Shown here: in pieces, positions 1 to 64,000 of the stretch
Layout of the letters: each line of letters opens with the position of its first letter
How positions within the stretch are numbered: the first letter of the stretch is position 1
Source of the DNA: Rhodothermales bacterium
GTDB taxonomy: Bacteria; Bacteroidota; Rhodothermia; Rhodothermales; Bin80
Assembly: GCA_965209015.1 (NCBI GenBank)
Contig: OZ242367.1
Span: forward strand, 673,649 to 737,648
Length of the DNA stretch: 64,000 nt
Reading direction: 5' to 3'
Translations under genes and position numbers: made by a program
Notes under the pieces: model-generated
Databases searched by the model: none
What the model saw: the letters and a program-made list of their open reading frames with translations, nothing else
What the model was told of the DNA's origin: nothing

Positions 1-39
1 TTAGCTTTTGAATTTCCAAATTGGTGCCGCACAACAAGT
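1..39 (-). pseudogene. Truncated duplicate of the Fur-family regulator gene, abutting the left end of the IS array and continuing off the window edge
   Basis: nt 1-39 are base-for-base identical to nt 6031-6069 inside the fur-like CDS. Identity stops exactly where the IS terminal inverted repeat CCTGACTTCGACAGG begins at nt 40. Confidence 0.7.
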
Positions 40-878
40 CCTGACTTCGACAGGTAGGAGTTGGCGGAGGGTTAAATAGTCATTTTCGAGTAATTTTGGA
101 GCTTTTTTTGGGTATTTGGGGCCATTTCAGTCTTGATTCTCGAGTTTTCAATATATAGTGTTCCGTTTGTTTTAGGATTTGAATATTTGAACTGTGTACC
201 ATATCCTACCTGTATCATGTTCGTCCGCAAACTCAAACAAAAGATGACCCAAAACATTGCCGTCCAGATCGTGCGCAATGACCGCACAAAAGATGGCAAG
301 GTGTGGCAGAGGAGCGTGCGCCATATGGGCACGGCCGCCGAGGTAGAGGCATTAGATGCCCTCCTGCATATCGCAGAACAGAAACGATTGCAGAAGAGGT
401 GACACCTTCCTTGTTTCCGTTGTTTCAATGGACTGAGCGTTGCATGCGCGCACACATTGCCACTTGCTTTGCCGCCTTTGCGATGTTGCGTAGACTCTGG
501 AATACGCGGCATGGCCAGAGGGTGCCCATCAGTGAGGGGCAGATTTTGGCTCAGTTGCGTGAGGTTGAAGTGTCTGTGGTACGAGACAAGACGCTCCAGC
601 GTCATTTTGCGATCCCGTCGGCGGTCAACAGTACAAAAGTTCGCCTTTACAAAGCGATGGGGTTAACGATTCAGTGCCAGACCGTACCCTTGGAGAAAGC
701 CCTGTAACCCGACTCCCAAGTGATTGCTTAACGTCTGGTATTCAGACCGCAAAAAGCGGCAAAACCGACGGTGTTTGTAGTGTTCAAACTTGTCTGAACA
801 TTCTTTGCAAAAGATTTGTACCCCCTGAAAAATAAGACTTTCCTTGTTTTCATAGAATTGCAAACCGTTGAAGTCAGG
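40..878 (+). mobile_element. Non-autonomous IS1634-family (IS4 superfamily) derivative, copy 1, with an internally deleted transposase
   Basis: Terminal inverted repeats are CCTGACTTCGACAGG (40-54) and CCGTTGAAGTCAGG (865-878). The remnant ORF starts at 217 (MFVRKLKQK.TQNIAVQIVRNDRTKDGKVWQRSV..., typical of an IS1634-type N-terminus). It is fused to a transposase C-terminal region (ERCMRAHIATCFAAFAML...VRLYKAMGL, ending at 707). The DDE catalytic core between them is absent. Confidence 0.6.
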
Positions 879-907
879 AATAAAAAAATGATAGATTTTG
901 CGTAGAT
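879..907 (+). repeat. ~30-nt direct repeat at an IS/module junction (right of IS copy 1)
   Basis: AATAAAAAAATGATAGATTTTGCGTAGAT matches the repeats at 2357-2385, 3232-3261 and 4687-4715, apart from a few mismatches. Confidence 0.75.
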
Positions 908-998
908 CGGGGGATGCTTTTCGCATATATTCTACGTTTCGTCTCCATCTATGGGAGTCGTTTCGTCTATACCTTTAAGGGAGTTGATTGGAAGGGGA

Positions 999-2198
999 TC
1001 ACCTTCCAAACCCTGCGTCGCAGTCACGATCTATACGGCTTTTCTGCGGCTCGGGTGGGATCTTGATATTTTCTCGGGTATAGGTCTCCTTTAACCATGC
1101 GTGCATAGATGGAATGGGGACGACAAAACCCATTCCGCGTTCCTCCAGTATTCCCTTCTCTACAAAGCGTCGAAACAGATCTTTCGCCTCACTGTCCCCA
1201 TATTTATTTGCCAATGCAGACATTATTTCGATACGTGGAGCAGGCTGTTCTGACTGCTGATCTGGGATGGAGTTTGCTAAACACTGTATCTGATCAGCAA
1301 AAAAATCAACGACTCGTTGTTTGTAATATACTTTGCGAGCTTTGTGCCCAGCTTCCAATACAGAGTTTAATCCGTCCGGTGTCATAGCACCACCATTTGC
1401 TTTCAGATACTCCGAAGCAAGGTCTGCGTAGCATTGGATATGTTGGGGCCATCCATGCGTTTCCTTTGCGATTGCATCAAGCCATGCTGACGAATCCCCT
1501 TGTCCGCTCCCCTCCTTTTTGATCCAGTCCTGAATCACCAAACGCTCAGACTCTTTGCTTAACGCCCCCAACTCTACAACACAATTCCGTCCAAACCTCG
1601 AAATCCCCAGTTTGCCAAAGGACGCAATTGTTGTCCCCAATCCCGCTGCCAAAAGGATCGCCGGTTTCCTCAATTTGCCATTATGGATTCTTTCCAATAG
1701 ACTTATTACCTCAGGCTCTATTGGTTTACCAACAAAAACATCAATTCCTTGAGCTTCATCAAGAATCAGAACCACGCCAGAATCCAAAATTAAACTTTTC
1801 AGTACCTGAATCACGCTTGAGTCCCCCGAAACTTCTTTTGCGCGATCAAAGGAGATCACCTTCGCGTCTAGATTTGTGGTCGTTTGTTTCTGAGTAACAT
1901 AGGTCTCCCCAAAGGTCTGGGCCAGATGGGCAGGGTTGTATAAATCCTGCACATTAATGTAAACGACTTCCCACTGACGATCCAGGGCCTCTTTCTCCAT
2001 TTGATAGAGTAAAGCCGTCTTTCCCACACCAGGCGCACCTTGGATCAGAAAGGTGGTTCCCGTATTGGTGTCTTTTGATCGCTTTAATAACTCTGCAAAA
2101 TCTCTTCTGATAGCTTTTCGCCCGTGAAAATATGGAGAGGGTCCACGATCGCGTGCAGCAGTTAGATGGCCAGAGGTCGAAAGTTCTGATCGTGACAT
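999..2198 (-). CDS. P-loop ATPase (AAA_16/AAA_22/Orc1-Cdc6-like) with a C-terminal winged-helix-like region, paralog A
   Basis: 399-aa ORF with Walker A GAPGVGKT and Walker B VLILDEAQ. The N-terminal pattern F-HGRK...L before the P-loop is typical of AAA_16/STAND-like ATPases. The exact family is not resolved. Confidence 0.8.
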   Translation of the reverse strand: MSRSELSTSGHLTAARDRGPSPYFHGRKAIRRDFAELLKRSKDTNTGTTFLIQGAPGVGKTALLYQMEKEALDRQWEVVYINVQDLYNPAHLAQTFGETYVTQKQTTTNLDAKVISFDRAKEVSGDSSVIQVLKSLILDSGVVLILDEAQGIDVFVGKPIEPEVISLLERIHNGKLRKPAILLAAGLGTTIASFGKLGISRFGRNCVVELGALSKESERLVIQDWIKKEGSGQGDSSAWLDAIAKETHGWPQHIQCYADLASEYLKANGGAMTPDGLNSVLEAGHKARKVYYKQRVVDFFADQIQCLANSIPDQQSEQPAPRIEIMSALANKYGDSEAKDLFRRFVEKGILEERGMGFVVPIPSMHAWLKETYTRENIKIPPEPQKSRIDRDCDAGFGR

Positions 2199-2356
2199 GT
2201 TTTAGAATGGGGACTCTTAGTTAGACATATCCATAGATGGATTGGTTCCGGTATCTGTCTGGGAATGACCCTGCTTAGACTCCTTTAATTTTGTCTACGG
2301 CATACGCACTCAGATTATGATCGGAGGTCATAAACACGCACGGATTCGATGCCCAG

Positions 2357-2385
2357 AATGAAAAATTGATAGATTTTGAGTGGAT
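2357..2385 (+). repeat. ~30-nt direct repeat at a module/IS junction (left of IS copy 2)
   Basis: AATGAAAAATTGATAGATTTTGAGTGGAT lies immediately before the IS left inverted repeat at 2386. Confidence 0.75.
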
Positions 2386-3231
2386 CCTGACTTCGACAGG
2401 TAGGTACTGACTTGGAGGGCAAAATAGTCATTTTCGAGTGATTTTGGGGCTTTTTTTGGTATTTGGGGCCATTTCAGCCTTGATTCTCAAGTTTTCAATA
2501 TATAGTGTTCCGTTTGTTTTGAGATTTGAATATTTGAACTGTGTACCATATCCTACCTGTATCATGTTCGTCCGCAAACTCAAACAAAAGACGACCCAAA
2601 ACATTGCCGTCCAGATCGTGCGCAATGACCGCACAAAAGATGGCAAGGTGTGGCAGAGGAGCGTGCGCCATATGGCACGGCCGCCGAGGTAGAGGCATTG
2701 GATGCCCTCCTGCATATCGCAGAACAGAAACGATTGCAGATTGAAGAAGAGGTGACACCTTCCTTGTTTCCGTTGTTTCACTGGACTGAGCGTTGCATGC
2801 GCGCACACATTGCCACTTGCTTTGCCGCCTTTGCGATGTTGCGTGGACTCTAGAATACGCGGCATGGCCAGAGGGTGCCCATCAGTGAGGGGCAGATTTT
2901 GGCTCAGTTGCGTGAGGTTGAAGTGTCTGTGGTACGAGACAAGACGCTCCAGCATCATTTTGCGATCCCGTCGGCGGTCAACAGTACAAAAGTTCGCCTT
3001 TACAAAGCGATGGGGTTAACGATTCAGTGCCAGACCGTACCCTTGGAGAAAGCCCCGTTACCCGCCTCCCAAGTGATTGCTTAACGTCTGGTATTCAGAC
3101 CGCAAAAAGCGGCAAAACCGACGGTGTTTGTAGTGTTCAAACTTGTCTGAACACTCTTTGCAAAAGACTTGTATCCTCTGAAAAATAAGACTTTCCTTGT
3201 TTTCATAGAATTGCAAACCGTTGAAGTCAGG
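2386..3231 (+). mobile_element. Non-autonomous IS1634-family derivative, copy 2
   Basis: Same inverted repeats and same internal deletion as copy 1. The transposase remnant spans about 2564-3084 and is broken by a 1-nt frameshift relative to copy 1. It is near-identical to copy 3 (the track ORFs 2438..2692 and 4768..5022 encode identical peptides). Confidence 0.6.
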
Positions 3232-3261
3232 AATGAAAAAATTGATAGATTTTGCGTAGAT
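3232..3261 (+). repeat. ~30-nt direct repeat at an IS/module junction (right of IS copy 2)
   Basis: AATGAAAAAATTGATAGATTTTGCGTAGAT. Confidence 0.75.
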
Positions 3262-3328
3262 CGGGGGATGCTTTTCGCATATATTCTACGTTTCGTCTAT
3301 ACCTTTAAGGGAATTGATTAGAAGGGAA

Positions 3329-4528
3329 TCACCTTCCAAACCCTGCGTCGCGGTCACGATCTATACGGCTTTTCTGCGTCGCGGGTGGGATCTCGATATT
3401 TTCTCGGGTATAGGTCTCCTTTAACCATGCGTGCATGGATGGGATGGGGACAATATATCCCATAGTGATCTTTTCCAGAATCCCTTTTTCTTCAAACCTA
3501 TTAAAGAGTTCTTCTGCCCGATCGTCTCCAAACTTTTGAGCCATCAAAGAGACGATATCCTCATCATCCATGGGGATCCCCGGCTGCACATCTGCGATTG
3601 CTTTCGCAAGGCATTGGATCTCCGATGGCTTGAAATCGTTAACTCGTTGTTTATAATATACTTTGCGAGCTTTATGTCCAGCTTCCAATACAGAGTTTAA
3701 CCCGTCTGGTGTCATAGCACCACCATTTGCTTTCAGATACTCCGAAGCAAGATCTGCGTAGCATTGGATATGTTGGGGCCATCCATGCGTTTCCTTTGCG
3801 ATTGCATCAAGCCATGCTGACGAATCCCCTTGTCCGCTCCCCTCCTTTTTGATCCAGTCCTGAATCACTAAACGCTCGGACTCTTTGCTTAACGTCCCCA
3901 ACTCTACAACACAATTCCGTCCAAACCTCGAAATCCCCAGTTTGCCAAAGGACGCAATTGTTGTTCCCAATCCCGCTGCCAAAAGGATCGCCGGTTTCCT
4001 CAATTTGCCATTATGGATTATTTCCAATAGACTTATTACCTCAGGCTCTACTGGTTTACCAACAAAAACATCAATTCCTTGAGCTTCATCAAGAATCAGA
4101 ACCACGCCAGAATCTAAAACTAAACTTTTCAATACCTGAATCACGCTTGAGTCCCCCGAAACTTCTTTTGCGCGATCAAAGGAGATCACCTTCGCGTCTA
4201 GACTTGTGGTCGTTTGTTTCCGAGTAACATAGGCCTCCCCGAAGGTCTGGGCCAGATGGGCAGGGTTGTACAAGTCTTGCACGTTGATGTAAACGACCTC
4301 CCACTGATGATCCAGAGCCTCTTTCTCCATTTGATAGAGTAAGGCCGTCTTACCCGCACCAGGCGCACCTTGGATTAGAAAGGTGGTTCCTGTATTGGTG
4401 TCTTTTGATCGCTTTAATAACTCTGCAAAATCTCTTCTGATGGCTTTTCGCCCGTGAAAATACGGAGAAGGTCCACGATCGCGTGCAGCAGTTAGATGGC
4501 CAGAGGTCGAAAGTTCTGATCGTGACAT
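3329..4528 (-). CDS. P-loop ATPase with a C-terminal winged-helix-like region, paralog B
   Basis: 399-aa ORF with Walker A GAPGAGKT and Walker B VLILDEAQ. It differs from paralog A at 9 of the first ~295 residues. Residues ~296-360 are only ~48% identical (31 of 64 by hand alignment). Confidence 0.8.
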   Translation of the reverse strand: MSRSELSTSGHLTAARDRGPSPYFHGRKAIRRDFAELLKRSKDTNTGTTFLIQGAPGAGKTALLYQMEKEALDHQWEVVYINVQDLYNPAHLAQTFGEAYVTRKQTTTSLDAKVISFDRAKEVSGDSSVIQVLKSLVLDSGVVLILDEAQGIDVFVGKPVEPEVISLLEIIHNGKLRKPAILLAAGLGTTIASFGKLGISRFGRNCVVELGTLSKESERLVIQDWIKKEGSGQGDSSAWLDAIAKETHGWPQHIQCYADLASEYLKANGGAMTPDGLNSVLEAGHKARKVYYKQRVNDFKPSEIQCLAKAIADVQPGIPMDDEDIVSLMAQKFGDDRAEELFNRFEEKGILEKITMGYIVPIPSMHAWLKETYTRENIEIPPATQKSRIDRDRDAGFGR

Positions 4529-4686
4529 GTTTTAGGATGGCGACTTTTAGTTAGACATATCCATAGATGGATTGGTTCCGATATCTATCTGGGAATGACC
4601 CTGCTTAGACTCCTCTAATTTTGTCTACGGCATACGTACTCAGATTATGATCGGAGGTCATAAACACGCACAGATTCGATGCCCAG

Positions 4687-4715
4687 AATCAAAAATTGAT
4701 AGATTTTGAGTGGAT
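4687..4715 (+). repeat. ~30-nt direct repeat at a module/IS junction (left of IS copy 3)
   Basis: AATCAAAAATTGATAGATTTTGAGTGGAT lies immediately before the IS left inverted repeat at 4716. Confidence 0.75.
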
Positions 4716-5561
4716 CCTGACTTTGACAGGTAGGTGCTGACTTGGAGGGCAAAATAGTCATTTTCGAGTGATTTTGGGGCTTTTTTTGGTATTTGGGGCC
4801 ATTTCAGCCTTGATTCTCAAGTTTTCAATATATAGTGTTCCGTTTGTTTTGAGATTTGAATATTTGAACTGTGTACCATATCCTACCTGTATCATGTTCG
4901 TCCGCAAACTCAAACAAAAGACGACCCAAAACATTGCCGTCCAGATCGTGCGCAATGACCGCACAAAAGATGGCAAGGTGTGGCAGAGGAGCGTGCGCCA
5001 TATGGCACGGCCGCCGAGGTAGAGGCATTGGATGCCCTCCTGCATATCGCAGAACAGAAACGATTGCAGATTGAAGAAGAGGTGACACCTTCCTTGTTTC
5101 CGTTGTTTCACTGGACTGAGCGTTGCATGCGCGCACACATTGCCACTTGCTTTGCCGCCTTTGCGATGTTGCGTGGACTCTAGAATACGCGGCATGGCCA
5201 GAGGGTGCCCATCAGTGAGGGGCAGATTTTGGCTCAGTTGCGTGAGGTTGAAGTGTCTGTGGTACGAGACAAGACGTCCCAGCGTCATTTTGCGATCCCG
5301 TCGGCGGTCAACAGTATAAAAGTTCGCCTTTACAAAGCGATGGGGTTAACGATTCAGTGCCAGACCGTACCCTTGGAGAAAGCCCCGTTACCCGCCTCCC
5401 AAGTGATTGCTTAACGTCTGGTATTCAGACCGCAAAAAGCGGCAAAACCGACGGTGTTTGTAGTGTTCAAACTTGTCTGAACACTCTTTGCAAAAGACCT
5501 GTACCCCATGAAAAACAAGACTTTCCTTGTTTTCATAGAATTACAAACCGTCGAAGTCAGG
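4716..5561 (+). mobile_element. Non-autonomous IS1634-family derivative, copy 3 (right end of the array)
   Basis: Same structure as copy 2. The right inverted repeat CCGTCGAAGTCAGG ends at 5561. The sequence after it (AATACTTCCGTAGC...) is unique and lacks the 30-nt repeat. Confidence 0.6.
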
Positions 5562-5807
5562 AATACTTCCGTAGCATTCCAAAAATATACCGACTGATCT
5601 GGTAGACGGGCAACGTTAGAGGGTAGCATGAAGAGACCTCTGTAAGCCCAGGTCTTAATCATTGTGATTCCATTCCTCAAAATACCCTCCGGTTGAGGGA
5701 GTGGCGACTGAGGTATACTTCCCATGGGAGGACGTATCTGGAATATAGACAAGAGGACGGGGCTCATGGGACCTTATTCTCCCACAATCCATAGGCGAGG
5801 AGGCCCT

Positions 5808-6395
5808 TTATGTGGTGGCCTCGGTTTGTATACCTGTCGAACGGTTGGCACAGTCATCGCGGCGACAATGGCCATAAAGGTTTAGAGCGTGGCGTCTAAT
5901 CTCAAACGAATAGACATCCGCAACCATTTCTTGGATATTCTGAATGCGTGGATCACAAAATTCAAGCACCTGTTGGCAGTCCAGACAAATCAGATGGTCA
6001 TGCTGTCCAAAGAGGAAGGATGGTTCGTATTTAGCTTTTGAATTTCCAAATTGGTGCCGCACAACAAGTTCGCACTCCAAAAGTAAACTAAGCGTATTGT
6101 AGACCGTCGCGCGGCTGATTGAGTGATTCTGCTGACGCAAAAGAAGGTGCAAGGTATCGGCATCAATATGACCAACTACATCATACACAGCGTCAAGCAC
6201 GATAAATCGTTCTTTTGTTTCGCGAAGACCACGCTGCTTCAGGAATGCCTGGAAGCGATCCTGAACCTCTTTTCTTTGGGTAGGAGAAAGTTTGGCCAAT
6301 TTTCTATTGTCTGAATAAGGAAGCCAACACAGGGAACTCGTTCGTGTTCCAAAAAAAGACGATATGGCTACAAACGAGCTTCCTGATCCCTGCAA
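5808..6395 (-). CDS. fur: Fur-family transcriptional regulator (Fur/Zur/PerR type)
   Basis: The winged-helix region (ISRATVYNTLSLLLECELV) and the metal-site pattern HDHLICLDC...C...HCRRDDC are present. The annotated N-terminus may be over-extended. Confidence 0.85.
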   Translation of the reverse strand: MQGSGSSFVAISSFFGTRTSSLCWLPYSDNRKLAKLSPTQRKEVQDRFQAFLKQRGLRETKERFIVLDAVYDVVGHIDADTLHLLLRQQNHSISRATVYNTLSLLLECELVVRHQFGNSKAKYEPSFLFGQHDHLICLDCQQVLEFCDPRIQNIQEMVADVYSFEIRRHALNLYGHCRRDDCANRSTGIQTEATT

Positions 6396-6469
6396 GAAGT
6401 CCAGATTTTGAAGTTCCGAAGATATTGACGTAAATTCAGGAAATCTTAAGAGCCCATGTGGCCAGTTGA

Positions 6470-7888
6470 ATGAGTATATATGATTTTAGCTATGGGGAAG
6501 AAGATCAATTTGAACGGCGGGATATTGACGCACTGGTCCATGCTTTTGAATTTCGGAGTCCTGGGACGTACTTTGATGTGGAATCACTTGAAGAGATTGC
6601 ACTATATTACTATAAGTCCGGTCGTCTGGAGGAGTCGCTCAGTGTCGTAGATATCATCCTAGAACGTCAACCATTCAGTGCCTATATATGGCTCAGGCGT
6701 GGGATTCTACTGGCAAATTTGGGGCGTCATCAAGAAGCATGGCGTTCATATGAAAAATCGCTGAGCCTCAATCCTTCGGATTGCGAGACTCTCGTGAACC
6801 TCGGGATCACGCTTGACACGCTGGGGCATCATGATGAAGCACGCGAACACTTTCATCAGGCTATCCGCGTGGACCCACTCAGTGGGGATGCCTATTTCTA
6901 CATTGGATGTGTACTGATGCGGGAAGATAAGATGAATGAAGCGATTGAGGCGTTTCAGAGGTGTAGCGAACTAAACCCAAACCATTCGGATGTCTGGTTC
7001 GAGTTAGGGTATTGTTATGATCGGCTGGGTGACTACCAGTTGTGTCTGGAAGCATATGATTGCCAGATTGATCTGGAGCCATACTCATGCGAGGCATGGT
7101 TTAATAAGGCAGTCGTATTGGGCAGGATAGACCGGATTGAAGATGCACTACACTGCTATGATTTAACGTTGGATATAGATCCTGACTTCATTCCTGCCTA
7201 TTATAATCGCGGGAATATTCTATCAATCCTGGAGCGCTATGATGAGGCGATTGACTGTTATCGTGAGGTACTTATACGCGAAGGGGAGGGTGCTCCTACC
7301 TATTGTAACATGGCCCTTGTCCTGTTGGACAGGGGGGATCCCGAAGGGAGCCTCTCTTTTTATGAGAAGGCCGCCAAGCTAGATTCTGACATGCCCGAGG
7401 TATGGAGTGGATTGGGACAGGCCTATATGGCACTGGAACGATTTAGACTGGCCGCACGAGCACATAGACGAGCGACCGAACTCTCTCCAGATAATCCGAA
7501 CTATTGGTACAATAGGGGAGCAGCCGAAATGTGTGCAGGCTATACGCGGAAAGCCCTGGATACATTTAAGAAATTGACAGAGCTAGATCCAGATAACTAT
7601 AAGGTATGGATTGAGTATGCCTCTGCTCTCTCCGTGAATAAAGATTCCGAAGGAGCCTGCAAGGCCTATGAATACATACTCAAATTGAAACCAGATTGCG
7701 CATCAGCATGGTATCATTATTCTGCCGTTCTCTTTTTGCTTGGAAGGGTTGAAGATTGTGTAGATGCACTCTCAATGTCGTTCGCACTGGACCCAGAGAA
7801 CAAGGAATTATTCAGGAAACACTGTCCACCCGAAATTTATAATCACCCACTCTTTCGTAAGTGTGTAGAATTAAGTGAATCGCCTTGA
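6470..7888 (+). CDS. Tetratricopeptide-repeat (TPR) protein
   Basis: 472-aa ORF with many TPR-like units of the form W..lG..y..lg....A...y..al.l.P. Confidence 0.8.
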   Translation: MSIYDFSYGEEDQFERRDIDALVHAFEFRSPGTYFDVESLEEIALYYYKSGRLEESLSVVDIILERQPFSAYIWLRRGILLANLGRHQEAWRSYEKSLSLNPSDCETLVNLGITLDTLGHHDEAREHFHQAIRVDPLSGDAYFYIGCVLMREDKMNEAIEAFQRCSELNPNHSDVWFELGYCYDRLGDYQLCLEAYDCQIDLEPYSCEAWFNKAVVLGRIDRIEDALHCYDLTLDIDPDFIPAYYNRGNILSILERYDEAIDCYREVLIREGEGAPTYCNMALVLLDRGDPEGSLSFYEKAAKLDSDMPEVWSGLGQAYMALERFRLAARAHRRATELSPDNPNYWYNRGAAEMCAGYTRKALDTFKKLTELDPDNYKVWIEYASALSVNKDSEGACKAYEYILKLKPDCASAWYHYSAVLFLLGRVEDCVDALSMSFALDPENKELFRKHCPPEIYNHPLFRKCVELSESP

Positions 7889-8496
7889 GTTGGATCCGTT
7901 GGCTATATGATTGGGTACTTAGTTGGGCAGAGACCCCTTACGGGACGTTAGTATTGTTCGTTCTGGCAGTCACGGAATCCATATTTTTTCCTGTGCCCCC
8001 CGATGTTCTCCTGATTGCCCTTGCCTTGGGACGTCGCAACAGAGCGCTTTACTTTGGTTTGATCTGCAGTTTGGGCTCCCTGTGTGGCGGCGTGATCGGG
8101 TACATGCTTGGTCATTATGCATGGCTCACCGCGGATGGATTTACGCCCCTTGCCCAATTTTTCTTTCATAATGTGCCTGGGTTCAGCGAAGCCATTTACT
8201 CAGATATAGGACGGAGATTTGAGGAATGGGGCTTTATAATCATTTTTACTGCTGGATTTACTCCGATACCCTATAAGCTTTTCACCATCAGTGCAGGGGC
8301 GTTCGGAACATCTTTTCCCCTGTTCCTACTCGCTTCGGTTACCAGTCGTACGGCCAGATTTATCCTCGTAAGTGGGCTAATCTGGCGATTTGGTCCGTCG
8401 GTTCGGACCTTTATTGAACGCTATTTCAACTGGCTAGCCATACTTTTTGCAGTACTCTTGGCAGGAGGCTTTGCAGTACTGAAGTTCCTTACTTGA
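7885..8496 (+). CDS. YqaA/DedA-family (VTT domain) membrane protein
   Basis: Multi-pass membrane ORF. The N-terminal ...TESIFFPVPPDVLLIALAL... matches the YqaA/DedA signature. The TTG start overlaps the upstream stop codon. Confidence 0.7.
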   Translation: MSWIRWLYDWVLSWAETPYGTLVLFVLAVTESIFFPVPPDVLLIALALGRRNRALYFGLICSLGSLCGGVIGYMLGHYAWLTADGFTPLAQFFFHNVPGFSEAIYSDIGRRFEEWGFIIIFTAGFTPIPYKLFTISAGAFGTSFPLFLLASVTSRTARFILVSGLIWRFGPSVRTFIERYFNWLAILFAVLLAGGFAVLKFLT

Positions 8497-10051
8497 TCAG
8501 GACAATTCTGGTGCCTACCACATATCGATCAGACTGGACACGAATGTAGTAGCTTCCGCTCGGAAGTTGACCAGCATCAAAGTTGAGGAGATGTTCCCCG
8601 GCAGAGAGGACTCCATCATGAAGCAGATGAAGGGATCGGCCGAGCATATCTAAAACTTCAGCACGTACTTCGGCTTGCTCAGGGAGAGAAAGAGTAGCTG
8701 TGGTGGTAGGATTAAACGGATTAGGGTAAGCCGGGGAGAGGGAAAAGGATTCAGGAATCGTGGAGGATAGTTCCGTATTCGTGACGATGACGGGGAGCGG
8801 ATCTAGAATAAACATTCCGCCTGGATCGCTATTGACAACGGTCGTCCCACTTCGGGGAAAACGGAATGAACTCCATGCTCCACTATACCCAGGGGAATCC
8901 GATTCTGGATACGTATCAAAATAGGCAACTTCCCGAGGATCATTAATATCGGATATATTCACGATGCGAAGCCCAGTCTTATAGTTGGTCGCAAACATAA
9001 AATCCCCATAGATATACAGGTTATGATCACTGCTTTCCGTGGGATAATAGAACGAGGAATGGTAGACAGGGTCTTCAAGGTCACTTAGATCCCAAATGAT
9101 GGTTCTGGTGTTGTTGACCTGAGGCAGATTTTCATCTGCCTCGTCATTCATAAAAAAGTAGGCTTGATCAGTAGTAAGCCAGCCTTGGTGTGTGTACTGT
9201 ACGAAGGGATAGGTCGCTGCAGCTACGTTCACAGGATTAGATTTATTTGTTACATCGACAATACTAATGTGATTTTCATTAGAACCAATACAGATCTCTC
9301 GGTCATGATAGGTTTCATCTGGGCCGCGATAAATAACGCATTGGACATCGTGCGTGTACCCGTCTCGACTCCTTCCAGTGGAATGATCCGCGAAGCAACC
9401 AGCGTACACTGGATTGAGAGGGTTTTGAATATTTACAATATGGAGCCCCCGACCATTGCACGTATCAAGTGATCCTTGGCTGTTATCGGAGAGTCGATAG
9501 CCTGCGATATATGCAAATCCCGTCTCTTCGTTGATTGCAATATTGTGAGCGGAGCGGAATCCGCCATAATGAGCAGATTCAACAAAATCCTGAGGGACTC
9601 GGGGGGGATTTCGGAGTTGACGAAGATCAAAAACCTGCATCCCATTGTTCCCGCCATCCACGGTCACAAACATGTAATAATTGTAGACCTTCATATCCCT
9701 CCAGAGAATATCACGACTTTGATCATGAGAGGGGAGTTTGCCAAGGTGGATTGGATTCACAGGATCGGTTACGTCAACAAATCCTACGGATCGACTGGTA
9801 CCCACAAGCACATATTCCCGCTGGGTATCAGGATCGGTCCACCCCCAGATATCATTAAGTATATTTGCAGAGGGATCAATCACATCCTTGGAAATACGTG
9901 CAAGAAGATCTACTTGGTTGCATGCGTGATTATCCGCCATTGAGTTAATGCACGGCACACGCGCACCCGTAATGGATGACGTAGCATATTGTGCCCAAGT
10001 GGTCTGAGAAGTAAAAAGGAGAAGGAAGGCAAAGAGGGGAAACGTTTTCAT
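8489..10051 (-). CDS. Secreted LVIVD/choice-of-anchor-B-like beta-propeller protein with a T9SS C-terminal sorting domain
   Basis: Signal peptide MKTFPLFAFLLLF...AQ (I prefer the ATG at 10051 over the track start at 10072). The C-terminal AYPNPFNPTT...YYIRV...IVLIK is a Por/T9SS C-terminal sorting domain (CTD) signature. Confidence 0.8.
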   Translation of the reverse strand: MKTFPLFAFLLLFTSQTTWAQYATSSITGARVPCINSMADNHACNQVDLLARISKDVIDPSANILNDIWGWTDPDTQREYVLVGTSRSVGFVDVTDPVNPIHLGKLPSHDQSRDILWRDMKVYNYYMFVTVDGGNNGMQVFDLRQLRNPPRVPQDFVESAHYGGFRSAHNIAINEETGFAYIAGYRLSDNSQGSLDTCNGRGLHIVNIQNPLNPVYAGCFADHSTGRSRDGYTHDVQCVIYRGPDETYHDREICIGSNENHISIVDVTNKSNPVNVAAATYPFVQYTHQGWLTTDQAYFFMNDEADENLPQVNNTRTIIWDLSDLEDPVYHSSFYYPTESSDHNLYIYGDFMFATNYKTGLRIVNISDINDPREVAYFDTYPESDSPGYSGAWSSFRFPRSGTTVVNSDPGGMFILDPLPVIVTNTELSSTIPESFSLSPAYPNPFNPTTTATLSLPEQAEVRAEVLDMLGRSLHLLHDGVLSAGEHLLNFDAGQLPSGSYYIRVQSDRYVVGTRIVLIK

Positions 10052-10262
10052 TAATGTCTTAGGGTTGACCAATAGGAACCATGAATTTCAGCGAATGTTT
10101 CCTGTTCATAAGGGAATTCGCTTACCTGACAATATGCCTAAAGGCGGTGACAAAGAGGTCCATGAGAGTAGTGGAGTCCTAATTACGGAACTGTTCATTG
10201 ATTGGCACACATAAGTGATACCCGAACATATGTGTAAGATTTAAGACTTTTTTTACTCTGGA

Positions 10263-11840
10263 ATGTTAAACAATTACTATTTGCTGCGACGGCTTGCGCA
10301 TATCTGGGATGAATCATTCGTTGGGGCTTCCTTTGTAGATGCATGGTCTCATACACCCGGCGAGTTAGTGATTGCTCTGGAGCATAATAGTTTGGTTACG
10401 GCGCTATCTTTTTTGACCCATGCGCCGTTGATTGCTGCCTTCCGACGCAAAGATGTTGGTCGTCCGCGGCGTAATGTTACGTCTTTATTTCGTTCGCTGC
10501 GACAGCAGTCCGTCACCCGCGTATCCATTTCGGAAAGTGATAGGATCCTGACATTATGGTTTACTGGTGATCTACAGCTCCATGCGAGTTTATATGGAAG
10601 TCGGGCCAATGTAGTTTTGGCGGATACAGCTGGTCAGGTGCAAGAAGTATTTCGTAGGCGTTTATCAGGGCAGCTCCCCAAGCCACGCATCGCGCCAGAG
10701 CCAAGAACGATGGAAGAGTTTATGGAAAAATGGGATGATGCAAAAGGGGATTCGGTCAAGACTTTGCAACGCATTTTTCTACGTTTCAGTAGAGATCAGG
10801 CTATGGAAGCGATGAAGTTACAAGGTCAGTCTGGCGACGTAGCTCCTGCAATGGTATTTAGGACTGCACAGAAATTACACATGAGATTATTGGATGCGGA
10901 GGGGCCTCTGCATGTTTATCGGGACCCACTACTTATCTCTCTGATTCCGATGTCCATCCGAAGTGGGGATGAAGTAGAGGTGTATGATAATATAGATGTT
11001 GGAGTACGCAAGTACGCGCAACATGCCCTTTCAGCACAGGCCTACCGTGCACAGTACGAGCCTCAGCGGAAACAACTTGTGCGGTTGTTGGACAAGGCAG
11101 AGCGCTCACTTGAAAGAATGAAAATTGAAAAAGCTCAACCCTCACGGGCCAATGAGTACGAGCAGTTGGGTCATCTTCTCATGGCTTCCCCCGTGTTTCC
11201 TGCGGGCGAATCCCGTGTAGAGCTTTCAGATGTATTTAATCCAGACGCCAATGTGACGGTGAAGTTGAATCCAGCACGGAATTCCATACAAAATGCTGAA
11301 CGCTACTACTCTAAGGCGCGAAAGGCACGCACATCGCGCAAAAATCTGGATCTCCGTATCGAACAGGCCGAGTCAAAAATATTATCATTACAGACAGAAC
11401 TGGATGCGCTCGAGAAAGTGAGCACGATCAAGGAGCTGAAAGCATTGCAGAGTACACACGCAAAGTCTGCACAATCAGGGCGGCAATTCCGACGATATAT
11501 TCTTGCACCGTCCTATGAACTATGGGTTGGGCGCAGCGCACAGGAAAATGAAATATTAACATTCCAGTGTGCTCGCTCGTTTGATCTATGGTTTCATGCG
11601 AGAGGAGTGGTTGGAGCTCATGCCATCTTGAGGCTCCCCGGTAGAGATGCAAAGCCAAGCAGCTTTTTGATTGAACAGGCAGCTGCGATTACAGCGTGGC
11701 ATAGTAAAGCTCGTACAAGTAGCCTTGCCCCCGTTGTTGTGACGCCCCGGAAGTATGTTTACCGGGCGAGCGGAGCCCCGCTGGGGAACGTTGTTCTTAC
11801 TCGGGAGGAAGTTGTAATGGTTGAGCCTTCGCTGCCATGA
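10263..11840 (+). CDS. NFACT-family (FbpA/RqcH-like) protein with a DUF814/NFACT-R domain
   Basis: A coiled-coil middle region, with the C-terminal YELWVGRSAQENE...FHARGVVGAHAILR typical of NFACT-R/DUF814. Confidence 0.75.
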   Translation: MLNNYYLLRRLAHIWDESFVGASFVDAWSHTPGELVIALEHNSLVTALSFLTHAPLIAAFRRKDVGRPRRNVTSLFRSLRQQSVTRVSISESDRILTLWFTGDLQLHASLYGSRANVVLADTAGQVQEVFRRRLSGQLPKPRIAPEPRTMEEFMEKWDDAKGDSVKTLQRIFLRFSRDQAMEAMKLQGQSGDVAPAMVFRTAQKLHMRLLDAEGPLHVYRDPLLISLIPMSIRSGDEVEVYDNIDVGVRKYAQHALSAQAYRAQYEPQRKQLVRLLDKAERSLERMKIEKAQPSRANEYEQLGHLLMASPVFPAGESRVELSDVFNPDANVTVKLNPARNSIQNAERYYSKARKARTSRKNLDLRIEQAESKILSLQTELDALEKVSTIKELKALQSTHAKSAQSGRQFRRYILAPSYELWVGRSAQENEILTFQCARSFDLWFHARGVVGAHAILRLPGRDAKPSSFLIEQAAAITAWHSKARTSSLAPVVVTPRKYVYRASGAPLGNVVLTREEVVMVEPSLP

Positions 11841-11877
11841 GACAATTTCCCACTATTTTGCATAGATTCAAAGTTGG

Positions 11878-12678
11878 ATGACTTGGTGGCAGGCGGTAAT
11901 TCTTGGACTTTTACAGGGGCTGACGGAATTCCTTCCCGTTTCTTCTTCGGGGCATCTGGTTTTGGCACAGCATGTACTGGGCTTGCAACTCACACCGGAT
12001 GTTACGTTTGAAGTCTTCCTTCATGCCGGAACTGCTCTCAGTATTATGACGGTTTATAGACATCAGCTCTGGTCTATTGTCACTCATACCACTCGCTCCT
12101 TGGCCCATCCTGTAAGGGGGTATCATACCAATTCAGAGGTTCGAATTGTTTGGCAGGTGGGCTTTGCGAGTATTCCTGCTGGTTTGGCTTATATATTCCT
12201 AGATGCAAAATTGGAATGGACCTACGCGCGTCCCTGGTTTGCATGTATAATGTTGGTTGTGACAGGGGCACTACTTGGGAGTACTTTACTGGCACGTACT
12301 CAGGATGGTCAGGTGACCATATGGAAATCAGTTCTGATTGGATTAGCCCAAGCAATAGCGTTACTTCCTGGGGTATCCAGATCGGGGGCTACAATCAGCT
12401 TTGCACTGCTGTCAGGTGTAAAACCCAGATCGGCGGCTGACTTTTCATTTATTATGGTTCTTCCTGTCATCTTAGGTGCGACGTTCATTAAAGTAATTGA
12501 ACTCATTCAGTCACCAGAAACCATTGATTGGCTACCTGTATTGTTCGGAACACTCATAGCCTACGGAACAGGTATTTTTGCAATTCATATAGTACTCAGA
12601 TTTATTCGTCGTGGTCGGCTGTATATATTTTCGATTTACTGCGTAGGAGTGGGTGGATTAGGACTATTATTTTTATAG
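11878..12678 (+). CDS. uppP: Undecaprenyl-diphosphate phosphatase
   Basis: The BacA/UppP signatures LLQGLTEFLPVSSSGHL and PGVSRSGATI are present. Confidence 0.9.
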   Translation: MTWWQAVILGLLQGLTEFLPVSSSGHLVLAQHVLGLQLTPDVTFEVFLHAGTALSIMTVYRHQLWSIVTHTTRSLAHPVRGYHTNSEVRIVWQVGFASIPAGLAYIFLDAKLEWTYARPWFACIMLVVTGALLGSTLLARTQDGQVTIWKSVLIGLAQAIALLPGVSRSGATISFALLSGVKPRSAADFSFIMVLPVILGATFIKVIELIQSPETIDWLPVLFGTLIAYGTGIFAIHIVLRFIRRGRLYIFSIYCVGVGGLGLLFL

Positions 12679-12702
12679 CAATACAAGTGACAAATATTAT
12701 TC

Positions 12703-13521
12703 ATGCGGCTTACTGCATATGAAAAATCTGTACAGAGGGAAGTCGACGCATGGCTCCGTGGAGATCCCTCATTACTTGCTCGTGCGATGGACTGGGTGAT
12801 GCGTCCAGTTGATTGGGCTGTTGAGCAAGGAGTTCCCGCGCATCTGGTGGATCAGATGAGTGACGCGATCGGTGGATTTCTTTCCAAACTCAATGATGCA
12901 ACGAAGTGGGCGCTTGATTTGAGTGGAATTCAATCCGAGGCCCGCAAGCTCGGATTGGAGCTTGATCAGATTGAAGACCTACGTACGGCTCCTCTGGAAA
13001 CATTGGATGAATTAGCCAAGGGATTCTTTACACAGAATACGGTTTTAGCAGCGCTCAGTGGAGGGGGAACAGGTCTCGGAGGAGTCGTTCTAATTGCCGC
13101 GGATGTTCCGCTACTTTTTGCCATCAATCTTCATTTAATCCAGAAGATTGGTGCAGCATACGGGTTTCCAATGACCGGACCTGAACACGGGACTATTGTC
13201 TTGTCCATCTACAATGCAGCAGCAGCTAATTCCCGCGAGGCACGCAGCGGTGCACTTCATGAAATCGGGATCGCTGCCGCTTCATATGCAGGTGGTGGAT
13301 CCTATCAAGGACGGGTACGCGGAGTCCTTTCCGATCAATCTCGGCATGTGCCTAGAGAGTTGGCCAAAAACCTTGTCGGTCGGAAATTACTACAGACCAT
13401 CCCACTGGCTGGTGCAGCGGTTGGAGCAGGCGTAAATTACTGGTTCACCAGAGAGACTGCGCAGACCTCCTTCATGTTGTTTCGGTCGCTGTTTATTGAA
13501 TATAAAGATCGCCTTCGCTGA
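12703..13521 (+). CDS. EcsC-family protein
   Basis: 272-aa ORF with a glycine-rich hydrophobic core (LSGGGTGLGGVVLIAADVPLLF) resembling EcsC-family proteins. Confidence 0.6.
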   Translation: MRLTAYEKSVQREVDAWLRGDPSLLARAMDWVMRPVDWAVEQGVPAHLVDQMSDAIGGFLSKLNDATKWALDLSGIQSEARKLGLELDQIEDLRTAPLETLDELAKGFFTQNTVLAALSGGGTGLGGVVLIAADVPLLFAINLHLIQKIGAAYGFPMTGPEHGTIVLSIYNAAAANSREARSGALHEIGIAAASYAGGGSYQGRVRGVLSDQSRHVPRELAKNLVGRKLLQTIPLAGAAVGAGVNYWFTRETAQTSFMLFRSLFIEYKDRLR

Positions 13522-13794
13522 TGAGCTGACAGTTGATTTCAGGGGCCGGTATCTCGGATCATCCTGAATCTATGAATCTTGTGTACTTCAATCTTTTGCT
13601 TGGGATGGTTCGTCAAAGACCTGAATTTTCTCGGTAGATCTAGGCAGGTCCGTGCTGCGCGCACGGATACGTCGGACCTGATCTAACAAAAAAGAATTGG
13701 AGAGCGCTGGTTGAATGAACCAAGATTGTTTTAAGTAGGAACACCACCATGGTGTTTGCCGTAATTTACTGGGGCTAACGGCAGATTATTAAAG

Positions 13795-14700
13795 ATGAAA
13801 TCTCGGGATACTCGCTTGACGAGTATAGGTGTGTTCTATGATGGAATGCATTTTAAGCATGTCAGTGACTACTATAATTATTTCCATCAGCGCAAGGCTC
13901 GGATTAGTATTTCAGGTCTGCACAGGTTTGTGTGTGAGCAGGTCGCAGAGAAAGAGGGGGCAAATCCCAAATTTTGTCGAATCGTAGATGCGCATTATTT
14001 CAGAGGACGATTGTCTGCTACCAAGGCAGAGGAGCAAAATCTGCTGCTGAATGAACGTAAGTTTGAAGATGTATTGATTAGCGAGGGAGTGACGACTCAC
14101 TTCCTCCCTGTTCATCCCTCCTCAGGTGAAAAGGGGATTGACGTCTGGCTTTCCCTTGAAGCTTATGATCTAGCTATATCTAAACGATACGATGTGTGTG
14201 TGTTGGTTACGGGCGATGCAGACTATTTGCCATTGGTTCGAAAATTAAATACGTTAGGTATACGAGTCATGTTACTTGCTTGGGATTTTGAGTATGTTGA
14301 TCATCGCGAAAATAAAAAATCTACAAGGACCTCCCAAAAATTGATGGATGAAGTCACCTATCCCGTCCTGATGGATAAGATTATTGATGATCGCTCCAGA
14401 AGAGATGACATGATCTTGAATAATCTCTTCCTAAAATCTTCGGGGAAACCACTATCCGATTTTGAGATAGGTTATAACCAGCACTCCAAACTACAAGGGA
14501 AAATTATTAACCTGCGAGATGGCTACGGATTCATTGAGCCAAACAGGAAAGAGGGAAACAACACGTTCTTCCACCATTCAGTCGTTGTTGATGGTGAATT
14601 CAATGATCTGCGGGTTAATGATCAGGTGGTATATATTCTCTCAACAGATCCTCCCGAGGAAGGTAAAGGTCCTCCCGCGACCGAAGTTCGCAAGATCTAA
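13795..14700 (+). CDS. NYN (LabA-like) domain protein fused to a C-terminal cold-shock domain
   Basis: NYN core GIDVWLSLEAYDLA...VLVTGDADYLPLV. The C-terminal GKIINLRDGYGFIEPN...TFFHHSVV is a cold-shock domain (CSD) RNP-like motif. Confidence 0.8.
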   Translation: MKSRDTRLTSIGVFYDGMHFKHVSDYYNYFHQRKARISISGLHRFVCEQVAEKEGANPKFCRIVDAHYFRGRLSATKAEEQNLLLNERKFEDVLISEGVTTHFLPVHPSSGEKGIDVWLSLEAYDLAISKRYDVCVLVTGDADYLPLVRKLNTLGIRVMLLAWDFEYVDHRENKKSTRTSQKLMDEVTYPVLMDKIIDDRSRRDDMILNNLFLKSSGKPLSDFEIGYNQHSKLQGKIINLRDGYGFIEPNRKEGNNTFFHHSVVVDGEFNDLRVNDQVVYILSTDPPEEGKGPPATEVRKI

Positions 14701-14913
14701 CCTTGGCTTTGAGAGTCATAACCGAAGTTGAACCGAGTTTATTTGGAGTTGAATCTTTTGGAGTTTAATGCCGTGATGTTAGAGAACTTTGATTGGTACC
14801 ATGACACCGCTCGCGATTATAGCGAAAATTTTGCTGACGTTACCTTTTGCAGTTATTGCCAGCTTTCACCACCGATGCGAAGGCATTGGCAAATATGATT
14901 GAGTTAGCACCGA

Positions 14914-15303
14914 ATGGCTAAACACTTACATCTTTCCTCAAGGCACCGCAAAATACTCATGGCTCTATTAGCTACTCATCTGCCAGATATTGAGGTATGG
15001 GCCTATGGTAGCCAAGTTAATGAGCGCAGCCATGAGGGTAGTGATCTTGCTCTTGTGCTACGGGGAGAGAATCTCAAGAAAATCCCCGCTGACTGGTTAG
15101 ACGATTTTGAAGAGGCTATACGGGATTCATCAATTCCCTTTCTCGTTGAGATACGGGACGGTGCACGGATTCCAGAACGGTTTCACTCTCAGACTGAGCG
15201 GCAGTATGTCTTGATTATTCCAGCCAAACAAAGCCAGTCAGCAAGCAAAATAGAGGAAGTAGAGTCCAACATAAACTCAAGTGAATCCACACGTCTACGA
15301 TAA
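14914..15303 (+). CDS. MNT-like (Pol-beta superfamily) nucleotidyltransferase domain protein with a degenerate catalytic motif
   Basis: The pattern YGSQ...x9...SDLALVL matches GS-x(9-13)-D-h-[DE]-h, except that Ala replaces the second acidic residue. There is no adjacent HEPN or substrate-binding partner. Confidence 0.6.
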   Translation: MAKHLHLSSRHRKILMALLATHLPDIEVWAYGSQVNERSHEGSDLALVLRGENLKKIPADWLDDFEEAIRDSSIPFLVEIRDGARIPERFHSQTERQYVLIIPAKQSQSASKIEEVESNINSSESTRLR

Positions 15304-15384
15304 TGAATTCTAGATTGACCGGTTCAGACCTACCACATGGTATGGATCTTGAAGTTTTAACCGTATGGGGGAAGGTCCCAGAAT

Positions 15385-15609
15385 TTGGTGCCCATCCTGG
15401 GAAAGATCTATAAAGGAATGAGTCCGGTAGTAGGCATTTTATTAACGTTGATAGGATATTTTATCGTGAGAGCGGGCTGGCGTTTGTACAGGGCCATTGA
15501 AGTAGATCGTCCGAATAAAATTAAGCGAAGACCTCGGCGTCAGACTATTCAGGATGAGTTTGACGAAGAGTACGGTACTGAAGATGTCCACTGGCGGGAT
15601 CTGCCATGA
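15385..15609 (+). CDS. Small hypothetical membrane protein
   Basis: 74-aa ORF with one hydrophobic helix followed by a charged tail. No family was recognised. Confidence 0.35.
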   Translation: MVPILGKIYKGMSPVVGILLTLIGYFIVRAGWRLYRAIEVDRPNKIKRRPRRQTIQDEFDEEYGTEDVHWRDLP

Positions 15610-15612
15610 GGC

Positions 15613-16275
15613 TTAGACCCCAAATCGAAATGAAAGCCGATGGTTACTGTCCACAGCCGCCCCAGCTTTTCTTGCCGGGCGAAAAAGAGATCGGAGGGCA
15701 GCACGCACTGCGGCCTCTTCAAGACCATAGCCTAATTCGTCAACCAGTGTCCGCGTTTCTTCTCTCTCATTAAGTAAATAACGCTCAAGTATTTGTGGGG
15801 ATTGGACACGTCCCCGTTTGTCTACGACAACAGAGATCACGATTTCGGCACGAATCTTACGACGTTGAGCGGATCGTGGATATTCAGGGGTGACAATTCG
15901 GATCGGCTTCGGGGGTTCGGATGAGGCAATTCCGCCAGTGAGAGCCGCGTCGGGGTCAGGGGGGAGTTCGTCCATAGGAGGACCTGCCACCGACAGAGGA
16001 TCAAAGTCCAGAAGCAGATCTTCCTCAAGAATCACATCTTCCGGTCTGATGACTGGTGGGATTGGTGGAGGCGGCGGTGGAGACCGTCTCACTTGGCGAG
16101 TAGAGACAACCTCCTCCATTTGGATTGTTTCAGGACTGGAGTAAATAATCTCCAATGGCTCCGGGGCCAACGGGAGAGGCCACAGCTTAATACAGAGGAG
16201 TATAAGGACTTGCACCGTAATGATACAGGCAAGCAACCGCATTACGTAGGAGTCCCTGTTATAATGGCGTTCCAT
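15613..16275 (-). CDS. tonB: TonB-family energy transducer
   Basis: An N-terminal transmembrane helix, a proline-rich spacer (RRSPPPPPPIPPV), and a TonB C-terminal domain (PEYPRSAQRRKIRAEIV...). Confidence 0.8.
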   Translation of the reverse strand: MERHYNRDSYVMRLLACIITVQVLILLCIKLWPLPLAPEPLEIIYSSPETIQMEEVVSTRQVRRSPPPPPPIPPVIRPEDVILEEDLLLDFDPLSVAGPPMDELPPDPDAALTGGIASSEPPKPIRIVTPEYPRSAQRRKIRAEIVISVVVDKRGRVQSPQILERYLLNEREETRTLVDELGYGLEEAAVRAALRSLFRPARKAGAAVDSNHRLSFRFGV

Positions 16276-16767
16276 CCATAGGAATCGTCAGTGGAGTTCA
16301 ATCGCGAGTTTAGGAGCTTTTTTCAAGATTCATGTTCATCAAGTAATCAGGTGAAAATGGATCGGAATCAGTCGGTTATGAAAAAAAGTCTTTCGTACTC
16401 TTTGGACCCTCTCCTTTTCAGCAAGAATTTGCGCATGAGACACACAAACCAGAGTCCCACAAAAGAGGGTCCAAAGTCGTATTCACATCAGTCAGCTGTG
16501 TTCATAAAACATTTCTTAATCATGACAATGGACTTGGATCTCCTCATCAAATCCATATGGATGTGTGTAATGAAACTAACGATCTGGAGTCACTTTGCGG
16601 GGGAAAATTTTGGGTGGCTCACAGGACTAAACCTCAACTTCAGCGTTGAAATGTAGTCAAATTTTGGAATGTCCGTTTGAGACTCTTATCTTAGGCGATA
16701 TATGGTTAGGATAGGCCTTCTCGTTTCACGGGAGGGCTTTTTTATGGGCGTGAATAATTGGAGACTA

Positions 16768-17874
16768 ATGAGTTTTGTGCCATCACTTTCAAAGCTTGTA
16801 TTGGCGGATGGTACGATCGTTACCGGAATGGCGATCGGTGCCAGTGGAGAAGCCGGAGGAGAACTCTGCTTTAATACAAGCATGACGGGGTACCAAGAGA
16901 TCCTAACAGATCCCTCGTATCATGGGCAGATCATGATGATGACCTATCCCCATATTGGGAATTATGGTGCAGATGATGACGATACGGAGGCAGCTCAACC
17001 AATGGTATCGGCGCTAGTCGTGCGTGCATTTTCTCATGAGTACTCAAACCTCCTTGCACAAGAGTCACTTCATAACTACATGGATCGCCATGGTTTGGTT
17101 GGTATCACCGGTATTGATACACGAAGACTAGTTCTGCACATTCGGAAGCGTGGGGTCATGAATGCGATCATATCGTCCACAGACCTGGAGGATGCATCCC
17201 TAATCGAAAAAGCACAGGCTTGGCCGAGCATGGATGGATTGGAATTGGCCTCCCGAGTGACATGCGGTGAATCGTATGCCTATTCTGACAGCGGCAATCA
17301 ACGTATTGCGGTGTATGATTTTGGGGTTAAAATCAATATTCTTCGCACGTTTGCGGATCAAGGGTGTAAGGTGAGAGTCTTTCCAGGTGCGACATCTCTG
17401 AAAGATGTTCTCTCCTGGTCTCCTGACGGGATATTCTTCTCCAACGGTCCAGGAGATCCTCGGGTTATGCCGGAAGCAGTAGAGTGTGTGCGAGAAGCAA
17501 CGGCAACGGGGTTGCCTCTATTTGGAATTTGTCTCGGGCACCAATTGATGGCCCTAGCGCAGGGAATTGAGGTCTTTAAGATGTATGTAGGTCATAGAGG
17601 AGCAAATCAGCCGGTCAAAAATCTTTCAACCGGAAGGGTTGAAGTGACTACCCAGAACCATGGATTCTCAGTTGATCCAGTGTCTGTAGACTCTAATGTA
17701 GCAGTAGTGTCTCATTTGAACCTCAATGATCAAACTGTTGAGGGTCTCCGGTTCAAGAGTTTTCAGGGATTTAGTGTTCAGTATCATCCAGAAGCATCAC
17801 CGGGTCCGCATGATAGTCGTTATTTATTTGAGGAGTACTTACATATGTGTTCACAAAACTCTCCACACAATTGA
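16768..17874 (+). CDS. carA: Carbamoyl-phosphate synthase small (glutaminase) subunit
   Basis: Typical N-terminus KLVLADGT..TG.AIG and the GATase motif GICLGHQL. I prefer the ATG at 16768 over the track start at 16702. Confidence 0.9.
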   Translation: MSFVPSLSKLVLADGTIVTGMAIGASGEAGGELCFNTSMTGYQEILTDPSYHGQIMMMTYPHIGNYGADDDDTEAAQPMVSALVVRAFSHEYSNLLAQESLHNYMDRHGLVGITGIDTRRLVLHIRKRGVMNAIISSTDLEDASLIEKAQAWPSMDGLELASRVTCGESYAYSDSGNQRIAVYDFGVKINILRTFADQGCKVRVFPGATSLKDVLSWSPDGIFFSNGPGDPRVMPEAVECVREATATGLPLFGICLGHQLMALAQGIEVFKMYVGHRGANQPVKNLSTGRVEVTTQNHGFSVDPVSVDSNVAVVSHLNLNDQTVEGLRFKSFQGFSVQYHPEASPGPHDSRYLFEEYLHMCSQNSPHN

Positions 17875-20705
17875 TGCCCCGTCGTACCGATATTCATAAA
17901 ATATTGCTGATTGGATCTGGTCCAATTGTGATTGGCCAAGCTTGTGAGTTTGATTATTCCGGCACACAGGCATGTAGAGCACTTCGGAAAGAGGGCTACG
18001 AGGTGGTTCTTGTTAATTCGAATCCAGCTACGATTATGACCGATCCCATTACAGCAGATCGAATCTACCTGGATGAGTTGACAGCAGCATCCATCCGCTC
18101 AATTGTTGAAAAAGAGCGTCCAGATGCAGTCCTACCTACGATGGGTGGACAGACGGGGTTAAATCTAGCCGACGAATTACAGCGTCAGGGATACTGGGAT
18201 GCAAAAGGTGTGAAAGTCATTGGTGTTGATATTGATGCGATTCATATTACCGAGGATCGGCAGAAATTTCGAGATCTGATGGAACAGATTGGTGTAGATC
18301 AGGCGAGAAGCCGAGTGGCAAAGAGTTTGTTGGAAGCAAAAGAAGTGATTCAGTCCCTAGGGGGACTTCCAGTAGTGATCCGGCCATCATTTACACTTGG
18401 TGGGGCAGGCGGTGGGATCATATGGAGCTCCAGAGAGCTGGAGCGCAAGATCATGCATGGATTGGAACTCTCCCCGGTACACGAAGTCCTCGTGGAAGAA
18501 TCTGTGTACGGTTGGAAAGAATTTGAGTTGGAATTACTCCGTGATCGCAATGACAATGTAATCATTATCTGTACGATTGAGAATGTGGATCCGATGGGGG
18601 TTCATACGGGGGACTCTGTCACTGTGGCTCCATCCCAAACGCTCACCGATAAACAGTTCCAACATATGCGCGATACCGCAATTCGGATGATGCGCTCCAT
18701 TGGAACCTTCGCGGGCGGCTGTAATGTGCAGTTTGGGGTCAATCCGGTAGATGGGCGCATGATTGCCATTGAAATCAATCCTCGCGTATCTCGTTCATCA
18801 GCTCTGGCTTCAAAAGCGACCGGGTATCCAATTGCAAAAGTTGCGGCTCGTCTAGCTGTTGGCTATACCCTGGATGAACTCCGAAACGATGTGACGGAAA
18901 CAACCAGTGCTTGCTTTGAACCAGCAATTGACTATGTGGTGACCAAAATTCCTCGTTGGAATTTCGAGAAGTTTGAGGGAGTAGATGAAGAATTGACCAC
19001 CCAGATGAAGGCGGTCGGAGAGGTCATGGCTATAGGCAGAACATTTACTGAGAGTTTGCAGAAAGCATGGCAAAGTCTGGAAATCGGATATGCGGGATTA
19101 GGTGGGGATCGGGAGAATCCTAAGCGTCCCTACGTTCGCGAACGTTTACGAAAATCTTACTGGGATCGAACGCTCCAGATCAAGAACGCATTCATCCACG
19201 GCGCTTCCATGGATGAGGTGTACGATATTACGCGAGTTGATTTCTGGTTCCTGCAGCAAATCAAGACGCTCGTTGATCTGGAAGAAGAAATTTCTCAGAT
19301 CCGCCTTCAGGATCTCACTGAGGAGATGCTTCTGAATTTGAAGCGGCATGGGTACTCAGATACTCAAATTGCTTGGCTCGTAACCGATGAGGTTACCGAA
19401 GAAGAAGTACGCACCTTTAGGTTATCCAAAAAGATTCAATCCCAGTTTCTGCTGGTTGATACATGTGCAGGAGAATTTCCAGCCATTACTCCATATTTCT
19501 ATTCTTCCTACGAAAGTACAACCGAGAGTGTCGTTTCAGATCAGAAAAAAATCATCATCTTGGGTAGCGGCCCGAATCGAATTGGTCAGGGAATAGAATT
19601 CGATTATTCCTGTGTTCATGGGGTTCAGGCAGTACAGGAAATGGGATATGAGGCCATCATGGTTAACTGCAACCCAGAAACTGTTTCCACAGATTTCGAT
19701 ATTGCAGATAAACTCTACTTTGAACCAGTATTCTGGGAACGGGTCCTTGACATCATTGAGCATGAGCAGCCCGAGGGAGTTATTGTCCAACTTGGAGGTC
19801 AGACGGCCTTGAAACTGGCTGGGAATCTATCGGATCGGGGGGTCAAAATATTTGGTACCCCTTTTGAGCGGATGGATTTGGCAGAGAACCGAGGTAAATT
19901 TTCCGAAATTCTCAAAGAATTAGAGATCCCTTTTCCCCCATATGGAATGGCGAAGACCGTCTACGAGGCGGTACGTGTCGCTGAATCCATTGGATATCCC
20001 ATTCTGATTCGCCCTAGTTATGTGCTTGGGGGGCAGGGAATGAGAATTGCAATCAACAAAGAAGAGGTGGAACGATATGTCACAGACATTTATAAGTTGT
20101 TGCCCGAGAATGAAGTATTGCTGGATCTTTTTTTGAATAATGGAATTGAGATTGATGTGGATGCTGTACGCGATGCCGCCGGAGATGTGTGGATAACCGG
20201 AATCATGCAGCATATTGAGCCCGCCGGAGTACACTCTGGAGATTCTACCGCAGTCCTTCCACCTCATTCCTTGGGTGAACCGGTGCTGGAAGCAATCAGG
20301 AAATACGCAATATTGATTGCAAACCGTCTGGAAATCATTGGATTGATGAATGTGCAGATGGTGGTTCAGGACGAGTCGGTCTATGTAATTGAAGCGAACC
20401 CCCGCGCATCACGCACGGTCCCGTTCGTTGCCAAGGCAACTGGGATCCCCGTCGCCCGAATTGCCAGTAAGGTAATTCTGGGAGAAAAGCTTCAAGATTT
20501 TCGGAGCAGGGGCGAGTTAGATTCCAAACTTGAGGGATATGCGATTAAAGAACCTGTGTTTTCGTGGTCCAAATTCCCCGAAGTCCGCAAAGAGTTAGGT
20601 CCTGAAATGAAATCTACCGGCGAAACGATTGCCTTTGTTGATGCTCTCACAGATAGACATTTCAAGCGCCCCTATGAAATGCGTAATCTCTACTTATCAC
20701 GTTAG
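17874..20705 (+). CDS. carB: Carbamoyl-phosphate synthase large subunit (no C-terminal MGS-like allosteric domain)
   Basis: Two ATP-grasp halves are present (ILLIGSGPIVIGQACEFDYSG and IIILGSGPNRIGQGIEFDY). The ATG at 17874 overlaps the carA stop codon. Confidence 0.9.
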   Translation: MPRRTDIHKILLIGSGPIVIGQACEFDYSGTQACRALRKEGYEVVLVNSNPATIMTDPITADRIYLDELTAASIRSIVEKERPDAVLPTMGGQTGLNLADELQRQGYWDAKGVKVIGVDIDAIHITEDRQKFRDLMEQIGVDQARSRVAKSLLEAKEVIQSLGGLPVVIRPSFTLGGAGGGIIWSSRELERKIMHGLELSPVHEVLVEESVYGWKEFELELLRDRNDNVIIICTIENVDPMGVHTGDSVTVAPSQTLTDKQFQHMRDTAIRMMRSIGTFAGGCNVQFGVNPVDGRMIAIEINPRVSRSSALASKATGYPIAKVAARLAVGYTLDELRNDVTETTSACFEPAIDYVVTKIPRWNFEKFEGVDEELTTQMKAVGEVMAIGRTFTESLQKAWQSLEIGYAGLGGDRENPKRPYVRERLRKSYWDRTLQIKNAFIHGASMDEVYDITRVDFWFLQQIKTLVDLEEEISQIRLQDLTEEMLLNLKRHGYSDTQIAWLVTDEVTEEEVRTFRLSKKIQSQFLLVDTCAGEFPAITPYFYSSYESTTESVVSDQKKIIILGSGPNRIGQGIEFDYSCVHGVQAVQEMGYEAIMVNCNPETVSTDFDIADKLYFEPVFWERVLDIIEHEQPEGVIVQLGGQTALKLAGNLSDRGVKIFGTPFERMDLAENRGKFSEILKELEIPFPPYGMAKTVYEAVRVAESIGYPILIRPSYVLGGQGMRIAINKEEVERYVTDIYKLLPENEVLLDLFLNNGIEIDVDAVRDAAGDVWITGIMQHIEPAGVHSGDSTAVLPPHSLGEPVLEAIRKYAILIANRLEIIGLMNVQMVVQDESVYVIEANPRASRTVPFVAKATGIPVARIASKVILGEKLQDFRSRGELDSKLEGYAIKEPVFSWSKFPEVRKELGPEMKSTGETIAFVDALTDRHFKRPYEMRNLYLSR

Positions 20706-20708
20706 CAA

Positions 20709-21428
20709 ATGGCCGGACACAATAAGTGGTCAAAGGTAAAGAGGCAAAAAGCAGTAACAGACAGTCGACGCTCAAAGGTGTGGGCCGTCATTACTCGTGA
20801 TATCATGGTGGCAGCCCGTGAAGGGGGAAAAGATCCACTAATGAATGCCCGACTTTCGTTAGCCATTCAAAAGGCGAAGAGCAAGAATATGCCCAAAGAA
20901 AATATTGAGCGGGCGATCAAGCGTGGCGTTGGAGAAATTGAAGGTCAGGATTACAAAGAATGTATCTATGAGGGATACAGCTCACACGGGGTGGCGATCA
21001 TGGTAGATGCACTGACAGACAACACCAATCGGACAGTTGCAGAGGTTCGAAGTGTATTTTCTAAACATGGAGGTAGTCTGTCAAAATCGGGAAGCGTAGC
21101 CTACCTATTTGAACGTAGGGGACTGATCCAGATCCCCGCATCGGTCATTGATGAACTGGAGCTACTGGAACTAGTAGCAGATGCTGGTGCCGAGAATGTG
21201 GAAGAAGAAGATGGGGTATATGCCGTGATCACCCCCGTAGAAGCATTTGAAGCCGTCCAAGTCAAACTCACGAATGCTGGAATCAAGGTTGAAGAGTCCC
21301 GCCTCGTTCATATTCCCATGACCACCGTTCAAAAAGTCCCCGATCAAGTTCGCCAAACGGATGCACTGGTGTCAAAGCTGGAAGACCTACAGGATGTACA
21401 GGAGGTTTTCACCAATCTGGAGATGTGA
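20709..21428 (+). CDS. yebC: YebC/PmpR-family transcriptional regulator
   Basis: MAGHNKWSKVKRQKA... is the canonical YebC N-terminus. Confidence 0.9.
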   Translation: MAGHNKWSKVKRQKAVTDSRRSKVWAVITRDIMVAAREGGKDPLMNARLSLAIQKAKSKNMPKENIERAIKRGVGEIEGQDYKECIYEGYSSHGVAIMVDALTDNTNRTVAEVRSVFSKHGGSLSKSGSVAYLFERRGLIQIPASVIDELELLELVADAGAENVEEEDGVYAVITPVEAFEAVQVKLTNAGIKVEESRLVHIPMTTVQKVPDQVRQTDALVSKLEDLQDVQEVFTNLEM

Positions 21429-21970
21429 TGCGGATTTTAGGTATAGATCCAGGTTCCTCACAAACCGGATATGGAATTATTGATGAACTGAATCAGGTAC
21501 ATGGATATGGGATAGTTGCACTTACGGGAGACCACATGCTTCGTATCCAGACAATATATCATGAGGTGAGCCGACTTGTTACTCAACTCAAACCGAATTC
21601 ATGTGCCATAGAAATGCCAGTTTATGGTAGGAATCCACAGGCAATGCTCAAACTGGGGCGTGCACAGGCAGCAGCGATGCTGGCGGTTTTGAATCAGGGC
21701 ATATCCGTGGCACAGTACACACCGAAAATGATCAAGCGATCCATCACCGGGAGTGGAAATGCGAGTAAGGAACAGGTTGCGTACATGGTGGTCAGCCTTC
21801 TGAACTTTGGACAATTGAATGATGGAATGTCCCATGATGCTTCGGATGCTTTGGCAGTTGCATTTTGCCACAAAGAGCGCGAATTGGCAGGCAACCAACC
21901 AACTACTCCTCAGTATCGTGGATGGGCCGATTTTATTCGAGAAAACCCTGATCGAGTGATTGGTGAATAA
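21425..21970 (+). CDS. ruvC: Crossover junction endodeoxyribonuclease RuvC
   Basis: MRILGIDPGS..TGYG N-terminus and a DASDALAVA motif. Confidence 0.9.
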   Translation: MMRILGIDPGSSQTGYGIIDELNQVHGYGIVALTGDHMLRIQTIYHEVSRLVTQLKPNSCAIEMPVYGRNPQAMLKLGRAQAAAMLAVLNQGISVAQYTPKMIKRSITGSGNASKEQVAYMVVSLLNFGQLNDGMSHDASDALAVAFCHKERELAGNQPTTPQYRGWADFIRENPDRVIGE

Positions 21971-22347
21971 GTCTGCTGTGTCCCTAATCTATTGATGTAA
22001 TACAGGGAGAGTGATTATTGCCCTGTCTCACCAATGAGTCCCCCCGTATACGTCCAATCCGATCTCCTATTTTTGAGTGATCTCATGTAATGGGGCGGTC
22101 ATTTTCGTTCGTCGGCATGCAGGTCAATCGGTAGGTTGATTCTGGATTCACCACTCTGCCTTATATCCCGAGGTATCTGTCTACTTTTGGGAGGATTCCG
22201 TAAGGATCAGCAGTTGACACATTGGTGCAGTGGATAGTTGATCCTCACAGATTAACAAAATTCAGATCTGATTAAATTTGAGGGCAGATGCCTGAACATT
22301 GCTCATCAGTTTGCGTTATTCGGCGTTGGAACTAAACTAACAGACTC

Positions 22348-22626
22348 GTGCCCAAGAAACTTCAGAGAAAGAGCGATGATAAATATCAATTGGATCGACT
22401 CCCCGTCGTTCAGGTTTTCCACTGGAAAAGCAGGTCCAAGACCGGTTTAAGAAAAGGAGAACTCGTTTATTACGGTCCCTTCCCGACTTCTTATGGAATT
22501 GGCGAGGTCCAGAACGTGACCAAAGGGCTTGTTGCCGTGGATTTTCGTGGCAGCGGAAGTGCCAGAGTACACGAAGATGTGATCCATGAGCGTTATCTCG
22601 TTCCACTGAAGGAAGCATCTTTGTAG
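22348..22626 (+). CDS. Hypothetical small protein (possibly an SH3/Tudor-like fold)
   Basis: 92-aa ORF in a ~1-kb stretch of low coding density, overlapped by an antisense ORF. No family was recognised. Confidence 0.35.
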   Translation: MPKKLQRKSDDKYQLDRLPVVQVFHWKSRSKTGLRKGELVYYGPFPTSYGIGEVQNVTKGLVAVDFRGSGSARVHEDVIHERYLVPLKEASL

Positions 22627-23005
22627 GATCCCAGAACGTAGGATGATGTGACTCAGCAGCTTCTCTGTCTCTATGCATACAAGTCCTACACAAAGAATAT
22701 TTGCCGAGCATGTCAGTATAAGGTCGTGAGTTCATTCATCCTGCGAAATGCTATCAAGTTGCTTTGGTAAGCCCTCGGCAGTACACGATATTTCGTTTGA
22801 GACCGTGCTTGGACGAATCCTCAGACTTTTAGGATTAAACAGTGGAAGATCATAGTGGGTGCTCCACTCTCCGATTTTGCTGCCTCAGGGGGCGACAAGA
22901 GGGTCTATCCCCAGATAAAATATTGGATCGCTTGACTGGATTTAAGAGGGTGAATTTCGCGTAAAGCTCAGATTACCCAAAGGGATACAGTAGAGGGTGA
23001 ATTTA

Positions 23006-23515
23006 TTAGCAATCTTCGTAGTGATTGAACAGTTCTGGTCGGGAATTGCGCGTTTCTAACTGGAGGAGTATTTTTTTACGATGTATCCCTCCTCCATAGC
23101 CTATTAGTTGCCCATTTGCCCCAATTACGCGATGGCATGGATAGATGATTGGGATTGGGTTCAATCGGTTGGCACTACCCACTGCGCGTGCCAACTTAAT
23201 ATCTCCCAGTATACGAGCGAGATGTCCATAGGAGCGAGTTTCACCGTATGGGATAGTCTTGAGTAATGTCCATACTCTCTGTTGAAATGCAGTTCCAGTT
23301 GCATCCACCGGTACAGAGAAGCGAGTGATATTTCCCGAGAAATAAGCATCCAGTTCCTCCGCAGCCCTCTCAAAGGCGAGGCCAGCTGGTTCATGTTCTT
23401 CCGCGATTCCGAAATCTATCTTTATTAGACCGAAAGACGAAAAACTGAGAGTCAGAGGCCCGATTGGTGAATCGGGAATGATCCCGCATGTAGTTGTTGA
23501 TGGGACAATTGACAT
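23006..23515 (-). CDS. ogt: Methylated-DNA--protein-cysteine methyltransferase
   Basis: The active-site motif IPCHRV is present as IIYPCHRVIG, with YG..A preceding it. Confidence 0.9.
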   Translation of the reverse strand: MSIVPSTTTCGIIPDSPIGPLTLSFSSFGLIKIDFGIAEEHEPAGLAFERAAEELDAYFSGNITRFSVPVDATGTAFQQRVWTLLKTIPYGETRSYGHLARILGDIKLARAVGSANRLNPIPIIYPCHRVIGANGQLIGYGGGIHRKKILLQLETRNSRPELFNHYEDC

Positions 23516-23575
23516 GAGTAAAGCGTTTGAGGGAACTTGGATTGTATATCTGAAAAATTATCTACTTGCAGTGTA

Positions 23576-24841
23576 ATGGAAACCTTTGTGCGTGAAACTG
23601 GCGACATGGTTCGTGTCTTAGAGATCAAGGCAGCGGCCTCAGACCTTGAAACGGATGTGCGGTTGGCTCTACGAAAGCTACAGTCCCAGGCCGTAATTCG
23701 TGGATTTCGACCTGGGCGCGTACCCCTAAAGATGATTCGTCGACTGTATGCAAAAGAATTAGGGGGTATAGTAGTTGAAGATCTTGTTAAAGAAGTTTAT
23801 GAAGATATGGTAGAGGCCAGTGACCAATATAAAGTACTTGGCAAACCTCGAGAAGTTCATCGCGAGTATGAAGTCAATGGAGACCTCGAGGTCAGAATCG
23901 AATTTCATGTGATTCCCGAAATAGAACTTAAGAATATTAAGGGGATGGTGCTGGATGTTAGTGTTGTCGAGGTTAATGATGAGTTTGTGGATCTTTTCAT
24001 CAAGAAGAAAATGTCAACCAACCTGAAAACCAGATCACTTGAGGCAAATGAAAAGATTGCCGAGAAGGAGGTCGGCCTGCTTGATCAAGTAACCTACGAG
24101 TTGGCAGAAGTAGACCAAGAAACAGGACGTGTACTGATTGGAAGGGAATCTCAGGAAAAACGTGTCCTTGACTATGGTGTTGCTGAATATGTTGGAGATC
24201 AAGGTGAAGGATTCAGAGAATTATTTGCAGGACACGCGATTGGATCTGAGATCATCGTTCCAAAGGACAGTGAACATGGCTCATCCCTCACTCAAATATC
24301 AGAAATTGAATCAAATTACCAGATACGGGTCGTAGATGTGCAGCGGTTTGACTTTCCAGAAATTGATGATGAATGGGCCGCCAAAATCAGCAATAATGAG
24401 GTGAGTTCATCTGAGCAATTAAAGGAGTGGGTGATCAAAATTCTTACAAATGAATTGGAGTCTCTAAATCATTATTTCGTAAGGTCTGCCGTAATTCATC
24501 GTATGCTTGAACTACATCCATTTACGTTTTCCACCGAGCTCATGTATGAATTCTTGAACCTAGATCTTGAAAATACAGAGCACAATCCGAGTCATCCAAT
24601 GTCTGATCTCAACCTGGATATGGTGCGTTGGGATATTTTAGTCTCCGCAATTCGCAATCAGGTGAAGCAGGAATTTGGTTCCGCAACTCCGACGGATAAG
24701 TCGCAGGATAAGGACAGCACATCTGGGCAGGACCCTTATCAAGATGTTATTGATCCTTTACTGGCGCAGTTTGAGTTGAAACATATCCCGGCGACAGAAT
24801 GGATAATGATGTCAGTGGTAAACAAACTTGTACAGGACTGA
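23576..24841 (+). CDS. tig: Trigger factor
   Basis: The ribosome-binding N-domain motif GFRPGRVP is present, and the gene lies upstream of clpP. I prefer the start at METFV (23576). Confidence 0.85.
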   Translation: METFVRETGDMVRVLEIKAAASDLETDVRLALRKLQSQAVIRGFRPGRVPLKMIRRLYAKELGGIVVEDLVKEVYEDMVEASDQYKVLGKPREVHREYEVNGDLEVRIEFHVIPEIELKNIKGMVLDVSVVEVNDEFVDLFIKKKMSTNLKTRSLEANEKIAEKEVGLLDQVTYELAEVDQETGRVLIGRESQEKRVLDYGVAEYVGDQGEGFRELFAGHAIGSEIIVPKDSEHGSSLTQISEIESNYQIRVVDVQRFDFPEIDDEWAAKISNNEVSSSEQLKEWVIKILTNELESLNHYFVRSAVIHRMLELHPFTFSTELMYEFLNLDLENTEHNPSHPMSDLNLDMVRWDILVSAIRNQVKQEFGSATPTDKSQDKDSTSGQDPYQDVIDPLLAQFELKHIPATEWIMMSVVNKLVQD

Positions 24842-24880
24842 CCAACTACCTTAGTTAACAAAATATGCTGTATTGTCATC

Positions 24881-25567
24881 ATGGTAAATGACTTTGTCAA
24901 ATTTTCTAAAAGTCTCCGATTACCGGAGAGTATCTATACCAAGGGTCTGGGGGATCAACCCATTGGAAACTTAGTCCCGATGGTGGTAGAACAAACATCC
25001 CGCGGGGAGCGGGCCTATGATATCTTTAGTCGTTTACTCAAAGAGCGCATAATCATTCTCGGTACTCCGATCAATGATGTGGTGGCCAATTTAGCTGTGG
25101 CCCAACTGCTCTACCTAACCAGCGAAGACCCAGAGCGAGACATCAATATCTACATCAATTCCCCCGGTGGGATGGTCTATAGTGGTCTTGGGGTTTATGA
25201 TACGATCCAGTATGTGTCTTGTCCGGTTGCGACCATTTGTGTCGGATTGGCAGCATCATTGGGTTCAGTACTTTTAGCTTCGGGTACGAAAGAGCATCGT
25301 GCAGCTCTGCCAAACTCTCGTATTATGCTTCACCAGCCATTGGGGGGAGCTCAGGGACAGGCATCTGACATTGAAATACAGGCTCGGGAAATTTTGTGGT
25401 TGAAACAGCGCCTATACGAGATCTTGGCGAACCACACAGGGCAGGACCCAGACACAATCTCCAAGGATGCAGATCGAGATTATTGGCTGAGTTCCGAGGA
25501 AGCCAAAGAATATGGACTGATTGATAATATTCTGGTTCCTCAGGAACTTCCAGAAAAAAAGAAATAG
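24881..25567 (+). CDS. clpP: ATP-dependent Clp protease proteolytic subunit
   Basis: [19 protein letters not shown], and the catalytic Ser context GLAASLGS. Confidence 0.95.
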
Positions 25568-25569
25568 TG

Positions 25570-25642
25570 TACCGCGTACGGGATTTGAACCCGTGTTACC
25601 GGCGTGAGAGGCCGGCGTCCTGGACCCCTAGACGAACGCGGC
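25570..25642 (-). tRNA. tRNA-Glu (anticodon CUC)
   Basis: The reverse complement GCCGCGTTCGTCTAGGGGTCCAGGACGCCGGCCTCTCACGCCGGTAACACGGGTTCAAATCCCGTACGCGGTA folds as a cloverleaf. It aligns position by position with bacterial tRNA-Glu. The anticodon loop is CT-CTC-AC. CCA is not encoded. Confidence 0.85.
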
Positions 25643-25763
25643 ATGAATATTTTTTACGCTTATATAGCTTCGTAGGTTGCCCTGACAACCACTGACACCT
25701 CACGTTTGTTTGGAACGGAATTCTGTCTTTTTCGTGTAGGTAATCATTGGATATTTTTTCGTC

Positions 25764-26909
25764 ATGTCTACGGCTATCTACCTGGACTATAATGCAACGA
25801 CGCCGGTTGATCCCCGCGTTCTTGACAGGATGATGCCCTTCTTCACAGAGCAATATGGGAATCCTTCAAGTCAATCCCACATGTACGGATGGGCTGCAAG
25901 TGCTGCAGTTGAGAAAGCGCGGATGGAGGTAGCAGGGTGCATTGGCGCATCCCGTCCAAGTGAAGTGACATTCACGAGTGGTGCAACGGAGGGGATCAAT
26001 ACTGCAATAAAGAGCCTGTTGGCAATGCTCTCCCACCGCGGCAGACACATAGTTACCGTGCGGACAGAGCACAGTGCGGTAACCCGTGCCTGTCAATACA
26101 TGGAACAGAATGGATGGAGAGTAACTTACCTGCCAGTTGACTCCAATGGACTTCTAGATTTAGACCTCCTGAAAGATAGTCTCACAGATGAAACAGTCTT
26201 AGTTAGCGTGATGTGGGCAAATAACGAGACGGGGGTCATTCAGCCAATTTCAGAGATTGGAAAAATAGTTCAAGAGAGAGGAATTCTATTCATGACCGAT
26301 GCGACCCAAGCGATCGGAAAGTTAGCGGTGTCGGTAGAGAATATAGATATTCTGGTTTGTTGTGCACACAAGGTCTATGGTCCTAAAGGGGTAGGAGGAA
26401 TGTTTGTTCGTAGTCGCGTTCGATGTGCCCCCTTAATTGAGGGGGGTGGGCAGGAGAGAGGTTGGCGAGGTGGGACCCATAATGTTACAGGAATTGTCGG
26501 AATGGGCGAAGCGTTCCGATTAGCAAACCTTGAGTATGAGCAAGACCAAGAACGTCTTTCGAATTTAAGAGACAAATTTGAGCATACCTTGATTGAAGCA
26601 GGACTTGAGGTGGCCATTCATGGTACGGGTGCTCAGAGACTTTGCCAGACATCTAGCATATCATTCCATCATTTGAATTTGGAGAGACTGTTGTTGTCCA
26701 TTCGCACCCTGGCGGTGGGCACCGGAAGTGCCTGTGGATCTTCCAACTATGCACCTAGTTCTGTACTCACTACAATGGGAGTTAGCACCGATCTAGCCGG
26801 GCAGACCTTGCGAATCAGCCTGGGGCGTCCCACAACTGAGCAAGAGGTTCATACTGCATCTGAGAGAATCATCGAAGCTGTGAATCAACTGCACAAAAAA
26901 ACTGGATAA
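25764..26909 (+). CDS. Cysteine desulfurase (NifS/IscS-like class V aminotransferase)
   Basis: IYLDYNATTP N-terminus, the PLP-Lys context CCAHKVYGPKG, and the C-terminal catalytic loop GSACGS. Confidence 0.85.
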   Translation: MSTAIYLDYNATTPVDPRVLDRMMPFFTEQYGNPSSQSHMYGWAASAAVEKARMEVAGCIGASRPSEVTFTSGATEGINTAIKSLLAMLSHRGRHIVTVRTEHSAVTRACQYMEQNGWRVTYLPVDSNGLLDLDLLKDSLTDETVLVSVMWANNETGVIQPISEIGKIVQERGILFMTDATQAIGKLAVSVENIDILVCCAHKVYGPKGVGGMFVRSRVRCAPLIEGGGQERGWRGGTHNVTGIVGMGEAFRLANLEYEQDQERLSNLRDKFEHTLIEAGLEVAIHGTGAQRLCQTSSISFHHLNLERLLLSIRTLAVGTGSACGSSNYAPSSVLTTMGVSTDLAGQTLRISLGRPTTEQEVHTASERIIEAVNQLHKKTG

Positions 26910-26914
26910 AACGG

Positions 26915-27433
26915 ATGGAAGTCGTGAATCGTGTGGCCCAAAGTGGTATTGAAGTATATGATCTGGAGCTACTCTGGTCCCCCGTTGAAATTAAAGAACT
27001 AGACCTTGCCCAATTTCTGGAACAGCAACTCCTTTTGCGAGAGAAGCCTTTCCGTACAAAAGTTGTTGCATACGATTGGGAGGAATTTTATGATGTACAT
27101 GTTGCACTTTTTTGCAGCACGGAAGCATTGGTCCCCATGTGGGCATACATGCTGATTGCTTCGTGTCTTGATCATGCACGGAGCATTACCATGGGACGTT
27201 CGGCAGATGTAATTCGAGAGCAGTTTACACTGGCTTTGGAAGCTGAAGATTGGAATAGGTTTTCGGATAAGATCGTGGTGGTGAAAGGGTGTGGATCAGG
27301 AACTGTACCCGAAAGTGCGTATGCAAAGGCGATGAACGAGCTTCAGAAGGTCGCTCGCAAAGTCATGTTTGGTGAGCCATGTTCCAGCGTACCAATCTGG
27401 AGACGTTCCAACCTCCATTCCCATCCAGGGTAA
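26915..27433 (+). CDS. Hypothetical protein (DUF2480-like, a Bacteroidota-type conserved protein)
   Basis: 172-aa ORF directly downstream of the desulfurase. The family assignment is from memory only. Confidence 0.45.
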   Translation: MEVVNRVAQSGIEVYDLELLWSPVEIKELDLAQFLEQQLLLREKPFRTKVVAYDWEEFYDVHVALFCSTEALVPMWAYMLIASCLDHARSITMGRSADVIREQFTLALEAEDWNRFSDKIVVVKGCGSGTVPESAYAKAMNELQKVARKVMFGEPCSSVPIWRRSNLHSHPG

Positions 27434-27468
27434 CCCGTGACTACACCTCGGGTATCAATTATATTATT

Positions 27469-28655
27469 TGGTTCTAGCGCGAATATTGTGGCTGGAGGTC
27501 TAAGCCTCCATGGAAAAAGAGGACCGTACTTCGGAAATTTTTGAATTTTCTATATCCTCTTCCGACGGGTTTGACTTCTTGAATCTTGCCGTTGATTCGT
27601 TCTGCTCATGGCACATACGCTTTTAAGCCATAGCTTGAAGTACTTTTTTGCATCGCCGAAAGCACGGCATCGAAAGATCGCCTTAAATTCCTCTCTCCGT
27701 CTCCAGGCAATGCGGACCTGCAAGTTCAATTTCTGGATCGCCTGAAATGTATCCTCTTGCGGTGCGGTTCGCTTCGTTTTTCAGGAGCGCATACCGGCTA
27801 TGTTTGAGTTCCGTGCTGCTTGACCTCGCGTCTGCGAACTTGATCGATCGCTTTGTTGAGATACTGGATCAGGTGAAAGCGATCATGGATTAGCGTCGCA
27901 TGTGGAAACTGCTCGGTGGCACAAGAAATAGAGGCCTTCCACCTATCGGTCGTAAGGGTCTGGATCTCGTCCTTTAGATCCCCCAGAAGTCCCTGTAACA
28001 AGGCGGTTACGCTATGTTTGTCGCGTCCCTGTCCTACATCAAGGACCACGCCTCGTTCGGAATCACTTACGCCGGTGGCGTACTTGTGGCCGTGATGAAT
28101 CGCCTTCTCATCTACACTCACATGCGAAATGCCTTGCAGCACACGCCGCCGTTCCCCAAACTCCACACTGCGGTGCAGGATCTGATTCTCCACATCAAAC
28201 TTGCAACGAAGCAACTCCGCCGTCTTCGTTTGATTCTTCGTCGCTTGGAGCAATCGAATCGTCCAGGATTCAAAGGCTTTTGTATAACGTTGCGAAGCAC
28301 TTGACCAGAGAACCTCAATTGTGTTCACCCCTGCGGAAGACTTGACCCGAGGGACCTAGCAGTGGACAAAACATCGAAACTGAAACCAATCCAGATGCCA
28401 CCAAGAACGCTCCTTACGGTGGTCATACAACGTTCCTGTCTCCCCAGTCTTCGGGCAGATCAACGAACGACCCGAATGGGATATATAAATGTCAATCCGC
28501 TGAGCTTCCGCATCCAAAAGCATCCGATCAATCCTCCACTCGCTTCCTAATTGTAAGCTGTTGGCGCACCGCAAAATCTAGAACTGATTCCATGAAAATA
28601 TGTAAATTTAGAGAGAGCGAAAGGTAAGCATTCCACACGAATTGCGGCAGAACCA
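27469..28655 (-). mobile_element. Decayed ISL3-family insertion sequence (transposase pseudogene with several frameshifts and a deletion)
   Basis: Imperfect terminal inverted repeats are TGGTTCTAGCGCGAATATTGTGGC (27469-) and, at 28655, the reverse complement GTGGTTCTGCCGCAATTCGTGTGG. The ISL3 N-terminal zinc-finger region lies at 28356-28574. The core is at 27798-28328 (...DRFHLIQYLNKAIDQVRRRE). Out-of-frame C-terminal pieces are readable at 27480-27797 (RYALLKNEANRT; INGKIQEVKPVGRGYRKFKNFRSTVLFFHGGLDL). Confidence 0.8.
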
Positions 28656-28699
28656 CATAATGATCAATGAAACGACTAATATAAACGCGTGGTTGAGCA

Positions 28700-29896
28700 T
28701 CATGCTCGTATTGGCCTGAAGGCATACATCTTCTCCACCTTCGCATAATAGCCCCTCTTCTGTCTTCCCAGAAAGTCTTTCACTGTCAACCAATTCAGAT
28801 CACGAGAAAGTGTTTTAGTTGTTTTTGAGGCATACAGTCTTGCAATATTTGGAGTTAGATCCGTAATATTTTTCTTGAGAACCGGCCTTGACGATTGGCT
28901 AAGAGCTAAGGCCACCTCTCGCCGCCGCCGCATAGCGAGGGATTGAGGGAGTAGCTTAAATCTACTGTACACATAATGCTCCCACGCGAGTCTTAATTGC
29001 ATCTCTTCAACGGTTTTGTTCTGGTTCCGAAGTCCATCTACAAGCCCCTCTATGGAGTAGTACAGAAAACCCATAGGATCTCCGCGGCCAGAATTGGCTT
29101 TACTTGAACGATCAAGCTGTCGATAGTACTCGGATCGAGTGAGATTGTAGTGATCACTAAGTAGATGAGCACAGGGAGATGGAACACCTTCGCACGCAAG
29201 AATCATGAGTTCTGCTAATCGGGCCGTACGCCCATTCCCATCCCCAAACGCATGGATCCAGGCAAGATATAAATGAACAAAGATCGCTCGTAGAATGGCC
29301 GATGCGATACGATTAGAATGTTGATCATTCAAATCGAGTGACCATTTGTCTTTCTCCAGCCACTTACAAAGCTTACCAATAAGGAAAGCACAGTCTCCGC
29401 GGGGAGCACCTCTGTAGCGAAAAACTCCAACAGAAAATGTTGGGATTTCACCAGGGACGACTCCCTCTTCAAGATGTTCTTCAAGGCCAGAGAGTAGGCG
29501 TCGATTGGCTTCAGAGATCCACTGAGGGGTGAGTATAGGTGGATTTCCAGCGACAATGTCTTCAAAGATCTTTTCAAAAGCAATAAGAACATTTTTTACT
29601 TCACGTTGGAGATATTCTTGGGACTTGGGAAGGTGTAGGTCCTCTTCCAGAATTGCCTTTATCTGCTCCTCTGAGAGAGTATTTCCTTCAATTGCGGTCG
29701 TTGCACGAGCTCCTTTGATCAGAAAAATCGTATGAAGATCCTTGGCTACTGTTGGAGGGAGTACCGCTTGAGCAATCTGGTCAACTCGCGCAACTGCTTC
29801 ACCAAGTAACGACCAAAAAGAAGGAGTAGCACGCTCCAAATGGTGCTCAAAATCAATCCATGGATGGGTGCGAAGATACTCTCGAACGCTTGTCAT
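28700..29896 (-). CDS. Fic/DOC-family protein (class II type with an intrinsic inhibitory motif)
   Basis: Fic motif HAFGDGNGRTAR (HxFx[DE]GNGRxxR). The N-terminal TTAIEGN matches the [ST]xxxE[GN] autoinhibition motif. The C-terminal region may be a wHTH. Confidence 0.9.
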   Translation of the reverse strand: MTSVREYLRTHPWIDFEHHLERATPSFWSLLGEAVARVDQIAQAVLPPTVAKDLHTIFLIKGARATTAIEGNTLSEEQIKAILEEDLHLPKSQEYLQREVKNVLIAFEKIFEDIVAGNPPILTPQWISEANRRLLSGLEEHLEEGVVPGEIPTFSVGVFRYRGAPRGDCAFLIGKLCKWLEKDKWSLDLNDQHSNRIASAILRAIFVHLYLAWIHAFGDGNGRTARLAELMILACEGVPSPCAHLLSDHYNLTRSEYYRQLDRSSKANSGRGDPMGFLYYSIEGLVDGLRNQNKTVEEMQLRLAWEHYVYSRFKLLPQSLAMRRRREVALALSQSSRPVLKKNITDLTPNIARLYASKTTKTLSRDLNWLTVKDFLGRQKRGYYAKVEKMYAFRPIRA

Positions 29897-30479
29897 GGTA
29901 GGGTCCTATTACAGACTATAAATGATTTCAAAGAGTGATCAAATGACACGAGTGCCTCAGAACGCACCATCTAACTTAACGAGGGGCAGCGAATATTTGA
30001 TCAAATAAATACGTAGTCAAAATAATTTTAACCCGTGAAATGTCTATCAAAATGTCCAATAATTTACGGAATGATTACCAAGTAATCAATGATGAAGAAT
30101 AATCATCAGAGTACAGGACAAGCTAACTCTGGTAGAGCGATAAATCTAAGCTCTCTGGAAGTATATAGTATTCGTTACCAGAGTCTCTGATGAGAGTACC
30201 AATGAGGCATAGTAGTTCAAGGATTCGAGGGAGAGGGAGACCTGCCATCAATTCAAGTGGACATTACATCAATAAGGAAGCATGGAGATGATGAAAAGAT
30301 CCTCTTGGGAGATAGAATCGTATCCTGGAAATCAAACTACAATGCCAGTATTGTCCTCATGCATGAGATACGACCTAAGCATGGAACTGGTCTTAACCAT
30401 TGATCCTGACCTATGCACTGAGAGCATTCCTGATCCTAACAGAACCAGTCAACAATTCGGATCCAGTCACTTGATGGAT

Positions 30480-30797
30480 TGGTTCTACCGCGAATATTGT
30501 GGCTGGAGGTTAAATTCTCCGAAGAAGAATAGAATCGCATTGCTGAAAATTGCAAAGATTCTTTATCCTCTCCCAATCATTTTGAGTTCTTGGATTTTGC
30601 TGTAATTAGCTCTGTGATGGTATTCAATCGTATCGAATAGAACACATTACAGGCTATGGTAAGATGTGACTGACACATCTCGGGAACCTTGATAACTGTT
30701 TTGATGTCCCTCTTTCCAACACGAAATCATGTACATTTGTACAGATTCCCCTAGTTCATAAAATGCTTCTGATCCCATACAAATTGCGGTAGAACCA
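30480..30797 (-). mobile_element. ~320-bp MITE derived from the neighbouring ISL3-family element
   Basis: Its left end TGGTTCTACCGCGAATATTGTGGCTGGAGG closely matches 27469-27498. Its right end ...CATACAAATTGCGGTAGAACCAC matches 28632-28655. It has no transposase coding capacity and the same orientation as the IS. Confidence 0.7.
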
Positions 30798-31024
30798 CTT
30801 CTTGCTCTTTATCATCTTCTGTGTGATAGTTGAGGGTCCGCAGGAAATAAACCTTGAATACCATACTTGTCAATCCAATGGGGAATCAAATTCGGAGGAG
30901 GAAACGGGAAACAACTCAGTTGAGAGTACAATGCAGACCACCACGATAGAAATACATTTTCACTGTAGACCATTCTCCAATGATCCGTCCACCCCGAACA
31001 CCAATAGGTTATTTTTCTCCATCT

Positions 31025-31296
31025 CTAACCACTTCGTTTCCCCTCGTTCAGGTTGGAATCAGAGATATTTGAAGTGACTATGGTTTGGTGCCCTAGATGA
31101 TCATTGAGTAGGTAGCGGTAAAGTTTGAGAGTAACTTCCATTTTGTTCTCTTCCAGCCAATTTTGGGCTTCTGCGGTCATGATTAAGGTGCGACAGTCTG
31201 TGTCTGCCACCACTGAGGAAGAATCATTCTTGAGAGTAGTTACAAATCGGAGTGCATCTCCAGGGCTGAATTGGTAGAGACGTTTACCGCTCGGTT
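31025..31296 (-). pseudogene. Out-of-frame continuation of the SulP gene: cyclic-nucleotide-binding-like C-terminal domain
   Basis: The alternate frame reads PSGKRLYQFSPGDALRFVTTLKNDSSSVVADTDCRTLIMTAEAQNWLEENK..., which fits a cNMP-binding beta-roll plus C-helix pattern. It is separated from the upstream frame by an apparent 1-nt indel near 31293-31299. Confidence 0.5.
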
Positions 31297-33252
31297 ATAG
31301 ACGGATGCCCTTCCAGAGACCAGTAGTTGGAGCTCATTTCCAATTGAGATTGACTCATTCTTGACATATTCATGAGGGGTAAGCCATTCACGTAGACCTT
31401 CTATTAAATCTTCAAAGTGTATCTGCCGCTCGAGGTGGCTCTCTAAGTCATCCATGGCATGCTCCAGTAAGGAGGTACGGCGTTCAGGGGATGCATCCAC
31501 ATTACTCTTCCACATCGTGAGAACCACATCTTCACAGCGCTCTAAAGCTTGGTTTTCATTTGCCTCAAATATGAGCTTGGCAAAAACTAATGGCCGGAGG
31601 ACACGCCGAAAGGCAGAATGTAACTGCTCGGATACACCGTTCAGTATGAAGACCACCTCGCTATTGATTGCCTTTTGCAGGAATCGAGAGAGTTCACTGA
31701 TCGCGGAGAAATCCAAGCCAGAGACTGCAGAGAAATCCAGCATGAGACACAGGGGTTTGGGACGTTCCTCCAGAGCCGTTTTGAGTTGACTCATCAGAGT
31801 GCCAATACTCCCAAAGAAAATATAGCCGCGTAGCCTGTATATTTTCACACGATTACCGTCCCGGAGCAAAATTGTACGGTCTGGGACGGTGCGAGCTTTA
31901 TTGCCACGCCGTTCGCGGGCTGTGAACTGAGCTTCAATGGGATCTACACGACTGAGGCGGATTGCGAAAAATACGAGCATGATGCCCATTCCTGCGATCA
32001 CACCTTCAATGAGTCCGACAGAGATAATCGTCAGAGAGATTATAAGAATAACCCCAAATTCCGCTCTGGGGAGACGTTTATAATTTTGTAATAGTCCCTG
32101 ACTTACGAGCCCCACTCCCGCAAAGATCAGAATGCCACCAATCAGTGCCGTCGGAAGGATTTCCAGAATTTTATCTCCAAAGACCAATACACCACCGATT
32201 AATAAGGATGCAATCACACCTACCAGCCGAGTCTCTGCACCCAATAGTTTGCTACGCACAGAGCCAGAGAGGATGGTTGACACGACCGTTCCTCCACAGG
32301 TTCCTGCAAGCAAGGTAGCATATCCGGTAGCCTTAAATTCTAGGTTCCAGTCTATCTCCTCATTGACTGCAAGTTCAAGCCCTGCAATACCTAGGATAAT
32401 ACAAATCAATGCAATCAGGATAAGGGTCAGTAGCTGAGGGATTTGAGGCAGAAATGCACCCCACTTCACATGTATGAGGTCAGATGGGAGAAAAGACGGC
32501 CACAGTTGTCCTCCTGCCGTACTGGTGAGTAATAGGTCCAACTGCCTTGCCTCATGACTATCCAGACCAACATAACGCAGGACAATATGATAGGCAATAA
32601 CTAGAAGTGCTGCCCCCACAGGCAAGATCAACACATTTCCCCAGCGTTTCAACGCGTAATAAATGAGGATGCCAAAAATGATACCAGGAAATATGATCCA
32701 AAACTGTGCAGAATCCAGAGTCAAGAAGGTAGTCCACCCGAGTCCCTGTGCCCCCATTAAAGACAGTGCGGCTAAGCATACTTGACCACCAATACCTGCC
32801 AGAAATCCCGCAGCAACTGAGTATGGGATAAAACGCACCAGCCGGGCCAAGCGAAAATGGCCGATCATGAGACAGCAAATTCCTGTGGCGACTGCACTGA
32901 TGATAAGTGCACTAACTACGGTGCTGAATAACTGCTCTTCAGGCGCCTCAATAGTAGATGCGATGGATGCCATAATGACCACCAGTGCCGGTGATAGCCC
33001 GGCAATGATACCGCGGTAATTGCTTGCCAAGGCCATGATTAGACAGGCTGCAAAGCTTCCAAACAGTATCAACCCAATGCCCTGAGAAGAGTAGGATTCC
33101 AGGGCATCGTAGAAGATGAGACTTCCAAAGGCAATCTGAGCAACAACGATTCCTAAGCCAGAGGTTAACCCAGACGAGAGTGCTGGAATTAACTTTGAGG
33201 AAAAGAGATCTTTGCGAAGTTCAGAGAACAGTTCTATGAGAGCAGAAGTCAC
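31240..33252 (-). CDS. SulP-family anion transporter with a STAS domain (the ORF as it stands; the C-terminal domain is frameshifted)
   Basis: The ORF has ~12 hydrophobic segments. STAS region YRLRGYIFFGS...LMLDFSAVSGLDFSAI. GTG start at 33252. Confidence 0.85.
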   Translation of the reverse strand: MTSALIELFSELRKDLFSSKLIPALSSGLTSGLGIVVAQIAFGSLIFYDALESYSSQGIGLILFGSFAACLIMALASNYRGIIAGLSPALVVIMASIASTIEAPEEQLFSTVVSALIISAVATGICCLMIGHFRLARLVRFIPYSVAAGFLAGIGGQVCLAALSLMGAQGLGWTTFLTLDSAQFWIIFPGIIFGILIYYALKRWGNVLILPVGAALLVIAYHIVLRYVGLDSHEARQLDLLLTSTAGGQLWPSFLPSDLIHVKWGAFLPQIPQLLTLILIALICIILGIAGLELAVNEEIDWNLEFKATGYATLLAGTCGGTVVSTILSGSVRSKLLGAETRLVGVIASLLIGGVLVFGDKILEILPTALIGGILIFAGVGLVSQGLLQNYKRLPRAEFGVILIISLTIISVGLIEGVIAGMGIMLVFFAIRLSRVDPIEAQFTARERRGNKARTVPDRTILLRDGNRVKIYRLRGYIFFGSIGTLMSQLKTALEERPKPLCLMLDFSAVSGLDFSAISELSRFLQKAINSEVVFILNGVSEQLHSAFRRVLRPLVFAKLIFEANENQALERCEDVVLTMWKSNVDASPERRTSLLEHAMDDLESHLERQIHFEDLIEGLREWLTPHEYVKNESISIGNELQLLVSGRASVYNRAVNVSTNSALEMHSDL

Positions 33253-33833
33253 CAGTCAAAAAGAAATATGGTCGTGAGTAAAGGTGTGTTGAAGGAGTCA
33301 CGGATTAGAAATTATCTTATCTTAATCACAGCAAGATCGTGTACATAGAGAGACCGAAAGCAGTGAAATTCATTGACTGCAGTGGCTCGTGATAAGTCAG
33401 GTAATCTGACAGTTGGCCTCAGGTACAGATCTATTTTCATCATACGCACGGAAGAGATCTTCTGAAAGTTCAAAGATAACAGTTAGTGCCTATAGACTCA
33501 TAAACGAAGGTTCTAAGAAGCTGTTTACAATTGCCAGAGCGGGCCGGTAGTTGACTTTACTTTATGAATACTTCTCTTAAATCATAGGGGGTATGCTCTC
33601 ATAGATTCCTGATCAAATTCTCTTGCGATTGGGCCACGGAGATGCTAAGATTCCGCAGACTTTTGCATGAATATTTTTCTGAGAATCATCGGCATGACTG
33701 GTGTTAACGTTCAAGTGTAGATAGATATGATAAAGATCATGGATCAGTATTTTACATACTGGTTCCCTCGTGCCTGTATTATTGGTGTTCTGATATTATT
33801 CCGAGACAAATCAATGACTCCACATCTTTTTTT

Positions 33834-34592
33834 ATGAAAATTGACCTCCAAGGAAGAGTTGCGTTAGTGACGGGTTCTAGTCGTGGGATTGGAAGAGCGA
33901 TCGCGAGAAGTCTCGCACATAGTGGTTCAACCGTTGCCATCCATTATAACAGGGACCGGCAGCAGGCTAAAGAGGCTGCTCTGGAACTGGGGGATCATGC
34001 GAGTCTCTTTCAGGCAGACCTTTCCCAAGTTCAAGCATGCGAGATGCTCTTTCAGGACGTATTGGCATCCTACGGTCAGTTAGACATATTGGTCAACAAT
34101 GCAGGTGTTGCGCAATTGGTGCCGAACTCTGCATCTACACAAGTCTGGATTGATGCATGGGAGCAAATGATGGCGGTAAATGCACGAGCGACTGCACTCT
34201 TATGTCGTCTTGCGGTTAGACATTTTCAGACGCGACAGGAAGGTCGCATCATTAACATCGCATCTCGTGCTGCTTTTCGCGGAGATACGGCAGAGTACAT
34301 GATTTATGCTGCTTCAAAAGGATCTATGGTTTCACTAACGCGAAGCATTGCTCGTGCATACGGGAAAGACGGAATCAAGGCATTTATCCTTGCTCCTGGG
34401 TTTGTTCGTACAGAGATGGCCCAGAGTGCAATGGATTCATATGGGAAAGAATTTATCTTGGAAGATCTTGCACTCAATCGCCTGACTGAACCAGAGGATA
34501 TTGCTCCGATGGTAACACTTTTGGCCAGTGGACTGGCGGACCATGCTACTGGTGCATCAATTGATATGAATGCCGGAAGCTATGTACATTAA
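33834..34592 (+). CDS. SDR-family oxidoreductase (FabG-like)
   Basis: TGSSRGIG cofactor motif and the catalytic YAASK. Confidence 0.85.
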   Translation: MKIDLQGRVALVTGSSRGIGRAIARSLAHSGSTVAIHYNRDRQQAKEAALELGDHASLFQADLSQVQACEMLFQDVLASYGQLDILVNNAGVAQLVPNSASTQVWIDAWEQMMAVNARATALLCRLAVRHFQTRQEGRIINIASRAAFRGDTAEYMIYAASKGSMVSLTRSIARAYGKDGIKAFILAPGFVRTEMAQSAMDSYGKEFILEDLALNRLTEPEDIAPMVTLLASGLADHATGASIDMNAGSYVH

Positions 34593-34650
34593 TGGACGCT
34601 CATGATGAAGCTCACGAAAAGGGAGACCATTTGAATATTCCTCAAATGAA

Positions 34651-35688
34651 TTAAGGGTCAACACTGGCCTGTTGACGTCTACGCTCAGCGAGGTAACGTC
34701 GAAGGATTGCAGCGTCTCGGTTATGGTCTCGGAGGTTCACATTAAACGTATGACCACCGGTGGGATTGGCTACAAAAAACATGTAGTCATGCTCTTCTGC
34801 TGCTGCAGTCGCTTTAAGAGATGAGAGTGAAGGATTCGTGATCGGTCCAGGAGGGAGTCCGAGATATAAGTAGGTATTGTAGGGGTGTCGGATCTGATAA
34901 TCACGAAAGAAAAGACGCCGCATATTTCCTTCCAGCTCAATCAGTGCATATTGAACTGTCGGGTCAGCTTGCAACGGCCAACGTTTTCGGAGGCGATTTA
35001 CATAAACCCCCGCAACTTTAGATTTTTCAGAATTTATATTCGTTTCCCATTCAACGATTGCGGCTAGGCTTACAACTTCGTCTCGCGTGAGATTCCGCTC
35101 TCTCGCTTTAGGAGCGAGTTCGCGCTCGTATAATGCGTCGAATTCTTCTTTCACATGCCGAACAACATCCTCCGCTTTGGTCAGCCAGTAAAACTGGTAC
35201 GTCTCAGGGAGCATATAGCTGAACAAGTGTAGCGTATCTGTATTAAGTGAGGTCGCCAGAGCAGTGTCTTGAAGTGCGGCAATAAAATCTTTTGATTCAA
35301 ACGCCATGTTGGCAGAGGCAGTACGAGCGATCCGATCGCGTCGGGATCCGGCCGGAATTCTAAGAGATACTGGGGTTTGAAGTCCTTTTCGCAGGACTTG
35401 TAATAAGCTCACGTTCGATTGAGGAGAAGAGAAAAGGTAGTGACCTGCTTTCACTTGATCCTTCCATCCCGTCGCATGAGCCACAAGTTGGAGAGTCCAG
35501 ATATGCTTGATCAACTCCCGGCTTTCAAGTGAGTCGACAACATCGGAAAAAGTGCTTTCCCTTGGAAGATGGAGTGACCGATCATCATCAAGAGGTGCAG
35601 TATTTGGAAGCCATAGAATCCAGAAGGCGAACGCTCCGATTCCAATGAAAAGTACAGTTAAAGATGGGAGGACCAAGCGCTTCCCCAT
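34651..35688 (-). CDS. mltG: Endolytic murein transglycosylase MltG (YceG-like)
   Basis: N-terminal transmembrane helix, and the YceG signatures ASIVEWE-like (AAIVEWET) and YNTYLYLGLPPGPITNP. Confidence 0.85.
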   Translation of the reverse strand: MGKRLVLPSLTVLFIGIGAFAFWILWLPNTAPLDDDRSLHLPRESTFSDVVDSLESRELIKHIWTLQLVAHATGWKDQVKAGHYLFSSPQSNVSLLQVLRKGLQTPVSLRIPAGSRRDRIARTASANMAFESKDFIAALQDTALATSLNTDTLHLFSYMLPETYQFYWLTKAEDVVRHVKEEFDALYERELAPKARERNLTRDEVVSLAAIVEWETNINSEKSKVAGVYVNRLRKRWPLQADPTVQYALIELEGNMRRLFFRDYQIRHPYNTYLYLGLPPGPITNPSLSSLKATAAAEEHDYMFFVANPTGGHTFNVNLRDHNRDAAILRRYLAERRRQQASVDP

Positions 35689-35690
35689 GA

Positions 35691-36005
35691 TTAAGGTGAA
35701 TGTGACTGATATTTCTGTCGCTCAAGCGCACGGGTTTCGTCAATAATACGCTCAAAGAGTCTTCGTACAGCTTCGGGGGACAGAGGCCCTGGATTAGAGC
35801 GCATCACATTGCCGAGGATTTCTTTTTCTCGGAGAGGCATATATATCGGGAGTCCAAGTTGTTGCTTGATATGCCCAATTTGATTCGCCAGAGAAGAGCG
35901 CTTATTCAAAAGGGTTACCAGTAATTGATCTATCTCGTCAATTTGTACCCTGAGTGGCTCTATATCTTTTTCCGAAACTGCTTGCTGCGACGGTGCAGGC
36001 TTCAT
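35691..36005 (-). CDS. Chorismate mutase (AroQ type II)
   Basis: LRVQIDEIDQLLVTLLNKRSSLANQIGHIK is the typical CM_2 helix 1. Confidence 0.8.
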   Translation of the reverse strand: MKPAPSQQAVSEKDIEPLRVQIDEIDQLLVTLLNKRSSLANQIGHIKQQLGLPIYMPLREKEILGNVMRSNPGPLSPEAVRRLFERIIDETRALERQKYQSHSP

Positions 36006-36136
36006 AAGTGTAAGTAGTATGCGAGGATGATGCTCAATAAATACTTGAAAGGCATAAGTTGAACAAAAAAGAGATCCTTCGGTATTGACTTTCTGTTGCG
36101 TTTACCTTATCTTTCTGAACCAGAGACATGCCTTAG

Positions 36137-36664
36137 ATGATGTATAGGAATTTATCGATTATTGTACTTTTAGCGATACTGGTATCCCCTGTTGAGGCGC
36201 AATTACGGAACTCAGTTCCGAATGCGCTCCCACAAACTAGGCTTTATAGTTCATCTAATCAAGTAAGTGCCCTTCTGAGTAAGATCTTTAACCCAAGTGT
36301 CTTCCAAATGAGCCATAGCTTTGAAATGTCGGCTGGATCTTTTGGTGGGAATGGGTACTCAATGGGAATGTACACAAATACAATGGCATGGCAGTTCAGC
36401 CCCAAATTTGCTGCACGAATGGATGTTGCCGTTGCATATTCTCCCCAGAATCAGATTGCCAGAGAAGCAGGTTTTGGCCGACAGCATCCCCAGATTTTTC
36501 TGCGGAATGCTGAGATATCCTGGAAACCATCTAATCGGGTACAATTTCATTTTCAGGTTCGACAGAATCCCTACGGGTACCACGGGATGATGGGATATGG
36601 TCCCTATGGATACGGATATTATCGTCCGTATGCCAGACCTTTTGCAAGAGACTACTGGTTTTAG
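36137..36664 (+). CDS. Hypothetical secreted or outer-membrane protein
   Basis: Signal peptide ending VEAQ, a Gly/Tyr-rich C-terminus, and a terminal Phe. Confidence 0.55.
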   Translation: MMYRNLSIIVLLAILVSPVEAQLRNSVPNALPQTRLYSSSNQVSALLSKIFNPSVFQMSHSFEMSAGSFGGNGYSMGMYTNTMAWQFSPKFAARMDVAVAYSPQNQIAREAGFGRQHPQIFLRNAEISWKPSNRVQFHFQVRQNPYGYHGMMGYGPYGYGYYRPYARPFARDYWF

Positions 36665-36685
36665 CTCTCCATTGTTGGAGCACTT

Positions 36686-37177
36686 ATGAACCGATTAAAG
36701 GTGTTTGGACTTGACGTTTTCGTGGCGTTGTTGGTCCTTGTGGTTGCAATTCTGGCTGTGTCCCTATTGGTAAATGTCCCCCTTGTGAAGGATGCAGTTT
36801 TTTCTGATCAGGTAGCCTCTTCCATAGAGACCGAGTACCCAAGGGCATCTGAAATTCATCAGGTAGAAGTTCGTAATGGGGTTGGAGTCAGTGGTATTGC
36901 AGAGCAAATGCGGTCTTACTTACGCTCTAAAGGGTATGATGTGGTTGGTGTAGGGAATCATGAAACCTTCACCGTAGAGCAGACCATGATCGTGGATCGT
37001 ATTGGGAATTTTGCTATCGCCCAAGAGGTGGCTGCATCGTTAGGTCTACCGTCTGAGCGGATTCAGCAGGATCTTCGTAGCGAATTTCATCTTGATGTTT
37101 CGATCATTCTGGGCAAAGACTATGGAATCATCCCCCCGTTCCGAGGTCTTGAAGCTACCCCTCACACTCAAGAATAG
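36686..37177 (+). CDS. LytR_C domain-containing membrane protein
   Basis: N-terminal transmembrane helix. VEVRNGVGVSGIAEQMRSYLRSKGYDV is typical of a LytR C-terminal domain. Confidence 0.7.
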   Translation: MNRLKVFGLDVFVALLVLVVAILAVSLLVNVPLVKDAVFSDQVASSIETEYPRASEIHQVEVRNGVGVSGIAEQMRSYLRSKGYDVVGVGNHETFTVEQTMIVDRIGNFAIAQEVAASLGLPSERIQQDLRSEFHLDVSIILGKDYGIIPPFRGLEATPHTQE

Positions 37178-37615
37178 ATGGCCTTGATTGAGTCCTCACG
37201 CCCCTCAACTTCTTCATCCCCGAAGCAGATAGAAAATAATCCAGTCCCCGTAAAGCTTCGTGCCCGGGAAGCCTTGATCGCCGTACAGGAAAAGAAAGCT
37301 TCAGATCTGGTTATCATGGATATGCATGAAACCAGTGGACTTGCCGATTACTTTATTTTGTGTACGGGCACATCAGACATTCAAGTGAAGGCTATCGCTG
37401 AATCTGTGGAGAGACGACTCAAAGATGAATTTCGTGAAATTCCCTGGCACATTGAGGGAGCAGAACATCGCCAGTGGATATTGCTGGATTATGTAGACTT
37501 AGTTGTTCATATATTTTCGCCTGAACGGCGAACCTTCTATGATCTGGAGAGGTTGTGGAGTGATGCTCCGATGGAGCAGGTGAGTAATGATCCAGTGCGT
37601 ATGCTAAGCACATGA
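37178..37615 (+). CDS. rsfS: Ribosome silencing factor RsfS
   Basis: ADYFILCTGTSDIQVKAI...WILLDYVDLVVHIF....R.FYDLERLW. Confidence 0.9.
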   Translation: MALIESSRPSTSSSPKQIENNPVPVKLRAREALIAVQEKKASDLVIMDMHETSGLADYFILCTGTSDIQVKAIAESVERRLKDEFREIPWHIEGAEHRQWILLDYVDLVVHIFSPERRTFYDLERLWSDAPMEQVSNDPVRMLST

Positions 37616-38118
37616 GATCAAATTATTCCACCATTCTTGTGGCTATGCTTGGCTTCATGATCGCATGCAGTGGTCCCGGCTCAGAGATTCCTGCGGATCC
37701 AGATATGCGGTTTGGACATCGCTTTGAGGGCCTCCCACCGGATGGGTATGGACCCATCACCATCCAGATACCTGAAGAGAAATCAAGATTTGACTATTTC
37801 CCTGCAACATTTAATCATGTGATTATTCGGCCTGATATCGTTGACGATGAACAAGATACCGTTGCAGTTGAGATTTTAGTCAAGGGGAGCTTACCTAACG
37901 CATGTATGGAATTGCATGCATTTGACCAAAAACGGACGGGAAATATCATCACAGCTACGTTACAGATGCGACGTCCTCATGCCCAAATATGTGCTTCAGT
38001 GCGTCGTCCCTACAGGCTCTACCTGATGTTAGAGGGAGGATTTGCACCGGGACACTATACGCTCAAACTCAATCGTGAAGTCGTTCCTTTTATGGTTCGT
38101 AAATTTGATACGGGATAA
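37612..38118 (+). CDS. Hypothetical lipoprotein
   Basis: Lipobox-like sequence MLGFMIAC at the N-terminus. Confidence 0.55.
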   Translation: MRSNYSTILVAMLGFMIACSGPGSEIPADPDMRFGHRFEGLPPDGYGPITIQIPEEKSRFDYFPATFNHVIIRPDIVDDEQDTVAVEILVKGSLPNACMELHAFDQKRTGNIITATLQMRRPHAQICASVRRPYRLYLMLEGGFAPGHYTLKLNREVVPFMVRKFDTG

Positions 38119-38737
38119 GGTGAAGAAGTTTGAATGTTGACCAATTTCGAGTTATCCCTGATACACTTGCACACATCACAGTGTAATTCGTTGAAACCGT
38201 TGGGTGTGGATAGTAAATTGATATAGAATGGTCTTGTGGGCGGTGTAAGGATACAATTTCGTTGCATGCTTTCATGCTCCGGTATGTTGTCACTCTTCGA
38301 TCGCAGAGGCAGGGTAGCTAATTCTCTAGATCGCATAGATCTACTTCAACTCAATGGATACACATCTCGCGTTTTCCTGTTTCGAGATCATGAATCAGAT
38401 TCAAGCTCTTGGACACCTTGGGTAAAAATGGATATACCTCCTGATCCAGCTGTAGCAGGCCGGTTTTAAGTATCCATGTCGTAATCCGTTTAACTTAGCA
38501 GATATGTGTTTGTAGAGTTACCAGCTTAATGAGTTCTTTGGGGTCTGGCGCAACGCTTAAGGAGGCTTCTTTGAAGCTAAATATAGGACGGAAGAGTGTT
38601 GCTGGGAGTGATGAGATATCAGACCTCTTTCAAATGGAACATACCCTAAGTGAACCATTATTAACTTTGGTTATTACAAAAAAATTACGTTATTTGTGTG
38701 TTATACTTATCCTCCCACTCCACAAGCTATCATACTT

Positions 38738-41700
38738 ATGGCAACCTATCAACGCCAAGCAACTTTCACCCGAGACATTTCATTTCTAAGTCTTGGGAGC
38801 CTATTCCTGATCTCAACCGTGATCACTATCATGTTTCTGGTTCCTGAATCTTCCCCCTTGGAACCTAATCAACGGTCTATGAAGTCACAACATCTCGAGG
38901 ATTCTTTTGGGTTTCCAGATAAATTTGCAGAATATTTTGCATCAGCGCAAGGCCTTAACGCTGGCTATCCTCCCTATCCGCAAGGTCACAAATGGCAGGA
39001 GTTTCAAAATGCATTATGGGAAAATGCAAAGCGCGGTACAAATTCGGCTACACTAGATTGGATAGAACGTGGTCCGGGTCGTATTGGTGGAAGGACCCGT
39101 GCCGTCTTGGTAGATCCGTCGGACCCAATGGCGAATACATGGTATGTCGCCTCTGTGGGAGGAGGTGTATGGCGCGGGCATCGTTTCATTGATGACTTCG
39201 GGCAAGAGCAGGTTGAATGGACTCCACTCACAGATGATTTGCCCAGTCTTGCTGCGACGACGCTAGATATATCTCGCAACAACCCGAATGTTATGTATCT
39301 GGGGACCGGTGAGGGATTCTTCAATGTTGATGCCGCTGCTGGAGTTGGAATGTTTAAGTCTACGGATAAGGGTGAGTCTTGGATACATCTTTCTGCTACA
39401 ACGTTAAGTGGAGAATCGGACTGGCGCTACGTCAATCGCTTGGTGGTGCATCCTGATAATCCCGACCTTGTCGTTGTCGCAACAAACACTGGAATTTTTC
39501 GAACAGAGAATGGTGGACAGTCATTTTCCAAAGTATATACTACTGATCGTCGCGTTCAGGATTTACGGGCGAATCCAGATAATTTTAATATTCAGTTTGC
39601 CACAGTGCATGGAACCGCGATTCTACGCTCTGTGGATGGAGGGAAGACTTGGGAAGAATCTTTAGCAGCTTTTCCGTATTCACCTGAGCGCATCGAAATC
39701 GCTATTTCTTCTTCAGATCCAAATGTGATTTGGGCTTCTGCCGAAGGTTCAGGTGACCGATCAACAACATCGAGGCGTGGAGGAGAAGTACCTGTATCCG
39801 ATTTTTATCGCTCCATAGATGGGGGAGAATCATGGAGGTTTATTGATTTTTCTGATGAAGTACCGGGTGCCTTAACAGGTTTCTTAGAAGGCCAAGGGTG
39901 GTATGACAATATGATTCTCGTTCACCCATTCTCTCCAGATACAGCTTATCTTGGTGGTGTAGACCGTTACAGGGTCTGGGTAGATGGGAGTAGCGATCCA
40001 ACCTCTATTACGATAGGGAATATAAACAGGTTTAATAATGCGGCCAGCTTTATAGATTTTATCAATTTTGGAGCGAATGCAGTTGATGGGACGATTTCTT
40101 TGGGGTACCTGAGCAGCGATCCTGAGGATGATGTGCATGACATTGAACTCTCTGACATGACCTCCGTAGAGGTTCGGTTCGGCCCAGGGCTCACTCAAAA
40201 TGCCCACCGATTCACGGTTCCCCGGAATGCAGGAACAACCGGTGATGGAGGGCCCGGGGTTACCTTCCCAGAATACATCTACGAAGATTACGTTGAGGTT
40301 CCATTTCAGGTCTGGGATACCGATAATAATCGTCAATTAATGGTCTCCTTCCGCGATCAAGCACGTGACGGTGAATATACTCTCATCCCTCGCAATACTG
40401 AAGGGAGTGCAATTAACCATAGTCGCGAATATATATTTGTCTCAAAATATGATTATGCAGAATCTCCAAGGCTAGATCTAGCACAAAATGGAGGATTCAG
40501 AAAAGGTCTGATGTATTTTATGTGGCCAATTTTGCTTGAAGATGAGGAAGCCCCTGACTGGAACCCGAATTCTCCTCCCCCTGGGAAAATAGACATTGAC
40601 TTTAAAGAACTGGATGTCTTAGCTGAAGAGTCCTTCATAGAATTGTGGGAGAATGACATTGTCCATGTTGATCACCATGCAATGGTCGCTGTACCTATTG
40701 ATGCAAGTACAAATGAGTTTTATCTCTTGAATGGGAATGATGGTGGGGTGGCCTATTCCCGGGATGGTGGAGAGAACTGGATTGAAGGAGACGCCTCGCC
40801 GGGCTACAATACGTCTCAATTTTATGATGCAACCAAACGCGAAGGCTTCCCCATGTATATCGGAGGCATGCAAGACAATGGTACTTGGGCCTCATATAAT
40901 ATGGCAAACAGCAGACGCGGTTGGAGGAACATACTGAGCGGTGACGGGTTCGATGTTGTCTGGAAAGGTGCTGATTCACTCATGGTTTCAGCCCAATCTA
41001 ATATTATTCAGCGGTCATTCAGTGGAGGAAGCAATGGCATAGCACCCGCCGGAAATATAGGTGACTGGGACGGTCAATTCATTACCTCTCTCGGGTGGAC
41101 ACCTGAATCCGGTGATGCGGTCTACTCTATTTCACCCTCCGGAGGTCCCTTGCGTACGCTTGATTTTGGAGGAACATGGGAGGCCTTACATCCAAGTTGG
41201 GATCCGCCCATTTTTAGCACGAGCGGAAAGGTCCGCGTCTCTTTGGCAGATCCTACCGTCGTTTGGGCAGGTTATTATTTGCGTCCCCCAGCAAGTTCAT
41301 CTGGCGGAAGGCTTCATGTTATTGAGAATGCCATGTCTCCACGGGAGACCATAAATAATTCACCTATCATTCGTCGTGCCAATGCACCGGACTTTGCACC
41401 CAGTGCGACCATCACTGGTTTAGCAACGCATCCCTTTTCTCGAGGTACCGCTTATGTCACTTTTTCAGTCTGGTGTGAACCCAAACTATTACGGACAGAA
41501 GATATGGGCAGGACCTGGGTGGATCTGTCTGGGTTTGTGGATAGCGATAACTGCGAAAGTACCAATGGATTTCCAGATGCTCAGGTGTGGGATGTTGAAG
41601 TATTTCCTGAGTTGCCGAGAATCATCTGGGCTGGAACTGATATAGGAATCTTTGAATCGCTTGATCATGGACAAACATGGGCCTATGCAGACAATGGATT

Positions 41701-42100
41701 GCCCGCCGTGAGCGTGTGGCGGATTCGGATTGTTGATGGGGATGTGGTCGTAGCAACTCACGGGCGTGGAGTCTGGTCGCTAGACCTGGATCAGGTATTG
41801 ACTGCTTATAATCAGGATGTATCTGAGGTACCCGATGCATTTGAACTTCACGGAAATTATCCGAACCCCTTTAATCCATCCACGAATATTTCCTTTAAAG
41901 TTGCAACGAATAGTCACATTCGTGTAACGGTGTTTGATCTTTTGGGGCGGAAAGTGGCTACACTTACGGACCAGCCCTATGCAACGGGCACTCACCAAAT
42001 TCAATGGGATGCATCTGGGGTGAGCAGTGGACAATACATCTATCGGATGGAGGCCGATGGGAAGATGATTGGAGTAAAGTCAATGGTCTTGATCAAGTAG
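38738..42100 (+). CDS. Large secreted BNR/Asp-box repeat protein (sortilin/VPS10- or GH74-like) with a T9SS C-terminal sorting domain
   Basis: At least 8 Asp-box motifs are present (STDKGESW, SVDGGKTW, SIDGGESW, SRDGGENW, TEDMGRTW, SLDHGQTW and others). C-terminal sorting domain (CTD) YPNPFNPSTNISF...YIYRM...MVLIK. I prefer the ATG at 38738. Confidence 0.85.
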   Translation: MATYQRQATFTRDISFLSLGSLFLISTVITIMFLVPESSPLEPNQRSMKSQHLEDSFGFPDKFAEYFASAQGLNAGYPPYPQGHKWQEFQNALWENAKRGTNSATLDWIERGPGRIGGRTRAVLVDPSDPMANTWYVASVGGGVWRGHRFIDDFGQEQVEWTPLTDDLPSLAATTLDISRNNPNVMYLGTGEGFFNVDAAAGVGMFKSTDKGESWIHLSATTLSGESDWRYVNRLVVHPDNPDLVVVATNTGIFRTENGGQSFSKVYTTDRRVQDLRANPDNFNIQFATVHGTAILRSVDGGKTWEESLAAFPYSPERIEIAISSSDPNVIWASAEGSGDRSTTSRRGGEVPVSDFYRSIDGGESWRFIDFSDEVPGALTGFLEGQGWYDNMILVHPFSPDTAYLGGVDRYRVWVDGSSDPTSITIGNINRFNNAASFIDFINFGANAVDGTISLGYLSSDPEDDVHDIELSDMTSVEVRFGPGLTQNAHRFTVPRNAGTTGDGGPGVTFPEYIYEDYVEVPFQVWDTDNNRQLMVSFRDQARDGEYTLIPRNTEGSAINHSREYIFVSKYDYAESPRLDLAQNGGFRKGLMYFMWPILLEDEEAPDWNPNSPPPGKIDIDFKELDVLAEESFIELWENDIVHVDHHAMVAVPIDASTNEFYLLNGNDGGVAYSRDGGENWIEGDASPGYNTSQFYDATKREGFPMYIGGMQDNGTWASYNMANSRRGWRNILSGDGFDVVWKGADSLMVSAQSNIIQRSFSGGSNGIAPAGNIGDWDGQFITSLGWTPESGDAVYSISPSGGPLRTLDFGGTWEALHPSWDPPIFSTSGKVRVSLADPTVVWAGYYLRPPASSSGGRLHVIENAMSPRETINNSPIIRRANAPDFAPSATITGLATHPFSRGTAYVTFSVWCEPKLLRTEDMGRTWVDLSGFVDSDNCESTNGFPDAQVWDVEVFPELPRIIWAGTDIGIFESLDHGQTWAYADNGLPAVSVWRIRIVDGDVVVATHGRGVWSLDLDQVLTAYNQDVSEVPDAFELHGNYPNPFNPSTNISFKVATNSHIRVTVFDLLGRKVATLTDQPYATGTHQIQWDASGVSSGQYIYRMEADGKMIGVKSMVLIK

Positions 42101-42165
42101 GGGCTCAGGAGATTGGGACTGCCTCAGGACTAGTTCCAGATAATTCCCGGAAAATAATCAGCTTT

Positions 42166-42211
42166 ACAAACGAACTGTCGGTGGCTCTTCTACCGACAGT
42201 TCGTTTGTTTG
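42166..42211 (+). terminator. Rho-independent terminator (possibly bidirectional)
   Basis: Perfect 17-bp stem ACAAACGAACTGTCGGT / ACCGACAGTTCGTTTGT with a 9-nt loop, followed by TTGG. It sits between convergent genes. Confidence 0.75.
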
Positions 42212-42385
42212 GGCATTGATCTTGTTGTCGGTTCAGTTAATCTAGCGGCTTTATCTCCTTCCCAAAAAGAACCTTTTACCCTCAGTGCATTAAGGTGAGG
42301 AGAGGATCAGGGCTGGAAGATGGACAACCTTGATGATCCAGGAGATACGGAACATAGAGAGTGCAAAGACCGGACAAAGGTCAAT

Positions 42386-42733
42386 TTATATTTCTCCATC
42401 ATCAGTGAAGAGTCCGAGTTGTGGGTGAAGGCGTTCTTTTTTGGCTAATTCTACAATGGATTTACACAACTCGGAAAGAGTGGAATACCGTTCAATATCC
42501 TCAATTACCGTTGGGATGATTAAACCGTCGGGCTCTTCCTCCCATTGAAAAACTTTGTAGAGCACAAAGGATGAATCAGACACACTCGGACAGGCATGGT
42601 ACATGTTTGACCGGGATTCAGGGTCATACAGGGTCACCTCTGCATATTCTGCTTCTTCAGTTGGAGCATTCTCGTACCATTGTTCAAGCAACGCCAATAC
42701 GAATGAATCTGGTAAGGAAAGATGTTCCGACAT
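42386..42733 (-). CDS. Hypothetical small acidic protein
   Basis: 115-aa ORF. No family was recognised. Confidence 0.5.
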   Translation of the reverse strand: MSEHLSLPDSFVLALLEQWYENAPTEEAEYAEVTLYDPESRSNMYHACPSVSDSSFVLYKVFQWEEEPDGLIIPTVIEDIERYSTLSELCKSIVELAKKERLHPQLGLFTDDGEI

Positions 42734-42764
42734 AGACTGTATGATGAATATGGGATGCGTCTAA

Positions 42765-43505
42765 CTATGAGGACAGGGCCTGTTCAAGATTTTTCTGGTC
42801 GGTCAGATCTTCAAGGAATGAGTACGCCTCAGCGTCATGAACGATCTGTGATTTTGCACCGAATATCTTATCAAAATAATATACCACCACATCGGATACG
42901 ACACTAATGTCACAGGGCTTGTTTATTTCTTTTTCGATAGAAGTCACCTCGCGGTCAGAAATTCCACAAGGTGTGATTTTCCTAAAGTAATCCAGATCAG
43001 GGTTCACATTCAAGGCTAGGCCATGGGTGGTCACCCAACGGCTGGCATGGATCCCAAAGGCACAAACTTTTCGTTCAAATCCTTCGGGGCCAACCCATAC
43101 ACCTGTTCGTCCAGATACACGAAACCCTGATAGATTATACTCGCCAAGAGTATGGATAATAATCTCCTCCAGATCACGCATGAACCGGTGTAAATCACGA
43201 TAAAACCTATCAAGATCTAATAAAAAGTATACGACCAGTTGGCCAGGGCCATGATAGGTTACATCTCCCCCACGATCAATATGTACGACCTCAGCATCTT
43301 CTAGAGTGAGCAAATGGCGGTTGTCTCCACTTTTCCCCATAGTGAAAACATGTGGATGTTCAAGTAGGAGAAGTACATGAGGTAGATGCTGATTACTTTT
43401 CTTTGCCTGAATGAGGCGATCTTTGACGGCTTCCTGAAGTGCCCAAGTGGGACGGTATGCTACCCGCCCTAAATGGCAGACAATGACGGGTTCTGAGTGT
43501 AACAC
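42765..43505 (-). CDS. lipB: Octanoyltransferase (lipoyl(octanoyl) transferase)
   Basis: RGGDVTYHGPGQLVVY and the downstream KVCAFG motif. GTG start. Confidence 0.9.
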   Translation of the reverse strand: MLHSEPVIVCHLGRVAYRPTWALQEAVKDRLIQAKKSNQHLPHVLLLLEHPHVFTMGKSGDNRHLLTLEDAEVVHIDRGGDVTYHGPGQLVVYFLLDLDRFYRDLHRFMRDLEEIIIHTLGEYNLSGFRVSGRTGVWVGPEGFERKVCAFGIHASRWVTTHGLALNVNPDLDYFRKITPCGISDREVTSIEKEINKPCDISVVSDVVVYYFDKIFGAKSQIVHDAEAYSFLEDLTDQKNLEQALSS

Positions 43506-43506
43506 G

Positions 43507-46500
43507 TTAATGAGAGAAATTTACGCGTAAGTTGAATCCACCCTTAATGGTCTTGTAGGGAAGCCTTCGACTGTCACCAATAAAGTCTTCGTACTGAATA
43601 AAGAAATCTGCTGAAACAACGTTACTGAATTGGTACGCAATTTTTGGCTGCGCTTGGATTCGTGCTGTGCTGGTTAACACATCTACATAAGGCTCCTCAA
43701 GGGCTTCGGATACATCAAAGTCTGGGTCAAGTGCTGCAATTTCCATGGCGCGACGGATATAAAAACTGCGATCATCATTTCCCGTCCTAGAGAGGGTGAG
43801 TGAGAAATTTATCCGATTATTGAGTGCACGGCGAAGGAACGGAAGCTTTAATCCAGATTTACTCCATGAAGCTGTGAAAGAAATTTCGTTACTTCGGTTT
43901 TCATTCACCACATTATTGGTCGTACTGAGTGAATAGGAATTGACCTTGTTCCACACCACACTAGCTTGGACATTTCCTTTAATAGATAGATCTACGCCAA
44001 CTAAGGGTTGAAAGCGTTCGTTGATTCGTACGGCGTCTACTTCCTCATGGGGTATTTCAAAGGCAATGACGGGTCCCGGTCCGAGATTGAAAGCATCCTC
44101 TTGACCACCCCGAAGATTTGACCTGAAATCAGACGAAAAAGTGCTCGAGTAAGAATGACGTAAAGTGGCATTCTGGAACAGTATTCGAATCAGCGGCCAG
44201 TTAGAGATTCCCGAATAACTGACCGACCAACTTGGTAAAGGGATGGGAGCAGTACCCGAGGATCCGAGGGCAAGATAACTTGACTGGAAGTCCTCATATA
44301 TCCGGCGGTTGGTTAGAACAGTGGACCGTAATGTGTCAGGCAAGAGGTCACCAGAGGAGCATACCTCTCCACAATCGGAAAAATATTGATCCAGTTGGGA
44401 CTGAAATAGATCTACATAGGATGCTCCAAATGACCATGCGGAAACAGAAATATCGCTCGTCCGAGTCGTATCCGCACCCGGTTCACCGTTTTCTAAAAGA
44501 CGGTAAGTAATATTTTCTCTATTAGTTTCCTCCATCTTCCAATTTAAGGTGACTCGCAGTTGAGACGACAAGTTCAAGGAAACTCGACCTGACCATCGGT
44601 CGTCACGATTGAGAGCATCGGTCACTTGGAGTCGATCATTGAGAATTCGCCCCTCCTCTGGGGTAATAGTCCGATCAAGTCCCAGCCGATATCTAAGGGA
44701 TGGTCCCTGTCCGTTGAATAATGCGTCATATAGGCTGTAGTATACCTGGGTATTCCCAGATTCGTCCAAAATTCCAATATTGTTTGCGGAGCCTTGGCGG
44801 GTACCATTGTAAGTTAGAGATACATCCTGTATCCCGGTGACGGCAAGTAAGAACCGCCGGGACAATGCTTTTGGGGTCAGCCCTGGGGGGAATCTAAATC
44901 TGGGCGTACGTGTTGTATCCTCCACTTCAGGCACATTCATAGGAATCTCCTCCTCAGAAATATCTTCCTCCGTCACAGTCGTGTCAGCTTGCGCTTCCCT
45001 CTGGCGCTCAAATTCTAAGCGACGGGCTACACGGCGTTCCTTCCGTTTTTGCTGTCTCTGCTGCCGTCGTGTCTGTGCCTCAGATTCGGCAGCACGTTGA
45101 GCGTTCTCTAATCGCTGGTAGAAATCAAATTTCTGTAACAATTCTCTGGGGTTCAAGGTGAGCCCAGCACGGAGGGAGATATTGATATTGGTTTGAGCTC
45201 CCGCATTGTTTCCGACCGATCCATTGGACCATCTAAAATTTGCTGTGTAGTTCATATCCTGAATTTGAATCCAGGATAACGACTCATAGCGCTGTAAGCG
45301 AGGTCGAAAGGTTGCATTGAATCGAGAGGAGTAGGATTCTGTCCGAATACTGGGCGCACCTGGCACACTCCCGCCCAATGCCTGTCGGAATACCTGACCA
45401 AATTTTCGATGCCGAAGATCAGTAAGCTCAAAAGCACTAACTCCAATTTGGGAACTATCAACCGTTCCCTCCTGAATCAAGGAGGCCAAAGTCGTATTGT
45501 CAAATCTGGATTCTTTGCCGGTTGTATCAACGAGAATAACAGAATATAACGTGTCCACTCCGATTGCATTCAAGCTTTGATCGGTATTTGAATCAATCCC
45601 TAGATCAAGGAAACTGAATGGACTGTACTGGAAATTAAATCGCCGATTATGGGAGAATTGATGCTGTGGGCGAATAGGTAACTGAACATCCAGAGGTAAT
45701 TCGGAACTGCGTTGACGAACGGGATCAGGGCGTTGCTTTGAGGAGGAGAACGTTCGATTCGCACTCAAACTATAATCTAGCGAAGAGGGAAGATAATTAA
45801 GGCCAATATCACTGAGCAGGTTCAGTACAGGGACTCCCTCGAGCCAGCTAAATAATCGGAGGACCCGAGGAGTCCGAACTTGAAGGCGATAACTTAATGA
45901 GGAATTCCAGCGCCAAGAATTTCGAAACGATTGGGTTGGAGTTCGATTCTTATTATCCGAATAGGAATAACTGAACGATACACCATCAAGAGTATTTCTA
46001 AGCAGCCGTGAGCGGCTTCCACTCTTGCTGATCCGCGCTGAATACGATGACACCTTAGAAAACGTCTGTGCTTCCTCGCGGATCTGTTGCTGCCGAACGG
46101 CAATCTCTCCACTGGTTAATGTCGAATCGGCTTCAATAGCATTCTGGAGACTGATCACACGAATATCACCACGGTTCGGGTCAAACCGAGGAAGACTTGA
46201 ATTTTCTTTTATCTCCATACTCACGGGTAACGTCCAACCATAGCGCTCGGGAATAAATTTATCCAGGCTTAGTTGTGAGTTGACCGTCCAATTTTGTAGA
46301 TTGAGTTGCTGCCGATCTCCTAAGGTGCTTGATAATGAGCCAAATCCATCAGATTGTGCACGCGCAGATACTTTGACGCGTGCCAAATCTGCTAACTTGA
46401 TGTCAGCCGTACCATAGGCAGCATACCCTACCTCTTGATCATATCCAGCCATCCGCAACTCGTTGACCCACATGCTCGCCTCCTGCAATATGTCCCCACT

Positions 46501-49500
46501 CTCCGATGCGTTACGAATACCAATCACGATGGTCGTAATTCGGCTAAGGCTGGGAGTCCCTCGAACGCCGATACGAGTACCGGGGGGAGCAAACTCTCGA
46601 ATCACGGATTGGAAGTTTGCGTGGATATCACTCCAAAATGTTTTGGTGGGATCAAATCCGGTACTGGATTCATCCTCAAAGGTATCACGTAGAAACTTCA
46701 ATTGGTTCAGAGAACTCAGCAGGATATTTACTGAATTCAGATCTGTTACTGATTCCCCATCTGGATCTGGATTGGGTTGATTCGTGCGCCAAAGGTAGTC
46801 TGCCCGCTGGCTAGGCTCTGCCGGGATATTGTACAGTGGGCTGGGTGTCAGAGGCTGTTCGTACTCATAGTAATCCGAATCCTCGTTGGCTCCGAGCCGG
46901 ATGAAGAGTTTTACTGCACCACGATCTTCGGCCTCTAATGGTTGATTATTCATCCGGCCATTAAGATGAATGAACATGCGCAGATTGTTATATCGAAGAA
47001 GATCCTGCGCTGAGTTATAGGTGCGGTACACGGCAAGGTGTCGGTTGGGGAGGAGATCGCTTGCGCGAATGACCATTGCCTGCTCCCTTACATCTCGAAT
47101 TTCTCCCGACCGAGCTTCACGGATTCGATTCCTAACAGCTCCCTTAGGGATTTCATATTCAGAATTTTCCTCATTATTTACGCTTTCAATACTAATACGA
47201 GCCCCTGTGAATGGATTCTCTGGAGGAATCATATTTCCATCAGGATCGGTAGTATTCACCACTTCACTGGTTCTCCACTGGCTACCTACCAATTCCAAGG
47301 TCGCAAAACGTACAGTGATTGGAGAGGTGTGTCCGGTGGTCCAGATACGGATGGATTCCATGAGTGTAAAGTCCTGAATTGCTCCAACCCGACGGGTAAA
47401 GTTTCGGATGGGAATCCGAACCAGATACCATCCGGTTCCGGTACCATCATTCGTTTCGATTTCGTTGATGACATAATCGTTCGTATTCTCGGGCCTTGCT
47501 TGTTCGTCCAATATGCCAAGATTGAGAGGGACCTCATACTGGAAATAGCTATTGTCTGTATCCGAGGCAGAATTCAGATTAATATCTTCGGTATCGGGGC
47601 TACGCGAATTCCCAGTATCTGCATCCCCACCTCCGCCGGGGCCTAATTTGCTATGGGCATCAAACGAATTTAACTCATGACCTGCAAAAAATCGGGTAAA
47701 GCGCTCCTGAATTGTTGCTCCACCAGGAAAAAATTGGTTGTTACCAAAGAAAGAATTGTTTAGGAAGTAGTAATAGTCATCTGCCGAGGGATCCAGAAGT
47801 GCTTTTGCTCTCTCTTGGGCAAGGATCTCAGGATATTTTACACTCACGGTATTTTCCAGGGATGCAAGAAAATCGGCAAATACAAACTGTTCGGTTCCAG
47901 CTCCTCCCTCCGCCTCAAATTTATTATTAGGAAACGAGGGAAGCCCATCTAATCCCAGATCCTCTGTGATCCGCTCATCGTCAATGACTGGGTTGATTTT
48001 CTGATTCTGTTGGCCGGTGGACAGTCTGGCGAGTGATCCCACACTTCCAACCTCAGATAGCGAGAGACCATCTTCTGTGTTAAGTTTGTTGTCAGGAATC
48101 ACATCTTCACTGATCCTGCCAATATCAATCATTAGCTTTGCATCAAGATCTCCCTCCCCGGCCTCGGGGAATGGTTGCATCACAAACTCAATGAATTCAA
48201 TATTTTTAGACGTAAAGTCGGTATTCCCCTCGGTAAGTCGCTGCGTCATTCCGCCCCATGCCTCGCGTGGATTATCCAGAAATCGTCCAAAATCACGGTT
48301 ATAGTTATAGGGGCCACGTCCGTGAGGAGTAAAATAGAGATCAAGCGTTGTTAGGATTCGCTCACTTTGGAGGGTTTCTCGATTCGGGAACACCTCTTGA
48401 GGAGAGACCAATCTCACTGCTGGCGAACCTTCACCTTCAAATTGATTTAAGGATGAGACATTCAGTGAATACCAGCCCAGAACGCCACGACCGTCATTCG
48501 TGAGGTCTACCTCGGCTCCACTCATCTCGGTATCAACGCCAATCACGGGAGCGCTACTGAGTAGCCATGCTCCTTGGCGCATGAGAGAAATCAGGTTTTC
48601 AAAGCCCTCAAAGTCATCTACATAGGAAAGCCCCTGAGTTTCATCAGGATAAAAATCGCGACCGTCCTTACGGAGTTCGCGCCGCTGATCTTCAAAGGCA
48701 TTGGTGAGGACATGCCCGGGGCGTAGCTGGGCAAATTCGCCCGCAATCGTGATCAAACTGGGCTCTTTTGTTTGAATGAGAGGAAGCCAATCAATTGCTC
48801 GGGTAAGCCACTGGGGTTCCAATTCAAGGCGTGAGTCAGCTCCCCAGATCAGGTTGGAAATGGGCTCATCTCCGATACGAAACTTATCTGTGATTGATTT
48901 TTGACTCAGTCGCATGATCGTTCCACCTGCCGAGAATTCTTCACTCGGAAGATATTCTAACCGGGCTCCCAGAAGCGTCTTTTGCTGAAGGTTGATGAAT
49001 GCATTTTCCTCATAGTCAATGTCAATGTCACGTCCAGCGATGACGTAGGCATCGTTGACGATTGTTACTGTGCCTCCCAGATAGTCTACGATATAATCAG
49101 CACCTTCCACGAGTGTATTTCCCCCTGAGGTCACTCGTACCGATCCCTCAACTAGACCAGAGTACGCTCTGAGGTCATAGAAGGAGGGAATACCACCTTT
49201 ATGCGAGCCCTCAATCAAATAAACATTCTTTGCTGTATTCCTTGTCGCATTCAGCTTTTTTTGCGTGTACAACTCATTGAAGACATATAGATTTTTTGCT
49301 TCTGCTTTGGATTCATCATCCAAGCCACTTGCATCAATCAAGGTTTCCATCCTTTTTCCGAACGGTTCTAGATAGGGAAAAATCAAGAGACCATCGCCGG
49401 GAATGATTGAGTAATTCGGTAAGAAGTCAAATAGATCATCAGGTCGTTGTGCTCCGTCCTCATTGAGCCGGTCAAGGCCGAGAACCTGGATCAATGTTTG

Positions 49501-51402
49501 TTGTCCAGAAATTTCGGGAATCGTTCGGGTAGCAGCGCGTCCAGGAGGTTCATAGCTGACGTTTAGTATGAAATCCGTCGGGAGAAGTCCTCGGTTTAGT
49601 TCGTAGATATTACGCATTTCCAGATACCAAGCGGCTGGGTTGAGCTGATTTGTTTCCCCCAGGTTTGCGGGTTGTTGGAGATTCACTGGTTTGAGTAACT
49701 TCAGGACTATACGATCCCCCACTTGGCTATTGTCCCCACCTCCTGTCTGACTGGAAAAGTCTCCAATCTGGATTTCGGATCCACCCGCGAGATAGCGGAA
49801 CGATACGGCTAGGGCCTCACTTTCCTGAATGGTTTGACGCAGAGTAATGAATCCCAGAATTTCATCTAAATCATAATCACGTCCCAGTTCAAGTTTTTTG
49901 AACTGTCCAACTTGGTAGTCCACGGTGGTGAGGGGTTGCTCCATCGCTGAACTCTCCAGATAATCCTGAGGTACAGCAGCCCCTGTGCGCAGTTCGTTTT
50001 GCAATTCTCTATTGTCGTATTGGTCCAGGTTTTGGCTTGGGTGGCGTGCGTCGGTGTATAAGTCTGCATCCGTAATCATCTGAGAAGACTCGCCCAAGTC
50101 TACAACGGCCACGACCTGTCGAACATTTTGCTCCTCTGGTGCAACTGGAGTTAATTTCCAGACTTCAATATCTGTGATTCGTGAAAAAGTAGCGTCCAGA
50201 ATGATGTTGGGGGGATCACTCAATGCCTCATTCCACCGGTTCCGAAAGTAGTAACTAAGGAAGTAATATTTTCGTTGACTATAGTCAGTTGGGCGTCGGC
50301 TGAAATTTGACGTTTCAGCTCCGCCATCCAAGGAGAGGCTATTCGATTGGCCCTCCTGCTGACTGGCGACGGTAGTGAGGTGGAGGGCCCCTACCTGGAA
50401 TTCAGATTTAATTCCAAATAGACTTTGCCCACCTCGGATGAGAGTTGAGGGGGTTTGCAAAAATACGTTCCCAGCTTCAATACTCTGGATGATTTCATCT
50501 TCATAGCCGGTATAGATCAGTTCAAGTTGGTTCTGGAAGTCAAAATCGCGATTCGTGTCCCAGTCCACATTGATCTTCATTTTATCTCCAATCGTTCCGG
50601 TAACCCCCAGTCGTAGATCCATACGAAACTCTGGAGTCAGTTGTGCACCCTGGCCGGTAACGACTCGCTGCGCATTTTCTTCATAGATGAATGCCGGACG
50701 GATATCTGCACTTCCATTGACACGTAAGTCTACCTCATTCTTACCAAAAATGGTGGAGAACCCACTCTGACGCCCGCCCGGCACGGCAATGGAAAGTCCT
50801 AGTCCGCGACGACGACGCTGTTCCAGATCCCGGCGCCGATTAAGTAGCTGATGCCAGTTTCTGTCAAGGCTTTCGGAGAGCCTTGCAGACTGATATTGGG
50901 ACCGGGGCATGCGGATCGCATGTCGCACATCTTCACCTGCTACCCGCTCTCTGATCGTATAGAAGGAGCCGGTACTGTCTAATTCAATCTCATGGTTCCA
51001 GCCGCTAAAAAGGTCAGCACCCATCGATTGCCGTTCCCATGGGAAGATCATCGCCGAACGTTTCGTACGTGTCAAGGATGAGAAGTAGCGCTTGGCTCTC
51101 TCATTGGTATCTGGTGGAGGCGCAAGCGAATCAATCCGAGCAAAAAGGAGGCTGTCCAGTCCAAGGTCTAAAACCATATTTCGTACAGAGTCGCGACCCA
51201 GACGTGTGATGAGCGATCGAAGAGAATCCAATTGATTCAGGGTAACACTATCCGTATCGGATACGGTGATGTCCTGATACGTCTCTCTGGGGTGATCACC
51301 TTGGGCCGCAGCATGTGCCAAAAGCATCCAAACCAGCAGCACTCCAATGGAGTATACTGCAAGTTGCCGGAGAGCATTACTCTGGCGTCTATTTAAGTGC
51401 AT
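43507..51402 (-). CDS. sprA: T9SS translocon protein SprA
   Basis: 2,631-aa ORF with a signal peptide. Its size, its beta-rich composition and its pairing with T9SS cargo in the window fit SprA/Sov. The family call rests on recognition of the N-terminal region and on length. Confidence 0.8.
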   Translation of the reverse strand: MHLNRRQSNALRQLAVYSIGVLLVWMLLAHAAAQGDHPRETYQDITVSDTDSVTLNQLDSLRSLITRLGRDSVRNMVLDLGLDSLLFARIDSLAPPPDTNERAKRYFSSLTRTKRSAMIFPWERQSMGADLFSGWNHEIELDSTGSFYTIRERVAGEDVRHAIRMPRSQYQSARLSESLDRNWHQLLNRRRDLEQRRRRGLGLSIAVPGGRQSGFSTIFGKNEVDLRVNGSADIRPAFIYEENAQRVVTGQGAQLTPEFRMDLRLGVTGTIGDKMKINVDWDTNRDFDFQNQLELIYTGYEDEIIQSIEAGNVFLQTPSTLIRGGQSLFGIKSEFQVGALHLTTVASQQEGQSNSLSLDGGAETSNFSRRPTDYSQRKYYFLSYYFRNRWNEALSDPPNIILDATFSRITDIEVWKLTPVAPEEQNVRQVVAVVDLGESSQMITDADLYTDARHPSQNLDQYDNRELQNELRTGAAVPQDYLESSAMEQPLTTVDYQVGQFKKLELGRDYDLDEILGFITLRQTIQESEALAVSFRYLAGGSEIQIGDFSSQTGGGDNSQVGDRIVLKLLKPVNLQQPANLGETNQLNPAAWYLEMRNIYELNRGLLPTDFILNVSYEPPGRAATRTIPEISGQQTLIQVLGLDRLNEDGAQRPDDLFDFLPNYSIIPGDGLLIFPYLEPFGKRMETLIDASGLDDESKAEAKNLYVFNELYTQKKLNATRNTAKNVYLIEGSHKGGIPSFYDLRAYSGLVEGSVRVTSGGNTLVEGADYIVDYLGGTVTIVNDAYVIAGRDIDIDYEENAFINLQQKTLLGARLEYLPSEEFSAGGTIMRLSQKSITDKFRIGDEPISNLIWGADSRLELEPQWLTRAIDWLPLIQTKEPSLITIAGEFAQLRPGHVLTNAFEDQRRELRKDGRDFYPDETQGLSYVDDFEGFENLISLMRQGAWLLSSAPVIGVDTEMSGAEVDLTNDGRGVLGWYSLNVSSLNQFEGEGSPAVRLVSPQEVFPNRETLQSERILTTLDLYFTPHGRGPYNYNRDFGRFLDNPREAWGGMTQRLTEGNTDFTSKNIEFIEFVMQPFPEAGEGDLDAKLMIDIGRISEDVIPDNKLNTEDGLSLSEVGSVGSLARLSTGQQNQKINPVIDDERITEDLGLDGLPSFPNNKFEAEGGAGTEQFVFADFLASLENTVSVKYPEILAQERAKALLDPSADDYYYFLNNSFFGNNQFFPGGATIQERFTRFFAGHELNSFDAHSKLGPGGGGDADTGNSRSPDTEDINLNSASDTDNSYFQYEVPLNLGILDEQARPENTNDYVINEIETNDGTGTGWYLVRIPIRNFTRRVGAIQDFTLMESIRIWTTGHTSPITVRFATLELVGSQWRTSEVVNTTDPDGNMIPPENPFTGARISIESVNNEENSEYEIPKGAVRNRIREARSGEIRDVREQAMVIRASDLLPNRHLAVYRTYNSAQDLLRYNNLRMFIHLNGRMNNQPLEAEDRGAVKLFIRLGANEDSDYYEYEQPLTPSPLYNIPAEPSQRADYLWRTNQPNPDPDGESVTDLNSVNILLSSLNQLKFLRDTFEDESSTGFDPTKTFWSDIHANFQSVIREFAPPGTRIGVRGTPSLSRITTIVIGIRNASESGDILQEASMWVNELRMAGYDQEVGYAAYGTADIKLADLARVKVSARAQSDGFGSLSSTLGDRQQLNLQNWTVNSQLSLDKFIPERYGWTLPVSMEIKENSSLPRFDPNRGDIRVISLQNAIEADSTLTSGEIAVRQQQIREEAQTFSKVSSYSARISKSGSRSRLLRNTLDGVSFSYSYSDNKNRTPTQSFRNSWRWNSSLSYRLQVRTPRVLRLFSWLEGVPVLNLLSDIGLNYLPSSLDYSLSANRTFSSSKQRPDPVRQRSSELPLDVQLPIRPQHQFSHNRRFNFQYSPFSFLDLGIDSNTDQSLNAIGVDTLYSVILVDTTGKESRFDNTTLASLIQEGTVDSSQIGVSAFELTDLRHRKFGQVFRQALGGSVPGAPSIRTESYSSRFNATFRPRLQRYESLSWIQIQDMNYTANFRWSNGSVGNNAGAQTNINISLRAGLTLNPRELLQKFDFYQRLENAQRAAESEAQTRRQQRQQKRKERRVARRLEFERQREAQADTTVTEEDISEEEIPMNVPEVEDTTRTPRFRFPPGLTPKALSRRFLLAVTGIQDVSLTYNGTRQGSANNIGILDESGNTQVYYSLYDALFNGQGPSLRYRLGLDRTITPEEGRILNDRLQVTDALNRDDRWSGRVSLNLSSQLRVTLNWKMEETNRENITYRLLENGEPGADTTRTSDISVSAWSFGASYVDLFQSQLDQYFSDCGEVCSSGDLLPDTLRSTVLTNRRIYEDFQSSYLALGSSGTAPIPLPSWSVSYSGISNWPLIRILFQNATLRHSYSSTFSSDFRSNLRGGQEDAFNLGPGPVIAFEIPHEEVDAVRINERFQPLVGVDLSIKGNVQASVVWNKVNSYSLSTTNNVVNENRSNEISFTASWSKSGLKLPFLRRALNNRINFSLTLSRTGNDDRSFYIRRAMEIAALDPDFDVSEALEEPYVDVLTSTARIQAQPKIAYQFSNVVSADFFIQYEDFIGDSRRLPYKTIKGGFNLRVNFSH

Positions 51403-52018
51403 TTATCCTGTTGACGAGCCATACATGCTCTGTTGTTCATGGGCTTTAGCCCTTTTGCTCGTATCAGTAAATGCAAACAGGTAACTCTTTTTGTTGTAGG
51501 TTTAGGAGACACTTTATGCAGGGCCATTGCAACGCATCCATACATATCATGTTCAGATTCTTACGGGAATTCGTCCTGTTTTCAAGTTTATTCATGGGCT
51601 ATGTTTTATCTCATGGAGATGAAATTCTAAAAGTCCGCCTCATGCAGCAGGATGGTTGGAATGTGGTAGATATTGAAACGCTTAGAGAGGGATATTTCAG
51701 TAGCGAATGTCTACGTTATGGAAAATTCACGGGGCGGCAGTAAGGGGGAGTGGCAGTTACCGAAAAAATACCTCTGGACATATTCTGATCGTAAAGCAAT
51801 GAGCATTCTGTCGGTTGATCTTAAGGAAGTTCGTATACTTGGTCACAGGCGTACCTGTTACCTTCGGTGCTACCCACAGCAACAATAAAATGATTAATTC
51901 TCGGAGTCATTTATATTCATTGCTGAATAAACACAGGAGAGCTGGCGGATTGTCCTTGATTACACATTTGCCGATTTAAATCCTTAGATATATAGAGAGT
52001 CAAAATGATAGGTAAGCT

Positions 52019-52651
52019 ATGAATCTGAAGAATAAAATTGTAGTCGTTACAGGTGGGGGTGGCCGTTTGGGGCAACGAATGGTTGCACGATTTGTGGATG
52101 TCGGTGCATGCGTGGTTTCGGTTGGAAATACGGGTACTGAAGACCTGACCGTAGATCTGACAAGTGAGACAGAGGTGATCAAAGCGTTTGAGCAGATTGT
52201 TCAGGATCAAGGTCGGATGGATGTCCTTGTTCATGCGGTTGGGATGTGGAATGAGTGGCCATTATTGGATACCAAACTGCAGGACTGGGAACTGATGATG
52301 AAGGTCAATCTTACGTCCAGTTTCTTGTGCTTCCGTGAAGCAACTCGCCATATGGTCAGTCGTGGAGGTACGATCATTAGCATTGGTGCACGGTCCGGTC
52401 TGGAGGCTGCTGTTGCTCGAGGAGGTGCGTATGCGGCCAGCAAAGCGGGCCACCAGCGCTTAGTTGAAGCTGTTGCCGCCGAACATCCATCATTGAATAT
52501 CTTTTCTTTGGCGCCATCTACCATTCGCTATCGCGAAACCGTTGGACGCGGTGTCCGTGCAGAGGATCTGGTTCAACTGGCCATTCAGTTATGTTCTGAG
52601 CCTGCAGGTGCCCTCAGTGGAACCGCCTTACAGGCCTATGGCACGCGCTAA
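52019..52651 (+). CDS. Short SDR-family oxidoreductase
   Basis: VVTGGGGRLG cofactor motif and the catalytic YAASK. Confidence 0.7.
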   Translation: MNLKNKIVVVTGGGGRLGQRMVARFVDVGACVVSVGNTGTEDLTVDLTSETEVIKAFEQIVQDQGRMDVLVHAVGMWNEWPLLDTKLQDWELMMKVNLTSSFLCFREATRHMVSRGGTIISIGARSGLEAAVARGGAYAASKAGHQRLVEAVAAEHPSLNIFSLAPSTIRYRETVGRGVRAEDLVQLAIQLCSEPAGALSGTALQAYGTR

Positions 52652-52783
52652 AGATCTGACTCAATGACCAAGACGGAACAAGGAACGGGTGTATCATTTG
52701 TGGGAACACTAATTCGTGTGTTTATCGTTCAGGTGGGCACAATGGCTCTCTTGTGGCTTTTGCATTCGCTCTACAACTAGCAC

Positions 52784-54457
52784 ATGCACTTGGTGAATTG
52801 GCTCATTGTAGCTGCCTATCTAGGGTATGTCGTCTGGGATGGTTTGTACCGTTCCAGAAACACGGACCGCCTCAGGGGGTACTTTTTGGCGAATCAAAGT
52901 TTGCCATGGTGGGCTGTTGGTCTGTCAGTTATGGCCACCCAGCTATCTGCAGTCACGATGATTGGTACTACGGGGCAGGGGGCTACGGATGGGATCCGTT
53001 TTATTCAGTTTTATTTTGGGCTACCCTTAGCTATGGTAATTCTGGGGGTGACTCTGGTACCATTTCTTCATCGTAGTGGAGTCTACACTGCATATGAGTA
53101 TCTGGAACAACGTTTCGGACCGGGAACTAGATCCCTCACCAGTTTTCTGTTTTTGATGTCACGTGGCATGAGTTGTGGGACGATTTTAGCAGCACCGGCA
53201 GTGGTAATTGCGGCCATATTTGGCTGGGACCTCACGTTAAGTGTTGCCGTAATTGGTGTTCCCACTATTTTGTACACAATGTTTGGTGGTATCCAGGCAG
53301 TCGCATGGGCAGATGTTAAGCAAATGATTTTGATCGTCCTCTCACTGGCTGTAGTGGTGATTGTTTTGCTTGTTAAGATGCCTGTGAGCCCGCATGATGC
53401 ACTCCAGATCGCCGGGGCAACCGGGAGGCTTCAGGTATTTGATTTTTCATTAACACTCAACGAAACTTATACATTTTGGTCTGGTGTATTGGGCGGAACG
53501 TTCCTGATGCTTTCTTATTTTGGGACGGATCAGAGCCAAGTTCAGCGATATCTGGCAGCCCGTTCAATCACGGCAGCCCGTAGATCTCTCTTGATGAGTG
53601 CATACTGGAAGATTCCACTGCAGTCACTGGTGTTACTTATCGGGGTCTTGGTCTTTGTGTTTTATCTATTTCAGGCACCTCCGCTCCTGTATAATCCTGC
53701 TCATGAGGCGGCAGTTCGCAATCATTCTCCCGAAGAGTATGCTGAATTGGAGCGTCGCTATGGGGCTGAGTTTACTACAAGGATTGAGGCAGCTGAGGCA
53801 GTTGCGGCTGGTCAACCGGGGGCGGCTGATCAACTAGAAAAGCAAGAAGAGATCGTGGGGGATCTCCGTAGGGATGCGTTGGAGCTCGTTCGCAAAGCGA
53901 CGGGAGCAGAGGCTGTCCGAGATGTAAACTATATTATGCCTCGGTTTGCTCTGGATGTTCTTCCCCTTGGATTGACGGGGCTATTTATTGCGGCAATCAT
54001 GGCGGCCGCTATGTCTAGCATCTCTTCGGAATTGAACTCACTCTCTACGACAACCGTAATTGATTTCTATCGGCGGTGGATTCGCCCCAATGCCCCAGAA
54101 GGGCATTTACTTCGGGTCAGCAAATGGATGACCGGGTTCTGGGGGTTATTTGCGTGTTTGGTTGCTACATTCGCAGCAACACTGGGATCCTTGATTGAAG
54201 TTGTGAACCGGTTTGGATCGTTCTTTTATGGCTCAATTCTTGGGGTTTTTATTCTGGCCATGATTCCCAGTCAATCAGGGATGGGAGCATTTTATGGGTT
54301 GATCGCGGGGATGAGTGCAGTTGCGGCAGTCAATTTCTTCGCACCAGAGGTATCTTTTCTTTGGCACAATGTAGTTGGAGCAGTAACCGTGGTCTCAGTC
54401 GGGTTGCTGCTCTCCTGGTTGCGACACCGTATCCCGTCCCGCAATCGCTCGGGATAG
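52784..54457 (+). CDS. Sodium:solute symporter (SSS family)
   Basis: The ORF has ~13 hydrophobic segments, with typical SSS N-terminal patterns ([25 protein letters not shown]). Confidence 0.85.
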
Positions 54458-55027
54458 GGTTGCTTCATCCGCATAATTGAGGGTCAGTCCAACAGGAATC
54501 CCACGAGCCAAGCGGCTAACCTTTACAAGGAAAGGTTCTAATAGTTGAGCTATATAAAAGGCAGTCGTATCTCCCTCTACGGTAGGACTCACAGCAAGAA
54601 TGATTTCGGACACCTGCGCATCTGTCGGCCGGATTCGTTCAATGAGTGCCTGGATATGCAGGTCATCTGGTCCTACGCCGTCTAGAGGTGAGATGACCCC
54701 TCCCAGAACATGGTAGGTCCCCTGATATTCGCCCATCCGCTCAAGGGCAACGATATCTTCAGCATTCTCTACGACGCAGATGGTATTGGAATCTCGTTTA
54801 GTAGAACCGCAGATGACACAAATATCCGTATCGGTTACATTCCGACAGATACTGCATGCTCGCACGCGGTCCTTTACATTTAATAATGCGTTTGCCAACT
54901 GTGCCACTTCGGATTTCGGCATTCGGATCACATGTGCTGCGAGGCGTTGTGCACTTTTACGACCGATTGACGGTAGCTTTGAGAATTGTTCAATCAGAAT
55001 TTCGACGGATTCCGACGTGAATTGCAT
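54395..55027 (-). CDS. recR: Recombination protein RecR
   Basis: [20 protein letters not shown] helix-hairpin-helix, a C4 zinc finger CSICRN...CVIC, and a Toprim domain. Confidence 0.9.
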
Positions 55028-55030
55028 GGA

Positions 55031-55351
55031 TTAAAGCCCAAATTTAGAGAGATCCATATCTTTGGGTAGAAATTGATCGGCTTGGTTGCGCAATTCGTCC
55101 TGACCAGCTTCAGCCGCCTCTTCCAGTGCTTTATTCACACCTGCGATAATGAGGTCATGTAGCATATCCATATCGTCTCGATCCACGATTTCCGGATCTA
55201 GTTCAATCTTTATCACACGCTGATCTCCGGTTGCGGTTACTTTGACAAGTCCACCACCTGCCTCTGCGGTAGCGGTGACTCTCTGCATTGCTTCACGGAT
55301 TTTGACGACCTGATTTTTCATTTCGGCCATCTGTTTCAGTTTATTAATCAT
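55031..55351 (-). CDS. ybaB: YbaB/EbfC nucleoid-associated protein
   Basis: 106 aa. The sequence ...AEAGGGLVKVTATGDQRVIKIELDPEIV... is the canonical YbaB pattern. It sits between dnaX and recR as usual. Confidence 0.9.
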   Translation of the reverse strand: MINKLKQMAEMKNQVVKIREAMQRVTATAEAGGGLVKVTATGDQRVIKIELDPEIVDRDDMDMLHDLIIAGVNKALEEAAEAGQDELRNQADQFLPKDMDLSKFGL

Positions 55352-55369
55352 TATGTTTTTCCATTGAGG

Positions 55370-57169
55370 TTAGGGGGTAGTAGGACTGACCAGACGAAGT
55401 CCAAAGGCTGAATCAATGAGCTTCAAGGCTGGAATCTTATCTTTGAGTTCTTGATATTTGGTATCCCAATCGGTCTCCATAGGTGGAAACAGATCGGGTC
55501 GGGGGACAAACTTCATGTGTGTCACGGCCAGATCTGGGAGGCTTTTTATCGCCACATCAATTGCCTCCTTCAATGACGAGTTCTCCGTGATCCTCACGAC
55601 AACTTCATCGCGTACGGCGACCTCCAGAATTTGATTCTGGACTCCCAGAGGAATAGAATCTTTCAAGGTACGGCTTCCTTGTAGATCCGTCCGTGTAAGG
55701 AGCATATCCAGGATCAGCGTCCAACTCTCCTGAAAAGAAGTCTGAGGCGTAGCATGAGAATTGGATGGAGATTGTGGAATCACGGATGATTTTTCAACAA
55801 ATTGGGAGTCCGCTGGTTTTTCCTCATTCAGGCTTAAGGCTGGCTTGTCTCCGAGTACAATAGAGTTAGGAGAAGAGCTTGTTTGATGGCTTTGCGGAGC
55901 TCGGGGCGAAGGTGAAGGATTATTTTTCTGGGCAGGAGTGTCAGACGGAGGGGGGGATTGGACTTGGGGACTGGCAGGGGAGGGGGGCTTGGGCACCGGT
56001 GGGGGAGCTTGTCCAACTTGTCCCTCTAAATGACGAATCTGCTCCAAGGCTTCGGCCAAGTCCGCACTTTCGCTCATGCACGTCATTTTAACCAGTGCAA
56101 GTTCTACGGCCAGTCGTGGCGAACTGGAAACCGGGAGTCTGGACTGCGCTTCATCTATGACCATCAGAAGACGAAGAAGGACAGCTTTCGTGAACTCATT
56201 TGCCGTCTCCACATAACGCTCTCTGATGTTCTTGCTTACATCAACCAAAGCATGCTCTCCAAGCGTCGTTGTGATCAGCAGATTTCGCATATGTTCTGCC
56301 AAACCGTTCAGAAATTCCACAATATCGTATCCGTCCGACATGATGCGTTCTGCGAGGCTAAGAATTGATCCGGTGGCACGGTCGGCAATATACTGAGTCG
56401 CCTCAAAGTATAGCTCTACGTCCACAACGCGCAGGGCATCGGCCAAGGTAGAATATTTCAGGTCGGACCCACACAGAGCCACAGACTGATCGAATGTACT
56501 GAGTGCATCCCGTAGCGCCCCATCCCCTTTTTGGGCAATCAGATGGAGCGCATCATCATCAGCCTGAATATGTTCACTTTCGCAGATTTTCGTTAAATGG
56601 CGGACGATTTCATTCGTAGGGATACGACGAAAATCAAATCGCTGACAGCGGGAGAGAATCGTTGGCAGTACTTTGTGAGGTTCTGTGGTCGCGAAAATGA
56701 ATAGCACATGGGATGGAGGTTCTTCAAGGGTTTTCAGCAGTGCATTGAAAGCGGCATTGCTGAGCATATGGACCTCGTCAATGATATATACTTTTCGGAG
56801 ACCTCCCTGAGGGGGAATACGAATATTTTCACGTAATCCCCTGATATCTTCCACTTTGTTGTTGGATGCAGCGTCAATCTCAAAGATGCTCAAGCTTCGC
56901 TGGGATTCAAAGTCTTCACATGATTCACACGATAGACAGGGTTCAACCTCTCCTGGATCATGTCCAGTACAGTTAATAGCTTTCGCCAAAATCCTAGCAG
57001 CTGTCGTTTTGCCAACTCCACGGGGCCCCGTGAACAGATAGGCATGTGCAATGCGCTCAAGCTTGAATGCATTCATGAGCGCCTGTGCTACATGCTCCTG
57101 AGCCACGAGATCAGAAAAACGTTGGGGTCGGTACTTCCGCGCGGTGACCAAGTATTCGGTATTTCTCAT
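55370..57169 (-). CDS. dnaX: DNA polymerase III subunit gamma/tau
   Basis: RKYRPQRF, GPRGVGKTT, zinc module C..C..C, DEVHML, and a Pro-rich linker. Confidence 0.9.
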   Translation of the reverse strand: MRNTEYLVTARKYRPQRFSDLVAQEHVAQALMNAFKLERIAHAYLFTGPRGVGKTTAARILAKAINCTGHDPGEVEPCLSCESCEDFESQRSLSIFEIDAASNNKVEDIRGLRENIRIPPQGGLRKVYIIDEVHMLSNAAFNALLKTLEEPPSHVLFIFATTEPHKVLPTILSRCQRFDFRRIPTNEIVRHLTKICESEHIQADDDALHLIAQKGDGALRDALSTFDQSVALCGSDLKYSTLADALRVVDVELYFEATQYIADRATGSILSLAERIMSDGYDIVEFLNGLAEHMRNLLITTTLGEHALVDVSKNIRERYVETANEFTKAVLLRLLMVIDEAQSRLPVSSSPRLAVELALVKMTCMSESADLAEALEQIRHLEGQVGQAPPPVPKPPSPASPQVQSPPPSDTPAQKNNPSPSPRAPQSHQTSSSPNSIVLGDKPALSLNEEKPADSQFVEKSSVIPQSPSNSHATPQTSFQESWTLILDMLLTRTDLQGSRTLKDSIPLGVQNQILEVAVRDEVVVRITENSSLKEAIDVAIKSLPDLAVTHMKFVPRPDLFPPMETDWDTKYQELKDKIPALKLIDSAFGLRLVSPTTP

Positions 57170-57319
57170 CTACTCCTTTGTTGATTCATTGCATAAAGAT
57201 TCTCTATAGATGCAACAAAAGTGTTTGATGAGGGTTCAGGAGAAGGATGTTGTGTCATCATTATTCGTTCATCTATAAGTATTTGAACAAATTATCGTTC
57301 TAATTGAAATTACCGAGTT

Positions 57320-57655
57320 ATGAGTCTAAATATTTCTTGGGAGTTTGAAGATGGTATCAGGGCTTCCCTGTTGAATGGTCGGATTGACAGTCGTAATGCA
57401 TTGTTGTTCAAAGAGAAGGTTGTCGATGAACTCATGGAAAGTGATCGTGCGTTGGTACTTGACTTTAGTGGTATTGACTACATTAGTAGTGCAGGTCTTC
57501 GTGTTATACTTGAATTAGCGAAGATGTATCGCGGCGATCGAAGTTTTTCGATCAGTGGTTTATCCTCTTCTGTGCGGGAAGTTTTTGAGATCAGCGGATT
57601 TGACCAGATCATACAGATTTACAATAGTCTCGATCAGGCCAAGCAGGATCTGTGA
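57320..57655 (+). CDS. STAS-domain protein (anti-sigma-factor antagonist-like)
   Basis: 111 aa. LVLDFSGIDYISSAGLRVIL is the SpoIIAA-type motif. Confidence 0.75.
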   Translation: MSLNISWEFEDGIRASLLNGRIDSRNALLFKEKVVDELMESDRALVLDFSGIDYISSAGLRVILELAKMYRGDRSFSISGLSSSVREVFEISGFDQIIQIYNSLDQAKQDL

Positions 57656-57712
57656 AATTTGGGAGTACACCAATACATCTAGGAGGGTCTCACGCATAGG
57701 ATATTTCGGACG

Positions 57713-59095
57713 ATGCGTACCACAGGTGCGATGATAGCTGAACCGAATCCTACTTTGCTTTCGGCACAGGACCGTGCTTCCGTTCTGCATCCCTTCACGT
57801 CACTCAGTACCCATAAACCCATGGTATTTACCCACGGGGAAGGTGCGTGGGTCTACGATGAACATGGGAATCGCTTCTTGGAGGGCGTTGCAGGATTATG
57901 GTCCGCTTCTCTTGGGTTCAGTGAACAACGTTTAGCCGACGCCGCCTATCGGCAGTTACAGGAACTGCCGTTCATGCACATGTTTGTCTCGGCGAGTCAT
58001 CCTCCCGGCGTAGCATTGGCAAAAGAGTTACTACGGACGGCTCCTGTTCCCATGTCAAGGGTTTTCTTCGCGAACTCGGGTTCGGAGGCGGTAGATTCGG
58101 CTGTGAAGATGATCTGGTTTTTCAACAATACCCTTGGACGAACTCAGAAGAAAAAGATGATTGCCCGTCGGGATGCATACCATGGGTCACTGATTGCATC
58201 TTCAAGCCTTACTGGATTACCCCGTAACCACAAGTTTTTTGATCTTCCTCTCTCCGGCTTCTTGCACACGGCCAAGCCACATTATTATCGATTTGGTAAT
58301 GAGGGCGAGTCTGAGCGGGCGTTCAGTGAACGATTAGCCGCAGAGTTGGACACCCTAATCATTCAAGAGGGGCCAGAGACTGTCGCTGCATTCATTGCTG
58401 AACCCATTATGGGAGTGGGGGGTGTGATTCTCCCTCCAGAGGGTTATTTCGATGCGATCCAGCGTGTCCTCAAAAAACATGATGTACTTTTGATTGCCGA
58501 TGAAGTGATTTGTGGTTTTGGGCGGACAGGCAACATGTGGGGGAGCCAGACGGTAGGGATGGAACCAGATCTACTCATCACAGCAAAGGCTCTCTCGGCG
58601 TCCTATCTACCCATTTCTGCGGTCATCGTCAATCAGAAGATCTATAATACTCTGGAGTCTGGCAGTGATCAGGTTGGTGTTTTTGCTCATGGGATGACTT
58701 ATTCGGGACATCCTGTATCCGCTGCTGTCGCTCTGGAATGTTTAAGGATCTATGAGGAAGATGACATTTTAGCTCATGTGAGTACGATTGGGCCTATACT
58801 TCAGGAACAACTGAGAGAGCGGGTGGCCCCACATCCACTTGTTGGGGAGGTGCGTGGTGTAGGAATGGTTGCAGGTGTCGAGCTTGTTGCCGATAAATCC
58901 ACCCGTGAGTCATTTCCTGCTTCGCATCAGATGGGTGCTAGACTTCGTACGGAAGCAATTAACCGTGGCTTGATTCTTAGAGCAATGGGAGATACGTTGG
59001 GAATCTCTCCACCTCTAATCCTCACGGAAGATGAAGTAGAGTTTTTGGTGGACACGCTATGTAAGGCACTGGATGCTGTTTTGAAAACGAGTTAA
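57713..59095 (+). CDS. Class III (omega) aminotransferase
   Basis: NSGSEAVDSAVK, the DEVICGFGRTG motif, and the PLP-Lys context TAKALS. Confidence 0.85.
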   Translation: MRTTGAMIAEPNPTLLSAQDRASVLHPFTSLSTHKPMVFTHGEGAWVYDEHGNRFLEGVAGLWSASLGFSEQRLADAAYRQLQELPFMHMFVSASHPPGVALAKELLRTAPVPMSRVFFANSGSEAVDSAVKMIWFFNNTLGRTQKKKMIARRDAYHGSLIASSSLTGLPRNHKFFDLPLSGFLHTAKPHYYRFGNEGESERAFSERLAAELDTLIIQEGPETVAAFIAEPIMGVGGVILPPEGYFDAIQRVLKKHDVLLIADEVICGFGRTGNMWGSQTVGMEPDLLITAKALSASYLPISAVIVNQKIYNTLESGSDQVGVFAHGMTYSGHPVSAAVALECLRIYEEDDILAHVSTIGPILQEQLRERVAPHPLVGEVRGVGMVAGVELVADKSTRESFPASHQMGARLRTEAINRGLILRAMGDTLGISPPLILTEDEVEFLVDTLCKALDAVLKTS

Positions 59096-59248
59096 ACGCT
59101 CTAACGTACCCAGCCATTGGGAGGTTCGTCTTAGCACTTTGGTTTCGTACAGGTTAATACTCTGATCGCGGCCCATGCAGCGTTAAGGGGAGATGTCCAC
59201 CACAGGAAATCATACCAAGAACCCCTGGCTATGCAACAGGCGTATTTT

Positions 59249-62206
59249 TTATACTAACGACGCCAGAAGTCTAACAGCCTCCTTGTTGTTGCCATGTACG
59301 GTTGGCTCTTGGCACCAGTGGGAGCGAAGCATATCAATGACTGGGAGAGCTTTATCTGGATGAAGGTTAAGCATTTCAACGACCGCTAAGTCTATTCTCT
59401 TTCGGACTTCATCTGCATGTGCCTGACATGCAGGCAGTAATTCCATGAGGGAAATCTCATCAAACATATCTTCTGCTCTGCATAGCTGTACATCTGAGAT
59501 TTCGTCTAAACGAGGACACGGAAGATTGGATATCGCCTTTATCCTTGTCGTGGAACGACCAATTTGTGTTCGGGACCCGTATGTCCAATGAACCAAGAAT
59601 CCGAGCGTTGAGTTGGCCCACAGAGCGAATGCCTTATGGACACGCTTATTTTTGTGAACCAAAGACACCCACGCTCTCCCTCCCACTCCTAGATTTTTCG
59701 TCGTAGCTGCCAATAGTTTCTGGGAGGTCCAGCGCATGTTCTTTGCATAGAACAGTGTACTTTGATCCGCCCGTACTCTGTCAATCTTTTGTCTGCTCCC
59801 AGTTCCTCCCCACGGAATCCCTTTGTGTGTAAAGGATACAATCAATTTGTTCTGTTCACTTTTGTCCGCCCGCCAAAGCATCCTATCTGTTCCAGAAGCA
59901 TCCGCTTTGTCAGCGACTGGATAAGCCTCAAAGGCGCCCCTACGATTTCCTCCAACCACATTACCAATTATACCTTCGTCTGGACCAATCGAAAACAAGT
60001 CAGACATTTTGACCATTGAGATTCCAAGCGCAGTATTGTAGTCGCTATATCTCAGGTTCCCATGGCGAAGCTCTCTACAAGCGACCACAAGGTCCTTGTG
60101 CAAAATACCTAAGGGCGACCACGGCTCTCCGTCACACTTGACTGGGAAGGAAAAGAATTCGCCGACTGTGTCGTCACCAATCTGAACGGGACAATTCGTG
60201 AATCCACGAGTCTTGGCCTGATGGATTACATCTCGAATAGCACGTGCGACTTCACGGGCTTCTCCAAGGCGCTCCACAGGTCTCCGAAGTGTGATGCTAT
60301 ATATCTTGATTGGATCCAAGTTAGTAGTCTGATTTTGGGGCCGACATCCAACTTTCGTGGCGATAAGCAACATCTCTCCCATCCCTGTATCAGCAGAGAG
60401 AGATCCTTTCCTGTAAGGATGATCTCCAGAAACGGTAATGATCATAATGTCCCTGTACTTACTCTCTATCAGCTTCCTGGTTTTTATCCATTCCACCCCA
60501 AATGCTGCTGTGAGGGGGAGCACAAACCCGATTCGACCACCCCGTTTGCATTTTATATCTGCCAACACGAGAAATGACGCCCCCAGTCCGGCACTTTTGT
60601 TGGCAGCCTTATTCCGTATCAATCTCCCCCACCTTTCCTGACATTCTTTGCGTTCCTGATCTGAAAGCCCATGAACATCAAAAGCTCCTTGTTTCCCATC
60701 TGATCTTTTGTAAGGGGGATTCATCAGAATCCAGTCTATCTTACCCTCTGGGATATCTACGGAGACATTATCATATTTCTCCGTTCCAGAGGTCTTGCCT
60801 ATATGGGGATCTGAAAAAATGTCCTTCACATTGTCTGTCTTAAAATATTCCAAGGATCCCGTCTTGAATCCCTTTCCCCCAACGCCTACCCAACCAATCT
60901 GAGTATTCCCATAAGTGTCCCCCTTACCGAGCGACGCCAAGGACGATGTGGTCAAGTGCGCAGCGATAGGAGAAATATCTACTCCAATAAGTCCACCTTC
61001 CATAGCGCCTGTGTGCATCAAGGAGACATCTGCATTTTTGAGTGCATGCCTTTCATGGAGATCTATGATGCGCCTATATCCCGCGCGAAGCAGTGTGCCA
61101 GTTCCACAAGCCAGATCAACCAATTTAAAGGAGCTAAATAGTAGTGGATTTGCCCAGTCCTTTTCTGACAGATCATCCGGGGAAATTGTGAGATCGGCAA
61201 GTGTTTCCGCCGTGCCTGGTCGAGTGTAGAATGCCGCTGCTGCTTTACGATCATCGCTCAGTACAGGAAAAAGTTCGGCCCCTACACTAATATGTAAGCC
61301 AATCTGCGCATATTCTATTTTCTCAACACACTCATTAAGAGTGGAGAGTGCACTGGAGGTGACACCTGGATCCAAGTTTATAGACTCTCGCAGTACATCA
61401 ATGGCGGGCTGGAATATGGACCTCCAGTTACGGCTGTTATTGGATTCCCACACTCTTAATCGCTCACGCGGATCAAGAGATTTTTCCTGATGACTTATTT
61501 GTAACGCAGGAGTACTGACTCTCTTTCCGTGTTCAGCTTGTAGTTCCAGTCTCCGCTGTACTAAAAGCGCATTTAACCAGATTACCATCATGGTGCGTAG
61601 TCCATTTAATGGAGAACGCTGGAGCAAGCGATCTGAAAGTAGATCTTGATCCTTATCAGATAATCGGTTAGCGAGAATATTTGCCGTATCTCTCACCAAA
61701 TTTGCAACCTCTTGCCCCACTTCGCTAATTCTTTCGTTGGGGATAGCGAGGGACAAGAGCAAAGTTTTTATGTCATGGATAGTTCCAGTAATAAAACCTT
61801 TCTTAGGCCAGCGTCCACCATTTTTATCTTCCCTGTGAACGGCGTAGCGTATTTCAATCCCAGACAGAAGGTCAGAACAAATCTCTGAATCGTCTGTTTT
61901 TCTGAAACGATGGGGAATATGAACTGCAACAGATGTATGTATCGGGTAGTCTGATACCTTGGTCAGTTCCCCTAAATATTTCTTCACGTCTGCATCTGCA
62001 TCTCTGGGGTCAAAAGAAGTCTCAATATTCAGAGGAGGATACTTCGGATCATTAATTATGAGATCCGGCTTCAGGTTAGACCCGCGAATCAAACCATGAC
62101 GTTCCACAATGATACACTCCTTGGGTTGCCAAGATGTATGTGTCTCACGAAGAGCTTCTCCGAATTTTTGATTAAATGTCTGCTCTCCCGTTTTCCCTAC
62201 CATCAT
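59249..62206 (-). CDS. Large single-chain gamma-class N6-adenine DNA methyltransferase with a nuclease-like N-terminal region (Type IIG/IIL R-M-like)
   Basis: Motif X-like AFYTRPGTA, motif I LVDLACGTGTLL, and motif IV LMNPPY occur in that order, which is the gamma order. The N-terminal ~130 aa has a PD...E-x-S pattern (KPDLIIND...LNIETSF) reminiscent of PD-(D/E)xK. A ~380-aa C-terminal region may be the target-recognition domain. Confidence 0.7.
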   Translation of the reverse strand: MMVGKTGEQTFNQKFGEALRETHTSWQPKECIIVERHGLIRGSNLKPDLIINDPKYPPLNIETSFDPRDADADVKKYLGELTKVSDYPIHTSVAVHIPHRFRKTDDSEICSDLLSGIEIRYAVHREDKNGGRWPKKGFITGTIHDIKTLLLSLAIPNERISEVGQEVANLVRDTANILANRLSDKDQDLLSDRLLQRSPLNGLRTMMVIWLNALLVQRRLELQAEHGKRVSTPALQISHQEKSLDPRERLRVWESNNSRNWRSIFQPAIDVLRESINLDPGVTSSALSTLNECVEKIEYAQIGLHISVGAELFPVLSDDRKAAAAFYTRPGTAETLADLTISPDDLSEKDWANPLLFSSFKLVDLACGTGTLLRAGYRRIIDLHERHALKNADVSLMHTGAMEGGLIGVDISPIAAHLTTSSLASLGKGDTYGNTQIGWVGVGGKGFKTGSLEYFKTDNVKDIFSDPHIGKTSGTEKYDNVSVDIPEGKIDWILMNPPYKRSDGKQGAFDVHGLSDQERKECQERWGRLIRNKAANKSAGLGASFLVLADIKCKRGGRIGFVLPLTAAFGVEWIKTRKLIESKYRDIMIITVSGDHPYRKGSLSADTGMGEMLLIATKVGCRPQNQTTNLDPIKIYSITLRRPVERLGEAREVARAIRDVIHQAKTRGFTNCPVQIGDDTVGEFFSFPVKCDGEPWSPLGILHKDLVVACRELRHGNLRYSDYNTALGISMVKMSDLFSIGPDEGIIGNVVGGNRRGAFEAYPVADKADASGTDRMLWRADKSEQNKLIVSFTHKGIPWGGTGSRQKIDRVRADQSTLFYAKNMRWTSQKLLAATTKNLGVGGRAWVSLVHKNKRVHKAFALWANSTLGFLVHWTYGSRTQIGRSTTRIKAISNLPCPRLDEISDVQLCRAEDMFDEISLMELLPACQAHADEVRKRIDLAVVEMLNLHPDKALPVIDMLRSHWCQEPTVHGNNKEAVRLLASLV

Positions 62207-62695
62207 CGGACTGCATGATTACCCATTTGAACATTTTCTATATGATTTTCTATTGCCCGTACAGATATACGTGAAAACTTGTTGAACTGTTTGATAACGA
62301 ACCATGCCGCCGCTCAACCATGGAATCAACTCCAACAGGGATGAGTCAAAAACCTCTTGTTCTGGCAGCAAAGGGTATCGGAGTTTCCGTTTATGTCGAA
62401 ATATGAACGCCTCAAAAATACAAAATTTGTAGATCTGCAGCCAATAGATGAGGTGTTTCTGTGTCCTGTGAGTGCGATATGATTCTTAGGGGTGCCGTAG
62501 GTTGAGTTCATCCTGCAACGACTTGATCCATTTGTATCGGGGAGAGGATCCAGACCTTATTAGGATGCATTCATTCTCAAGTATGTACTTAGATCTACTT
62601 CACCAATAGGGCAATGGAGATTCGTATTTCCACACGAGTTATTCTGGATTAGACTCCACTATGTATGGATGAGGCCGGAGGAGCAGTCAGGTGCC

Positions 62696-63439
62696 TTAGA
62701 AATTCCCCAGAAGGCTTGGATCCACATAGCCTTGGACTCCATTGGGTAGACGGACTTCCGTGCCGGTGGTAGATTCGTTAATACGCTTGACAATAACTCC
62801 TTCCGGTATCTCAATACTTTCAGTCTGGGTGGTCAGTACTGTGGGCTCAAGTATAGAAGCACCATGGATTGAGTTACGCTCACCAGAAATCACTGCTGCA
62901 ATAATTAATAGCAAAAGCCCGGTTGCAAATACTCCGGTACGGGCACGGCGGTGCCAGTTGTTTCGCGTTTTGGTCCAAAGGAAATGGGCAAACAGAAGAC
63001 AGGCAATCAAGTAGAGGCTAACTCCGGCAATCAAAAATGGAGTAGCAGTATACTGGCCGAATAAACGGTCCCACCATACCCGCCAAAATGGGGTAGGAAG
63101 TTCCGAGAATGGACTCTGAACTCTTGCCTCAACGATTTGGATGTTATGCACGAGTTGAGGATCATCCCCCAGTAATCGACGAGCACTCTCATAATACTGA
63201 ATCGCCTCGCCGATCTCATCCATTCGGAAATACGCACTGGCAAGATTATGGTAGACCGCACCACTCACATAGCCTGTCTCGGGGACAGCATGGTAGAGAC
63301 GGATCGCCTCTTCATAGGCACCCGACTCAACGAGTTGATTTGCCTCATCAAAGATGCGAAGTGCATCTTCTAACAACTGTGCATATGTCATCCCCGAACA
63401 GGTCAGGAATATGAATGTCAGAGCAATACAGAATTTCAT
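62696..63439 (-). CDS. BatE-like protein (TPR + transmembrane helix + C-terminal SH3b-like domain)
   Basis: Signal peptide, TPR units, a central transmembrane segment, and a C-terminal ...VRLPNGVQGYVDPSLL. It lies directly downstream of batD. Confidence 0.6.
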   Translation of the reverse strand: MKFCIALTFIFLTCSGMTYAQLLEDALRIFDEANQLVESGAYEEAIRLYHAVPETGYVSGAVYHNLASAYFRMDEIGEAIQYYESARRLLGDDPQLVHNIQIVEARVQSPFSELPTPFWRVWWDRLFGQYTATPFLIAGVSLYLIACLLFAHFLWTKTRNNWHRRARTGVFATGLLLLIIAAVISGERNSIHGASILEPTVLTTQTESIEIPEGVIVKRINESTTGTEVRLPNGVQGYVDPSLLGNF

Positions 63440-64000
63440 GGGGAGACCGACTCAATTTCGTTGGCGATTGAGCTTAATAGGTAGCTTGCTTGGATAAGAT
63501 GTTCTTCCATTTGAGCGCTGTCAGGAGGAATCGGTGCAAACCGTGCAGCATCACAGGCATCAAGAAATCCCATCAGTTCTGCTTGTTTGTTTGCAGAAAG
63601 TCCAGCTTCCCCCAGTAGTTTAGTAAGCTGTATTCTGGTAAGGCCCCGTTCATTGATATTCAAGCGATTTCCTAAGAAGCCGAGTACAGCCTGTTCAAGT
63701 GCGGCATAAAATTGATCGGGATCTCCGACCGCAAGAAGTTTTTTTGCGTTTTTAAGATGCTTACGAGCCAAGGGATGGGCTTTTCTATTTCTAGCCCAAG
63801 CTGTATCCGTAGTGAGCCGAGTAACTCGTTGCCTCAATAAAACTGTGATACAGAGTCCAACTAAGGGAATAAGGAGTAAGAGGTAAAACCAAGTCGTGCG
63901 ATACAGAGGATTATTTTGGATAGCAATCCATCTGGCATCACGTTTCAGAACAGCAATGTCGTCTACAGGGAATCCAGAAGCGGTGGACGTAACTGCAACG
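63436..64000 (-). CDS. BatD-like oxygen-tolerance protein, 3' part (the gene continues beyond the window's right edge)
   Basis: The frame stays open from 63837 to nt 63999, three nt short of the window edge. It reads ...WFYLLLLIPLVGLCITVLLLRQRV..., a transmembrane helix followed by a basic stretch as in BatD C-termini. The TTG start in the ORF track is therefore probably not the true start. Confidence 0.6.
   Translation of the reverse strand, partial: VAVTSTASGFPVDDIAVLKRDARWIAIQNNPLYRTTWFYLLLLIPLVGLCITVLLRQRVTRLTTDTAWARNRKAHPLARKHLKNAKKLLAVGDPDQFYAALEQAVLGFLGNRLNINERGLTRIQLTKLLGEAGLSANKQAELMGFLDACDAARFAPIPPDSAQMEEHLIQASYLLSSIANEIESVSP

Follow-up and report, generated by a model that had tools for sequence, protein, structure and literature searches.

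The fabF/fur interval of the source chromosome (3,214,135 bp, Rhodothermales-like) holds a 5.5-kb block (nt 40-5561), in which three 840-bp internally deleted copies of an element assigned to the IS1634 family alternate with two ATPase genes. This block is probably flanked by a genuine long target-site duplication (nt 5562-6069), whose left copy is seen at its two ends only. All positions refer to the window, by which we mean the whole 64,000-nt stretch of DNA that was analyzed, and the features are collected in Table 1. The original prediction had proposed a duplication of ~508 bp around the array, and both ends of the proposed segment do occur twice in the genome, one as an exact 39-mer and the other, the tail of fabF, at the protein level. 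The repeat abuts both outer IS termini in direct orientation (39/40 and 5561/5562). Approximately 469 nt of the left copy lie beyond the window; of these, the 36-nt fabF tail is backed at the protein level and the remaining 433 nt are unseen.

Table 1. Features of the IS-ATPase array and its flanks, numbered from the first nucleotide of the window
Feature	Position (nt)	Strand	Remarks
Putative left target copy, final 39 nt	1-39	fur read on -	exact copy of 6031-6069
IS-a	40-878	+	internally deleted IS1634-family element
Inner direct repeat T	879-907		right of IS-a
ATPase gene 1	999-2198	-	399 aa, P-loop AAA_16/AAA_22, winged-helix-like C-terminus
Inner direct repeat T'	2357-2385		left of IS-b
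IS-b	2386-3231	+	deletion as in IS-a; mosaic
Inner direct repeat T	3232-3261		right of IS-b, 30 bp
ATPase gene 2	3329-4528	-	399 aa, 88% identical to gene 1
Inner direct repeat T'	4687-4715		left of IS-c
IS-c	4716-5561	+	deletion as in IS-a
Right (complete) copy of putative 508-bp target	5562-6069		bounds: IS terminus at 5561/5562; end of nt 1-39 match at 6069/6070
Orphan fabF 3' end	5562-5597	+	codons 411-421 and stop (NTSVAFQKYTD)
fabF-fur convergent intergenic region	5598-5807		within duplicated segment
fur, intact	5808-6299	-	163 aa, Pfam FUR, 95 bits

At the left junction, nt 1-39 are identical to nt 6031-6069 inside fur at 39/39 positions, as had been noticed at the outset, and the match stops precisely where the left inverted repeat (CCTGACTTCGAC, with the terminus CCTGACTT) begins, at nt 39/40, with C at nt 40 versus T at 6070. 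Within the 64-kb window the 39-mer has only two matches at ≤3 mismatches, compared with 0 in 100 shuffles. It covers the third base of fur codon 77 through codon 89, and the junction splits codon 77 (GA/A) of the 163-aa Fur. Because the 39-mer is identical to the fur of its own genome, and only 87% identical to the fur of the nearest relative (L001), we concluded that it comes from the genome's own fur. The same comparison led us to reject an origin from a second fur paralogue. When a wobble-degenerate 38-mer of fur was used as a query, it recovered only L001, the 79% relative, from genome contigs, and nothing from metagenome contigs. The intact fur that was expected to the right of the array is indeed present, but the interval given for it, 5808-6395, is merely the longest open reading frame; a coding sequence of 5808-6299 with a TTG start agrees with both the source protein P0121 and the L001 orthologue.

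At the right junction, the array ends with GTCAGG (5556-5561) and the sequence beginning at 5562 is single-copy within the window, in keeping with the original description of unique sequence beyond 5561. The first part of that sequence (5562-5597) is nevertheless identifiable, as the 3' end of fabF (11 codons plus the stop). The source chromosome encodes a full-length FabF (P0244; 421 aa, 91% identical to the L001 FabF) that ends in ...GGHNTSVAFQKYTD. In a tblastn search of P0244 against the window, residues 411-421 gave the sole match (11/11, nt 5562-5594), which directly abuts the right IS terminus. The orphan tail at 5562-5597 also aligns with the end of L001 fabF, and the first 410 codons of the gene lie outside the window. 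Since the chromosome encodes an intact FabF, as well as an orphan tail in the window, the fabF tail must be present in the genome twice. The intact gene is known as a protein of the source chromosome, and synteny suggests that it lies beside the window. We also considered, and rejected, target duplications of the usual short kind, as the two outer flanking sequences (...ACAAGT and AATACT...) contain none.

Related genomes supplied the empty site to which the original prediction had looked. All five loci compared (L001-L005) have the order acpP-fabF-fur(convergent)-TPR-DedA, lack the IS, and are continuous over both breakpoints, so that fabF-fur is uninterrupted in 5/5 and the 508-bp segment is single-copy in each. 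These are relatives at 70-79%, with a DNA identity to the window of 79% for L001 and about 70% for L002-L005, and no conspecific is among them. No tRNA or Rfam family that might have served as an alternative insertion target was found in nt 1-7000.

A left copy identical to the right one would be predicted to contain truncated-Fur open reading frames of 84, 53, and 39 aa. By exact look-up, none of these was in the protein collection, nor was a 47-aa antisense open reading frame that spans the junction. This is a weak negative, as the reading frames would escape such a look-up if a single residue differed or if the gene caller had missed them; the source gene caller recorded a 61-aa open reading frame in IS-a (217-402) and 6/7 real genes tested. 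Overall, the original interpretation, a duplication around the array with a truncated fur piece on the left and an intact fur on the right, is partly supported.

The absence of the truncated-Fur reading frames would suit two other explanations of the junctions. The first, which we regard as very improbable, is that the 39-mer belongs to a fur pseudogene, or to a scar of rearrangement, lying apart from fabF, and that the fabF tail was duplicated by an unrelated event; for example, a shorter duplication could have arisen at the right junction, after which the IS inverted or translocated the left flank. The visible match is indeed only 39 nt long, and genomes rich in IS1634 have a record of inversions and duplications bordered by IS copies (PMC3053259). 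However, two independent partial duplications would then have to mark the two ends of a single 508-bp interval, correctly oriented and each lying directly against an outer IS terminus, and the 39-mer is identical to the genome's own fur, versus 87% identity to that of the nearest relative. The second is an assembly chimera, in which strains carrying the IS or the array in fur (6069/6070) or in fabF (5561/5562) were joined into a false duplication, because the repeat was entered via one junction and left via the other. Mis-threading of this kind classically occurs at repeated IS copies, and we take the source to be metagenome-assembled by analogy with a relative, OZ242302.1. Yet a single 3.2-Mb contig that resolves three IS copies of 95-99% identity implies long reads spanning the 5.5-kb array, an intact FabF beside an orphan tail would demand that a third, uninterrupted haplotype be threaded in, and both of the supposed strains would bear a damaged fabF or fur. 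We therefore consider a chimera to be highly improbable.

Autonomous elements of the IS1634 family are 1.5-2.0 kb long with short imperfect inverted repeats, and the direct repeats they generate are usually 5-6 bp and AT-rich. The three copies in the array are 839-846 bp long, 95-99% identical to each other, and have lost ~380 central codons through an identical deletion which, if restored, would give an element of about 2.0 kb. IS-a retains the terminal inverted repeat, the N-terminal ~72 codons of the transposase, and its C-terminal ~95 codons. The C-terminal fragment matches NF033559 (IS1634 family) over positions 400-482 of 483 (E 3e-6), with a score that is under the full-length cutoff because the query is a fragment; its six nearest full-length relatives score 166-321 bits versus the cutoff of 100. 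The N-terminal 72 aa align with residues 1-70 of full-length relatives at up to 47% identity, and the transposase fragments overall share 38-47% identity with the closest full-length relatives recovered. The terminus also agrees with the family consensus, C-----YT (PMC2266710). On transposase homology and terminal bases, we assign the IS copies to the IS1634 family. None of the three has an intact DDE catalytic core or the size of an autonomous element, so that they represent the remains of a family member rather than functional members. No full-length or autonomous partner copy was seen in the 64-kb window, and searches for relatives of the IS in JGI metagenomes and in plasmids found none.

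Two further observations count against the target-site reading, namely that 508 bp is far from the family-typical 5-6 bp, and that all three IS copies are without a catalytic core. The original prediction had pointed to IS1634 as an element that makes long direct repeats of variable length, and the literature bears this out, with reported lengths of 8-514 bp for IS1634 and likewise for IS1549 (PMC2266710). The 508 bp at this locus falls within that range. Very long target duplications have been documented for these two elements of the family only, and according to the same review a mechanism for them has yet to be put forward (PMC2266710). Long target duplication is a rare but known trait of the IS1634 family, and at the present locus, where it is probably the origin of the flanking repeat, both neighboring genes are intact.

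The architecture of the block and its outer inverted repeats fit the layout of a composite transposon. The right inverted repeat of IS-c is the perfect complement of the left repeat of IS-a over 12 bp, and these outermost two termini are the sole pair that is perfect over that length. IS-b is a mosaic that is IS-c-like at alignment positions 20-785 and IS-a-like over the last ~60 bp. Such signs of recombination or gene conversion, together with the appearance of the array as a product of unequal exchange, raise another explanation for the flanking repeat, albeit one that we think unlikely. Independent IS insertions at 5561/5562 (fabF) and 6069/6070 (fur), on sister or homologous chromosomes, could have been followed by unequal homologous recombination to give a tandem duplication with the array at its joint and both genes restored, in which case the 508-bp repeat would not be a target-site duplication. 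The product would be selectively favored, since fabF and fur are restored. However, this route requires two gene-disrupting insertions 508 bp apart and in the same orientation, as well as the recombination, whereas the IS family has already been reported to make such repeats in one step (PMC2266710). Moreover, no relative with either single-site insertion, in fabF or in fur, was found.

Under the target-site reading, which we prefer, the left copy would start ~468 nt before the window and finish at nt 39, and it would comprise the final part of an intact fabF, the spacer between the two genes, and a nonfunctional 3' piece of fur. In the right copy, the 11 orphan codons of fabF are accompanied by the intact fur. 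Transposase would presumably have been supplied in trans by a full-length family member elsewhere, and the array may have moved as one unit, its outermost IS ends being joined to target strands 508 bp apart, rather than at the usual stagger of 5-6 bp. Repair synthesis over the long single-stranded gaps would then have duplicated the intervening segment. Because both cuts would fall in the 3' parts of the convergent fabF and fur, and the duplication would have restored a full copy of each, the insertion would have cost no gene.

The products of the two ATPase genes differ mainly at residues 297-359, and the gene copies diverge over a 200-bp patch in which identity is 54-60%, which argues that the cargo is not a simple recent amplification. 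Sequence searches with the ATPase gave no match in the PDB and no plasmid match, PADLOC returned P-loop-level matches only, and the AlphaFold model (pLDDT 48.7) was too poor for a fold search. Directly at the two termini of IS-b lie the copies of an imperfect direct repeat of 29-30 bp; T (3232-3261) and T' (2357-2385) differ by two mismatches and one indel. Each cargo segment has a ~30-bp repeat at either end. The idea that the ATPase-bearing spacers are a long duplication made by IS-b was rejected, and duplication of the whole unit is the simpler reading, because IS termini bound the outer sides of the spacers exactly. A more far-reaching proposal, to which we give very little credence, is that the 2.33-kb unit (a deleted IS plus an ATPase gene) is a self-contained translocatable cassette that amplifies and moves as IS-cargo arrays, uses an IS1634-type long stagger to insert into or between essential genes while leaving them active, and diversifies a winged-helix-like DNA-binding patch of the ATPase (297-359). 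Were that so, the locus would represent a mobile, diversifying ATPase system of a kind not described before, which might function in defence or help to maintain plasmids or elements, and not mere IS-carried junk.

If the 508-bp target duplication is confirmed, the long-duplication behavior would reach a distant bacterial lineage and would apply to non-autonomous copies, possibly to an entire 5.5-kb composite. It would also mean that an insertion cutting convergent fabF and fur destroyed neither, as the duplication regenerated both 3' ends. There is a caution here for quality control of annotations and assemblies, in that such insertions leave gene fragments resembling pseudogenes or mis-joins. 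Apart from these points, the locus is an ordinary mobile-element scar.

The closest known counterparts are IS1634 of Mycoplasma mycoides subsp. mycoides SC and IS1549 of Mycobacterium smegmatis, with which the array shares the transposase family, the C-----YT termini, a putative 508-bp direct repeat (its left copy seen at the two ends) that falls within their reported range, and variable repeat length, given the ~30-bp inner repeat. Unlike those elements, the copies described here are 840-bp, internally deleted, and non-autonomous, the repeat surrounds a 5.5-kb array of several IS copies and cargo genes rather than a single IS, and the host is a Rhodothermales-like bacterium. Composite transposons and tandem amplifications (Tn9/Tn10, IS26 arrays) likewise have directly oriented IS copies that bracket cargo and intact outermost inverted repeats, and the order IS-cargo-IS-cargo-IS is the layout expected from unequal exchange between flanking IS copies. 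In classic composites, however, target duplications are short, whereas here the IS copies cannot encode a transposase, and the ~30-bp repeat at both ends of the cargo segments is unexplained by the classic scheme. Finally, the copies resemble MITE-like deleted IS derivatives that are mobilized in trans, in having kept their terminal inverted repeats, lost the catalytic core, and acquired a common deletion, but they are larger (840 bp) than typical MITEs and their coding remnants are still recognizable.

The first 39 nt of the window (TTAGCTTTTGAATTTCCAAATTGGTGCCGCACAACAAGT) are an exact copy of nt 6031-6069, and a search of the 64-kb window that allowed up to three mismatches revealed no further copy; shuffled sequences gave no match. 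The match stops at nt 39, and nt 40 opens the terminal inverted repeat CCTGACTTCGAC, so both of these features of the original prediction held. The 6031-6069 copy falls within fur, as had been noted, but the gene had been drawn too long: 5808-6395 is simply the longest ORF, and the coding sequence (see table) encodes a protein identical to P0121, the Fur of a 3,214,135-bp public contig. The junction breaks fur inside codon 77, and a left copy would therefore retain codons 78-163.

The right edge of the array carries a fragment of the other flanking gene. The sequence adjoining the IS terminus at 5562-5597, AAT ACT TCC GTA GCA TTC CAA AAA TAT ACC GAC TGA, encodes NTSVAFQKYTD followed by a stop, which are the final 11 codons of fabF. 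Searching with the FabF of L001, the nearest related locus with no IS between fabF and fur, we found P0244, a full-length FabF (421 aa, 91% identical, C-terminus ...GGHNTSVAFQKYTD) encoded, like the window Fur and ATPases, on the 3,214,135-bp contig. In a tblastn comparison of P0244 with the window, residues 411-421 alone matched (5562-5594). Since P0244 is full length, we conclude that the intact fabF lies outside the window and that an orphan copy of its tail adjoins the array. Both ends of the predicted repeat are doubled, the first 36 nt at the protein level and the last 39 nt at the DNA level, which exactly matches the prediction of a 508-bp duplication. A conventional short duplication would have left fabF or fur truncated, and a direct repeat of 4-10 bp is absent from the outer flanks of the array (...ACAAGT vs AATACT...). 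Ascribing the two ends to an unrelated fur scar and an independent doubling of the fabF tail requires two coincidences, and we regard it as very improbable.

Related genomes lacking the array were continuous at both breakpoints in all five loci compared (L001-L005), although none is conspecific and the empty site is therefore deduced from synteny rather than from a sister strain. L001 (OZ242302.1, a Rhodothermales MAG chromosome) is 79% identical to the window at the DNA level, and L002-L005 are ~70% identical. All five share the order acpP-fabF-fur (convergent)-TPR-DedA-LVIVD-NFACT without an IS; L001 reads DedA-TPR-fur-fabF-metK, with fur and fabF convergent. The fabF-fur gap in the window and L001 is intergenic only (146-210 bp). 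In L002 and L003, an 88-aa ORF with no Pfam match lies between the two genes (7294-7560 in each).

Within the array, three IS copies in the same orientation alternate with two 1.5-kb spacers. Their termini (CCTGACTT) match the family consensus C-----YT (PMC2266710). This puts the outer limits of the IS copies at 40 and 5561 and gives the putative duplication, 5562-6069, a length of 508 bp. What each copy retains of a transposase is its first ~72 and last ~95 codons. For the C-terminal piece, the match is to NCBIfam NF033559 (IS1634 family), model positions 400-482 of 483, and the nearest full-length relatives of this piece (537-571 aa) all score 166-321 bits on that model (six of six; cutoff, 100 bits); the N-terminal piece aligns with residues 1-70 of the same relatives. 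All three copies lack some 380 codons, the catalytic core among them, and are non-autonomous descendants of a single deleted ancestor. The closest relatives of the C-terminus (P0366-P0373; 54-81% identity) are all short (85-175 aa), and it seems that public sequences of this lineage are mostly fragments or deleted copies.

Features of the array and its right flank (positions in the window)
Feature	Position	Strand	Description
IS-a	40-878		direct copy of 839-846-bp element
Inner repeat	879-907		adjoins right terminus of IS-a
ATPase gene 1	999-2198	-	399 aa, P-loop ATPase, in 1.5-kb spacer 1
Inner repeat	2357-2385		adjoins left terminus of IS-b
IS-b	2386-3231		direct copy of 839-846-bp element
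Inner repeat	3232-3261		adjoins right terminus of IS-b
ATPase gene 2	3329-4528	-	399 aa, P-loop ATPase, in 1.5-kb spacer 2
Inner repeat	4687-4715		adjoins left terminus of IS-c
IS-c	4716-5561		direct copy of 839-846-bp element
fur CDS	5808-6299	-	163 aa, TTG start, Pfam FUR 95 bits

None of the ORFs expected from an identical left copy (truncated Fur of 84, 53, and 39 aa, and a 47-aa junction ORF) occurs in the protein collection. This weighs somewhat against the 508-bp duplication, because the gene caller in question did pick up a 61-aa ORF in IS-a, along with six of the seven bona fide window proteins. The seventh, the TPR protein (6470-7888, + strand, 472 aa), was queried as the longest ORF and its start agrees with the L001 orthologue, yet it too lacked an exact match; absent look-ups therefore carry limited weight. 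The missing ORFs would be explained equally well if the gene caller had overlooked them, or if a single residue had changed in a fragment free of constraint. Haplotype switching in the metagenome assembly is very improbable, given that a 3.2-Mb contig in which 95-99% identical repeats are resolved implies reads long enough to cross the array, and that an intact FabF is present too.

The best explanation is probably that the outer IS ends on either side were attached to the target strands at points 508 bp apart; repair of the gaps would then double the interval between the joins, leaving an intact fabF on the left and an intact fur on the right. Typical target duplications of the IS1634 family are 5-6 bp, and IS1634 and IS1549 themselves generate repeats of 8-514 bp, for which, according to a review, a mechanism was never proposed (PMC2266710). 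Repeats of long and variable length are thus documented for these two elements, and 508 bp is within precedent. Compatible with staggered joining are the 12-bp identity between termini, which is confined to the outermost pair (inner ends carry one substitution each, except the left end of IS-b), and the imperfect 29-30-bp direct repeat bracketing IS-b. This AT-rich repeat, AATGAAAAA(A)TTGATAGATTTTG[A/C]GT[G/A]GAT, begins and ends each ATPase spacer, as it adjoins the right ends of IS-a and IS-b and the left ends of IS-b and IS-c. It resembles an old target duplication of ~30 bp, although its presence on both sides of the cargo would require a circular or tandem ancestral unit.

The array may have come as one unit, or may have expanded following the arrival of one IS. 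The 508-bp repeat on either side of it could also stem from two independent insertions that far apart, joined through unequal recombination, an origin that we consider unlikely. IS-b is a mosaic, sharing 32 variants with IS-c (alignment positions 20-785) and 6 with IS-a (positions 786-849), a pattern that, from sequence, indicates recombination or gene conversion between IS copies; unequal exchange would yield such a mosaic. The ATPase paralogues are 88% identical, with most of their 46 differences in residues 297-359. The corresponding 200-bp patch (~1120-1310 vs ~3450-3640) has a DNA identity of 54-60%, compared with about 97% elsewhere; this patch and the ~3% difference between the spacers otherwise speak against simple recent amplification. 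The ATPase model is confident only for residues ~260-370 (pLDDT 70-88), which include the patch and in the model look winged-helix-like, with helices and a small hairpin. The patch suggests that a surface for DNA binding has diversified, or that a third allele has recombined with one of the genes. Spacer 1 (925-950) has a 24-nt insertion within ...tctccatctatgggagtcgtttcg..., a short way downstream of the stop codon of the ATPase gene, that is absent from spacer 2.

The locus probably adds another example of a very long target duplication, and its main points of note are the distant lineage, the composite that the duplication surrounds, and the neat preservation of both flanking genes. In layout the array is similar to a composite transposon that has been amplified. 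It is like IS1634 and IS1549 in behaviour, and transposase remnants and termini place its IS copies in the same family; it differs from them in that its own IS copies are defective.

What the first reader, a model, noticed from the sequence alone, without database searches (positions are those of the whole stretch)
59249..62206. Solitary 985-aa methyltransferase with a nuclease-like N-terminus (Type IIG/IIL-like), but a non-canonical nuclease motif
Seen in sequence:
- The gamma-class N6-adenine methyltransferase motifs occur in order: AFYTRPGTA, LVDLACGTGTLL, GVDISPIAAHL, LMNPPY.
- These are preceded by ~340 aa whose first ~130 residues contain E...KPDLII...LNIETSF.
- They are followed by ~380 aa with no recognisable motif, possibly a target-recognition domain.
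- The gene is an isolated minus-strand unit between an aminotransferase gene and the bat operon.
- About 150 nt of non-coding DNA lies on one side and about 490 nt on the other. No separate R, S, helicase or controller gene is present.

Established knowledge: MmeI-like and Eco57I-like enzymes combine an N-terminal PD-(D/E)xK nuclease, a gamma methyltransferase and a recognition domain in one ~900-1000-aa chain.

Inference:
- This is a single-chain restriction-modification or defence enzyme.
- The E-T-S in place of E-x-K could mean a variant catalytic site, an inactivated nuclease (an orphan methylase), or a different N-terminal function altogether.
Basis: partly seen in the sequence, partly recalled or inferred. 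Interest (0 to 1): 0.55.

Follow-up and report, generated by a model that had tools for sequence, protein, structure and literature searches.

The report
Lysine-less single-chain restriction-methylase, uncharacterised family
This gene encodes a one-protein restriction-modification enzyme of the MmeI/BpuSI type from a large family that no database names; its DNA-cutting domain lacks the usual catalytic lysine, and related genomes carry tandem copies that differ only in small swapped DNA-recognition cassettes.

Summary
In detail: a 985-aa ORF (59249-62206, minus strand) carries every quoted motif and stands alone between an aminotransferase gene and a TPR (bat-like) gene.

**Structure.** A confident AlphaFold2 model (pLDDT 86.5) has five domains: restriction-endonuclease fold, helical spacer, gamma N6-adenine methyltransferase, a beta-rich recognition domain and a C-terminal helical bundle. 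The boundaries nearly match those published for MmeI. The best structural match is the Type IIG enzyme BpuSI (E 1.7e-19).

**Family.** No Pfam, NCBIfam, PADLOC or PDB sequence model recognises anything beyond the methylase core. The N-domain defines about 900 representative clusters, and complete members are about 1000 aa.

**Nuclease site.**
- E8, D48, E62, D73 and R132 are invariant or nearly so.
- The canonical lysine position is E, S or A, never K.
- S64 covaries with D69, which suggests a compensated, still active site.
- Plasmid outgroups keep D-ExK.
- Active TspDTI-type enzymes are published with a predicted D-ExE motif.

**Context and paralogues.** Ten sampled loci contain no BREX or DISARM partner genes. 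Related genomes carry tandem arrays of near-identical copies that differ only in two strictly covarying recognition modules. One array holds all four combinations.

**Verdict.** This is a new variant of a known kind. Cleavage activity is inferred, not shown.

The parts
59249..62206 (-). Complete gene, 985 aa plus stop: single-chain nuclease-methyltransferase-recognition protein
   Evidence: ORF list. Full-length homologues. AF2 model with pLDDT 86.5 and pTM 0.89. Foldseek top hit BpuSI, E 1.7e-19.
61742..62206 (-). N-terminal restriction-endonuclease-fold domain (residues 1-155): helix a1 with E8/N12, strand b2 with D48, strand b3 with E62-T-S64, helix a2 with D69/D71/D73/K76, then R132-W-P134
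   Evidence: Domain model with pLDDT 93.4. Foldseek neighbours 3ijm, BpuSI, SfsA, R2 endonuclease, Exo5, McrC, MmcB, Cas4-like and Mrr, all weak (best E 0.03). Invariant residues. Coordinates checked.
62015..62023 (-). E62-T63-S64, the position of the canonical (D/E)xK triplet, with serine in place of lysine
   Evidence: Translation. S is invariant in 42 close homologues. The same position is E20/S19/A8 and never K in 47 distant members.
61295..61741 (-). All-helical spacer (residues 156-304)
   Evidence: DSSP of the model shows helices 157-299. It corresponds to the MmeI spacer at 156-300 (PMC4833311).
60332..61294 (-). [quoted passage not shown]
   Evidence: Sub-threshold Pfam Eco57I hit. 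N6_Mtase hit in 32 of 42 members. Invariant motif residues. Structural matches to CamA, PglX, DrdV, M.BseCI and HsdM.
59507..60331 (-). Beta-rich C-terminal domain (residues 626-900), interpreted as the target recognition domain
   Evidence: CamA and M.BseCI align over most of their length including their recognition domains (TMt 0.62-0.68). This is the most divergent large domain between orthologues, at 76% against 89% for the methylase.
59939..59974 (-). Variable module A (residues 745-756, GIIGNVVGGNRR), a putative base-specifying loop
   Evidence: One of only two clusters of differences among 98-99% identical paralogues. Strict covariation at 745/756: H-I 18, D-R 18, G-R 3 (the query's clade), with single H-T, H-S and A-gap exceptions and no H-R or D-I.
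59549..59677 (-). Variable module B (residues 844-886; R844 and T886 in this protein), a putative base-specifying element
   Evidence: The second cluster of differences among near-identical paralogues. Strict covariation at 844/886: R-T 28, S or P with R 12, with single R-P and R-C exceptions and no R-R or S/P-T. It is analogous to MmeI R810/A774 <-> S810/K774.
59249..59506 (-). C-terminal helical bundle (residues 901-985) and stop codon
   Evidence: Helices 905-984 in the model. It corresponds to the MmeI C-terminal bundle at 826-919.
62207..62695 (-). 489-nt upstream intergenic region, which presumably holds the gene's own promoter; no recognisable element was found
   Evidence: No Rfam match. 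No consensus promoter hit in the spacer. No tandem or simple repeats. Poorly conserved against the orthologous spacer in L001.

Best explanation
The gene encodes a single-polypeptide restriction-modification enzyme with the Type IIG/IIL (BpuSI/MmeI-like) architecture. Its five domains, in order, are a nuclease, a helical spacer, a gamma-class N6-adenine methyltransferase, a recognition domain and a helical bundle.

Inferred mechanism:
- The C-terminal beta-rich domain and the methylase clamp an asymmetric DNA site.
- The methylase flips an adenine and methylates it with SAM, which marks the host genome.
- On unmodified foreign DNA, the N-terminal domain, held at a fixed distance by the helical spacer, cuts the DNA with metal ions bound by D48 and E62, together with E8, D73 and D69.

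The catalytic lysine of the PD-(D/E)xK motif is replaced by S64. I infer that the site is compensated by D69, and perhaps by K76 or R132, rather than dead.

Shown here: the ORF, its motifs, the predicted fold and domain order, conservation, covariation, and the solitary or tandem genomic context. Inferred: DNA as the substrate, m6A as the product, cleavage at a distance, and that modules A and B set base specificity.
For: - Whole-chain model: pLDDT 86.5, pTM 0.89.
- Foldseek against the PDB: BpuSI (Type IIG) E 1.7e-19 over the full chain; DrdV (Type IIL) 1e-11; PglX/BrxX 4e-14; CamA and M.BseCI with TMt 0.62-0.68.
- Domain boundaries 1-155 / 156-304 / 305-625 / 626-900 / 901-985 nearly match the published MmeI boundaries 1-155 / 156-300 / 301-620 / 621-825 / 826-919.
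- The N-domain has the alpha-beta-beta-beta-alpha-beta topology. The informative neighbours among its best-scoring matches are all restriction-endonuclease-fold proteins.
- Conservation: E8 46/47, N12 47/47, D48 47/47, E62 47/47, D73 46/47, R132 45/47 in members down to 27% identity. NPPY and motif I are essentially invariant.
- Position 64 is E, S or A. E64 goes with non-D69 (18/20) and S64 with D69 (17/19 and 39/42).
- Plasmid outgroups have RPD...IEGK at the aligned position.
- The active enzymes TspDTI, Tth111II, TthHB27I and TsoI are published with a predicted D-ExE motif, and BamHI provides structural precedent (PMC3384240).
- The gene is solitary or in self-arrays at ten loci.
- Near-identical paralogues differ only in two covarying modules of the C-terminal domain, which is the signature of changing DNA specificity seen in the MmeI family (PMC2731914, PMC4833311).
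Against: - No lysine sits at the canonical position, and the MmeI K82A mutant is inactive (PMC4833311).
- In 8 of 47 distant members the position is alanine.
- The query clade has also lost the otherwise conserved R77 (Y77, with K76 adjacent).
- Taken alone, the N-domain gives only weak structural matches (best E 0.029).
- No sequence model of any characterised IIG/IIL family reaches threshold.
- I could not inspect the model's coordinates, so the active-site geometry and DNA contacts are unverified.
- No biochemical or methylome data exist for any family member.
Confidence: 0.6

Rival explanations
1. The protein is a solitary DNA adenine methyltransferase whose nuclease-fold domain no longer cuts. 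The N-domain survives as a structural, DNA-binding or regulatory module. The protein then acts as an orphan methylase, either as an epigenetic mark or as protection against other restriction enzymes.
For: - The catalytic lysine is absent in every family member, and alanine is tolerated at that position in 8 of 47.
- CamA, an orphan methylase, is among the best structural matches for residues 300-985.
- The gene is vertically inherited in conserved synteny at about the same divergence as its housekeeping neighbours (82% against 80-97%).
- Distant relatives sit near T4SS or ArdC-like regions of conjugative plasmids, where anti-restriction methylases are common.
Against: - An inactive domain would not keep E8, D48, E62 and D73 invariant or nearly so across about 90 sequences down to 27% identity, nor show the compensatory E64/D69 pattern.
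- The N-domain profile finds the domain at the extreme N-terminus in all but a few short entries, and no complete family member in the searches run here lacks it.
- Cassette-like diversification of the recognition modules in tandem arrays fits an arms race better than a fixed regulatory mark.
Confidence: 0.27
2. The protein is the methyltransferase/specificity component (PglX-, DrmMI- or MAD2-like) of a multi-gene defence system whose partner genes lie elsewhere or have been lost.
For: Faint sequence hits to PglX (NCBIfam E 0.0025; PADLOC 0.002) and to mad2 in relatives (E 7.5e-9), all confined to the methylase core. PglX/BrxX are good structural matches.
Against: - None of the ten loci examined carries BREX, DISARM or MADS genes. 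Neighbours are unrelated housekeeping genes or further copies of the same gene.
- Scores are far below the curated cut-offs (15.6 against 400 bits).
- To my knowledge PglX has no N-terminal nuclease-fold domain, whereas this family always does.
Confidence: 0.04
3. The methyltransferase acts on RNA or protein (NPPY also occurs in m2G RNA and glutamine methyltransferases), and the protein is a housekeeping modification enzyme.
For: Weak hits to MTS (PF05175) and to protein arginine methyltransferases around motif I. The genomic neighbourhood is housekeeping.
Against: - All significant structural matches are DNA adenine methyltransferases with recognition domains.
- Named members come from unrelated bacterial groups (Rhodothermaceae, Bacteroidetes, Gammaproteobacteria) and from plasmids of Betaproteobacteria, and several genomes carry multiple copies, which is not typical of a housekeeping gene.
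- The C-terminal modules vary discretely.
Confidence: 0.03

Closest known systems
MmeI family (Type IIL single-chain RM enzymes; MmeI, NmeAIII, DrdV)
   Same: - Same five-domain order with nearly identical boundaries (nuclease about 1-155, helical spacer to about 300, gamma m6A methylase to about 620, recognition domain, C-terminal helical bundle).
- Solitary gene.
- Family members are alignable throughout, yet carry discrete covarying residue pairs in the recognition domain, including a basic residue that swaps between two positions (PMC4833311, PMC2731914).
   Different: - No detectable sequence similarity outside the methylase motifs, and no MmeI-family Pfam domain hit at E <= 1.
- The nuclease motif is D-ExS (family-wide E, S or A) instead of D70...E80-x-K82.
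- MmeI-type enzymes are not reported as tandem arrays of specificity variants.
RM.BpuSI (Type IIG, PDB 3s1s)
   Same: Best structural match of the whole model (E 1.7e-19, aligned over the full chain). It is also among the top matches of the isolated N-domain (TMq 0.52).
   Different: Only 11-14% identity. BpuSI has a canonical PD-x15-ExK motif (PMC3185434 abstract). The overall TM-score is low (0.33-0.37), so the domain arrangement differs or is mobile.
Thermus-family bifunctional enzymes, TspDTI subfamily (TspDTI, Tth111II, TthHB27I, TsoI)
   Same: Same R-Mh-Mc-S domain order in one chain of about 1100 aa. They are active nucleases whose predicted catalytic motif lacks the lysine (D66, E75, E77 = D-ExE), the same variant found in about 40% of the wider family studied here (PMC3384240).
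   Different: Their methylase motifs are DPACGSG and NPPW, against DLACGTG and NPPY here. I could not compare sequences directly because none was available to me. The query itself has serine, not glutamate.
Domain movement (DoMo) of target recognition domains in Helicobacter pylori RM genes
   Same: Recognition sequences are exchanged as cassettes between related RM genes within a genome by recombination or gene conversion, which changes specificity (PMC3077401, PMC3983042).
   Different: - Here the exchanging units are short modules (about 12 and about 75 codons) inside a single recognition domain.
- The partners are full-length genes in head-to-tail arrays.
- One array holds the complete 2 x 2 set of combinations.
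CamA (Clostridioides difficile orphan m6A methyltransferase)
   Same: Methylase plus C-terminal recognition domain superpose well on residues about 300-985 (TMt 0.64-0.68, E 1e-14).
   Different: CamA chains in the PDB are 537-576 residues long and align to the methylase-plus-recognition part of the model; to my knowledge CamA has no nuclease domain or helical spacer. Identity is 12%.

Membership tests
Type IIG/IIL single-chain RM enzymes (architecture class) | Nuclease, methyltransferase and recognition functions in one polypeptide, in the order R - helical spacer - gamma MTase - TRD | tested here: met
   AF2 domain order. Full-chain Foldseek matches to BpuSI and DrdV. Boundaries match MmeI.
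Type IIG/IIL single-chain RM enzymes (architecture class) | N-terminal domain with the PD-(D/E)xK (restriction endonuclease-like) fold | tested here: met
   Alpha-beta-beta-beta-alpha-beta topology at pLDDT 93. The informative neighbours among the best-scoring matches are all of this fold, though individually weak (E 0.03-1). Outgroup relatives carry D-ExK at the aligned positions.
Type IIG/IIL single-chain RM enzymes (architecture class) | Canonical catalytic triad D...(D/E)xK | tested here: not met
   D48 and E62 are present and invariant, but K is replaced by S64. The position is E, S or A across the family and never K.
Type IIG/IIL single-chain RM enzymes (architecture class) | Gamma-class N6-adenine methyltransferase motifs (X FxTP, I xxxGxG, IV NPPY) ahead of the TRD | tested here: met
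   FYTRP, DLACGTG and NPPY occur in order. G368, T369, G370, N496, P497 and P498 are invariant in both alignments; Y499 is invariant in A1 and C367 in at least 90% of the distant members.
Type IIG/IIL single-chain RM enzymes (architecture class) | Stand-alone gene with no separate M, S or R partner | tested here: met
   The window plus ten homologue loci.
Type IIG/IIL single-chain RM enzymes (architecture class) | Site-specific m6A methylation and Mg2+-dependent cleavage at a fixed distance | not testable with these tools
   This needs methylome sequencing and in vitro cleavage assays.
MmeI family (sequence family) | Significant match to the MmeI-family domain models or sequences | tested here: not met
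   No MmeI-domain Pfam hit at E <= 1. No PDB sequence hit to MmeI or DrdV at E <= 10. The PADLOC REase_MTase_IIG hit has E 0.0019 and covers the methylase core only.
Eco57I-like methylases (Pfam PF07669) | Score above the Pfam gathering threshold | tested here: not met
   23.5 bits against a cut-off of 25.3. 22 of 42 members give weak hits.
BREX PglX / BrxX | Encoded in a locus with brxA/B/C, pglZ and brxL, and matches the PglX model | tested here: not met
   15.6 bits against a cut-off of 400. No BREX genes in any locus examined.
TspDTI subfamily (Thermus bifunctional enzymes) | D-ExE nuclease motif, DPACGSG and NPPW methylase motifs, and sequence similarity to TspDTI | tested here: inconclusive
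   The wider family has D-ExE in 20 of 47 members, but the query has D-ExS, DLACGTG and NPPY. No TspDTI sequence was available for direct comparison.

The most novel reading that the evidence does not exclude
This is a widespread, unrecognised family of active single-chain restriction-modification enzymes with two unusual properties.

1. The nuclease works without the canonical lysine, using an acidic residue that has moved from strand b3 (E64) to the start of helix a2 (D69).
2. DNA specificity is diversified in nature by cassette exchange between paralogues. Some genomes hold head-to-tail arrays that encode every combination of two binary recognition modules, which would give four related target sequences from one locus.

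This would be a natural counterpart of the laboratory re-engineering of MmeI.
Probability: 0.4. Interest if true: 0.75.

Novelty: new variant of a known kind. Interest (0 to 1): 0.6.

Why it matters
If the enzyme is active, three things follow.

- It adds a large family (about 900 clusters at 50% identity) to the single-chain restriction enzymes. Current annotation and defence-finder models miss it and label its members hypothetical or generic methylases.
- It extends the known tolerance of the PD-(D/E)xK site to D-ExS and D-ExA variants. The apparent relocation of a carboxylate can be tested directly by mutagenesis.
- The two strictly covarying binary modules, found in all four combinations in one tandem array, give a ready-made natural experiment. 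It could be used to read a recognition code and to design new specificities, as was done for MmeI.

If the nuclease is dead, the family would instead be a large class of orphan methylases with rapidly diversifying specificity, which would still be of interest for bacterial epigenetics.

Tried and rejected
- **Sequence-only identification failed.** Pfam, NCBIfam, PADLOC and PDB searches with the protein and with a 42-sequence profile gave only sub-threshold hits confined to the methylase core.
- **Look-ups not on record.** The window's own protein and its two same-genome paralogues (P0001, P0005, P0121) were not in the contig index. I therefore could not see how the paralogues are arranged in the window's genome.
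- **Paralogue inside the window:** none found.
- **Mobile-element explanation for the dispersed paralogues:** rejected. Homology between L007 and L008 starts 147 nt inside the ORF and ends 22 nt before the stop of the longer copy, and the flanks are unrelated.
- **Phase variation:** no simple-sequence or inverted repeats in or upstream of the gene.
- **Regulatory RNA or controller element in the 489-nt spacer:** no Rfam hit, no promoter consensus, poor conservation.
- **Phage-borne relatives:** only methylase-core matches, to haloviral Type IIG genes.
- **BREX, DISARM or MADS membership:** rejected on context and scores (and the locus tables).
- **Recent horizontal insertion:** not supported. 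GC content is close to that of the flanks, the synteny with an 82%-identical orthologue is intact, and the gene's divergence lies within the range of its neighbours.
- **Ecological origin:** I suspected sponge symbionts but could not verify it, so I make no such claim.
Full report
**1. The observation**

The ORF at 59249..62206 on the minus strand is real. It starts with ATG and encodes 985 aa.
- E8, K46-P-D48 and E62-T-S64 in the first 65 residues.
- FYTRP (motif X), DLACGTG (motif I) and NPPY (motif IV) in gamma-class order.

The gene is flanked as follows:
- 153 nt separate it from a convergent class-III aminotransferase gene (PF00202, E 7e-89).
- 489 nt separate it from a TPR protein gene on the same strand.
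- Further along lie STAS, DnaX, YbaB and RecR genes.
- No R, S, helicase or controller gene is nearby.

The upstream spacer contains no Rfam match, no consensus promoter and no repeats. It is poorly conserved against its orthologue.

**2. Curated resources do not recognise the protein**

- The best Pfam hit is Eco57I at 23.5 bits, below the 25.3 cut-off.
- NCBIfam gives PglX at 15.6 bits against a cut-off of 400.
- PADLOC gives Type II and IIG methylase models at E about 1e-3.
- All of these hits are confined to the methylase core.
- Neither the sequence nor a 42-member profile finds anything significant among PDB sequences.

**3. It belongs to a large, coherent, unnamed family**

A search of the 5.8-billion-protein collection returned 356 hits. 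More than 120 are full-length (about 970-1010 aa) at 43-83% identity. Almost none has a name or a Pfam assignment. The named ones come from Rhodothermaceae, Bacteroidetes and Gammaproteobacteria MAGs.

An exhaustive HMM search with the N-terminal domain alone found 926 representative clusters at E <= 1e-3 and 562 at <= 1e-10. In all but a few short entries among the 150 listed, the domain lies at the extreme N-terminus, and complete proteins are 950-1050 aa. So there is essentially one architecture. Conservation is roughly even along the chain, and the C-terminal region (residues 811-900) is about as conserved as the methylase core.

**4. Structure**

AlphaFold2 with the family alignment gave a confident model (pLDDT 86.5, pTM 0.89). 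It has five parts:

| Residues | Element |
|---|---|
| 1-155 | alpha/beta domain |
| 157-299 | all-helical region |
| about 305-625 | Rossmann-type methylase |
| about 626-900 | beta-rich domain |
| 905-984 | helical bundle |

Foldseek against the PDB ranks the Type IIG enzyme BpuSI first (E 1.7e-19, aligned along the whole chain). Next come CamA (TMt 0.64-0.68), PglX/BrxX, the Type IIL enzyme DrdV, M.BseCI, BsaXI and a Type I HsdM.

The published MmeI domain map is endonuclease 1-155, spacer 156-300, methylase 301-620, TRD 621-825 and C-terminal bundle 826-919 (PMC4833311). It matches this model almost residue for residue.

**5. The N-terminal domain**

Modelled alone (pLDDT 93.4), it has helix a1, strands b1-b3, helix a2 and strand b4. 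This is the core topology of the restriction-endonuclease fold.

Structural matches of the isolated domain are individually weak (best E 0.029). The informative ones among the best-scoring all have that fold:
- In the PDB: 3ijm, BpuSI (TMq 0.52), SfsA, R2 endonuclease, Exo5, McrC, BcnI, Card1, SduA and NucS.
- In the viral library, among the named matches: MmcB, Cas4-like, Mrr and RecE-like proteins.

The conserved residues sit where the catalytic residues of this fold sit: E8 and N12 on a1, D48 at the start of b2, E62 on b3, and D73 on a2. In 47 distant members (27-44% identity) the counts are E8 46/47, N12, D48 and E62 47/47, D73 46/47, R77 42 R and 3 K, R132 45/47, and P134 47/47.

The canonical lysine position (64) is E in 20 members, S in 19 and A in 8. 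It is never K. It is S in all 42 closer homologues.

Position 64 covaries with position 69. E64 goes with a non-aspartate at 69 (18/20), and S64 goes with D69 (17/19 and 39/42). I read this as a carboxylate that has moved from b3 to the start of a2. Such migrations are documented in this superfamily, for example Cfr10I (PD-XXK-E) and Pa4535 (PD-EXX-K) (PMC3424549).

Two outgroup relatives keep the canonical motif at the aligned position, "RPDVLI...AIEGKF...DARNR" and "RPDVMF...VIEGKY...DARQR":
- Aminobacter plasmid pUSP4 and Sulfuricystis plasmid pSTJ1, at 25-27% identity over the rest of the chain.
- The hhalign scores for these N-termini are low (probability 18% and 6%), so this alignment rests on the motif register.

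A Nitrosospira plasmid member has IETE.

There is published precedent. The active bifunctional enzymes TspDTI, Tth111II, TthHB27I and TsoI have a predicted D-ExE site like BamHI, and the same R-Mh-Mc-S order (PMC3384240).

Together these points argue that the domain descends from a canonical nuclease and remains under selection for metal binding. They do not prove that it cuts. MmeI K82A is inactive. The query clade has also replaced R77 with Y, keeping K76 next to it.

**6. The C-terminal domain behaves like a recognition domain with switchable modules**

Cluster look-ups showed several distinct family proteins on single chromosomes.

Eight 968-aa proteins are 98-100% identical. Apart from eleven scattered single-residue differences, they differ at just two clusters of positions:
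- Module A (query residues 745-756), with alleles H..P.TSQI and D..S.RDPR.
- Module B (query 844-853 plus 886), with alleles PT.T..IN..R and RA.A..TD..T.

Across the 42-sequence alignment the key pairs covary strictly:
- 745/756 is H-I (18), D-R (18) or G-R (3, the query clade). The only exceptions are single H-T, H-S and A-gap cases.
- 844/886 is R-T (28) or S/P-R (12). The only exceptions are single R-P and R-C cases.
- Neither pair shows a mixed state (H-R or D-I; R-R or S/P-T).

The second pattern is an arginine that changes position. It mirrors MmeI R810/A774 <-> S810/K774, which switches base recognition (PMC4833311, PMC2731914). The window protein has G745/R756 and R844/T886.

**7. Genomic arrangement of relatives**

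- **Orthologue.** The 82%-identical orthologue in a Rhodothermales MAG (OZ242302.1) sits in the same synteny as the window's gene. Its neighbours are 80-97% identical, so the window's gene is a stably inherited resident. Between orthologues the recognition domain is the most diverged large domain, at 76% against 89% for the methylase.
- **Solitary loci.** Five other homologues on long contigs are solitary among unrelated housekeeping genes.
- **Dispersed copies.** One circular 3.67-Mb contig carries two copies 1.6 Mb apart. Their DNA homology (97%) is confined to the ORF. Codons 61-720 are virtually identical (5 mismatches), while codons 1-50, 721-780 and 870-990 diverge. This is a gene-conversion mosaic, not a transposed element.
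- **Three-gene array.** The sister genome of the window's organism also has a three-gene array of the P0012 type, interrupted by an IS630-like transposase. Copies 1 and 2 differ at 43 nucleotides, and 41 of these lie in codons 844-918.
- **Four-gene array.** A 4.15-Mb chromosome carries four head-to-tail copies with 52-nt spacers, in the order A1B2 - A1B1 - A2B1 - A2B2. Every combination of the two modules is present, and neighbours differ by one module. A second strain has the same array start.
- **The window's own genome.** It appears to hold two further paralogues, P0005 and P0121, at 52% identity to this gene. I could not retrieve their loci.

**8. Interpretation**

The best-supported reading is a single-chain Type IIG/IIL-like restriction-modification enzyme. 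The recognition domain and methylase bind an asymmetric site and methylate an adenine. The tethered N-terminal nuclease cuts unmodified DNA at a distance.

- The architecture, conservation, covariation and context are shown here.
- The substrate, product and cleavage are inferred.

The main rival is that the nuclease is inactive and the protein is an orphan methylase (about 0.27). The missing lysine and the vertical inheritance favour this reading. The near-invariant acidic residues, the 64/69 compensation, the near-constant presence of the domain and the arms-race-like diversification of the recognition modules count against it. A role as a BREX, DISARM or MADS component, or an RNA or protein substrate, is unlikely (and the locus tables).

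**9. Novelty**

The kind of enzyme is known. This family is not captured by any curated model I could search. It has a lysine-less nuclease signature (ExS here). It also shows cassette-level specificity variation in tandem arrays, which I did not find described in the literature library. The nearest concept is domain movement in Helicobacter pylori RM genes (PMC3077401, PMC3983042). I therefore rate it a new variant of a known kind, of moderate to good interest. The most interesting part, the arrays, lies in related genomes rather than in this window.

Noticed in passing
L012 1-10866 (ena:ERZ25070844:ctg10149_1281x_c, 1985662-1998568); L013 5001-12907: Four head-to-tail 968-aa family genes (2907 nt each, with near-identical 52-nt spacers) that are 98-99% identical. 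They carry all four combinations of two binary variable modules, in the order A1B2, A1B1, A2B1, A2B2. A second strain has the same array start.
   Followed up: yes
L014 10001-20840 (ena:ERZ25069412:ctg853968_376x_rc, the same 3,745,182-bp chromosome as L001): Three-gene array (P0123, P0012, P0122) interrupted by an IS630-like DDE_3 transposase gene at 16455-17513. Copies 1 and 2 differ at 43 nt, 41 of them in codons 844-918. The repeat unit runs from 5 nt upstream of the start codon to 108 nt past the end of the ORF.
   Followed up: yes
L007 6001-8979 and L008 6001-8964 (the same circular 3.67-Mb contig, 1.6 Mb apart): Dispersed paralogues with a mosaic pattern. Codons 61-720 are virtually identical at the DNA level, while codons 1-50 (helix a1 and strand b1 of the nuclease domain), 721-780 and 870-990 are divergent, and the flanks are unrelated. 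It is unexplained why the first 50 codons behave as a separate variable block.
   Followed up: partly
L009 7266-10109 (Aminobacter pUSP4); L010 7377-10292 (Sulfuricystis pSTJ1); L011 7989-10934 (Nitrosospira pNRS527-2): Distant relatives (25-28% identity) on plasmids carrying conjugation genes (MOBP or MOBH relaxase, or T4SS genes). They lie next to T4SS genes, a zincin-like (ArdC-type) gene, DUF5710/DUF3560 genes or a PRTRC cluster. Two of them keep the canonical D-ExK nuclease motif. The Nitrosospira gene is not in the PLSDB feature table.
   Followed up: partly
L005 4379-7889: Upstream of homologue P0055 lie a TnpB/Cas12f-like gene, a small N6_N4 methyltransferase gene and two unassigned ORFs. 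This may be a mobile or defence islet next to that copy.
   Followed up: no
L007 1-4242: Near homologue P0127 lie an ISL3 transposase gene, a 1085-aa ResIII/DEAD helicase gene and a 208-aa unassigned ORF. This could be another defence module, and it is not seen at other loci.
   Followed up: no
P0074: A 1469-aa database entry joins a family member to glutamyl-tRNA synthetase domains (PF00749, PF19269). It is probably a gene-calling fusion rather than a real architecture.
   Followed up: no
window 43507-51402 (-) and 38696-42100 (+): A 2631-aa SprA-like type IX secretion protein (PF14349, E 2e-85) and a 1134-aa BNR/sortilin-repeat protein with a Por secretion tail. This fits the Rhodothermales/Bacteroidota-type origin suggested by the closest homologues.
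   Followed up: partly
window 61000-62500: G+C dips to 0.43-0.455 over the 5' third of the gene and its upstream spacer, against 0.47-0.51 in the flanks. The difference is mild and is not accompanied by any break in synteny.
   Followed up: partly
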